A stretch of DNA of 54,444 bases, filler included, from Sphacelaria rigidula (Eukaryota): assembly GCA_964200075.2 (NCBI GenBank). It is 4 parts of 4 records of this genome, joined end to end, with 100 filler letters (N's around TTAATTAATTAA, not from the genome) between each part and the next. Parts side by side here need not be neighbours in the genome. Positions count along the whole stretch, not along the records: positions 27,278 to 40,811 come from CAXNAA020002822.1; 3 more parts are not named here. One strand, given 5' to 3'. Both the position numbers and the translations under genes were made by a program. A model generated the notes under the pieces. It was not told where the DNA came from. It did not search any database and saw only the letters and a program-made list of their open reading frames with translations. The stretch's first letter is position 1, and each line of letters starts with the position of its first letter. Below, in pieces: positions 1 through 54,444 of this stretch.

Positions 1-738
1 CTAGTGATGACACTGGAGTCTCGAGTTGCAGTGGCGCAGTTGGAGAGTGAAAGCAATAGGTTCACATACAGGTCGGGATGCGGGCGCGAACGTACAGTTC
101 AGGGCGGGGTCGAGATGCTGTCATGTATCACGATGCGGTGTTGTGATGGTGTGTATGCCGGGACCGTACGAAGCGATCTTGGGGTGGATGCCCATGATCT
201 CTCTTTCGACAGAGACATTGCCGCCTCATCTATGCTCGAACCGGATTGGAAAGCTCGACGGGCATTTGCAGTACGGTTGAGTCGTGCAGTAAATTATTCA
301 CGTTGTGCATCGGCCGTCAATTCTTCAGGACAGGGGACGCCCAGTCATCCGTTCGACTTATCGCTGCGTTGGCAGTGATATCCCCCCACCACGTCACTGA
401 CAGCACCTTGCTGACCTTACTGACAGCTTGACGCCCGAGATTATTGTCTGGACACGAGCTTCGAGACAAACAATAGTGAAAACATCGTCGACAACGAAAC
501 AAACGCTGTTATGCTCCGTCGCCCGCAGCTAACCACGGATGGGCGACATGTGCAACCACGGACGCACTTCCTACTCCTCCCAAAAATTGCGCATCAGCAG
601 CGTCGTGCGGTTCTCCTGAGGGCGTTTTGTCAGTCAACGGCTAGGGTCTTCAAACCTCATTTAATTGATGAACCTCATTTTATAGAATCCCCTGTTCTAT
701 GCACAAGATGCAATGATGTGTCCGAGAGATATGTGTTT

Positions 739-780
739 CACACACACACACATACACACACACACACATACACACACACA
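739..780. repeat. (CA)n microsatellite with two TA interruptions
   Basis: Direct reading of cacacacacacacatacacaca... over 42 bp. Confidence 0.95.
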
Positions 781-1746
781 AAGGTTCACGTGACCGATGA
801 TCAACAGACAAAATGAGCTCGAAGGCTTTATATCTTGTAATTTTCGCTTACTATTCTCTTGCTCGCCTAGCGTACTGTTCTCACCAAAGGTAAGCAGTAG
901 GAGCAGATGGTCCAGCTCGTAGGGCAGCTCAGCGAGTGAGCGAGGATGCATGGAACGCAACTATCTGACCTCGGCCCGAGAAGGCGTTTCATCTCCTCGG
1001 GGCTAGGGATACACCAGTCTGTACACCAACCTTCCCCAGAACTATGGGAGTATTCCCATGAACAGATCGAATGATCTGTTAGCCAACCTGCCCCAAAGTT
1101 GTCTGTAAGAACAAATCACGCTTCTCTATCTTCCTTTCTCATGACACTCACCCAGCCGTCGAACCTCTATTTGAGTTGCGATGAGATCTCAAGAGCAACT
1201 AAAATTGAGGCTTGTCTCACCCATCAAGTCATGAGGAGACAACGCGAAAACAATCAAGAGGGCAATGACCAGCCCGTGCCCGATCCTCCCACACCTCAAA
1301 CGAGAAAAACCAAAGGTGCCTCAAAAAGCGCAATGACGCAATTGCGGTTGACTGCGTAGTAGTACACAATGCTGCTGCGAGCTAGCGAACAGACGGAAAA
1401 AGCACACAATACTTTGACGCGCTAGCTGTATAGAAAGCAAATGAAAACCTCGCAAATGACATAGAGACAATCTCAAGCAGGAAACCAAAAACTTAAGGAC
1501 CCGAATAGGGTCGAGTGCTAGCCAGAGAAAGTGCTGGCAGCGTAGAGGCCAATGGAAGGGGGTGAAGGGGATCCAGAGGACGTCGTCGAAGGGGCCGATG
1601 AGGGCAGAGATGAGTCGCGATTGGAGAGCCATCGTAGGTGAAGCAGTGAAGAGGAGATCGTACCTGAGTCGGGACAAGGGAAGTACCAGAACCAAACTGG
1701 GAGGGGAGATAAAAATCGCGATAAAGGGAGTGCGAAGAGATAGGAC

Positions 1747-2330
1747 TCAAGATGGTGCATTGATGTGTGTACGATTGATATTGCGCAGAAGACCTCGTCG
1801 TAGGCCGTGTGACTTGAAGCGTCGTAGGCACCAGGAACCGCGGGGTGCGGAAGAGCTAGTCGTGTATAAATCGGGGCGAAGCTTGAGCTGGACGGGCCCA
1901 GGGTCGTCGAGGAAACGCACAATGTACGTGTCGGCCGCGAGGGCATCGACGGAGTGGATCTGACCTAGCCACCAGAGGTAATCACTGCCCTTATACTACA
2001 AATAGGCACCTTTAGGAAGCGGTTGTTGTTTTGCGCGAAGCTTTTCGTCCCATTGTTTTGTGGGTACGAGTTCGTAACCATCGGCTACAAAACGTAGTCC
2101 TTTGTCGCGGTGAAGTTCGCGGGGTGCAGCACCGCGTCTCATGTTGCGATATTCTTTGTTGTCAGCGAGCTGTTGCTGTGGGGATTGCGTCCAATAAAGG
2201 AGGATAGAAGGACGGTGCAGTTAAAGGTCGGACTCGCGTTCCCAAGACGCACGCCGAAGACCTTGCCAATGAGTCTTGTACATGACAGCAATTTTGCCGC
2301 CAGGAACTCGAGTGATTCGGTGGCCGGAAA
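1747..2330 (-). pseudogene. pol C-terminus: chromodomain-like segment followed by a Tudor/PWWP-like domain
   Basis: VSHISGHR...MYKTHWQGLRRASWERESDL, then in the same frame through two stops: LHRPSILLYW...KGAYL*YKGSDYLWWLGQIHSVDALAADTYIVRFLDDPGPVQLKLRPDLYTTSSSAPRGSWCL...APS* (manual translation). Confidence 0.6.
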
Positions 2331-3660
2331 TGTGGGACACGGCCAAGCGGAGAGGTTGTTCAGTCACGTCATCGGTGGTAACGTGGTACGGTGGAGATAT
2401 TGTGAAGTAGCTGTTGAGCACGTATTGAGTGAGAGCGGCAGGTAGGTATTGAGGCATGTCAGTAGTGTCATGCGGGTTCGTGCAAGGCTTGCAACGATGC
2501 ACAGAGACGCGAGATTTAGCGTCATGTCCCTGGAGGTCACGAGGTAAATCGAGGTAGAGGAGTTTGTCGCCAGCAGGCTTGCCGTCAGGAGATGTCGGCG
2601 AGGGTCCGACCATGAGAATCTTGAACGGACCCGCCCAATTGAGGGACAGTTTGATCTTCAAGACTGTTGCCTGGGCAGTGCAGTCAGCGCTTTGACGGAT
2701 GGTTGGCAAACTGTTGTAGATCCAGACCCAATCGCCGATTTTCCAAGTAGGGCGGTTGTACATCAAGTTGTAGAGCGCGGTATTGGATCTTTCAAGGCGC
2801 GAGGCGTTGATAGCGTGTTGTTCGCGCACCAAAGTGAAAGCCTTGCGCAGACGAGCCCTGGCGAGGTCATGGTGGTACAGCCGATCCTGTCCCAGACCTT
2901 GGTGACCATCGAAGGTATGTCTTTCGAAAACGGTGATGGGCAGACGAGGGTAGCGTCCAAGATGTAGCTCGTTGTACGAGAGGCCTGTTGCCGCGTTGAC
3001 AGAATTGTTGTAAGACAGCATGGCATGCGAGAGATGAAGGTCCCAGTCATTCTGGCGGTCGTTTACGACCATGGATAGCAATTGAGCCATAGTGTGGTTC
3101 ACACGTTCAGTTTCACCGTTACCGTTAGGGTGGTCGGCGCTCGTGGCAATTGGGCGAATGCCGAGGAGCTTGTACAAAGCATCCGACAGTTCGGAGCAAA
3201 ATTGTTGACCATTGTCGAAGAGGAGCCGTTTCGGGCAGCCATAGTGCTCAATATAGTCATGGACGAGAATGTCCGCCGTGCTGGCAGCAGTGAAATCGCT
3301 AGCAGTAACAGCGTACATAGCTGCGTGACGGCTGAAGCGATCGATGGAAAGCAGAGTGGAGGTACTACCACGGTCAGTGGTGGGTAAAAGGCCGTAGTAA
3401 TCAAACGATACGAAGTGATCAGGAGCGTTTGGAAGCTCCATAAAAATCACTGTCCATCGTATAGTCTGCCGAGAGGTTTTGCGAGCCTGACATTTGAAAC
3501 ATCGTCGGATCTAAAAAGGCGTGGATGCTTTCATGCCGATCCATCAATAAAAGCGTTCGAGGAGCGCTAACGTGCGCGTGACGCCTAAGTGGCAGGACAA
3601 ATCGGAGTGACAGCACTTCATGACCCACGGACGCATCGGATAGGGGCGTCATGACGCATA

Positions 3661-4103
3661 TCACACGGGGTCTTACAAATTGTGGATGGATCTTTTATTG
3701 GGGATGAGAAACCCGGATCATAAAAATCTTTGTACCCACACCAGATCTTCGAAACATAGTTCCATTTTTTCACCCACTGATAACTATTGACAACTGCCAC
3801 ACGCCATAGAAATTTGATTTCGATTACCGAAATGTTGGGGTCCTGGGTGAAAAACCAATTTTGGAAAATTTCGGGTATCCGAACGGACGCCAAAATGGTT
3901 CCGATTTGTTTTCCCCCTAGAACCCCAACATTTCGGTGATCGAAATCCAAATTTCTATGGCGTGTAGCAGTTGTCAATAGCTATCAGCAGGTGAAGAAAT
4001 GGAACCATAGTTCGAAGATTTGTTGTGGATACGAAGATTTTAATTCTCAGGGTTTCTCATGCCCAATCAAAGATCCATCCCCAAATTGTAAGATCGCGTG
4101 TTA
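3661..4103. mobile_element. Foldback-type MITE inserted just upstream of the integrase zinc finger
   Basis: Roughly 185-bp diverged inverted arms (CACACGGGGTCTTACAAATTGTGGATGGATCTTT... / ...AAAGATCCATCCCCAAATTGTAAGATCGCGTG); AT-richer than host; probable TA TSD; removal rejoins ...ATPAY|MRHDAPIR. Confidence 0.85.
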
Positions 4104-7100
4104 TATATGCCGGAGTGGCAGTTGTGACCGCGGCAACCGTGCCGAAATTGGAGTTGAATCGGCGAACAAGCATATGGACGTCGTCGTCAGCCGTGAAGAT
4201 AGTACCTTTGCGTGCAAGCTCAACCACTTCAGAGGCGGTGGGGGCGGATAGAGTGCCCGAGGGGGTCAGGATATCAGCCGGGAAAGGGGTGGGGCAGATA
4301 AGCCGTAAGTAGCGCATTGTCGCGCGACAGAGCTGTTCGTGTTGTTGGTTGCGAGCCCAATCGCGGTGAGAGTAGCTAGCGAGAAATTCTCGAAGTTGCC
4401 CTTCAGCCGGAGAGCCAACCAAACATGGTGGCTCAGGAAGGGGTGGCACAGGTGAGGAAGCAGGGGTGCCGACGTCAACGTTTTGATCCGGAAGCGGATC
4501 TGACGCATGCGTATCGCGAGTCAGAGGCGCAGGTGCGGGGAGGTTCCCAGAAGGCGGCGTGGGGGTAGCGCGAACTGGTGAACGTGATCGGCGCGTTGGG
4601 CGCACAAGGGGCGCGGACTTTGTCGGTACAACACTGGGTACGCGGCCGGTGGTAGTAGGTGTTGTACGGCCCGTGGGGGCACGAGGCGGCGGCGGCGACG
4701 CATTGCTAGAAGCGGCCAGCGGCAGTGGTGGTATGACGGCACGCGAAGAATTTGCACGAGCTGCCGACCGAGAACACGTATTGTCGCAGATGAGGTGAAC
4801 AGTTGGTGGTGGCGGCGCCAAGATGTTCGCGCGAGGGCCGAAACTGCGGAAGTCGGCAAAATCAGCAGCTGTGGGTGCTAAGCCATTCAAAACTGCATCA
4901 GGGGGCAGAGGGCGGGGGCCCCTCATGTGCAGGCCGGTTTCAGGGCATTGCAAGTTAAGCGCGTAGATGGGCGTAGAAAAACGCCGAATGGGGTAGACGC
5001 CTGGTTCGTCAAGTTCAGCCAAGCGGCAAGCGGGACTGAAATCTACCACTGTAGGGGGCAGAGGCAATCGCGAAAGAAGGTCAGCATTGCCGTTGGTTTT
5101 GCCCGGACGATGTTTAACAGTGTACTGGTAAGCAGTCAAGAACTCAAGCCACCGAAATACGTGGGGGTTATGTTCTCCAACCTTAGCGAGTTGTTCAAGA
5201 GCTCCGTGATCTGCATAGATGTGGAAAGGCACGTGGAACAAGTACTGTCGAAGCCGTTTAATAGCCCAAGTTATGACTTCGCCTTCTAGCTCGAGTAGAC
5301 TCCAGTTTACCTCGTTTGGGAAGGTTGCGCGGCTGATGTACAAAATAGGTCTGACAGAGTCATCCAGTTGAGGATGATTGAGAACGGCGCCGAACCCATC
5401 CGTGCTAGCATCGGTGCGTAGGTGGAAAAGATGTGAGCCGTCTTGTAGCGGCCGGTTTTTCGGTCAGCGTTTTGAGCAGTTCGCGGACGGTGGCTTCCAT
5501 TTCTTTAGTGAAGACAAACGGGACGTTTTTCTTCAATAAATTTGTGATGGGCCGGATCCGCGTGGACAAGTTGGGCAAAAATTTGCGATAATAAGAAAGT
5601 TCGCCCAACAGCGAGCGAAGCTGCGAAATATTGGTGGGCATGGGCATATCAGTCATAGCCTTGACTTTGTTCGTATCTGGGTGCAATCCAGCAGGAGAGA
5701 TAGAGTTTCCCAAAATATCCAATTCAGTCGCTCCGACTCGAGCTTTGGATGGAGACAATTTCAAGTCGTGTGTACGCAAGCGGGAGAGGAATTCCTGTAG
5801 AGTGCGAATCTGCGCCTTGGGGGAGGCGTCAAAAGCGATAGCATCGTCTAGATACATGATAACATGCTCGAGACCGTCAGTAACGCGTTGCATGAGGCAT
5901 TGAAAACAGCCAGGTGCGGTGGCAGCGCCTTGTGGCATACGACGCCATTCATAAAGCCCTGGAGATGTACAGAACGCTGTCAAGGGAGCTGTATCGGGGT
6001 GAATTGCGTTTTGGAAAAATCCAGATGCGAGATCGAAAATGCTGAATATTTTTCCTCCGCCGAGAGAGTCGAAGACGTCGTCGATGCGAGGTATAGGGAA
6101 TTTTCCTACGACAGTGACGCGATTCAGCCGTTTGTAATTCACGGTGATGCGTATGTTGCCATCTTTTTTGGGGACGACCATGAGGGGTAAGGCCCATGGC
6201 GAAGACGGGTGTTGAATCAGACCAGCTCCCAAGTATGCATCCAAAATAGCATTGACCTTTTTGGTGAAGAGGGGATTCGCTCGATATGGTCGAGATGAGA
6301 TTGGCGAAACGCCAGGTTGCAGGGTGATCTCGAATGGCAATGTTTACAATGCCCGAGATCCGTCTTGGATCTCTTCTGATATTCCAGGAGAACGTCTTGC
6401 AGCTCTTGCATTACGGCGGGCTCCCAGCCCGGACCATGTAGGTCAAAATGGATATCACGCAAATGAGGTGGATGTTGGTGCCAAATTTGCAGGAAGTGTT
6501 CCCGAGACTCGACTGATAAGCGTTGAAGCACTGCATCAGGAGGTTCAGCAGGTGGTCGGTCCGATTCCACCGCAGAAACCCGAGTCGGGGGTGAGGGGGA
6601 TAGATCAAAGTATGGCTCATCAACGCAGTGAACATAACCATCAGTCGGCGGTGTGGGACCAGGCGCCGGAGGGTCGGCTACATCCAGAGGAATGTGCGTA
6701 AGAGGATGTAGCATGGCCGGTGAGAGGCAGCAGCAGCTGTTCGCCGTCCGAGACAAAATGCTCAGTGATAGCGAGCGCGCCAACTTTAGGCAGCGATTCC
6801 GCAAGGTAGTGGCCGATGAGGGCGGGCATACCGTTGCGGCGAACAAGCAAAACTTCCAAGAGTTGAGGCCCGTCGGGAAGGGTGACGCCAGAACTGCCAT
6901 TGTACCGAAGGTGGTGAGCCGCTCCGGTAGCCTGCTCATTGTTTTTGTAGGCTAAGGCACCACTGAGGGTACCAAAGTGTTCTAGTTGGAGTTCTCCACG
7001 AAGCACCGACTGAGGCGATAATGGTGGGAGGGTGCGGTACGTACGTTGGTCGAACCGCATGTAGCTATCTCTGCCAAGAAGGAGAGCATGATGCATGGTG

Positions 7101-10100
7101 CTATCAGGGACGACGTAAGCCCAGACTGCGAGACGAGCCGAACGTGTATCATTGTGGAAAAATTATACACTAAGACGAACAGATTTTTGTGTCAAGGGTG
7201 TTTTGGAGTCGCTGAAACCGCCCCAAACGCGAGGTTGGGTGGTGATCTCGCAAACATCGGAAGCAGCGCTAATCTGCTTCATGTGATTCCACGTGGATTC
7301 TTTGATGAATGTCTGTGGACTACCGCTGTCTAGCAACGAGACGCACTTGGCCCGCGTGGTGGCGTGAGGGCCGCACTGTAATGCTACGCGGGTGGTAAAG
7401 ATGGCAGGATCAACGGACACCCTACCACCAACGAGGTCAGGGCCATGTTCAGATAGCGTAAATTGGTCAGGATTAGTCGGAGTGATCGTAAAGACGGATG
7501 GCGGGTGATCCGCGGGGGGTTCGAAGGTATCAGTAAACAGCGCGGGGGTGTGATCCGATCGTGCAGGGCAGCATGAATCAGGATTTTGATCAATCTCGTA
7601 GATGACTGGCTAGGAAGTACAAGTGTCATCGTTGAGGAGAGATTGCTGCGAAGTGCCACGGGAGTCGTCAATGGAGGATGCGGAACCGTCTGAAAGGTCC
7701 AATTTGATTCCTCTTGGACGCTTGGCATTGTCCTCAACCTCAAAGTCGCCGCTTTTGGGGGAGAATGAGATCGGAATTTTCCGCTGACGGGACGAGGACG
7801 TGTCAATGCTCGCGCTTCCTTGGGGGCATGACGACGAGGCTTCCTCTCGTGCCGTGACAAATGGGTGGGAACTTCCAAGATTTCTTGGGAAACTGCAACT
7901 GCGTCCAGTTGAGGTGATGTTCTCAGCATCGGGGCATGCTCGGCCGAACCATGTGGACTGTCCATTGGCAAGCTCGGTACAAAGGGCACTGCTAAATGTG
8001 AAAGGGGACGAGTGGTGTCCGCTGTATGTCGGGGTAGTTTCGCGGCAGAAGAGTGGCTTGAAAAACGACCGCGATCAGGCTGGGTAGGAGCTGAAGTGTT
8101 TGAAGTGGTCAGTTACCAACCATCAACACCAGAACCAGATGAAGGAAGTCTGCTACAACCGGTGCGTGCGGTCGTTGAGGGAAGCCTGTGCCTCAACGAT
8201 CCGCGTTCGGTCTTCCCAAACCTCAGATTTATACTTAGTTCCGGAGGACCAAGTCTGGAGCCAAGCATAGAGCTGGGTGGTGAGTCAACACAACGGGTAC
8301 GCTGTGTGTATGAAGATAAAGACAGGGGTTGAGAAGAACGGCCGTCATTAGATCTCCTACATAGTGTGGAAAAGGTTGGGTGAGGACGTCTTGTCACCCA
8401 AGCGGCGGTGTGTGTTGGATGAGTCTTCGATTCTGCTATCGGCGGCGCCGAAGACTTCATGCCGTCGTCGGTGTGTCATGGGTCGTTGCGATCCGTCATG
8501 AAAGAGCCAGGGTTTCTGGCATTGGGGTTTGAGTTGTCGTGGGTCGGCCCCGTTCGCTGGTGATGACCATGCGAAGACTGAGAAGGGCGGAAAGAACGGT
8601 CTCTATGGCGAGTACCTGAGATGGTGTTCGTGGTGTGGCGACGGTCGCGATTTGAGCAAGAGTCGCTATGATTGTAGTAAGGCTGGCGATGGTGGCGAGA
8701 TGGTGTACGATACTCGCGCATGCGTTTTTGCCATCGGCGCCACGCCAGCCCGTTGCTCTGAAGTTCAGGGTTCATGAGCGAAAAAGTATTGATGCGAGGT
8801 TCAGGGCAGTCACGCATACTGTGGCCAGTAACATTGCAGTTGATGCATGTGTTAGCATGGCGACGAAACGTATCCTTGCGAGCCGAAGGCGACAGCAAGG
8901 GAGTCCACAAATGTAGGTCATCTGTGATGAAAGCAGTTGTGGAAACGACATAAACGTCATCAAAAGTGTCTGCCCCAAAACTCCAAGCGTCGAAGCTTGC
9001 ACGGAACGTTTTTTTTTTGCTATGGACATGACCGATCCACCGACAGAGTTGGGTGTCCAAGTATTACTGGACAAAGTCTGAGTGCGTCCGCGAGACCCGG
9101 AGATACTCGCGAATGCGGCACGCAAAGTCTGCGAAGACCCGGAAGAACACTGTGTGTCACGAATGGCAGGCGTTAAATTATGTTCTTGATCTACAAACGC
9201 AGTCCACATCGCGTCTACGGAGGCGGAAGGCACCTCTTTGTGCGCCAAAGCGCCCGGAAACAGCGACGGCATCAGCGTCGGAAACTGCTGAGCAATACTA
9301 TTGAGAACATACGTCTGACACATAGCATCACTAGGACCAGTCTGTCGGCCGGTACCAGTTACACTAGACACCAAAAGCTTGAATCGGCGGAGGTAGTCAG
9401 CAAAGGATACATCTGTTGCCACAGCGAAGGAGCTGAGGCGCTTGATGGCGCCGGCCTGATGGGACTTATCAAAAATAACTTATGAAACGCCTTTCCAAAT
9501 TGCCGAATAGTAGCGGCGCTGTTTGCCCGCCGGCACAATCTTGATCCATTGCTTGGAAGGAGTCGAGAATCTTCGTCAAGGAAGCAGCGACGATAGGGGA
9601 GCGACGGCTGATTGAGCTATGCAAAGCCTTATGTAACGGTGCTTGCCATCCATCAATCCAGTCAGAGTCTTCGAAACGTTGTTGTCCAGTTGCGTCGGCC
9701 AACTCAAGGATGTTACGCATAATTCGACGCATTGAGGAAATGAGAGCGGATGTAAACTGACTAGAGCCCTCATTGTCTGCAGCAGGCATGATTTTGATAT
9801 GCCAGAGGTTCTCAACATCCATCTGTAAGTACTCACGCTTGATTGCAGCGACACGAGATGCTTCTCTACGAGTATTGGAAGCGGCTTTATCAGCGGCAGC
9901 TTGTTGTTCGTCTGCGACGGCGGCAGCTAGTGATCGTGTCCAGGTAGAAGACAATGGGCGAGCCGAAATATTATCATCACTATCAGTAAGACCTAGAAGG
10001 CGAGCAGACGCATCCGCTAAAGGAGGCGTTACTTGCCTGACGGCCGGTGAGGGCCGTGCGGATTGCGTTAAAGCGTACTGACGGTGTCTGGTTGTAGACG

Positions 10101-11948
10101 AGCTTGAAGACTGGTTGCCAGAGCGTTTACGGCTGCCCCGGGTCGTACGGCGACCGTTGTTGTTCTTGTGGTTGGTTCCCTGCCCGCGTCGTGGTTCGGC
10201 GCCGGGTTGGTCGTCGTCGGAATCGTCGTCATCACGACGGTGATGAGAGGGGTGCGGTATGATCCAGTCATCAGCATCGTCGTGTGGTAGCGTGTTATGG
10301 GCGGCACGCATAGCAGTGAAAAGGGCAGCGACGGCGGTCTCGTAAGTGGAGCGATTGTCCCCGGTACCAATCGTAAGGTAGAGGACGAGGCGTTCTATGG
10401 TGAGGGCGCCCGGATCGTTGTTCGGCAGTTGTCCCCCTTGCTGCAGGAAAGGGACGATCACACTGTTAATGGGCAGGGTGAGCGAGCGCCAAGCCTGCTC
10501 GGAGGCGCGGAGAACGTTGTTGCGGTGGTACTTACCCGAAAGTTGGCGTAGCGTCCAAGAAAGCCAAGAACATTTGCTGCCCTGAAGGCGGAGCCAAGGT
10601 GTGAGGGCAGGGGGCGCCGAGGCCTGAGGGACCTGCTGTGGTGCTGGCCGGGTGCGCGCAGGCGAGGCTGTAGGAGTGGCAGCAGCAGCGTATGGGCGCG
10701 AGGGCTGGTGGTTCGCCGCTGAGCCTGTATGTGCAGAGGTAGGCGCAAGCGCTGACGCGGTCGGCGTTGTCCTCAGAAGAGGAAGGTGTTGCTCCTGTTC
10801 CAAAGATCGTAGAGCCGAGGTGGCGGCGGCCGTGGCCGCGGTGTATTGGCGCAGCCGGTGTTCATCGCGCCGAATGGTGTCGCGAATCTTTTCAAACGCA
10901 GCGAGACGCTCATTCAAAGTCTCCTGGGCCGCCTGCTGGCGGCTGGTCGCCGAGTCGACGGCTCGACGTTGGCGCGTGAGACGTGCCGTGAAGTCGTCGG
11001 GAAGGAGATTATGAGCAGCGGCCTCCGTCGATTGGCGGGGTGAGGGCGGCGCAGGGGGAGTGTTCGGTTGCATTGGCTGGTACTCAGCGAGTATTTGCTC
11101 TTGGTCTGAGCGGGGATCACGCAACCAGAGCCGGGGCAGGAGGCCCGGTGGGCAATGCTCGACACCCAATAGGGGGCGGTCATCCGTGAGAGACCCTGGT
11201 GCAGGCGCCGGAGCCGAACCCGTGGCAGTAGCATCCTGTGGCGAAGTGTCCGATCCCGCATGAGTGACCGTGATAGGAGTGTCATCCGTGGCTACCGTGT
11301 CGGGAGCTGCAGTCGCTGCCGCGCTGGGGGCGGAGGGCGTGACACGGATGCTCTCAGCATCTGTATCGATGTCCGCAGCCGCAGTAATTGAAGTGGCCGC
11401 ACAGGAGCGGTGGTTGAAGGTGCAGGGGTGTTAGCCATGGTGGAAGCAGATCGCAGGTATCGACGAAGATCCGCAATTTGTCGTTCCACCGCACGTACAG
11501 TGGCAGCATCAGAGTAGGGCGGAAGAGCACAGTTGGCGCTGCGTCCGTCTCGCGAAGGTGCGTGAATGTCAGTCAACGAGGTATCTACGGGCAATCGTGA
11601 ACTCACATGGGTCCGATCGGCAGATTCAGGTCGTGAGGATCCCGTAGTTGATGACACTCCTGATAACAGAGCACGTACGTCATGGACATGAGTAGTACTA
11701 TCACCATGGTGAACAATGTCGTCACCATCCGAATCCAAATCACAGGGCACATCTGAGGTCGAACGTGCATTATCAGGGTCTGCAGGCGCTGGGCTAGAGG
11801 CCCGTTGGTTCGCACTACTGTTAAAGTGAACATGATCTGAAGGCGCCGGATGGTGAACGGCTGTGTGAAACGCGGCCGCAAGCGCTTGTGAGAGGGCAGT
11901 TGTCGCCGGATCATCAGAAATGACAGCCGGTGATGAACGGAGTACGTG

Positions 11949-11988
11949 CTCAAAAGCCGTGGCTAGAGCTCAAAAGCCGTGGCTAGAG
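11949..11988. repeat. 20-bp tandem duplication
   Basis: CTCAAAAGCCGTGGCTAGAG x2. Confidence 0.9.
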
Positions 11989-12234
11989 GTAAGTGCCCGG
12001 TGGAAGGCTCTGCTGAACGGCCAAGACGCGAGGAGGATGTTCGGCGCGAGGGCTGGCGATCAGGAGTGTCCTCACTACGCATGTCGTGTCGTCGCGGGCG
12101 TGGTGAGGCATCGGAACCGTTGTGCGGCGTGCGGAAAACGTCGGAAGGCATGGGCGAGTGCCGTTCGTCAACACCGCGAGCGCGAAGTGAGTCGACAACC
12201 GCGGCGGAAGCCTGGAGCGGTTTGCGTTGTATAG

Positions 12235-12470
12235 CAGTGGGAACGCGTGGCGACTCGTCAGATATGTTGGAAGTCCGAGATGGTGTGTGTTTCACAACAG
12301 AGCGAGCGCGTAGCGACTCGTCGATCATGTTGGAACCCCGAGACGGTGTGCGCTTCACAACAGAGCGAGCGCGTAGCGACTCGTCGAACATATCGGAAGT
12401 CCTGGACGGTGTGCATTTCGCAACAGAGCGAGCGCGTAGCGACTCGTCGATCATGTTGGAAGTCTTGGAC
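12235..12470 (-). repeat. 63-bp coding tandem repeat, about 3.7 copies (21-aa unit)
   Basis: Units start at 12235, 12298, 12361, 12424; translate as SNMIDESLRARSVVKxTPSRT-like units. Confidence 0.92.
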
Positions 12471-12862
12471 AAATGATGGTCGTGGTCACCAGTAGAAGCC
12501 AAGTCTTGAGACGTGTAGTCGCCTGAGTGGGGCGCCGAAGCTTAATCGGATTTTACTTCTTCATGTACAGCAAAAGTAAGAGTGACTGGTTTTGGAGAAA
12601 GTGATGAAAGAAAACGCTGACGGCGTGAAGACTTGTAAGGAGGCAGGGCCGAGTGGAGAAATATTTTCTTCGGTTGCGTCATATTATATTGAAAAGATAG
12701 GATTGGACGCTAAAAACCAGAGTACAACAGGTTGGTGTAATAGAAGCAGGTAGCGTAAGCTCGAAATGCAAGTACCGAAAAATTGAGCAGTAACGACCAC
12801 AAAATCTATAAAAGGTGGTTCTTGTCATGGAGACCGCTGAGATGATGGACAAATCGCCCCTG

Positions 12863-12880
12863 CAAGCTCATCACCTACCA
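12863..12880 (-). promoter_or_regulatory. Candidate primer-binding site of Gypsy element 1
   Basis: Minus strand ...GATGCA-ATTA-TGGTAGGTGATGAGCTTG; begins TGG (complement of tRNA CCA) upstream of gag; matching tRNA not verified. Confidence 0.35.
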
Positions 12881-13541
12881 TAATTGCATCTATGGGATCG
12901 TGTCGTGTGCCTCGACTACAAACCACTAGTAATCCGGGAAAAATTGGGGGGGCGTGAGATAATGTTGCACCTTTGGCTACAGGCTGTCGCTATCGTGCGC
13001 TTGTGTATTGTACATCCTGTAGATGTGTGTGAGCGTCGCCGGCATTTCAGGTCATCGGGACAGGGCGGGCGCGGAGCAGAGGCAAGTATACCAACCTCGC
13101 TAAGCCCGCCAGACTTTTCGGCTTTCGTCAGTGTTTGTTGGTAATTTAGTTCAACAGTTTCAACAAGAAATTCAAACAAACCTAAAAAAATCGTAAACAA
13201 ATCTCTGAACAAAGTCATAACGATGGTAAAAAGACTGCCCTCCGGCGGGGGAGTCGGGGGGGGGGGGGGGCTCCGTGTCCGAGTTTCTTCTCTCGACAGA
13301 CCCCTGGTCTGTCGGGAAAAAAATAGGCGTTTTCAGTGAGACCGAGATATGGGGAAGGGGGCAGTCTATCTCACACTCCTCGTGTACTGTACCGGCGATG
13401 GTTTCAGGGGGGTTGGTACGCCTCTCTATCGGGCGCGCTCACGAAGGAGATGTGAAGCCGTATGCCCTCCACACCCTGGACAATAGACGGCATCTATTGC
13501 GATAGCGATCGAATCTGCTTCAGTAGATGCCAATATTGTCG

Positions 13542-13641
13542 NNNNNNNNNNNNNNNNNNNNNNNNNNNNNNNNNNNNNNNNNNNNTTAATTAATTAANNN
13601 NNNNNNNNNNNNNNNNNNNNNNNNNNNNNNNNNNNNNNNNN
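13542..13641. other. Artificial contig spacer
   Basis: N44-TTAATTAATTAA-N44; six-frame stop linker. Confidence 0.98.
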
Positions 13642-13756
13642 GTGATGGAGGTGGAGAAAAGCACACGTGGAATTAAAAAATGACTCACTTGAAGGGAATG
13701 ATCAAAGCCACTCTCAATCGTATCATCTACTACTCTCAATCTCACGAAAGCACTGT

Positions 13757-14078
13757 TGTGAGTGGCCTGCGAACTACTGTTCCGAATTTCTACCGATCCG
13801 ATTCTTGAAAGGCGAATGCCCCGGGGAATATTTAGAGTTGGACCGTGAAATTTGGTATGGACAATACGTAGAGCATAGTAAAAAACCGAGAAGAAGCACC
13901 AGAAGTTTTTTTTTTTCGTGAGTTAATTTAAGGGCAATAATCATTTATCAGGTTTCAGCCTTAACTCACAAAAAAAAACTTCTGGTGCTTCTTCCCGATT
14001 TTTTATTATGCCCCACGTATGATCCATACCAAATTTCAGGGTCTACCTCCAAATATTGCCCGGCGCATCCACCTTCAA
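13757..14078. mobile_element. Foldback MITE remnant; related end fragment at ~26913-27005
   Basis: Inverted arms ~13806-13926 and 13961-14078; GAGTGGCCTGC.AA.TACTGTTCCGAATTTCTACCGA recurs at ~26915. Confidence 0.8.
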
Positions 14079-14131
14079 ACTTTCATCCAGCCTCTAGGCT
14101 GGCCCAGCTCGTAGGGTGCGTGTATACTACT

Positions 14132-14240
14132 TTGGTTGCAACGGTGAAAACAAATAAACCTCAGGATTGATTCGTACCGTACGAATCAATCACGCTAAAA
14201 CCAGGTAATTCACAGACGAATCATTCATTTGTTCGGCCCT
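14132..14240 (+). repeat. Dispersed repeat (probable MITE end); inverted copy at ~41198-41303
   Basis: GGTTGCAACG.TGAAAACAAA...CAGACGAATCATTCATT matches the reverse complement of 41198-41303; contains a 13-bp perfect palindromic stem at 14165-14191. Confidence 0.75.
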
Positions 14241-15490
14241 TGATTTTTTTTCCCCCCGCCGCGTTTTTCCGACTAAAAGATATTTCGACTGAGACACACA
14301 AGGTCTCCATCAATTGTTTGTTGTGGAGGAGAAGACAGAAGGCAGGGGGAAAGCTTGACAAGAGGATGACGGGAACTGAATTTTGTTCGTCGAAAGTTGA
14401 TACAAAAAAAGGAAAATGTCACCCCATCGTATCACACAGTTCCGCCGCCGCGACGTATCAGAGGCCCTCCAGAGCAAAGGCAACAGCTGCGTAATGCGTT
14501 CTACCGGGCTTCGTTCGGCGCTATGCTCCATAGTGGTAGCTTCTGCCTTGCAGGTAATGAGAAATTTACCTGATAACTACGCGATAGAGCCGTGTGAAAC
14601 CGTCAAACCGCCTGTCTGTGAACATGCGGTGGAGCGGTCAGGTCTGTGCTGCTGACCCATCCATGCTACTCTACCGTACCATACACTCACTATCGCTGTA
14701 TACAACTTGCCTATGCTGTGTAACAGGCATCCATTTCCCTCAATTGCGGTCCAGCCTCATCAACGAGCGGCGGTGTTTAGTTTTTTTTTATGTGGATTGA
14801 CACCCCTGGATGTTTAGCCGGGACGAAAGTACAGTAGGATACTCTGATGTCGACAGTCACATTGTTTGAAATTGCGGAACGGAACATGTGTCCGACAGGG
14901 AGCCGCGCTCCCACGTATTTTTGTCGATCATGTATCACGGTAGTAATGTGGTATTGGGAATACCACGGGCGCTGCGCTTGTACACTTGTCTAAAAAGTGC
15001 TTGCTGTTGCTCCAAAACAGACAACAGCCGTACACTGGAAGGGCTCAAGTTTTCATCAAGACAGTCGTTACTGTATTCATATTGCAAGTTCACGATCCTT
15101 GTTTGCAGCGTCGAGGAGGTTGCGCCTTCAACTTTCAGTTCTTGGTACGATACTCATACACTGTGCAGCACGTATATACAGCTCAAACTATGATGGTATG
15201 GCTCATCGATATTTTGTCCTGTTGAGACAGCAGTTTGGCTGGCAAGAGACTTCCCCCTGCACCTGGCTCTTCTCCAATGCTACTCAGAGTACCTACTGTC
15301 CCAACATATCTCGCTGCAGTCGTTGGCGGCGAAAACAAAAACGTGCCGCCGCTCGCCATCCGCGCTTTTGCAAGCACGATGGTCGCCACAGGGAACGGCC
15401 CTTGTGGACTTGCGGTTGCGTTATTTTACTGTGGTTGGGGCAGGCTTGGATGAAGGAAAAGCCACGAACCCCCACCCCCCCCTCGTCACA

Positions 15491-15588
15491 TTGCCTGGTC
15501 CGGCAAAAACCCGGCGTGCTCCGCCCCGGCTTTGTAGGGATGCGATACCAATGGTCATATAAGTACGGCACGCAAGATCATGAGTACA
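15491..15588 (+). mobile_element. ~98-bp non-autonomous retroposon homologous to the LINE 3' end
   Basis: Homologous to 53408-53500(-) and to the LINE end 37463-37540(-); ends TGAGTACA; TSD CCCCCTCGTCACA (15478-15490) / CCCCCCCGTCACA (15589-15601). Confidence 0.8.
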
Positions 15589-15655
15589 CCCCCCCGTCAC
15601 AGCGTCAGACTCTCTTGTTCACAGCGCATTAACGCGCATGATTTTCGCGTTCAAT

Positions 15656-15978
15656 GCACTCGGTGGTTTAATGGTGTAACTGACACAATTACAGTAGGGC
15701 GAGAAAAACGCGGGTTTGATTCCCGCCAGGTGTGACTACAGTAGCTCGGCTTTTTCTCAGATCTAATTTTCGTCACTGAAGGCGTGAGGGTGTGGATAGC
15801 AAAAAGGGTCTGTTCGGCTGAGTTTGTCAGATGGCAGTCGACTGGGTGCGGGAGTGCGTGATGATCTAATTGGCGATATCAAAATCCAAGGCGTTTACCG
15901 GGGATGAGATGTGTTGATTCCTTGAGACCACGAACTGTAACTGAGGAAGGGGACACGTTGGAAATGAGAGCAAACAAT
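15656..15978 (+). mobile_element. tRNA-derived SINE family A (diverged copy)
   Basis: A-box TGGTTTAATGG, B-box GGTTTGATTCC; body motifs GGTGCGGGAG and GTTGATTCCTTGAGACCACG shared with other copies; A-rich end. Confidence 0.8.
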
Positions 15979-16515
15979 ATTAAAATTCAAACCCTTTTTA
16001 TTGAAGAGGATTTTCCCCTCTTTCATAATCCCCTTTTTGGAAAACCACTGCTGATTGATCGCTGCGATACCACCCCCCAAAAATGTGCCCAGAAATACCC
16101 CTTTTGGAAAAAAATGGACTTCGGGACACCTCGAAGGGAAACATATACGTCCCGTTGACAAGGGCACATGCAAAGGCTTACCACCTACCACACATCTCAA
16201 CACAATCAGAGCTGAACCTCAGGAACTTGGTGCGCCCGCCAACCAAAAACACACAGCTCGAGCCCTAGCTGGTCATCAGCTGAGCACGTTGTGCGTGACC
16301 TTGCTCTAATCTGTTCGGAATTCATTGAGATATTATGATTTGTGTGAGACGCGCGCGCAGCACGCGCACACAAACGGTCAGCAACGACACGTTTTCGGTT
16401 GTTTTTGACACGCACGCGGCCGCCATTCGTCCAATACAGAACGGATTCTCTTCAAACAAGGACTGCAGTGTGTAGATTAGCAAGGTCTAGGGCTGGAACT
16501 AATGCGCGTGAGTGG

Positions 16516-16721
16516 TGGGTGTCCGTGCGTGTTTTTCGGGGCTGAGTTTGTCGATGTTGTGTTGCCTTTGTTGCGTCTGGTCTGCAGCATTACGGAGACC
16601 GTAGACTAATGAGCACTTGGGGTGTCCGTGCGTGTTTTTCGGGGCTGAGTTTGTCGATGTTGTGTTGCCTTTGTTGCGTCTGGTCTGCAGCATTACAGAG
16701 ACCGTAGACTAACGAGCACTT
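16516..16721. repeat. 103-bp tandem duplication, near-identical copies
   Basis: GGGTGTCCGTGCGTGTTTTTCGGGGCTGAG...GAGCACTT twice, about two substitutions. Confidence 0.92.
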
Positions 16722-18361
16722 CCAGACCCGCCGCATTTCTCAACCTGTGTGCAGATCTGGGGTTCGATCTGTTCAAAACTGCGTCTCTAAAATAATCAAA
16801 ACTGGTCGTTGTGGGGGCAATACCCTTTCCAAAGGGGATTTTCGAAAAATGAAAAATCCCGTTCGATGAGAACCCGCCTGAATGATGAAAATATGTTCAA
16901 CAATGCCGATTCAACAGATGCCCACCCAGGCGGTCAAAGTGTTGAGTTTTCGTTCGAGCCTTGCCCCCAAGCCGCACGTGAGTAGTGGGTCGCTGCTGTC
17001 TCGTCCTAGCTAACATCAACCGAGCTCTATCGCACTCTCGTCGCTCCGCGTCCTTCTTGCTGAAAGCACCTTCACACCCACGCACCGCACGTGGCTTCGA
17101 TGATGTCGAAGATTTTGTCGAGAAGCAAACAAACCATGCTGCGCTTCCGAAAGCACCTGGTTCAAAGGAAGCGCGGATTACCCACCTCAGCCCATCGTCG
17201 CCACAAGTCTTCGATTTTTTTTGTTCGAGCCTGACCCTTATCCATTTCCGAATCATCAAACCCATGCCCAAACCCGAGACAAACCCAGAGCCCTCGGGCA
17301 AGGGGGCGTGCAGAGATCGTGTAGTACCCTAGAAAAGGTGTGCGTTGTGTGGAGCTCCCGTCGGCGCGTGCGGCGCGGAATTGGAGCAAAAACAATTATG
17401 CTGGATAAATGGGTGCGCTGGCGAGTACTGGAGACTGTCAACTTCCCTGAGATCCGATGTCTGTACTACTGTAGAAACCAAGTGCATTTCAACGGTGGAG
17501 TTTTCACAAGGTGGTTTGCGTGAGTTGTACCGGTTTTGATAGGAAGCCAACGACGGGGATTCCATTTTTTGCCGGACGGCTTTTGGCTTTTTGGCGGCTT
17601 GACCGACCTTATGCTACCACAATGAACCGACGTTGCAAAAGTTGCCGTGCGGGGGGGGCTGCATCCGTCACCTACTCTTACATAGTAAGACAGATCAGAA
17701 TTATATATATATATATATATTAATTGCACCCAGCCTTCAGCAGATATTTGGTATGTTTTGGACGAAACATTCTCTCCAGCGCATACTAAGAATACGGCGG
17801 TATATTTTATTTGGACCCCCTGATCAGGGAGAGGGTATACCCCCGTCAATTTGACCGTTCCAGAGTGGAGTGTCCAGCGAATCTTTTTCGCGGCGCACGA
17901 ACGGGGTGGTGATCTCGATCGGACTTTCGCCGTTTTTGTCGGAACACGCAGCGTTCGGCTACGTTTTTACGGTATGCGTGTACTGCATGAAAAATAGAAC
18001 GAAATCAAGCGAGATGGCAATTAGCACAGCTGCGCAGTCGCTGGTTATCTCAGGAGTTTCATCATCCTCAGAGACAAAATAACAAGCGTGTTCCTGAAGG
18101 AAAGTCCGGAGTCCTCGTTGATTGAAACTTGACAGTTCTGCTAATCTTCACTGGTTTCTTTGGACAACCGCAGAAGTTCAAGAAACTTGTGGAACTGGGA
18201 CAAATTTCACGATCTACGAATCGCTGACGACCTCATGCTTCCCGTCAGGCACACGCTCGTCGTGTTGTCGTTTTCTGAAAGTAGTGCAGACTGGTCGACG
18301 GGGATCCCATAAAATAACATGCTGTGCATTTCCCTCGTCATTTTAAAGAATTTACTGTAGC

Positions 18362-18705
18362 TGTGGAGGTCGTGAGACTCCCGGTGACGGTAGGAACCGT
18401 CGAAGATGGCCGATGATTTTCCTCGTATTATTTAGTCAAGGATTGACCGTAAGTCGTGGGGTGCAGGCAAGTATATCACTCGGGAAAGCTCGACGAGCGC
18501 GAGCGAATACGCCGGACGAAGAATTGATCCTCAGGGATGGCCAGCAATTCGCTGGAAAGATCCCTGTTACCTTGGGGTCCCAGATTCGACTATACAGGTA
18601 TATGAGTTTCGGGGCTCCCGGGAAATACCCCTGTAACAGCCGTTCACTAGGTTACCCGTCATGAAAGGAAATCTCTCCGCACATGCCAAAATGGCGCTTT
18701 CCACA
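18362..18705 (-). repeat. Candidate 3' LTR of Gypsy element 2
   Basis: Starts TGTGGAAAG directly after the PPT on the minus strand; terminal inverted repeat TGTGGA...TCCACA; an alternative distal end at 18188 (TGTGGAA) is possible. Confidence 0.6.
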
Positions 18706-18728
18706 TCCCCCCCCCCCCCCCTCCCCCC
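18706..18728 (-). promoter_or_regulatory. Polypurine tract
   Basis: G-rich purine run on the minus strand immediately before TGT. Confidence 0.75.
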
Positions 18729-19294
18729 TGATGCGCCTCGAGTCCATCCGTGAAGGCTCGTGGCGGACATTCGGGAGAGTGATATTTTTGAGAGCCTCAG
18801 TCGTATGTGCTCTTGAGATACTTTTATAGTGGCCTGTAGTGGAACGCGTCATATCCTCTATACTGGGTGTTGAGAAACACACACCAATAAATTTTATCGA
18901 CGTTTTCGTACAGGCTCGTGTAATAAAGAATGCAGAATATATTTTTTTCCTTTAAATTTCGTGCAAGCCTCGTTCGGTGATAAGCTGAACGATCTGCACA
19001 GATTACCGTGTCCGACGGTCTGTTCCAATGAGGTCCGCTCATGACTTGGATAGGAGTGGAGCCATGGTGGCCGCGTGATGATACTAGGTAGCTAGGGAGA
19101 GCTCGATATCGGAGACAGCGGCGGTAAAAATATGCTTTTCTTTTCTCGGAGCATTTTGCTCGGACTTTAGAGAGCTTTTACGGTAATCCTTGTCAGCAGT
19201 TTCCCTTCTGATGATGAGAGCTTGATTCAAAGACCAAGCCTCTCTTCACCGTCGACCTGTATTCGATCGTGAGACCTGTCCCGATATTATTGTT

Positions 19295-19740
19295 TGTCGT
19301 GTAGGTATGACACGTTTTTTTTTTTTTCCTAGCTCCTCTCATGATTTTATACCTTTCCTCTGGATTGTTGAGACGGCGAGTCAAGTTAGCGCGTATTATT
19401 CAATCTTGAATTGGTTTAGTACGCGTTTATGTCTGAATATTATGTTGGTCGCGTAGGTTAGTCGCGTAGGTATCACACGAGAAAACTACTTCAGCTTGCC
19501 TTGTATGTATGTTTTGTTTCTCGATTTCTTTGAGACGGTTAGTCATGACAGCGCGTAATGTTCAACCTGTTTTGATTTGATACGCGTGTTTGTCCAGACA
19601 TTTGTTAGTCATGTAGGTATGACACGATTTTTGTTTTTCAGCTCGCCTTATATGTTTCTCTTTCTCCGAATTTCGAGATGGCGAGTCAAGTTAGCGCGTA
19701 TTATTCACCTTGTGTTTGATTCGATACGCGTTCATGAGTT
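19295..19740 (-). repeat. Three diverged ~150-165-bp tandem units at the pol stop / 3' UTR
   Basis: GTAGGTAT(G/C)ACACG...GAGA(C/T)GG..AGTCA.G..AGCGCGTA.T.TTCA...TACGCGT recurs three times. Confidence 0.8.
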
Positions 19741-22700
19741 GTTGACATTGTCGTATCTCGTCCGCTCGGCACTTTAAGTCTGCTGACGGCCCGTAGCCTT
19801 GAAGACGGACACGGTATTTGCAGTCTTGATGGGCCTCTCTTCCCGGACCTCGTTTGTTGCCCACCACCCTGTCAACGACGTAACGTTCAATTCTTGGTTT
19901 CGTTACTTCCGGACGGTCAAGTTGGTGCAGGGGTAATTTTATGCATAGGAAATACTCATCGAGTCGGTCAAACTCGGGAGCTGGGGGTCGTTGTCGTGTA
20001 TAATGCTTGAGGTGAGTGAGGTGTACTGACGTCTCTTTAGCATCCTCTCTTATCTTGACCGTATAGACAATCGGAGAAAATTGGTTGACGACCTTGGATG
20101 GCCCCCGCCATGGTAACACCAACTTTAGATCTGGACCGTCTGTGTCTTGGTGTGGCCTGAATAGTGGTTCTTGTTAGCCAGGTTTAAAGACAGGGTATGG
20201 CTTGAGCTTAGCATTGCCTGCGATTTGATTGTCTGCTCGTCTTTTCAAGTTGCGTTTTGCAATTTCAAAAGCCAGCCGCAAGTTGTCTTGTCTCGTTCGC
20301 GTATTGCTCAGCATCTACAGCGTGCCCTGTTTCTGAAATGCCCAAAATAATGTCGATATGTAAGTTTGGTTGACGTCCGAACATGAGAAAATAGGGTGTT
20401 TTTTGCACTGTGGTGTTGAATGATGTATTTTACGCCATTTGCACGAAGGGTAGTAAGTCGCCCAGTTGTCTTGTTTGACGGAGCTATGCATGGGGCCAAC
20501 ATGGCGTGTAAATCCGAGTGTACGTGTTCTGCAACAGAGTTGCCTCGAGAGCGGAACGGTGTCGTGCGTGTTTTGTCAAATTTAAGGATCAACTGCAACT
20601 GGTATATTACCCGGTCTCCAAAATCCTTGCCCTGATCGGAGTGTAATTTTTCTGGAATCGCAAATGTCGTGAGGACACGGTCGACTAGCACTGTTGCCAC
20701 AGTATCGGCTGATTTGTTTGGGATGGGAATAAGCAGTGCATATCGTGTTAGATGATGCATAACAGACATCACATACTTACACGGCACACAGGCTGATGAA
20801 AGTGATATCGTCTTGTATTCGACAAGATCTATCGATATCCGGTCACAAGGTCTGTTCACTGATGTGGCCTACAGGCAGTTGCTGACGGTTTTTGGCCGTC
20901 TTTCTCCTCTGACAGGAATCGCAAGGTTGACAACATTTTCGCACATCTTGGCTCATTGTCGGCCAATAATATTTGTTGTCTTGGCACCGATCGCGATAGA
21001 CTGGTGCTAGCAGACGCTCTGGTTAATTTCGTTTTGCACTCACATCACGATCATATCTTGTCTGGAGGTCACCTCGGATTCAAGCCGACCTGCTTTTTCA
21101 GTGCTTTGAACATGTCTTGCATTAGGGTCAGGTGGCTTTCCCATGTGAAGGAACAGGCCATCAAATCATCCATGTACACTAATAGACCGCTCTTGAGTTC
21201 AAAGTGTGAGAAAGTAAGAGCCATTATTCGCGAGAAAATGAACGGGGAAGATGCCAAGCCGAACGGTAGTCGGTTGAAAAGCCACTTGCCTTTCTCGGTG
21301 ACCAAGGCCATTTTTTATTTCTACTCCGCTATTGGGATCTGATGGAACGCGCTCTGTAATCAGAGACAGATAAATTTTGCGCCTGCCACCGTGTCTACAT
21401 GACTTTCCAAATTAGGCATGGGGCATGATTTTCGCACAAGACGTTTATTGAGCGTGGATCTATAGTCGACACAAAATCGGGCTGTGTCGTCATGTTTGGC
21501 TGCCGTTGTCACCGCAGAGTCCCATGGGCTGGCTCTTTGTTCAATTATCCTGTCTCTTTCCATGTCATCTACGCATTTATCGATGGCTTCTTGAATCCTG
21601 GGATTGGCCCTGTACGGAGCCCTATCGACGGGTTTCGTGCCCGGAACTAGGGGAAAAGTTGCCTCACTGATCACACAACAACCTAGCTCCCGCGATGACG
21701 GTGAGAAGACTGACCTGTATTTGATATATAAATCAAGCACTTTGCTCTTGTGATATTCAGAAAACGTTGCATTTTTGAATGCATTTTCGAGTGCTGTTGT
21801 CAGTTCTTCTTGTGCGTCAGTATTTTGCTGTTCAACTTGTGAAGTTGTACTTATGTTTTCCGTCGGCTTGTTTATTTGAAGTTGTGAACTTTCACTGACG
21901 TTTTCCGTCGGCTTGTTTTTCTCAACTTATGAGATGTATCCCAAGAGCAAATTTCGTGGGAGTTGGCCATGCCGATTCGACTGATTTGCGACATGTACCA
22001 TAGCTGTTTTGTTGACCGCTAACCAAGTGCAGGCTGTGCGTGCTACGACGAGGCGGCTGAAAGCATCCGTTACTTTCTTGGATTGGAGGTGTTCACCCGT
22101 TACAACTCGTGGCTCAATGACCGCTTCAGTTGTAAGTTTCGGCGGCTCATTTGTTTCGACAGGAAGAGCCATCTGACTTCGAGGTGGGACCGAGCACTTC
22201 TTTGAGAGGTACACCGGTGCATTTTCAGCCGATGCTGCCCGTATGACAGAACAAGAATTATTTTCCGAAAATGTCGGATGAGCTCTTCTGTCTTTTCTTC
22301 TATGAGCAGCTGTGAGGCAAACTGTTGAAGTACGAAACGTCAAAGTTTCTGCATGCCAGTCAAGAATCCCTCCGAATGCGCTCATCACTGAGTTCTCTCT
22401 CAGCATAAGATCCGGACCGAGATCCCCGAGGACAAATGCTTCGACGGGCATGGTTACGTCGCCTCGCGTGAGGTCAAAGCGTATAAATCTCTTTATCGTG
22501 ATTGATGAACCGTCGACGCTTCTTGGATCAATAGAACGTGGTGAGACTGATTGAATGTCCTCCTCGCTCAATGTGGGGTGTGAGCGGATGAACTTCAAAC
22601 TGATGATCTGGAGGTCTGAAGCAGCATCAATGGTTATGGCTGGAACCTCCGTTCCATTTACTCTGGCGGGAATCTGCACCCTCGCTGATCCAGGTCGCAA
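19691..22700 (-). pseudogene. pol: pol pseudogene of Gypsy element 2
   Basis: Degenerate protease (VNGTEVPAITIDAASD); RT SPWDSAV, RFCVDYR, RLPFGL, YMDD; integrase KYYWPTM...CDSC, SIDL, HSDQG; C-terminal chromodomain YVVDRVVG...KYRVRLQGYGPSAD; no RNase H present. Confidence 0.9.
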
Positions 22701-23242
22701 CGTAGCCGCGTTTCTAGGGTACCGGGCTCACTCACGTAGGCATGAAGAAAGACTCGAATTCTGTCGAGCCTGGGGGCAAAACATTTGATGTAAGCTTTTC
22801 ATTGTTTTGCACAGACGTCTTGCTTACAAAAGTAGCTTGAGGGGCGATGCCCAGGTGATGCGTCTTGACGTCTCACCTTGACCTGTTTTATTCCCAACTT
22901 GCTCCTGTGTACTAGCCGTCATAGCCCCTTCCACATGTACTCTCTTACATGACCTCACAGAAAGAGCTACGCCTTGGCTAGCAAACCGCACACATTTCTT
23001 GCCCTTTTGATTTTCCGCCAGAGGGTCAGCACCCATTTCACGGTGCGCAATTTTCCCCCTCGATTTCTTGTCCTCTTGTGTCATGCTTGCTACCTTAAAA
23101 ACTTCATCGACTGCTGATTCTACTGCAGTTGCTCTTTTCGCTTGTACACATATCCTATTGCTGGGCGAGGGCCCCTGCTGTGGGCACCACCAAACACCTA
23201 AAGGTGGCAGTTGCTCTTGATGTTTTGTCATTTGACAGTCCC

Positions 23243-24873
23243 CTATGGAGTGGATGTGTTTGAACTTGCACGTTTTCTATGTGCAACGTTCGCCTTTCTT
23301 TCTTGATCGACCATAATTTTCCCCGCTCCCTCTACTCTCCGACCGACTACGTTTTCCGGTCTCGCTGGGAGAGGACGATGGACCACGTTTGTCGCCGGGA
23401 TGCAGAGAACTTTTTTTGGACCTTCATCTGTCACCGCCAGCCCACCGCCTCTATTTCAACAGTTTTTCAATATGCTGACCTTGGCCAGCGACTGTTTCCG
23501 CAAGCTGAGATAAGTTATGCATAGCGAGAGATGAAACTTGGGTCGTAGAGGGATCGGGAACCTGAGGCTGAGTCATTTCATGTTTTTTCGCGTGGGCTCT
23601 GGCAACTTGGAAGCAATGGGTGGCATCTTCTCGTACCGTTTCGACTCTGATATGTGGTGGGAGTCCTGCTTCAAAAGCAGCCGTTTGGCTGGCTTCCCGC
23701 GCGAAGCTAACCGAGTCCCTACCATGTGGTGTGACTCGTGCGGCTTCTGCGTAAAAACGAGAGTGCGCTTTGGACACTTCTAGCGCGTACTACTCTAGAG
23801 TGTGGTGGTCGTTGAATTTGAGCTCCGCTATAGCCCGAGCGAGGATTGCTATGCGATTAGGTGGAGAGTATAAAGTGCATAAGCATCTACCCACTCGTCC
23901 CGAGTTGTGGATGCTCGGATAGATACCACACCTCCTTGTGCCCGAGTTCGAGATTCGCTTCTGTCCGCCACTCCAAAGTACCGGTTACACACCCTGAACG
24001 ATAGATTCTATTGTCAGAAAATATACTGCGTACAGTATGGAATCTCTTTTCTGTTGCAGTAGGCGCAATAGTCGATACTGTACGCAGTACACTTTTTGAC
24101 TGTATTCTATTGTCCAGGGTATGACCGGTTACGAGATCCGTGTAAGCGTCGAGGACCGTGTCCCTCAGTAAAAGCTGTAAATGCTTGATGCGTCGGCGAT
24201 CGATTTATTCCCGCGTGCACTGGTCTTGCGAGTTGATTTCAACTCGTGAACGGTACTGTCGCATTATAGTCGAAATGTCTTCGGTTGCTAGTCCTCCTAG
24301 AACAATGTCAGAACCGAGATCGTTCTGCTTGAGCGTGAAGCGCGGCGTGTGTACTATTTCGTCGATAGTACTTGGTCGAGTTTGGTTTTCATGCGACGGG
24401 GTCTAATATTGTGACCCTTGTGGTGAAAAATTTCCGACAGGCATGTGAGGCGATGTCCGAGGATTTTCGACCACTTGTTTCGTAGGGGACGCGTCACCTA
24501 CGTTGCTCGGGTGAACTTGGGCGGAAGTCGGCAAGACTTGAGAGGATGTTCCGGGAGAATGTTTTAGTGCAGTGAGTTGATTTACCACGTTGTTATTAGT
24601 CGCTCGGGACAATCGAGGTGGCGTGGTTGGTGCTAGTACCCTACAAGAGCTTGGCGGCGTCGTGTCTTGAGTTGCACCATCACCGTGACGTAAAGGTACC
24701 GAACCACCCTTGACAACTTTTACCTCTGGGTTCGCCTGTTCTGTTACCGCATCATTGTTCACCTGATGCACTGGTTGGACCACGTCGTGAGGGGAATCCA
24801 GCATTCCCAGTGCTCGCAAAGCTCGCCCAGGAGGGTTCGTCCCTATTTCACAATGCTCTTCATTTTTTTTCAA
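23243..24873 (-). pseudogene. gag: gag pseudogene of Gypsy element 2
   Basis: Position upstream of the protease; capsid-like AFEAGLPPHIRVE; fragmented ORFs. Confidence 0.6.
24011..24103. mobile_element. ~93-bp MITE-like insertion in gag
   Basis: Inverted arms GTCAGAAAATATACTGCGTACAGTAT / ATACTGTACGCAGTACACTTTTTGAC; flanking direct repeat ATTCTA(TTGTC) at 24005 and 24104. Confidence 0.75.
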
Positions 24874-27004
24874 TGCTAGTTGCAGAGCTGCTTCTTTGAT
24901 GTGGCCCGGGTCTGAGTCGGAAAACGTTACGGCTCTAGCCGACGAGGGCCTGCCAACGTTTTCGGGATCAGCGTCCGCGACGCTGGTGCTGCTTTCGTCC
25001 TCCTCGCGGCGCTGTTTCCCTGGCCCACGGCCTGGGAACGTTCCTAGATTATAGCGTACATGGTGGAGTTGCGGGGCAAGGACATCGCACTTCTTCCGCT
25101 AAAAGCGATTCTTATATATTTCTCAACTTCGCTGACCTCGTCTTTGTCCTTTTAACGTTGACTAGTCTGCAAACGGCGCTGTCCCCTCGCCGTGACTCTG
25201 TGCTCGATGCACACAACCACTCGCGGCGCACATGAAGTGCAAACACATGCGACGCAATTAACACGATCCACAAACAGCGGCGTGATTGGTTTTCGGGGTT
25301 CACCTACACTTGATCCTTTACACTTCGAGACCCCCTGTTGTGCATGCCCCTAGTGCCCTATCAACCATCACGTCCTGGCACTGAAGAAACCACGCCGCCT
25401 TGTTCCGTACACAATGAGGAATATTCACATTGTGTGAACTACTTTTTTGCGCGTGGAGAAAACGCTGGCCGACAAATCCGGGATTGATTTTGGCGGACCA
25501 GCGTGCACTCGTTCGTCTCTTTTCATTCTGTGGGTTCCACCTCTGGTCACAGTGTGTCGATCCTGATCACGTTGTACCTTCGTTTGACCGTTGGTAGAAC
25601 TTTTTTTTGTGAAAAAAGAGGGGGCATTTCTTGCGTTTGCATGTGTACCCGTAAAGTCTTGCTGACCACGGTACTCAGAAGCGGCTGAAAACAATGAGTC
25701 ATCATACCTTTTTTTGGTCACTGGTTTTGGTCGATGTGGAAGCACTGACCTGTTCTGAGGAACGTGAGAAATGTAGGTGTGCACGTATGTTATGACATAC
25801 GTCTATTTGCATGCACGTAGCCTGATATGGGTCGAGTCCGGCGGAGATATGGATCGATTCCTTGAGACTGGATCCATCCCGAGGAAAGACATCGGTTGAA
25901 GTATGACATGTATATGTATGTACAAGGGGTTCGGTGGCCTACGCCGCGACGGTCAATGACATCGACAGCCAAGGTACATGAGAACCGGCCATCGTTGCTC
26001 GCATTGCGTAACGGCACAGGTCATAGTTTTAAGTTTTAAGTAGAGCATTTTCCGCTGTGTGCGTACGAGCTGGGCCAGCCTAGAAACGGATTTAAGCTCT
26101 CAAAGTTATATCTCGTCGACACAAACGAGTTGAGCCATGATCCGCATATTTTATTGATCGTCCAATCAAGGGGAAGGTGCACATCTGCTCAAAAGTCTGG
26201 GCCAATATTTTCTCGATTATACCCCATGTCTATTAATTCACTTACCTAACGGATATAGCGTCCATACTAAAATCTATATGAAACCCCGATCGATGCATTC
26301 AGCGGATGACAACGATTTTCGGTGTGGACATTCCCTGGAGCACGAGGAGACGATATATACCCTCACCTTCACCTGGTTCGTCATCTATCTCGAGATATGG
26401 CGCACATAAGGTTCCATACTAAAATCAATATATATATATATCAAGCAGAGGCACTAGATGCTGAAAATCGGGATATCGCGTCTCAGTTTTTGAGAGTTAT
26501 GCTATGCAATTTCATATGGAGAACCGCTAGTGCATGATGAAGCAACAAAAAAAAGGAAACAGCTTTTCATTTTTTTCGTTTTTTTTCAAGTTTTGAGGAG
26601 ATATGAACACTTCTCTTTGGCCTTACCTCAACTTTTTTGCTCAATTATTAGAATTGTGATTCGAAACTCGGCATGGGGAACCACAGAGGTATGCTGAGTG
26701 AAAAAACAATAGACCTTCACTTTTTTGGGGGGGAAAGAGGTTTGGGCATTCTCGTGAAAAAATGGTCGTCACCATACTGTAACGCCAGCGAAAACGCCAG
26801 TGTAAACCAGTGAAAGAATGAATGAATACCAACCTGACCCGCTTTGTTTGGTTCATTAAGCCCTAGCGAGGTCCCACACAAAATTTCAATACATAAACAC
26901 CAAACGTGGACCGGTGAGTGGCCTGCAAAATACTGTTCCGAATTTCTACCGACCCCGATACTGAACGGCCTATTCGCCGGCCAGTATCTACAGTCGGACC
27001 CTGA

Positions 27005-27177
27005 GTTGTTGTTTTTTCCTCACACTTTGAACCCCTCCATTCCCTCGGGATGAGACCGTGGTGTCAAGGGAATCAACCCATATCTCCCCCGGGACGTGCC
27101 CTTCATTTTGGTCTCGCGGATTATGTCAGTACTCCCGCACCGCGTCAACTCACGTCACACAAACCCAGTCGACTATT
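27005..27177 (-). mobile_element. SINE family A, 3' half, cut by contig end
   Basis: Reverse complement matches 28553-28730. Confidence 0.85.
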
Positions 27178-27277
27178 NNNNNNNNNNNNNNNNNNNNNNN
27201 NNNNNNNNNNNNNNNNNNNNNTTAATTAATTAANNNNNNNNNNNNNNNNNNNNNNNNNNNNNNNNNNNNNNNNNNNN
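27178..27277. other. Artificial contig spacer
   Basis: N44-TTAATTAATTAA-N44. Confidence 0.98.
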
Positions 27278-28414
27278 CGTCTACTTTGCGTCTGAGCGCT
27301 CCTTTTCCCCTTATTTCTATCATGTCTCTTACTTTTGTCTTGTACCCCGCGCCTTCACCTATGGACAGTATTTCGTCTTGGTTTCCTCTTATCTCCTTCC
27401 GTACTTTCTCGAATTCTCTATCCCACCTTATTCCAGCATGCCCTTCCGCACTTTTCTTCCATACAGCCCGATCAACTATAGCTGGCAATATCTTTCTCTG
27501 CATGTTCTTGACGCTATATTACCATCTCAATTTCCTCATGTCTTTGTTTCAAGTGAGTACATTCTCAATTCTGCTCTCAATGCTGTGTTGCTCGTCGTTT
27601 TCGAGCATCCAAGTATCTTCTTAGCTGCTGCCATCTGTACTGTCTCCAACTTCTTCACGGAGTTGACGTTCCCCTCCCATACTTCTCCGTCATATTCCAG
27701 TTTTGTTTCGATCACGTTCATCGGGATACATGTCTCAATCCTAGTGTCTAGATGCGAGTCTCTGAGGACCACGTCCATCCTTCCTATCTGTGCCTTACCC
27801 TTTTTTATTAGTTTGTTCATGTGTGCGCCCCAACAACAGTGTTTTGATATATTTACGCCAAGGTATGTATGCTGGTCTACGATCGGCAGTTTCTCTTCTA
27901 CCCACTTCCACTTGAACTCTACGGGGTTTTTCTTATCTTCGTTGCAGACGAGTACCGCGCATTTGTTAACGTTCGCTGTCATTCTCCATTTCCTAGTGTA
28001 TTCTAGCGCCTTGTCCATTCCTGGTGTTTCTGAAATCCCCAGAAAATCATCTGCGAACATCAAACCTGATACCATATCTTCACCCACCTTGACCCCTTGC
28101 TTTGCTGATTCTGTTGCTACCATCAAGTCATTAATGAATACCTTGAATGAAGTGGGTGATAACGTACATCCTTGTGCAACTCCTTGTAAGATATCGAAAT
28201 ATTTCGATATTTCCCCTCCTAGCATCATGGCACTCTTGGCACATTTTCTGTCATCCTCTTCACCACTCTCCAAATTTTCCCTCTGATCCCAGCTCCCCAT
28301 AAATTTTTCTACGACCCATTTCTCCATACCGTGTCATAAGCCTTTTGCACGTCCAGAAAGAAACAGTACGTTGTCAGCCCGGTGTCTTTCCTACCCTGAA
28401 TAATCTTACTTAGT

Positions 28415-28734
28415 GCGCCCCGGTGGTGTAATGGCCGACTGTCGCCATGAGGGTGGAGAGAACGCGGGTTCGATTCCCGATGCGTTGTGTTTTTTTCAGT
28501 GATGTTTGATTTCCACCGTGGAAAGCGTGAGAACGTGAGTAAACAACATGATCGACTGGGTTTGTGTGACGTGAGTTGACGCGGTGCGGGAGTGATGGTC
28601 GTGATCCAATCCGCGAGACCAAAACGAAAGGCGCGTATCGAGGAGAGGATGGGTTGATCCCTTGAGACCACGGACTCATCCCGAGGAAGGGGAGGGGTTC
28701 AAAATGTGACGAAGAAAGAAAATAAGAAGAACAA
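28415..28734 (+). mobile_element. SINE family A, full-length, inserted in the LINE RT
   Basis: GCGCCCCGGTGGTGTAATGG (A-box), GGTTCGATTCC (B-box), A-rich tail; direct repeat AGTGCG at 28412-28417 and 28735-28740; empty site visible in LINE copy 2 near 39435. Confidence 0.92.
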
Positions 28735-28865
28735 AGTGCGTACACATGGTCTACGCAACTACGGTTTGGTCTAAATCCTGCTTGTCTCTCGCTGATTTCG
28801 TCGTCCTTTTTCAGTATCGTTCCTACTCTTTCGTTCATAATCTTACAGAATGTTTTTCCCGCTCA

Positions 28866-29346
28866 GGCCGGATGTTATGGCAAACAGATTTTAGGCCCAC
28901 AGATTGTTCACTTTTTGGACGTTGGCTCACTTTTTGATCCCTAAACAGGGAGAACCGCCAACACACGTCTCGGACACTTTGCATCACCCCACAGAGAGGA
29001 GCCTAGTCTGCTTTTCAGATTCGCTTGGCTCCGAGGTTTCGAGGGTGGCCGCTGAACAAAAACTCGAGTACAAACATCTGTTCTTGCCGACCCCCGCCAG
29101 TTCGGCCAATAATCTGTGGAGATCGCCGCAGATTTTGTTGCACACGGATTTTTGTTCAGCGGCCGCTCTCGAAATCTTGGAGCCAAGCGAATCTGATTAG
29201 TGGGCTAGGCTCCTCTCTGTACGGTGATGTAAAGTGTCCAAGACGTGTGTTGGCGATGTTCCCTGTTTGGGGGTCAAAAAGTGGCTCAAACGCCATAAAA
29301 GTGAACAATCCGTGGGCCAAATATCTGTGTGCCATAACATCCGGCC
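28866..29346. mobile_element. PIF/Harbinger-like (Tourist-type) foldback MITE
   Basis: Ends GGCCGGATGTTATGGCA / TGCCATAACATCCGGCC, arms about 210 bp, 3-bp TSD TCA; related segment at ~41465-41545. Confidence 0.88.
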
Positions 29347-30154
29347 TCAGTAGCGTTATCACTCTATAGTTTCTGGGGCCAGCCTTGTCTCCTTTTTTGA
29401 AAATATTGACAACCACCCCTTCTCTCTACCTCTTGGGTGTGTACTCGTTTTCTCAGATCCAGTTGTACAGCATAGCCATCATGGTAATCATTCCTTCTCC
29501 CCCGTACTTTAGAAATTCATTCGCTATTCCGTCTGCCCCTGCTGCGTTTCTGTTCTTGAGTGTAGCTACGCACTCCTTTCATCTCTGGTGAACTCTCTCT
29601 GCAATACTTTCGAGTCAATACCCTCCCGTTTCGACGAATCTACATTTGCTTCTGCCCACTCGTTGATCTCTTTCTCGAATTCCGTGTCGAACTTCGTGTG
29701 AGGTTTTGGTGTTCCTAGTCTACGGTAGTGCTCGACTAGCATTTCTCTCTTCCCCTTCGAACTACTGACCATTTTACCGTTCTGTGCCCGCAGTGTGGCT
29801 ATCCCGTTGTCTATCTTTCCTACCTGGTTTCTCGTTATTTCTTCTATCCCTGCCCACATTTGTTTCATCCCGCTATCGAAATCTTCATTTTGTTTTTTCA
29901 CTACACCTTCCCATCCTCCTTTTTTTTCATTTCGTACCATCTGTTTTACTTATTTTCGAGCTTTCGTACACTCCTCCCATCCTCCCGGAGGTTCACTCGA
30001 CATTCATCTTGCGTGGGCCCCTCTCCTTACTCTCATGGCCTCCTTTAATTCCTGATCCCACCATTTCACTGCTCTGTTGCATACGATCAGTTTCCTACCA
30101 ATGACTTCACTCGCCGCGTTCTTGACCATCTACTCCCATCCTTCTACAATCTCC

Positions 30155-31865
30155 CAGGGTTGTGTTCTGTAAGGTACGGGTACGTTCTGTAGGGTATGGT
30201 ATTCCTTACAGAACTTACAGAACTGTCGGGTACCGGTATAAACGTCTTACAGAATTACAGAACTTGTCGGGTACGGTATGGGAGGCTTAGAGAAAACTGA
30301 TACCGGCAATCGGGGAACTCTTCCAGGGTACACCCGCCCCTCGGGTAAGGGTAAACGTTTTGTACAGAAATTACAGAACTGTCGGGTAAGGGTATGGGAG
30401 GCTTACCGAACTCACAGAAACTGTCGGGTAAGGGTATGGGGGTTGCACAGAAAACCGTACCCGCAACCGGGTATATTATCAAGAGCATACCCGTGCCCCC
30501 CCGGTAAGGGTACGGGAGGCATACAGAACTCACAGAACTATTGGGTACGGGAATGAAAATCTTACAGATATTACAGATCTGTCGGGTACCGGTTTGAAAA
30601 TCTCGCAGAGTTTACAGAACTGTTGGGTACGGTAAACACCCGGCAAAATACCCCGGGTATAGAGAAAACCGTATCCCAGAAAACACGATCTTGGAATTAT
30701 CATCACCCCTGTGGTGGGACCTGCGACACTCAAACAGTGGCGAAATACAGATGATAGCTCACGAAAACTCTGAACAACTTCACGAGGTTCATAGAGAAAG
30801 GCGACACGAATAATCGCAGTAGTACATGTGCACGGGATCTTCAACATCTGTCCGCTTCACGTACACTCCCAGACAGTACATGAAAGAGCATTCACGGCTG
30901 CCCGCTCTCTGGAAGCCCTTTGGCACGCGACAAAATCGCCGGACGACTTTCTGTGGCAGCTCATACTCTGTCCTGTACATGTCGATAACGGTCTGGGATT
31001 TGATGACCACGACACAACTACCATCAACGTCGATGACATGCGTCTTGCTCCTTGAACCTCTAGTGGCGCAGATGAACCGTCTCCGCTCGAGCCATCACTC
31101 GAGTCTGGGGGTGATCCATCCTGACGGTCTCCACGGCTGCTCATGTTTCGTGTTTCCACTCAGCGGTACCTTGTATCCCGTCAGATCCTAAACTAAAGAA
31201 CGTTTCAACATTGAATCGTTGTTGGTGTGCAGTTTTGAATGAAGGAGTTGAGTGGGTTGATCGATGGGAGGTACATGTTCAGGTCATGAGGTTGTGTTTG
31301 GAGTGAACCTATATCCGTGCCTCTCCAAGGTATATACCTGTGCTCATACCTGCACTCGGGTATATCTATACGCAGGGGTATACTCTAACCCCGGGTAGGG
31401 GTATGGAGGCTTACAGAGCTCACAGAACTGTCGGGTACCGGTACTGAATAAAGTCTTACAGGAATTACAGAACTTGTCGAGTACGGTATGGGAGGCTTAC
31501 AGAAAACCGATACCGGCAATCGGGTATTTTTTCAAGGGCATACCCGCTCTCCGGGTACGGGTAAACATTCTGTACAGAGCTCGCAGAACTGTCGGGTAAG
31601 GGTATGGGAGGCTTATAGAACACACATAAACTGTGAGATAGGGTATGGAGGTCGCATAGAAAACCGTACCTGTGCTCCACGGTAACGGTACGGGAGTCTT
31701 ACAGATATTACAGAACTATCGGGTAAGGGTATGAAAGTCTTACAGAGTTTACAGATGTCAGGTACCGGTATGTCTTACAGAAGTCACAGAACTGTCCGGT
31801 ACGGTAAATACCCGGCAAAATACCCCGGGTATACAGAAAACCGTACCCTACAGAACACAACCTTG
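30155..31865 (-). mobile_element. Non-autonomous hAT-like element with dense subterminal repeats
   Basis: TIR CAGGGTTGTGTTCTGTAAGGTACGG / CCGTACCCTACAGAACACAACCTTG; 8-bp TSD CAATCTCC / CAATCTTC; many TTACAGAACTGTCGGGTA-like motifs. Confidence 0.88.
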
Positions 31866-32649
31866 CAATCTTCGCCCCTACCCGATTTCTTTCCATTTCG
31901 GTATCAACTGTTTCTATGCGCTTCAGTAGCTTGGAAAATTTCACTGCATTTTGGGCTATCTCCTCTTGAAACTCTTGACGTTTTTCTTCCTTATCTAGTT
32001 TATCGATTCTCCATTTGTACAACTTCCTTCCCCGCTTATTCCTTTTAGCTCTCGTCTGTTGGCTTTCTGACCATATTAGGCAGTGATCTGTGGTTCCCAC
32101 ATCCTCCGCGCATGCATGTACTTCCTTTTCTTCACTACTTCCATGCTTTACCACTATATAGTCAAGAACGGAGCATTCTCTCTCGTCTCTGCGGTTTGTA
32201 GCCCATGTCCATTGCGCCTCTGGCTGAAATACTCTATCGTTCAGCGTTTTCATCTCGTTATTCTCAAGGAACTTGAGCATTTCTACCCCATTCCTGTTCT
32301 TCTTGTCTTCCAGAGGTCTTCCGAGGTCTGAGGGGGGGACGGAGTACCCATTTTTCGATGGGGGGAGGTACCCCTTCATGTCACAGATAATGAAGATAGA
32401 AGGAAATGTGGACAGGGATAACATGGTGGGTGTCCCGACATGACGCGGGATCCCATAGTATACAGCAATACGAGGTTGGCAACCTACCGCGCTACGCCAC
32501 CACTGCACGTGCGTACTGTATTGCACCGTCATGACCATAATGATCGTCATGAACGTACAGCACAGTACAGTACAGCAGGTGGCAGGAGTACGTTGAGGAG
32601 CATCTATCGTACCTCGGGGCCAAAAATCTATTCCTCCTCTGTACGGGGA

Positions 32650-33001
32650 TGTGTTCGTGTGTGTGTGTTGTCGTCCCATCTGTTCTGGACACCAGTCCAC
32701 ACCCTTCGTCATATGTTGGCGCATTAGCCGGGGTCACGCAGGAGGGAGGTCAACACAGGAGTTTATTTTCGTGCTGTTTTAGTACACCACCTTCTTTCCG
32801 CGGTGTTTGCCTTGCATTTTATCGCGAGAGGGGTTCAGCAGTCCCCTTCCCTCGTCGACCGTAAAGTTGAATTTACATAGTTGCTCTCCCTTGTTGGGCA
32901 TTGTGTGAGAATTTTCCCAGATCGTGTGAATGCACCGAGATTTGAATCCACGACCCAACCGTCAGATGGATTCGAGGCTCATTACCTGTTGAAACCTAGG
33001 C
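32650..33001 (-). mobile_element. tRNA-derived SINE family B with (CA)n tail, diverged
   Basis: Reverse complement aligns with 42127-42485 (GGGGAAGGGGACTGCTGAACCCCTCTCGCGATAAAA-like core; CTCCTG.GTGACCCCGGCT). Confidence 0.85.
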
Positions 33002-34314
33002 TCTCGTGGCGCTGTCTCACTAGACAGATTGACAGACGTTGCACAGTGGCTGTGAAGCTCACTTGCGACTTGCAGCGAAACAGAAGAAAATTCGGATGGT
33101 GTTCGGTGGCGCTTTTCGGCCAAACCAGAATCAAACACACAGCCTCTTCTTCACGCAGAGAACTGGAGGAAATCTGGCTTAGCTGGGAGAGTGAACGCGG
33201 TGGGCGATCGAGATCGAACCAAAGCGCTCTCACTTTCTGGAACAAAAACCAATTTTGCACACGTACGTCAAACCAAACTGTATCATCCGGTTCAGCTGCT
33301 GCTGCTGCTGACGCTGTAGTCGTGCCAGCTTTTACACTAGATCTACTGTAGTTTACGTGGCCTCGGTACTCTGCTATAGTATCTTACTGCGACAAATCAT
33401 GGCAACACGTCTACTCCAGCAAATATCCTGCTTCATACGTCACTCAGACAAACGTACTACATTCCCAGAAAATATACTCAGTGGAAAGGATACAAGGTTC
33501 ATGACTTCATTGAACCGTCACAACTTGTATCACTATCTTGCTATAAAGACTTCAGCCAGACACGAAGAACCTAGACTCCATAATCTAAATTTGCAACACC
33601 CTCTCGTGAATGAAGTGTCGTTAGCAAAGCAAGACGATGTATTCTTCACGCAAAGTGCAGTAAGCACGGCAATCGAATTAAAATATACATATCGTACTCT
33701 TGTACCACTCTTCTGTTGTACTGCATCTTCACTTCTTAAAAACAGCCAATCCGAGCTGGTGACAGATGAAATTTGAATCCACACGCACACGCACACCCAC
33801 ATATATATATATATATATACATACGCGTATGCGCTGCTTGGATGGCATGAGATTTCATGTGCCCTGCAGAAAGGAAGAACAAAAGTAATGTGCAAAGAAA
33901 TCAACCTGCAAGGTTTCGCGAATCATACAAAAACAAGTGACATCGAATGTTTCGACGCTTGCAAAAGCGAAGAACAAAAAAAACCGTGCTCAGAAATGAA
34001 CCTGAAAATTGCCGCGAGATTTTCACACGAACTGTCGATTTCACACATTTGATTCGACACGAGAGTTGAAGCATAGAGGTCGTTGCATGCACTGTCTTTA
34101 CAGCGCGTTCCCCGAAACTTATATCGCATCATACGTTCTTGGTAAGAACCAAGACAAAGAGGAATCATGTGCATGGTGCATGGCACAGGTGGTTTACTGC
34201 GTCCTACAGTGGACGTCAATCATGTGCGCAGGTAGCTTACACCTGTTTCCTTCCAACATGCTCGTGAAACCAAAATATTCTTAGGCTCCCTGTGATTGCG
34301 TCGGGGTCCCTGTA

Positions 34315-34790
34315 TTATAACGTCGGGCTATACGGTAGAGAAACCAACCTATTTGTATGAAGTCTCTCTAACAGTGACAGTGCGTCATGGACTCTTCTCG
34401 ACATGAAATACTCAAATTCTTCTGGATGCTCCCTATACCAGGCGTTCCGTAGAAAATTGAAGACCCCAAGGTCTATGAAAAAAAAGCACATCCGTATTAG
34501 GATATACAGCTGCGTTGAGCTCGTCATGACATCTAGAATAGTTGGATATTCGATGCTTTCCATGAATCCATACGTTCTTAAATGGTTCGCCATCGTTGCT
34601 CGTACATCCCGTGATTGTCTGGGTACCACGAGGTCCAGTACGAGGTGTGCCCTGCTCCCCAAGTCAATATATGTGTTCGCCACATCCCGGATGATCCTTC
34701 TGGGATGGAAACGCGTTCTTGATGTGAAGACGACGACAGCAAATACAACTTCAAGTACAACATATGGTGTTTCATAATACTTATAGCTCC
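34315..34790 (-). other. Orphan open frame (~160 codons), possible exon or gene relic
   Basis: Stop-free frame extends upstream of the called GTG (YKYYETPYVVLEVVFAVVVF...NAWYREHPEEFEYFMSRRVHDALSLLERL); protein-like composition but no recognised family. Confidence 0.3.
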
Positions 34791-35162
34791 TCGCTGAAGT
34801 ATTTTACCATGACTCCATCAACCCCTTCCTATACGGGACCGATCTGAAGCCTGGTCCATGTCACTACTCTAGCACTTACCGTTTATCTTGCAGGGGTGGG
34901 GTAGGGCTTCAGTAGGTGAGATCCCTCGGTAAAACCCACAATTTTCGAAGGCCGTCAGCGAATCATTTGTGAAGGAAGGATGACGCACCATGGCGCGGCA
35001 ACATGAAGGAGACTCGCCCTTCGACCTACGGCGATCCCAACGGGAGGCTCGTTACCTTCGACTGCGGCCGCTGGAAGGCCGCTGGAAGGCCTCGAGTCGG
35101 ATCGCTGGAGGCCTATATCTGCCCGTCACGAACGACACGCAATTATTACGTGACAACAACAT

Positions 35163-35503
35163 GCCGCGCCCCGGCGGTCTGACGGTACAGCTGACATCAT
35201 ACACAACGGGGGAAACGCGGGCTCGCTTCCCGCCAGAAGCGTCTAGTTTGGGATCTTTCTCACACGTACGACACTAGTATATGATTTCCGTGGTTGATAG
35301 CATTAGGACGTGAGTAGCAACAAATATTTATTCGGCTGAGTTTGTTACACGTTACACGGCAGTCGACGCGGTGCGGGAGGGCTGATCCAGTTCGTGATAT
35401 CAAATTATAAGGCGTGCACCGGGGGAGCGATGAGTTGATTCCTTGAGACCACGGACTCGTCCCGCGGGAGGGGAGGAGTGAGAAATGAGGAGGAAAAAAC
35501 AAC
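35163..35503 (+). mobile_element. SINE family A, diverged full-length copy
   Basis: GCCGCGCCCCGGCGG head, decayed A/B boxes, GACGCGGTGCGGGAG and GTTGATTCCTTGAGACCACGGACTC body, A-rich tail. Confidence 0.85.
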
Positions 35504-38501
35504 TAGTACGTAGTTACGGCATCGCCTTTGATACTGACTCCAGTGTAGAAACCGTTACACCCAGCGAGCAATGATATCCACAGTAGTCAAAGCTGCAGAA
35601 GCAACCCATTGGCTTGCTTAGATACGTCGGTAGAGTGCGGATGGTAATAGGAGCGCCGTATATGCTCCAAGTCAACCGGTTTTTTCCACCGCTATACCGC
35701 ATTGTGCTTGATTGTATTTGCGGGCAGTGCAGTGCACCGGTTCATGTTTAGCAAATATAATAGAGTCAGCGTCGGGTAAATACTGCGCAGTATTTGTAGC
35801 CTTCACAACTCACCAGTGCTAGATGAAATATCATAGATTGAGAAGAAGCCTATCGCAGGTGTTGCACAGAGAACTAAAAGCAGGCACGAAAAGGGCCCCG
35901 TAGTCTTACCACCCATCACCCGATGCGCTCGTGTCAACCGTGCCATCCACGCAGCACGAAAGTCGTGCTGGTTAGCCCAACACTACCCCCACACATCTGT
36001 CATGATCTTTTCGGTCGGCAAACTGTTCTGAAATCTGAAATGACTACGGCTTGAGGACTGATGTTGGAAACTCCGGCGCTACTGGTGATTATTTTGAGCA
36101 TCACTGCCGAGCAAAAAATATGGACGGCAACATCTCAATAAATCCGAGAGGCTTCGATCGTGGCTTTAGGCCACTAGGTGGCGATAATAACCCCCCGCCG
36201 ACACCAACTCAACAGGAGCAACAACACCAACATGGAGGCCGTGTGTTTCAAACCTTGAGCGCCCCTAGTACCGTCGGCACACAAGCGTGTTCAGCTGGGG
36301 TGGAGGGGTTGAAGAGGCGACGGCGGTTGCCTGGACCTTTGGCGTTTTTCCAGCAAGGCGAAACAGGAACAGCACCCGGGTGGGTACATCTACTTCGTAG
36401 TTTGATGCGAATCTATCGTGCAGAGTAAGTCTAGGTGACGGAATATAACACCCCCATGTGATGAAGTTTTCAAAAATTACGAAGTCAGTTTTGTTGAAAA
36501 GCGAGACCGCACGTCCTGAAAGTGTCTCATGTCTTGAGAAGGAGTCATACAAGGGTTTTTGCAGCAGTGACGTTGTCATACTAATTTCGAGAACAGCCGA
36601 AGACGAAAAATAGATATCATCGAGAGATGGGGGTGAGTGGAACAGGGGTCGTACACTCCGTCACCTCCTCTCAGATATGGGGTTACGTTGTAATAGAGAG
36701 TTTCAGCAAACAAAGAATCGATTGAGGGATAACAATCAGAGTCAGGGATGAGAGTCCGGATCAGGGACAAGGCTGGGATATGCCCCTATGAAAGCCTGCG
36801 ACAAAAAAGTTAGACTCTGGGTTCAGGGTTTGAAAGCCAAAAATCCAGCCCTGACCGGGAACCCTGAGCGTTAAAACGGCTGAAAAGTTGCTGCTCAGAG
36901 TCACGTTCATTGAAGAGAAATAGCAACGCCGATCGATGCGAGACCTTATAAGAGCACAGCTATACGGTAGAGGTCATTGGAGGGGGTGATAGCCGAAGCT
37001 GTCAGCATAGATGGTGGCGTGTTATCGTCCGTGCAAGTTGAGGTAGATTTCGTCTTAAGTAGGCGCGAACGGGGAGAGGGCGCTACCCGAAATGACAAGT
37101 TGCAGTGGAGCTGATACTAGCTTCGGCAGGTGTGCCGCAGCAGCGTATCATGCAGCACCAAGACAACTTATTGTATTGTGATGTAGGACAGCGTCACATG
37201 AGTCCGGAGGCAGCGCAGAGTATGTTCTTTCAGCTAAACCAAGAGTTGCTCGTACGGTCCGCACAACCCTCTCTACTAATTGGCCGGGGAGGGGGGGGGT
37301 CACCCAGCTGAAATCATTTTTCTGAAACCGTTTCTTATGGGCACTCTCCTGGGACAAGAAATCTTCGAGACCGAACCGGGGTGGCGCATCAGTTCCTGCA
37401 CTCCAACAAGAATTTTTTTATACGCCCAAATTTGGCGCAGAGGGCGGGGATTGAGGGGGGGGTACTCGTTTGTTGCTTGCCTTATTAATGGTCGATTGAC
37501 AGGTGACCACGCATCCCTTTCGAGACGGAGCACCGTTCTTACTCCTGGTAGAGACACTTCCAACATTTGGGCGCTCATCACGCTTCTTCCATACACTACA
37601 CATAACCTTCTACATTTCTTTCCTTCGTCTTGTTTCACCGTCTGTGACCACCATCTATCTCCTAGTCCTAGTATAGCGATCGTTTTTTCGCTACTGTCCC
37701 ATGCGTCAAACGATTTCACGCCACCTTTGTTTACTTCCCGCATTTCCCCCTTTGGCACGTCCCGTTTCTTCTTGTATAATTCACACTCTGTCACTAAATG
37801 GGTTAAAGTCTCTATTGCTTCGCCACATGGGCAATTCCGCGCATCTACTTCCTTTTCCTCTCGACCACTGGTATGTATTCCTCTTGCTTCTCTCTGGTAG
37901 GTCCAGGCCCCCCACCCGAAATCGCCGTTTCAATTTTTTCACGGAGTCCATTGGGCCATGCAGATGTGTTTTCATCCCTATCCCCTCTCTCAAACCCCCA
38001 TATGTCTTCAGGTTATCTTCCTCGTCTACTTTTCGCCTTAGCGCTTCTTTCCCCCATGATTCTATCATGTCTCTTACCTCTGTCTTGTACCCCCTACATT
38101 CACCTAGCGACATTACCTCGTCTTGGTTTCCTCCTGTGTCCTTCGATAATTTCTTAACTGCGCCATCCCACCTCATTCCAGCACGCCCTTACATCTTTTT
38201 CTTCCATACAGTCCACAGTCCTATCAACTATGACCGGCAATGTCTTGCTTACGCGTGTTCCTTACGCTATGTTGCCATTTCATTTTTGTCATGTCTTCGT
38301 TCGTGTTGAGTGCGTACAATCCCAATTCTGTTCTCAATGTTGTATTACTCGTCGTTTTTGAGCATCTAAGTATTTTTTTAGCTGCACTGATCTGTACTGT
38401 TTCCAGCGTCTTTACCAACTTCACGTTTCCCTCCCGTACTTCTCCTTCACATCCCAGATTTGGTACAATCACGTTCATCAGGATACATTTGTTAATCCTA
38501 G

Positions 38502-38760
38502 CACATGTCGGACAGATCATGATCCGTTTGAAAATTACTTCTTCTCAGTATACTGATCCGGATCATGATCCAGATCATCTGACCCTACTTTTCCAGGTTT
38601 GTTCCTTACCGCGCCGGACGCCGAGCACGCCGAGTGGCGCAAAGGTTGTGCTTTGGTGTTTCTGACTCCGCGGTCACATATTTTTTGTTTTTTTACCAAC
38701 GGATTCGAGACTTTTCCTTGATTGGTTGTTTTGTACGGATCATGATCTGTCCGACGTGTG
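38502..38760. mobile_element. hAT-type MITE
   Basis: 26-bp TIR CACA(T/C)GTCGGACAGATCATGATCCGT; perfect 8-bp TSD AATCCTAG (38494-38501, 38761-38768). Confidence 0.92.
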
Positions 38761-39545
38761 AATCCTAGTATCTAGGTGCGAGTCTCTAAGGATCACGCCC
38801 ACCTTGTCTATCTGTGCCTTACCCTTTTCTATTACTTCATTAATGTGTTTTTTCCAAGAACAGTCTTTTGAGATCTCTACGCCAAGGTATATATACTGGT
38901 CTACGATCGGCAGTTCCTCTTTTGCCCACTTGCATTCGAACTCTACCGGATTCTCCTTATGTTCGGTACACACAAGTACCGCGCATTTGTTTACGATCGC
39001 CGTCACTCTCCATTTCTAGTGTGTTCGAGGACCTTTTCGTGCTCCTGTAATGCTTTTGGTGTTTCTGATATCCACACGAAATCATCCGTGAATATCAATT
39101 CCGATACCGTATCTTACCCCACCTTGAGTTCTTGCTGTGCTAATTTTATTGCTAGTATCACGTCATGAATAGAGACGTCAGGTCAAGTGGGTCAGAACGT
39201 GCGTCATTGTGCAACTCCTTGTGAAATATCAAAATAAGGTGGTATTTCCTCGTCTAGCACCATAACACTTTTTGCACATTCTGTCATGTTCACCATTCTC
39301 CACATTTTCCCTCTGATCCCAGTTCCCCACATCTTATCCCACAACCCATTTCTCCATATTGTCATAGACATTTTGTTCGTCTAGGAAGAAACAATACGTT
39401 GTTAGCCCGGCATCTTTCCTACCTTGAATAATCTTACCTAATGTGTAACCATGGTCTACGCAACTACGGTTTGGTCTAAACCCTGCTTGCCCCTCGCTAC
39501 TTTTCTTAATTCTCCAGCATCGTTCCCACTCTACCGTTCAGAATA

Positions 39546-40079
39546 TGGTATTCAGCATCAGAAGTCTTCAGGTTTGTTTTAGGAATGTACTCGCGTGCTA
39601 CTCTTCGATAGAACTCACAAGTGCTAGCGTTGGTAGATTTTGGTAAAATGAACAGAATCATCCGCAAAACACAGTGATAGTGATACTTGGTGTTATCGGG
39701 CGATACGAGTAGATACCCCGTTTATCAGGAGGGTGTTATTGACCGTGAAACGCAGTTTTTCGGCTCTAGTGCAATGAATAGGTAGACTTTCAAAAAATAA
39801 TCCTGTTAATTTCGTCAAAAATACGATCGGAAAAAGGCTCGATCGATCGAAAGTACCGAAGTGTCAGAATCTGGGCTGAAACGTGGCAGGACCCCCGATG
39901 ACCGGTCAGCCCGTAAGTCACTCAATGTTGAGCACAAATGATTTTTTTCCCTTGGCATATGCAGCGGATACGAGTATCTTCAGATCCCTAATGTGATGAG
40001 CGGTGGCAAGCGAAAGAGCCCAAGAAAATCGCCAATTACGAACAAATGACAAAATGAAAAGTTCAGACGCTAACTACTA
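39546..40079. mobile_element. Tc1/mariner-like MITE (same family as 45191-45739)
   Basis: Interrupts LINE copy 2 with a TA duplication; decayed TIRs; interior collinear with 45191-45739. Confidence 0.8.
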
Positions 40080-40694
40080 TATTGCAGAGTGTTTCCCCTA
40101 CTGTGCTCAGTAGCGTAATCCCTTCATGATTCCCTGGGCCAGCCGTGTCTCCTTTCTTGGGAAGGTTGACCACAACAGTATTCCTTCTCTCCACCTTTTG
40201 GGTGCGCACTCGATTTCTCATATCCTTCAATTATAGAGGATAACCACCATGGTGATCATTTCGTCTCCATTATTTAGAAGTTTATTCTCTTTCGTTTGCC
40301 CCTGCTGCCTTTCTCTTCTCGAGTTTAGCTACTCCCTCCTTACTGCCGCTCATGTGAAATTTCTCTGCGATTATTCTGAGCCACTGTCTTCCCGCTTTGA
40401 TGCCTCTACATGTGCCTCGGCCCAAGCGTTGACTCCTTTCTCGAATTCCGCGTCGAACCTCTCGTTATTTGTTGGTGCCGCTAGTTTTCTATGATGCTCT
40501 ACTAGCACTTCGCTCTTCGACTTACCAACAACTTTCCTGCTCTGGGCCCGTAGTACGGCTATCCCCTTGTCTATCTTTCCTGCGTAGGTTCCCCTTAATT
40601 TTTTTGTGCCTACCCACAGTTGCTACTTATATTATCCCCGTCCTGTTTCGCCGTCTGTGGCTAACATCTATCTCCTAGTATAACTGCATAACTG

Positions 40695-40811
40695 CCGCGC
40701 CCCGGTGGTGTAATGGTCCGACTGTCGCCATTAGGATGGAGAGAACGAGGGTTTGATTCCCGATCCGTTGCGTTTTTTCTTCGTAATATCTGATTTCCAC
40801 CGTGGAAAGCG
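40695..40811 (+). mobile_element. SINE family A, 5' part, cut by contig end
   Basis: Closely similar to 28415-28527. Confidence 0.9.
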
Positions 40812-40911
40812 NNNNNNNNNNNNNNNNNNNNNNNNNNNNNNNNNNNNNNNNNNNNTTAATTAATTAANNNNNNNNNNNNNNNNNNNNNNNNNNNNNNNNN
40901 NNNNNNNNNNN
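40812..40911. other. Artificial contig spacer
   Basis: N44-TTAATTAATTAA-N44. Confidence 0.98.
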
Positions 40912-41884
40912 GTTCGGCGAGTCGCATGAAGGGTGAGCTGCATCCTGCTAAGATTGTTCGGCCCGAAGCCTACTGATTATCTTATACAATATAGCACGTA
41001 GTGTTGAGCTAGCCGCGTGTCAGACTCGTCCTCGTGATTTCTTCGTAGGTCATACGATCACACAGCCCGAGTCAGACTGGTCGTTTTTTCATGGATAACT
41101 CGCGGAACCCAATCCTGAGTCGTTCTCATTTTCTCAAAAGACTGGTCGGACACGAGTTATCGTATGTCATGGTTCCTTGGACGTGTGCAAAGATCACACG
41201 GGTCGGACGAATGAATGATTCGTCTGATATTACCTGATTTTAGTGTGATTGATTTGTACCGTACTAATCGATCCTCGACCTTTGTTTTCAGCGTTGCAAC
41301 CCAGGTACGCGCAGCCCAGGCACGCGGAATGGCGCAGAAGTTGCGTGAGAACCTTCTTGACCATCGGTCGGCTTTTTTTCCCTCTTTCGAGCAATCAGAC
41401 CCGAGAAATCGTGGATTTGGTTATTCGAACCGGCGATGACTCGTCCGAACCGTGAAGATTACCGCATCGGCAAGCAGAGATTTTTGCGCACGAATTTTGT
41501 TCAGCGGCTGATGTCGAAACTTCGGAGCCAAACGAATCTGTTTTCGCACGTACCACAACAGCTTTGATGTGACGATGGAGTTCCAACAATGATATTATTC
41601 CGAATGGAGTCATGGCAGCCAAGGGAGTGCTACGTGTGTGTAGTACAGAAAGTACAACGCACCTGGTGGGAGTGTGGGACTCGTGCATGCGGATACCACC
41701 GACCTAGCGGGTAATCTCACACTGAGCAGACGTCAACCTGTTTCATCGTCCCACCATAGCTACCATACGTGGCAGAATCGCCGGCACATTTCTCCTGAAG
41801 AATATTTGGGCACGTGCTGTACTCGAACTATCTTAGTATAGTACGGCACTAGACTCTTTTTTTCCGCACTCTATTGGCGCACGA

Positions 41885-42095
41885 ATTTTTTGACACCCTA
41901 ATCGATCCCCTCCCCCTCTTCGGGACGAGTTCGTGGTCTCCAGGGATCAACCCACCTCTCCACACGTCTTCACGTCTTTGACGATGGAAGTCAAATATTT
42001 CGGAGGGTAAAAAACAAAAAAACGCATCTGATGGGAATTGAACTCGTGTTCTCTGCACCGTGATGGTGACCGTCTGACCATTAGAGCGCAGTTTT
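41885..42095 (-). mobile_element. SINE family A, internally deleted copy
   Basis: Reverse complement has TAATGGTCAGAC...GAGTTCAATTCCC head joined to GTTGATCCCTGGAGACCACGAACTCGTCCCGAAG tail region. Confidence 0.75.
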
Positions 42096-42126
42096 GCCCC
42101 GTATTTTACCCAGTACACATTGGCCG

Positions 42127-42485
42127 GTCGCCCCGGTGGCTCAGTTGGTAACCTCGTAACCTTCTGTTGAGTAGTGGGGGTTAATTCCTAGAGCGATCTA
42201 GTTTGTTTTCTCACAAGATATCCAACAGTGGAGAGCGATCATGTCGTGGGTACACAAAGTTCGACTTAACGGTCGACAAGGGGAAGGGACTGCTGGACCC
42301 CTCTCGCGATAAAAAATAAAGGCAAGCACCGCAGAAGGGAGGTGGGGTACTAAAAACAAACAAAGAAGAAAAAACCCCTGTGTTGATCTTCCTCCTGTGT
42401 GACCCCGGCTGGTGCGCCCACATATACCGAAAGGTGTAGACTGGCGCCCAGAATAAATAGGACGACTACACAACACACACACACA
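42127..42485 (+). mobile_element. tRNA-derived SINE family B with (CA)n tail
   Basis: GTCGCCCCGGTGGCTCAGTTGGTA (A-box), decayed B-box GGTTAATTCC, CA tail; TSD ACACATTGGCCG (42115-42126) / ACACATTCGGCG (42481-42492). Confidence 0.88.
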
Positions 42486-43789
42486 TTCGGCGCACGACCT
42501 TTTCGTTCGTATGGGCACCATTAAGTACATCAAGAGCTGTTGGGGCACACGCGTGATAATCCCCGTTCTGAAGGATATGTCTACTTCGCGATATGACGCC
42601 GCGGTTCTTGGAATATGTTTGGTGGAAGGAATTTCTTTTTTGAGTCCGGACGAGCTCGTTTTGTCCAGTGTGTGAAAAGTTTTGCGGAAAGGGTCTTCCT
42701 TCCTTGCAACCATGACCTGACCCACACACCACACACCGAACACGTCCTTCACTCATAGCAAGTGTGATTCCCGTTCATTAATATGGAGGCTTTTCCTTTT
42801 TTTCTTGTCAAGGCGCGATTTCTACATGAAATGGCCATGCTCGACGGTGTGAAAATGTGCTCAGACTGGGGAACACGTCCTTGGAAGAGAGGTGCCTTGT
42901 CTACATCAGCACGGAAAGATGGCGCTACAGGCTACGTCCGTGGCTAAGGCGCCCGAATGGCAAAGTATGCATGTCACTGTGTAGGTCGGAGGCGCCCTTT
43001 GACCGCGAGGGTAGGTCACGTGCTGAATCGAGGTTACCTGCTGAATCGGCATCAATTTTCACTTGAAAAAAGTATGCATGATGCAGATGGACTACCCGCA
43101 CCGCGGTCCATGCGTTAAACTCGAATTCACGACAACATTGGCTTCAAACCGCACTAGTACACTGACTGTACGACGCTAATGACCTTTTCATTGGGCTGGA
43201 GTACCCGCGATCCAGGCGTGAAAATTGGCAATTGCTTCTCTGCCGCATTCTGAGAGCAGGTGAAATGGTGAAAAACTCCGCAAATTTTTCATCAGGTGAA
43301 CGTCAGTGAAAGCTCAAGATGTTCACGTAGAAGCCTGGTCGTCACAGATCTCAGATTCATTTTGAAGGAACAAAGCAAAGGGCAACCGTCCGCGTGGTGT
43401 TCAGCCTGTCGTGATCTTCTCAAGTCAAGATTTCCCACTGTCTGCGACGGGACGTTGCCCCCTTCCCGGATAGCTTTACAGCGGTCTTACACAACGATGT
43501 TCGACTCGGCTTCACGCGGCCATGTCTCGCGCGAGACGGCGTACCAACGTTAAGGACAGCAACACATACACAAAAATAATGAAAAGCCTGAAAGGCGATT
43601 CTCATCTGTGTTACTGTAATACGAGCAATGACCGGCCGAGTTCAACGAACATGTCGGCAAGATATGCCGCTGCCTTCCCGCCAGTTCTGATGCTATACCC
43701 TCTATGTTTCTTACTTTGAATTGAAAAATGTTCCGATTGAGTACGGCATTGCTCATAATCGTCCTCTCAACCCACGAAGCGTACAAAAT

Positions 43790-44344
43790 GCGGAAAAATT
43801 AAATGCGCATCCGGGTGCACCATCGAACATCATGTGCACCCTGAGATAATGGCAAAAACACGTGCGGCTTGTCGGTGCCGCATGACCACGGCCCCGACTG
43901 TGGTGAAACTTGGGTCACATTTATTTCAATCCGAGCCAGCACAAATAACGCCGAGTACAATAGTACAACAGTATCATGGTGTCGCACTCTCTCTCATCTC
44001 TCACTACTCGTCGCGTGGTCGAGTCTGCATGATTTCCCACTGCAAGCTCGAAAACAAGAAATGTTCTGTATTGATTATTTCAAAGCTCAAAATTCTATGC
44101 ATTTCTTGTTTTCGAGCTGGCGGTGGGAAATCATGCAGACTCGACCACGCGACGAGTAATGAGAGATGAGAGAGAGTGCGACATCATGATACTGTTGTAC
44201 TACTGTACTCTGCGTTGTTTGTGCTGGCTCGGGTTGAAATAAGTGTGACCCAAGTTTCACCGACAAGCCGCATGTGTTTTTGCCATTATCTCAGGGTGCA
44301 CATGATGTTCGATGGTGCACCCGAGTGCGCATTTAATTTTCCGC
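43790..44344. mobile_element. Foldback element: ~245-bp highly similar inverted arms with a ~37-bp loop
   Basis: 43790-44062 is the reverse complement of 44100-44344 (left arm has a ~27-bp extra block); 7-bp direct repeat ACAAAAT at 43783-43789 and 44345-44351. Confidence 0.92.
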
Positions 44345-45190
44345 ACAAAATACCTTGGGCCGCCGATACCGGTGCGTCAAAATCTACTTGCGGAGTCAAC
44401 CGACACATGCGTAAATTTTCGCCATCGCCAAACACCAGGTGCGCTGCAGTCTTATGCCAAAAGAAGAGAACAAACAAATTCGGAACAGAATCCGACATCT
44501 TTTCGCCCCAATACGCACGCACACACCGCGCAACCCCAGATTCAGCAAGATATGATTGTTGTCTGTGGTGTACATGACATGAGGTCCGAGTTTCAGCACG
44601 TAAAAGCACTAACAGCGCTTGCACGGCCGTCTCTCCTGAAGTGAGCACCTCTACAGGCAATACCAAGAGAGGTACTGCGTAGAATGACATCATCCAGAGG
44701 TGCGCAATACGGATCGATGTGTTCGTTTGCCGGGGCAGGGGCCACCCAGCAGGAAGTGAGCGTATCTGCGTGTCATTCACTGACGTCTTACACAGTCTGG
44801 GCCGAGGGGACTGGGTTTAGAGGGCGTATCGATGGCATTGCCCAAAATCCGTATTTGGCTTCGTTTAACTAGCGCACCACGTAAAACGTGCCGCCGCTCC
44901 GGGGCTACGCTGTCTGTGTTGTGGTTTACCCCTGTGCCAAGTTTCAGGCTTGATGGAACACACACGGCGGAGAAATCCACAAGCAAAATAATCCTTGGTT
45001 TGTACTGAAAATACAGTACTAAACCCCGTTGAACCGTCGAAAGATACATGAGGTGCCTTCATATTATTTTTGTTTGCGGGAATCTTGGCAGTTGACTTGT
45101 GTTTTGTTTTTTTTGCGTAAGACTGGCTGTGTCTGGACACCCAACCTTCCCGAATACCGCCTCCATATTGTTGAACGGGAATAACACATA

Positions 45191-45739
45191 CAGTAGTGGG
45201 CGGTCTAACTATTTAGGAGTGTTTTGGGCATTTCCTCGCGTACTACTCTTCGATAAAACTCGAAATTGCTAGCGTCGGTAGATTTTGGTACAATGAACAG
45301 ATCATCCTCGAAACACAGCGCCCAAGTCAGTGTAGGTTGGTGTTATCGGGCGAAACGAGTGAAAACTCCGTTTATCAGGAGGGTGTCATTGACCGTGAAA
45401 CAGAGTTTTTCGACCCTACTGCGAAAAGTAGGCAGAATTTCCGAAAAATGAAACTGTACATTTTTTCACAAATATGATCGGGACAGGCTCGATCGACCGA
45501 AAATACCGACGAGTAAGAATCTGGGCTGAAACGTGGCAGGGCCCCCGATGACTGGTCAGCCCGTAAGTCACTCAATCTTAAATACAAATGTATTTTTCTC
45601 CTTGGAATGTGGAGCGGATACAAATATCTTCAGATCCCCGATGTGATAAGCGATGGCAAGCGGAACGAGTCCTAGAAAATCGCCAATTACGACAAATCAC
45701 AAAATGCCATGAAATGAATAGTTAGACCGCCCACTTCTG
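45191..45739. mobile_element. Tc1/mariner-like MITE
   Basis: 23-bp TIR CAG(T/A)AGTGGGCGGTCTAACTATT; preceded by TA; homologous to 39546-40079. Confidence 0.85.
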
Positions 45740-48700
45740 TTGTAGGTGTGGGCCGGGATAATATCAATAGCAGGTTCTCGAGTCTATGTGAGTACGGTAC
45801 AACCATGGTCGTATAGAGTGTCGGGATCTGGAAAAATTGCGAGGTACATTTTGGGTTCTACGTGTGATCACGCCTCTGGTATCGACATGGATGTCGGACG
45901 AACTCTCTCATCAAGGGTTCTCCAGGGTGTTCGCACAGGTACATCTTTCCTCTTCCTCGTGCCAAGGTAATCATTCATCTCCAAAACGCCTCGCTATAAA
46001 ACTCGGAACAAAACAACTAGTTTTTTTCAAACTCGGTCTCGGTAAGCACAGCGAAGTGAAATATGAAGACAACATCGACGGGAAGTCTGTGGGCCATGAA
46101 TACGAGCTGTACGTTTCACCGGAACTGTACTCGTGCCTAAATTCCACAGTTGTAGTTCCTCCTTCAGTCTACTACTTATTGACTGCACGACTCTACAGGA
46201 AGAACCTTGTCTGCTCTCAGAAGTTTGGAGGGAGGGCTCAGAGTCAGTAGAACGAGTGCATCACAGAACACGCTAACCTGCACCACAAGGGATGGGAACA
46301 GTAGAGAGGTACGTACACACCAGTGGTGAAAGACCTTTGTATGAAAGCGAAACGCACAGCAACTTCCAAGCTTTCACCACCTCGTCGTCAGGGCAAGATA
46401 TATCTCCACTTTTGTTCCCCACTCTTATAGGGAGACAACACCCAACCTGAGCTAAGGACGCGATATTGGGCACCCCGACTACACAGCGTGAACAGAGAAG
46501 CGTTGTTCTCCATCTCTCACCATTTTTTTGTCCGACACAGCAGCACCCGTGCTCCAGGCAACCATCTCCTCCAGACGTTTCCTGGCGTCCTCCTTGGCCT
46601 CCGCTGTGGTTGGTTCCCTTGGTTCTGCTTGCTCAGCCATGATTGATTCCTAACTCTAGCGCTTCCTCGAGCGTGCGATTAACTCTCTCCCTACAGTCTC
46701 AAGTCTCTCTCTCTGTCTGTGCTGCGTACCGATATGAGCTCCTTACCGGAAAGCCGAGATTTTTTAGCGCCGTCAGAGGAACTCACTTTAAGCTACCACG
46801 ACACCAGATGTTCAAGATTTTTTCTTCTAGAGGTTGAGTAGAGGGACCCCAGGAGGTTGTGATGGGGGTGCAGGGAAAGAGCTTTCTGCTTCGCTTCTGC
46901 TGAGTCTTCTTGCTCCTCAGGCGGCACAGAGATTGAGCCACGGGGACATAAAACGGGCTTCTCGTTCAAATGGCGGCGAAATCATTGAGCCAATCAAAAC
47001 GCGGAATATGTCCTATGTCAAAATGAAGTAATACGCAGGATTAATATTGGGTGTCACCCGCCTCTCACTATAGCCCCTCTTCGGCACACCTAAATTATAG
47101 CCGGTTTTGCATCCAGGAGCAGCACAAGCAGCAGGCGGAGTAGGAGGAGCAGCGGAGGCCAACAAGGGAAAACGCCCCTATCTGTTACACCAGAGATTTA
47201 GATACTCTTTTGCAGCGATACGGATTCCATCATTATCTCGCAGGTGGAAGCGTTGTTCGCTGGTTTAAAGTCGCCAGCATTCCAGCTGCTCCTGTAGAGC
47301 GAGTCAAACATCACCAGGAGGGGCAGCGGCGCCGGCGATAGCAGCAAGGAAGCAACGAGGCAACATATAAGTAGTCGTACACTCGAGCACAGCAGCGGCC
47401 ATATTTTGGAACACGCGAAAGGGGAAGGACAGAGGGAAGGAGGGACGATGGGAATCGAGACGATCTACTTCATCACCATTGTCGTGTTCAACATCTCAAT
47501 ATTCCACGAGCTAACATGGGGTGAGAGCTCTTGTCGAACTCCGTACACCCACTATTATACTACTTGTACTCTACTGTACTATTGTTGTCATCTGTACTTT
47601 TAATGAACAAACCGAGCAAACAGAAAAGCTCAGCTGTCAACTTGAGGTGGCGGGGAGAGGGGGTTTTGCCCGTTCTGACCCATCTCCCTGTGCAACTGGC
47701 AATCATTCCACTTTTGAGAGGTGTGACTGATACCGTGCTGTTCGCGTTGGCGACACATGTATCAACTGCATGAACATGTCAACATCAATGCATCTGTCCT
47801 TGGCCGTGACGCCTGCTGTCTTGTGTGCCTTTGTATCCTGGCACAAAACCTTGTAACGTGGGAACGAATTATTATACGAGCACATGTACTGTACAGTAGC
47901 GCTTACTGCACAGACAGTAGCTTGGCGTCATGCTGAGGATCCTCCCAAGTCAATGACAGGGATCTTTTCACGAACTAAAGTAACATGGCGATACAATGGG
48001 AGGGTTGGAGCTCGGGTTCCTCTCGGGTATGGGCGAAACAGGTCGTGCATTGCAAAGAGTGCATGCGCAGCAATTCGGTCGTCATCGTCGCTGACTGTAA
48101 TCTCTGTTGCACGTACAAAGCACCACCCTGCAGGTTTGGATTACCCCGTCATTCAGGCAGACGCTTCCCCGCTGGCTTTGGCAAGGTGAAAAATATTCTT
48201 GAAAATTACCGGCGACATATAGCAACCCTAGATCATATGGATCAGCTATTGGATGGGCGCTTGTGGTTGGCGTCGATACGGTGCAGGAAAGGTGCACTTC
48301 CTGTTGCAATGTGCTGCGGAGGGGGATACGTGATTGAAGAAACCAAAGGGTCGGCGATCGTTGTCAGACCTTCTGCTATAGCAATACAGTATGGTGTTTT
48401 TCAAACCATGGAGCACCGTCCAGAAATGGACACCTTGATGCTGTACATGTGCATGACACGCCTTGGTGGGGTCAACGAACTGGGCGCGGCGGTAGGAGGT
48501 AACGCCCTAACTGTTCTGCGTTCTACTGTACTGCACCGCGATGTATATATACCATCGCCGTTTGAACTTGAAGTGGACGTGGGGTACATTGAGTTTTGCA
48601 CACGACACGAGAGGCACGGTAAGGTATGGTGCAGAATAGTACATCAGCAAAGCCAGTAGTGAGGTGCACTCGTATGTGACGTAAGTTGCACTTCAACTTC

Positions 48701-49774
48701 ATCTTGACAAAAACATGCTACTTCTCTCCTCACCCATTTGCGGTTCACCTCCCAAAGATACTGTTGGGGTAACTCGGAGTAAATGAAAAGATTTTCGCGC
48801 GAAGCACGATCACGACCGAGCGTTTGAAAATCGGCACTCGGCAAAAATTGAGGAACCGTCTGAAATGAGGGGAACAACTATCACATGGGACATGTGCTGT
48901 TTCACCGTGCTGCAGCACAAACGCACTCACGCCCCCTCTCATTTGCTGTAGCTGTCACTGCGCTGTGGTGTGCTCGGACCTTCGTGAAGACGGTTTGGTC
49001 TCCGATCGCGTCAGTTGCTTGACTGTTCCTGTCTTCGTCTTCACAAAAAATGGGGTGAATGATGTTTGTCGGCATGCAGTGCTGTCTACATACCTTTGTG
49101 TGTTGGCTGTTTCGTCTTCCGTCAAACGAAAAAGGCATTTCCCCCACCCATCATTTCTATGCTGTAGTTGTCCCTGTGCTGTTGTGCATCTAAACACTCT
49201 TGCGATGCACATGGTGTGATGTTTGCTGGAGAGTGCCTGAACAGTTGAACAGTTGTACTGCTGCATGCCGTGTTTCGGACTGCACAGAATTTGGGTGGGA
49301 TCAAAGTGCTGTACACAAAGTTGAAACGATTACGTGCCGACTGGGCAGCTGTCTGTTGCATCTTCTTTGGTACTTCAGTTGTAGTCGGGTGCGGTGGTGA
49401 GAGAAACGGACGCGTGCAGGTTGGGGCAAACAAACTGAGCCAGGACGGAGCTGCTGTATCCCGAGCGATGGGTGGTAGCAGCTGTCTGACTGGCAGCGGC
49501 GCAATGAGTGGGCCAATCACAGCTAGTTGATCACTCAATTCCTACTCGACTCTCTCATCTGACTGAAGAAAGGTCGCCGCATTTTGGTATTTGGGATGTG
49601 CCAATCTACATGGATCTGTAGGTTTGACACTTTCTACGATTGGTCCCCCCCCCCAAAATGCATGGTTTTGCGAGGCAAAATCTTCACGTAAAATGAAATT
49701 GGAAAACCGAGCACAGCGAGAAGCTGGGAATTCCCACGTTTGGGTTCGTCCTAGCCAATGTCGCCAATATGAGG

Positions 49775-49784
49775 NNNNNNNNNN
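49775..49784. other. Intra-scaffold 10-N gap
   Basis: Both flanks carry TATGAGG, suggesting overlapping contig ends. Confidence 0.9.
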
Positions 49785-50029
49785 TATGAGGCGCTTCATG
49801 CAGCCTGAACCCAAACATCAGGCGCTGTATGGCCCTTTTTTTCGTGACACTTCTGAGCTGGTTTTTAGGGGGAGTATCGTGAAAAGTGTCGTTTCAGGCT
49901 TGTTCTTATCTCAATTTTGATCGTTGGAATTTCAAATTTGGTCGTACAAGTATGGAGAATCGCGATGGCATCACAAAAATAAGTAATTTTGGGATCGTGG
50001 AGACTTTTTTTACATGACCACGTTTCAAA

Positions 50030-50670
50030 GTAACCGAAAACGAATATCAATGACCCTAAATTACTTTTTTTGTAGGCAATATGCACGAAAGGTGCACCCT
50101 GGGGCTTTTGGAACAAAAAAGGGTAGCACATTTTTCGTTTCAGGGCGCGGCGCTGCACGCAGGCTGAGCACCTCGTAAACGCGATCCAGTGCCTCAGCCC
50201 CACGCCCACGGTGTCTGGGCAACTCGCCCAACCATTTTTCCTTCTTTATACGTGGTACTAGGCTCAACCCTTTTGGAACTCGCGAAAGACAGTACAAACT
50301 CCCATATGCGAGTTTTCGTCAGCGGGAAAACGTCACTCCGCGGTCGCTGCACGAATCTGTGACATGAGTATACTTGCACTCAGAGTGGTGCACCGTTTTG
50401 GCGGGCTGCATCATGAACAATTGCAGAAAAATAACCATATCTTGCCTGAAAAAACGTCAATTGTGAATCGTCACTTTTTCATCAACGGTTCCAAAAGGGT
50501 TAACTACAGGGCGCCGAAAAGGAGCCTGTGCGAGTACCCTTTTTTGTTCACAAACCACGAGGATACACCCTGCGCTCCGCTATAGAAATGAAGAAATTCT
50601 GTTACACTGTTTCGTTAACGTGTTGAACAAGCACATACCCCGTTTTACCTTCGTTTTTTCGTGAAGTGGT
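50030..50670. mobile_element. Old foldback/MITE-like element; boundaries approximate
   Basis: GAACAAAAAAGGGTA and AACCCTTTTGGAAC on the left have inverted counterparts GTTCCAAAAGGGTT and TACCCTTTTTTGTTC on the right. Confidence 0.55.
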
Positions 50671-50790
50671 GACCGTATCGCCGGCCCCCCAGAGGATTCA
50701 CCGAACAGCCACAGCCGTACAATCATATACCCATTTCTTGGTGAAGTTACACCTCACCAAAAAGGCCGAAACCCATCTGACAACAAATCG

Positions 50791-50812
50791 TAGGGTTAGG
50801 GTTAGGGTAGGG
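50791..50812 (+). repeat. Short interstitial telomere-like repeat
   Basis: TAGGG TTAGGG TTAGGG TAGGG. Confidence 0.75.
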
Positions 50813-50897
50813 TAACCCCCCCGCTGGTTGGCCCGCGGGCCCGGAAGGCCCGATGATGCGGACAAGGTTCGGGTTTCCAGGGGGCGGGGTTGGTGGT

Positions 50898-51960
50898 AGG
50901 CGTGCCCTATTTGCAGGTGGGGTAGGCAAGTGAGAGCGAGTAGGTCGCGAACGCCTCCAGAGCCAAATCCGCAAGGAACCCAATTTCAGATGCTGAACAC
51001 ACGAAACAGCAAGCGTACTACACAGCAGCTCACAGCAGGGCTGTAACACCGAACCTATTTTTCTTGTCGTAGGGCAGAATACCGCAAACGTAAGCGGCGA
51101 TGAGGTCTCTGCTCGACATTACCGGGAATAGTGAAGTGAATCGTTTTTTCTTGGAGCATCTCTTTGAGGCAACTTCTCAGAGAACAAAAATAATGTTGAT
51201 GCTGCGGCGTCATGGACAACAAGCCATCAACTGAGTGTTGAAACGTAATCCTGTCACGTGTGTGTGCGATTACGTAGCCACAACTGTCCACACCCGCCGC
51301 AACCTTTGTGCGGGAAAACAGTTCACATCCGGGCAGATGATGACATGGTGATGGATACTGCGGTACTCTGGGTACTTTTGTATACGATACACGGCCGTAT
51401 GCGCGCAAGGAGGGGAGTGTATTTGTGAAATCACACCCTCGTTGTAAGAGTACTACAAGTAGCGCTGCCTGCTGCCCGCTGTACAGGGCTTGTAGTGTCT
51501 TGTACAGTTGAAAAGTAGTAGTACGATACAGGGACACTACTACCACTCGTGCTGCCCCCTCTATAGCCTGCACAGTACACAGTGTACAGACAGCGTGATG
51601 TCTTGTACAACTGCAGTGCAACAGGCGGTATTTTTTATAGCAAGCAGCCGATGCGTATACGGTCGGTGTGTGCCAAGCATCCGTTCAATCGAGCATGCGC
51701 GGTGCTTGGTTGACCAAGAACACAGTGCGCCTGTTGGCTCGTCAATATCGAGTAGAGAGCTCATCGCCGCCGCCGTCGTATGTGGTCTCCTGCCCTACGA
51801 CAATATCCTTTTCCGCCTGCCCCGCTGTGGACTGCTGTGGAGTGCGATCGACCGTTCAGCACTTCCCATCAAAATTGGATTTATCATGGATTTGGTTCTG
51901 CAGGCGTTCACGACCTGCGCACTCTTATTTGCATACCCCACCTGCAAATAGGTTGGGCCT
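50898..51960. mobile_element. Non-autonomous TIR element, ~1.06 kb, with ~95-bp diverged TIRs
   Basis: CCTATTTGCAGGTGGGGTA.GCAA...GAACGCCT.CAGA.CCAAATCC at 50906 is inverted at ~51885-51952; no TSD resolved. Confidence 0.7.
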
Positions 51961-53407
51961 TCGTGGTGCAGTACTTTCCGCTGTCCTGATACCGGGTACT
52001 AAGCGTTTTCAACACTGAAAGGCGATAACAGGAGAGGGGAAGGAACCCAAAGAACGTTCCGAGAAAGAGAATCAGTGCCCGTGTAGCCCATCTTGATCAG
52101 CCTGAAAAATAAATGCAAACAACGCAAGCACTAGAGGGGTACGTGCCGAATCATACTCTACTCCAGGGTATACGGGGAATCGATTGTCGATAATACTCAG
52201 GCTCCCAGGGTAGATACATTTAGTACCTGGAGCATGACAACACCAAAACGTCCGTCATTTATTATACCCTCTTTCCCAATCATCGTCAAGATCTAACCGC
52301 AACGCCCCAAACGTTTCTGTGTGTCTGTCTCTCTCTGCGTGTTTGTTGCCCTGTATGCGCGTACCGTGCGTGTTGGGGTGTGCCCGTCGGAACTCATCGC
52401 ACAGCTCTGCTCAAAACGATCGTAGAACATCCGCATTCCGAGTAAACCAGCGTGACGGCGTTCAGCTTGGTGTTGGGAGGTGATGAAAACAGTTCTGGCG
52501 GTGGGGCATGAATTGGGGGAAAAAGTGTAGAAAAGGTTTGGACAGTGATGTTCGTTCAAGGTGGACACCCAAGGGACACCACGCGACGGGTCGTCCGGCG
52601 GTGGCGTTTTCTGGCGCGCTTTACTCTGTTCGACCAAGATGGCGATGGTGGGGGTGGGCGGGTGGGGAGAGTTAATTTCGCTCTTCTTGTTGGTGTGAAG
52701 CGACTTTTCCAGCCTGGAGCGGTACGCCCGTCGTTTACTGAATTCTATTCCCGAGATAAAACACAACAGGGATGAAATACAACCTTCTCTGGATAATAAC
52801 CACATGCGTAGTGGGCGATGACAAGCAGCAGCAGGAGCCTTGGGCATACTTGATTTTTAGGGGTAGGTAGTTTTTGTCACCTCGTAAATAGTTCTAAATG
52901 TTTTGGGAGTGTTTGCTTTTACACCCCACGGGGGTGGAGGGGTGGGTCGACACCACTGTATCCTCTATAAATAGCGAGAAGATCCTTTGATGCCCTGGGG
53001 ACATATTGAGGAATGCAAACCTTCACGAGGCCAAGAAGCAGGCACATGCCACGTGTACTGCAGACTACGTTGAGTAACACCCCCATGTGATTTTTAAATT
53101 GTATTTATTCCATCTACCGTCGATTTCATCGGCAGTTAAGACTGCACCGCGCCCAATGGACGACCCCGTCCATGGGATAGATGTTGGCAAGATACCCGTT
53201 GAGCTACGTACGAGTTTTGTCAGTGCTAGCACCGTGCAGGATTGAAGCTTGGGAAGGATAAAAGAGACCACATTAGTCATCAACAGGGACGAGTGGAGGG
53301 GGGGGGTTACAACCCCCCCCGTGTCACCTACCCATATCTTCGCTGTCCGATGAGGTGTAGAGCTACTGTGACGTGAGGGGGGTGGCCAGAGCGCGCGCGC
53401 GGGGGGG

Positions 53408-53500
53408 TGTACTCATGATCATGCATGACATAGTCATGAGACCGTTGACCTCGCATCCCTACAAAGCCGGAACGGAGCATGCCGGGTTTTCGCCGGACCA
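53408..53500 (-). mobile_element. ~93-bp non-autonomous retroposon homologous to the LINE 3' end (second copy)
   Basis: Reverse complement aligns with 15496-15588; ends TGAGTACA-C7; TSD CCCCCGCTCTGGCC (53501-53514) versus CCCCCCC(GC)4GCTCTGGCC (53384-53407). Confidence 0.8.
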
Positions 53501-54444
53501 GGCCAGAGCGGGGGTGACAGCTACAATCCGGCGGGGAGATTGTTCTCACCTCGCTCGTATTTGTACCCGATGCAGCCGTAATCAGCGCATGCGGTATTTC
53601 TGCTGCTGCTGGCACTGGAATTAGGAAAATACTATCGGCGGGAGCGCAATATTGTCGTGTCAAAGCATGCATCTCAGTTTGTTCGAGCACAGTAGTCTAA
53701 CACGTCAGGACGTGGGCGGGCGGACGGATGATGTTTTAGAAGGCAATTCGTGAGCTAATCTTGTACATTCTTATGCTTTATTTTTGGTTTATGAGGTAGA
53801 AGAATAGTCCGATACGAACGACACGGGGAAATAATAGGCGACGACGGCTGGAACCTCTTTTTGCAGTGCTTCGTTTCTCGCTATGCCGGGGTTGGTGTCG
53901 GATTGATTCAAGTCGGGGTTTTGGCGGTTTGGAGATTTCCGGGATGGGCATTAGCGGCAGCTTCTTCTTACGGGCATGCTGAACGTTTTCATGTGGCTCA
54001 CCGTCGATGACGTGCTGCACTGTAAGTATTTGTGTTTCGTGCTGCAGAAGAAAATTGTCGCTCCGTTTGCTCCCTCCTTTTTTTCTCTGTGTTTTGCTTC
54101 CGTGAATGTTTTCGCGCGATACAGCTTTGTGTGTGCGGGCGCGATTTAAGTATGCATGCAGTAAATGCCGTGGTCTCAGATGTTTCGTTGAAATTTTGGT
54201 TTGCTGTCGTGACGAATCTTCTGTATATGTGTTTTGTGTGGGAACGCTCTCATGCGAGTGCCCGTTATTGTCGTTAAGTCATGCTACGATAGGGGCGCGC
54301 GTGGAGGAGGGTATTGTCGTTGAGTGATGCTACGTCATGGGCGGGGCGGGGCGGCGGGGGGGGGGGGGGAGGGGTGGTTTCCCGAAAAGACAGGGAGCAC
54401 CAAGGGGGGGTCGGGGGGCCTAGTCGCAGCGAGGGGCGCCGGTG

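Follow-up and report, generated by a model that had tools for sequence, protein, structure and literature searches.

How does a LINE define the end of its RNA and the site at which it is primed if its tail consists of cytosines? To our knowledge, the tails of LINEs are nearly always A-rich or made of short A/T-rich repeats. A C tail lies beyond polyadenylation, and the RNA 3' end and the priming site must therefore be defined in some other way. The question is raised by a stretch of 54,444 nucleotides from the brown alga Sphacelaria rigidula (filler included; hereafter the window), composed of four contigs with N spacers between them, in which a LINE copy and two short elements end at runs of C. 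An earlier note had read such junctions as the mark of an endonuclease that targets oligo(C). We favour a related reading, to which we give a probability of about 0.55 as a whole: a LINE and a short element dependent on it carry a homopolymeric (C)n tail and would integrate through target-primed reverse transcription where a nick supplies a primer that ends in G's.

Affinity and window copies of the LINE

The LINE is probably an APE-type non-LTR retrotransposon of a brown alga, with one long ORF that comprises an N-terminal extension, the APE endonuclease, the reverse transcriptase (RT) and a C-terminal Cys/His motif; this assignment shares the joint estimate given above. Both catalytic domains were found. 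Exo_endo_phos covers residues 170-392 of the related database protein P0004 and 142-383 of P0002, and RVT_1 was detected with an E-value of 9.8e-31 in P0004 and 2.1e-07 in LINE copy 1 of the window. The RT is of the non-LTR type, its best solved relatives in the PDB being L1 ORF2p, the nearest, and R2, and the apurinic-type endonuclease lies N-terminal to it, an arrangement known from the relatives; in the window copies the APE part is missing or decayed. Matches in the protein atlas and the PDB identify a "non-LTR RT with APE" only and name no clade, and the protein length (1328-1412 aa) and the Cys/His motif are not decisive for placement in RTE or RTE-X. The window LINE protein is 69-71% identical to gene models of Ectocarpus sp. 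CCAP 1310/34.

Both window copies lie on the minus strand. LINE copy 1 (27278..32397) consists of two pieces, 27279-30150 and 31867-32397, which in a tblastn search with an intact relative correspond to residues 314-1180 of P0004 and are divided by an unrelated insert of about 1.7 kb. Its 3' end is lost at the contig start (27278), leaving no junction visible. The earlier note had placed a junction at the C7 run at 30496-30502, beside a presumed truncation point of this copy. This has to be withdrawn: since tblastn shows copy 1 resuming at 31867-32397, the run sits within the insert, and in the orientation of the element it is a run of G. The four independent junctions claimed earlier are thereby reduced to three valid ones, and because the window is made of four contigs, these represent three different contigs.

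LINE copy 2 (37463..40811) is degenerate, with frameshifts and stops. In tblastn it matches residues 580-1360 of P0004, is interrupted by an unrelated insert at about 39567-40056 and loses its 5' part at the contig end. On the minus strand it terminates in ...AAGGCAAGCAACAAACGAGTA, its last letters being ...CGAGTA, and is closed by a C8 run (37455..37462; G8 on the plus strand), which forms its (C)n tail or junction. The absence of an A-tail and the near absence of a 3' UTR, both noted earlier, hold for this copy, but the C count given then was one too high (GAGTAC is followed by C7). The last 72 nt or so (37463..37534) form a conserved module that codes for the C-terminal ~23 residues (...NGAPSRKGCVV..KASNK). 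The position of the former stop codon, 37466-37468, is occupied by CGA, where intact relatives have TGA.

A shared 3' end without a 3' UTR

Three related LINE copies from other assemblies (L001, L002 and L003) end in TGAGTACG followed by C8, C10 and C10, respectively. That the family terminates in oligo(C) and lacks an A-tail is confirmed: C7-C10 directly follows GAGTAC(A/G/-) at all six readable 3' ends, which are those of LINE copy 2, the three external loci and the two short elements of the window (sh1 and sh2, described below). L003 extends this to a LINE whose protein is only 52% identical to the query. The intact ORFs of L002 (1412 aa, 463..4701) and L001 (1242 aa, 43..3771) both stop 5 nt before the C run, and five related database proteins (P0001-P0004 and P0006) finish in ...ASNK at the same point. 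Because the TGA before the run is the stop codon of the ORF, 5 nt away, the element has essentially no 3' UTR.

The terminal sequence is also conserved as DNA. The last 87 nt of L002 and L003 are 83% identical, and the ~690 nt upstream give no blastn alignment. Two results on the RNA of this tail count against the favoured reading. The tail gave no thermodynamic sign of a conserved fold (single-sequence z of -0.92 to +1.66), and covariation within it is slight (RNAalifold -6.5 kcal/mol, 1 compensatory pair of 20). A small hairpin occurs directly after GCUCC, with a stem sequence that differs among L001/L002, L003 and the short elements; it is recorded as a lead only.

Could the runs be common C tracts that happen to follow three unrelated ends, or assembly errors? 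Homopolymers are indeed enriched about 4-fold in the window over a first-order Markov expectation, with 18 C/G runs of at least 7 (7 of C, 11 of G) against 3.8 expected, and 39 A/T runs of at least 7 against 9.6, which also counts against the favoured reading. Such an explanation is nevertheless extremely improbable and already refuted by the external loci, the sequencing runs and the six of six ends: these ends were drawn from no fewer than four independent assemblies, the distance from the stop codon to the C run does not vary, and the C run recurs in hundreds of contigs in four sequencing runs that represent three or four samples. The idea that the other C/G runs of the window are relics of the LINE family was also considered and rejected, as they have no common upstream motif and A/T runs are equally enriched.

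The short non-autonomous element

The short element sh1 (15493..15588, plus strand) ends in GAGTACA and is homologous to the LINE tail over its final ~65 nt. The second, sh2 (53408..53503, minus strand; GCCTGGTCC...GAGTACA), was matched by a profile of external tails and is 85% alike to sh1 over 104 nt. Both are followed by C7, as had been described. Their homology to the LINE, also proposed earlier, proves significant: an HMM built from the tails of L001-L003 only detects the window LINE tail with an E-value of 2.7e-19, sh2 with 2.6e-9 and sh1 with 1.4e-7, the matches to the short elements spanning model positions 26-90. The 3' part is thus common to the short element and its partner LINE, as in LINE-dependent elements.

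The head is of a different kind. No Rfam family reached threshold anywhere in the window, and accordingly the head shows no recognised origin in tRNA, 5S, 7SL or snRNA and no recognised internal Pol III promoter. The commoner head of 15-16 nt, known from the consensus of the sequencing runs, occurs neither in the window (0 matches with up to 3 mismatches) nor in loci L001-L003. For these two reasons the element is named a non-autonomous LINE-dependent element rather than a canonical SINE. A profile of seven sequences found no further decayed copies in the window. Motif and protein scans of viral contigs and a motif scan of genome contigs returned chance matches only (genes of bacteria or viruses in which the sequence around the motif showed no homology). 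Within the same joint estimate, the element is best seen as a very abundant non-autonomous partner of ~100-120 nt that probably borrowed the last ~65 nt of the LINE.

Flanks and candidate duplications

The flanks bear on whether the C run belongs to the element, to its target or to both. Downstream of sh1, the C7 run (15589..15595, plus strand) is followed by GTCACA (15596-15601), which is also present 5' of the element at 15485-15490. A C8 run (15475..15482, plus strand) lies 10 nt upstream of the 5' end, and C run + TC + GTCACA is the candidate 5' copy of a target-site duplication. On the minus strand, sh2 is followed by C7 (53401..53407; G7 on the plus strand), then by (GC)4 and GCTCTGGCC (53384-53400). 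Its 5' flank (53504..53514, minus strand) holds C5 (G5 at 53510-53514) and GCTCTG, giving the candidate duplication C run + GCTCTG(GCC); the duplication test for sh2 omitted its last 3 nt. In both cases the non-C parts are short and a small indel is needed between the C run and the match. A 6-mer common to two random 25-mers has a probability of about 0.08, which for GTCACA weighs against the favoured reading.

In L003, a short element stands directly after the C10 of the LINE. With it, a C run is found 0-13 nt ahead of each of the three short elements (C8 in sh1, C5 in sh2 and C10 in L003), where the chance of a run of at least C5 within 22 nt upstream of a random window site is 0.017. The sequence that precedes the upstream run of sh1 and sh2 is not an element tail.

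These runs on both sides of sh1 (C8 and C7) and sh2 (C5 and C7), together with the short element right behind the C10 in L003, are what would be expected of a strictly (C)n-specific LINE of the kind of Waldo, Mino, Kibi, Koshi or Dong, whose RNA would end in GAGTAC(R) and whose C's would all be duplicated target. We regard this as improbable. L002, the only LINE with a candidate duplication (CCTTATCA at 22-29), shows only CC in its 5' copy, whereas its 3' end carries C10; TTATCA alone is found in 8.5% of random 462-nt stretches, and the 5' boundary of L002 is not independently known. The few runs of at least 7 in the window also contrast with a short element present in thousands of contigs, so that strict targeting would require the targets to be largely made by the elements themselves.

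The opposite possibility is that the C's are tail only, either templated by the RNA or attached to the nick by the RT ahead of templated synthesis, with no preference for C/G runs. The variable run length (7-10 in the six copies) and the CC of L002 speak for it. The upstream runs would then have to come from insertion beside older copies or from template jumps to another RNA's C end, and against this stand the three of three short elements with an upstream run and the non-tail sequence before it in sh1 and sh2.

Abundance and junctions in sequencing runs

Four sequencing runs (X1, X3, X4 and X5) from three or four samples, X4 being a different sample, rank the short element with the most highly repeated sequences of this alga. 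Contigs that match it at 80% likeness or more number 17954 in X1, 9999 in X3, 13821 in X4 and 3820 in X5, and in X1 the flank depth is 62 against a summed depth of up to 1.7e7 on the element.

Loose ends of contigs accumulate at both of its boundaries. At the 3' side (15595) they number 204, 134, 201 and 51 in X1, X3, X4 and X5, and their consensus continues with 16-19 C. These runs exceed those of the 5' flanks (C5 and C8), which favours a tail and argues against strict targeting. Because they are longer than C7, and because L002 has CC against C10, the run behaves at least in part like an element tail rather than solely as an oligo(C) target that was there before insertion.

At the 5' side (15493), 702, 536, 628 and 214 contigs end in the same order of runs. 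Their consensus contains the conserved head, preceded by 11-14 positions in which C is mostly the plurality base. Agreement is only 0.38-0.51, and the C-rich flank is therefore a plurality and not a fixed run. Such C-rich 5' flanks are as predicted for priming from a G-ended nick; they are stretches that do not match the element, which is hard to reconcile with a tail alone. Among the 12 head-to-tail joints listed (15593/4 to 15493/4; there are 187 further joints), 5-27 mostly C-rich letters stand between the copies. The existence of such pairs fits the tail-only explanation, and their C-rich linkers fit strict targeting.

Taken on both sides, a tail with no target preference is unlikely, though less so than strict targeting. 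The earlier proposal of oligo(C) targeting keeps the support of the runs upstream of all three short elements and of the C plurality that hundreds of contigs show ahead of the 5' end, but is not borne out by the L002 candidate with its CC. No contig joint skipping sh1, as an empty site would give, was found in X1, X3, X4 or X5, which counts against the favoured reading; X4 also carries the element.

A possible route of integration

The favoured reading, a (C)n tail combined with priming from G-ended nicks, suggests the following route. The RT would recognise a cis signal within the last ~25 codons, placed there because the ORF reaches to within 5 nt of the element end, followed by a (C)n tract of variable length. 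The RNA would bear this tract, most simply through transcription of the source copy reading through it. The endonuclease would nick the bottom strand where the resulting 3'-OH ends in G's, and these G's would pair with the C tract. Reverse transcription would begin within the tract, and slippage would make its length variable. The second strand would be cut a few to ~15 nt downstream, yielding duplications that begin with C's. Old tails may in turn become new targets, which would account for the head-to-tail pairs. The C runs at all readable 3' ends, the missing 3' UTR, the common tail, the C-rich 5' flanks and the abundance are observed; the C end of the RNA, the specificity of the nick and the slippage are inferred. 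The stronger package, in which the RT begins synthesis on an oligo(C) tract in the RNA, primed from a nick that ends in G's, the poly(C) tail arises without polyadenylation, the 3' signal lies wholly in coding sequence and the element makes its own future targets, is put at somewhat less than even odds.

Comparison with known systems

L1 has a poly(A) tail, a T-rich nick site (5'-TTTT/A) and two ORFs. L1-type LINEs with dependent SINEs resemble the present system in combining APE and RT with a variable homopolymer tail and a high-copy short partner, and in our reading also in candidate duplications that begin with the tail's own letter. The differences from L1 are that the tail is C instead of A (six of six ends), that there is no 3' UTR, the stop lying 5 nt from the tail, and that a single ORF is present (1412 aa in L002), so that features of the L1 clade are lacking. 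The dependent element also carries ~65 nt of LINE sequence beyond the tail alone, as in "stringent" pairs. By analogy, and as part of the same joint estimate, the family would probably be the C/G counterpart of L1's A-tail and T-ended primer.

In stringent LINE/SINE pairs (eel UnaL2/UnaSINE1, CR1, L2), the short element carries the LINE 3' sequence followed by a short repeat, the presumed starting point of reverse transcription, with slippage. A common 3' sequence with a repeat behind it is present here too, but the repeat unit is a single C and the common module codes for protein; the tail yielded no significant stem-loop, and the head of the short element has no recognised Pol III type.

Microsatellite-specific LINEs of the APE type include Waldo (ACAY), Mino (AC), Kibi (TC), Koshi (TTC) and Dong (TAA) (PMC3812793). 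The short elements seen here may resemble these in having the same simple repeat on both sides, with a tail that would match the target repeat. The list in that passage of PMC3812793 names no mononucleotide C/G target, and the specificity here looks loose, as in the CC of the L002 candidate.

In the main-text passages of PMC12477816, LINEs of Ectocarpus are catalogued under CRE, RTE, RTE-X or unknown, and RTEX-N1_Ec32 is one of their non-autonomous partners. The present family is likewise brown-algal, with abundant non-autonomous partners that share a 3' end, but the partner named in those passages is ~600 bp long against ~100-120 nt here. The same passages make no mention of terminal C runs or LINE insertion sites. 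Given the 69-71% protein identity, a relative of the window LINE is almost certainly present in the Ectocarpus library of that study. A literature search that covered the main-text passages of PMC12477816 found no published description of a C-tailed LINE.

Implications for brown-algal genomes

If the recognition signal is contained entirely in the ORF, whose stop lies 5 nt from the element end, this sequence would be under a compact double constraint, as protein and as cis signal. The short element would seed C/G homopolymers across the genome, which is relevant to annotation, assembly breaks and mutation hot spots in brown-algal genomes. If the stronger package described above holds, targets made by the elements themselves would account for the very high copy number of the short element.

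Oligo(C) at the 3′ ends of the LINE family

LINE copy 2 (37463-40811, minus strand) ends in ...AAGGCAAGCAACAAACGAGTA followed directly by C8, which reads as G8 on the plus strand (37455-37462). Two short elements finish in GAGTACA and C7, at 15582-15595 on the plus strand (sh1) and 53401-53414 on the minus strand (sh2). Five related proteins were aligned and used to scan metagenome contigs, which yielded four LINE loci (L001-L004). The 3′ end is ...AAATGAGTACG with C8 in L001 (89% protein identity), ...AAATGAGTACG with C10 in L002 (78%) and ...ACTTGAGTACG with C10 in L003 (52%). When the letters after GAGTAC(A) are tabulated, as the earlier note had proposed, C7-C10 stands directly behind GAGTAC(A/G/-) in six of six readable ends (three in the window, three in L001-L003). 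L004 and window copy 1, whose contigs do not include a 3′ end, are outside this count, as is the short-element tail of L003, which runs off its contig. Two claims of the earlier note are borne out: a LINE 3′ end at oligo(C) with almost no 3′ UTR, and two short elements ending in GAGTACA-C7. Chance or artefact is a scarcely credible account of these ends.

A fourth junction, claimed for a C7 run beside LINE copy 1 (minus strand), was mistaken. By tblastn with the intact relative P0004, copy 1 consists of 27279-30150 (residues 484-1180) and 31867-32397 (residues 314-484). These pieces flank 30151-31866, and the C7 at 30496-30502, a G run in the element's orientation, is therefore internal to a foreign insert of ~1.7 kb. 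The true 3′ end of this copy is lost at the contig start. The insert is built from diverged ~40-nt units (GGTACGGGTA/TTACAGAAC-like; repeat families D2, D10 and D15), which recur at 30188-30697 and 31462-31869.

Reading frame and terminal segment

In the LINE proteins an APE endonuclease domain accompanies an RT, with L1 ORF2p and R2 as nearest solved relatives. The RT piece of copy 1 shares 72% identity with full-length proteins of marine assemblies and 69% with a gene model labelled Ectocarpus sp. CCAP 1310/34, which places the source in the brown algae or close to them. Intact ORFs are present in L002 (1412 aa, 463..4701) and L001 (1242 aa, 43..3771); each stops at the TGA of TGAGTACG, 5 nt ahead of the C run. 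Five database proteins (P0001-P0004 and P0006) terminate in ...ASNK at this same point, and the more distant P0005 terminates in ...KACKT, like L003. In copy 2 the stop is mutated to CGA (37466-37468), so the frame continues past it; sh1 and sh2 retain TGA.

L002 and L003 share 83% DNA identity over their last 87 nt, while the preceding ~690 nt of coding sequence are unaligned by blastn. Because the terminus is kept in this way, the conserved segment, copied by the short elements, fits a putative cis-acting role. The LINE tail gave no thermodynamic and no covariation signal of a fold. Apart from the tail, the LINE sense strand is nearly without C runs. G8-G10 runs occur within the ORF on the sense strand (L001:315-324, L002:925-932, L004:313-322); the complementary strand shows them as C runs, at which the family itself could insert. 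A ~490-nt repeat at 39567-40056 inside copy 2 recurs at 45212-45706 on contig 4 (82% identity). It does not match the LINE protein and is therefore a separate mobile element inserted in copy 2.

The dependent short element

The elements sh1 (15493-15588) and sh2 (53408-53503) are 85% alike across 104 nt, and their last ~65 nt align with the LINE tail. To avoid circularity, a profile was made solely from the non-window tails of L001-L003 and then run on the window. It recovered the LINE tail (E 2.7e-19), sh2 (2.6e-9) and sh1 (1.4e-7), with no further window match below E = 3. No Rfam family was found anywhere in the window, and the short element is therefore without a recognised Pol III head. 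It is better described as a non-autonomous, LINE-dependent element than as a canonical SINE.

Contigs of four of ten sequencing runs (X1, X3, X4 and X5, in this order throughout) were placed on 15200-15900 at 80% likeness. On sh1 lie 17954, 9999, 13821 and 3820 contigs, against depths of 62, 12, 28 and 0 on its unique flanks; summed depth on sh1 reaches 1.7e7, a figure that is not a copy number. The short element is clearly among the commonest repeats. Its 3′ loose ends concentrate at 15595, where the C7 run closes (204, 134, 201 and 51 contigs). Beyond this point the consensus adds a further 16-19 C's (agreement 0.38-0.44), so C runs longer than 7 are usual, and no A-rich 3′ end was among the matches listed for these runs. 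The 5′ loose ends concentrate at 15493 (702, 536, 628 and 214 contigs). The 30-letter consensus ahead of this point (agreement 0.48-0.51 overall) contains a conserved 15-16-nt head, absent in the window copies, and upstream of it 11-14 positions at which C is mostly the plurality base. Head-to-tail pairs, at least 12 among the joints listed, go back 100-102 nt with 5-27 mostly C-rich letters between.

Tail, target or both

The C run varies from 7 to 10 across six copies and is longer genome-wide, which argues for a tail. In L002, the TTATCA that follows C10 has a single second copy within the 462 nt upstream of the ORF (24-29, with CC ahead). If this recurrence is a duplication, two C's were already present at the target and eight or more came with the insertion, the 5′ boundary of the element being putative; among random 462-nt stretches, 8.5% contain TTATCA and 0 of 20,000 contain CCTTATCA. 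That the run belongs to the element, with no role for the target, is nevertheless rather unlikely. Other observations speak for a C/G-run target. C8 lies 10 nt upstream of the 5′ end of sh1, C5 lies 6 nt upstream of that of sh2, and the L003 short element directly follows the LINE's C10; for a random window site, C≥5 within 22 nt upstream has probability 0.017. Words also recur on both sides after C runs, GTCACA at sh1 and GCTCTG(GCC) at sh2, giving candidate duplications of 11-16 nt that start with the C run. However, a 6-mer common to two random 25-mers has P ~0.08, so that the flank-word matches alone are weak, and each requires an indel beside the C run. No joint skipping the element, as at an empty site, was found at sh1 in the contigs of X1, X3, X4 and X5. 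A strict (C)n target is quite improbable.

Tail and target facts both fit a scheme in which the LINE RNA would bear a C tract, the nick would leave a primer ending in G's, and this primer would pair with the C tract. It is the scheme of L1 in other letters, and its probability is put at roughly 0.55.

Surroundings in the window

The four contigs (1-13541, 13642-27177, 27278-40811 and 40912-54444), separated by N/TTAATTAATTAA spacers, have a G+C content of ~50%. Across the whole window, homopolymer runs of at least 7 are in about 4-fold excess over first-order Markov expectation for C/G (18 observed, 3.8 expected) and A/T (39 and 9.6) alike. Since A/T runs match it, the C/G surplus was rejected as a signature of the LINE family. 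The longest runs are C15 (18707), G15 (13256), G14 (54356) and C10 (49645). Opposed homopolymers with a 6-nt spacer, G9-TTACAA-C8, lie at 53298-53320, ~80 nt from the sh2 end. A telomere-like stretch, TAGGGTTAGGGTTAGGGTAGGGTAA, at ~50790-50822 has C7 directly after it and could be an interstitial telomeric repeat adjoining a C run.

Three pairs of closely spaced inverted repeats, with arms of ~160 nt that lie 36-131 nt apart, are MITE-like or foldback elements (43902-44261, 3658-4106 and 28912-29299; arms 94%, 86% and 82% complementary). A 63-nt tandem repeat (four units, 12169-12464) lies within overlapping ORFs on both strands. ORF matches to Pfam domains mark an LTR (Gypsy-type) retrotransposon pol region at 2221-6340 on the minus strand, with RVT_1 (5405-6340), RT_RNaseH (4057-5343) and, below the Pfam cut-off, an integrase core (2221-3450).

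Comparison with described families

In Ectocarpus, the LINE clades CRE, RTE, RTE-X and 'unknown' were reported in 2025, together with non-autonomous partners, abundant and sharing their 3′ ends with LINEs (PMC12477816). The accessible main text of that paper has nothing on LINE termini; its family notes (Supplementary Material 3) and the terminal motifs of its Fig. 1C may record a (C)n end. The accessible part of a review lists ACAY, AC, TC, TTC and TAA as repeats targeted by APE-type LINEs, and mononucleotide C/G is missing from that catalogue (PMC3812793). A full-text literature search for a C-tailed non-LTR retrotransposon gave no relevant title among the matches listed. The oligo(C)-ended feature is real, minus one mistaken junction: a LINE that has a (C)n tail, lacks a 3′ UTR and is accompanied by a dependent element.
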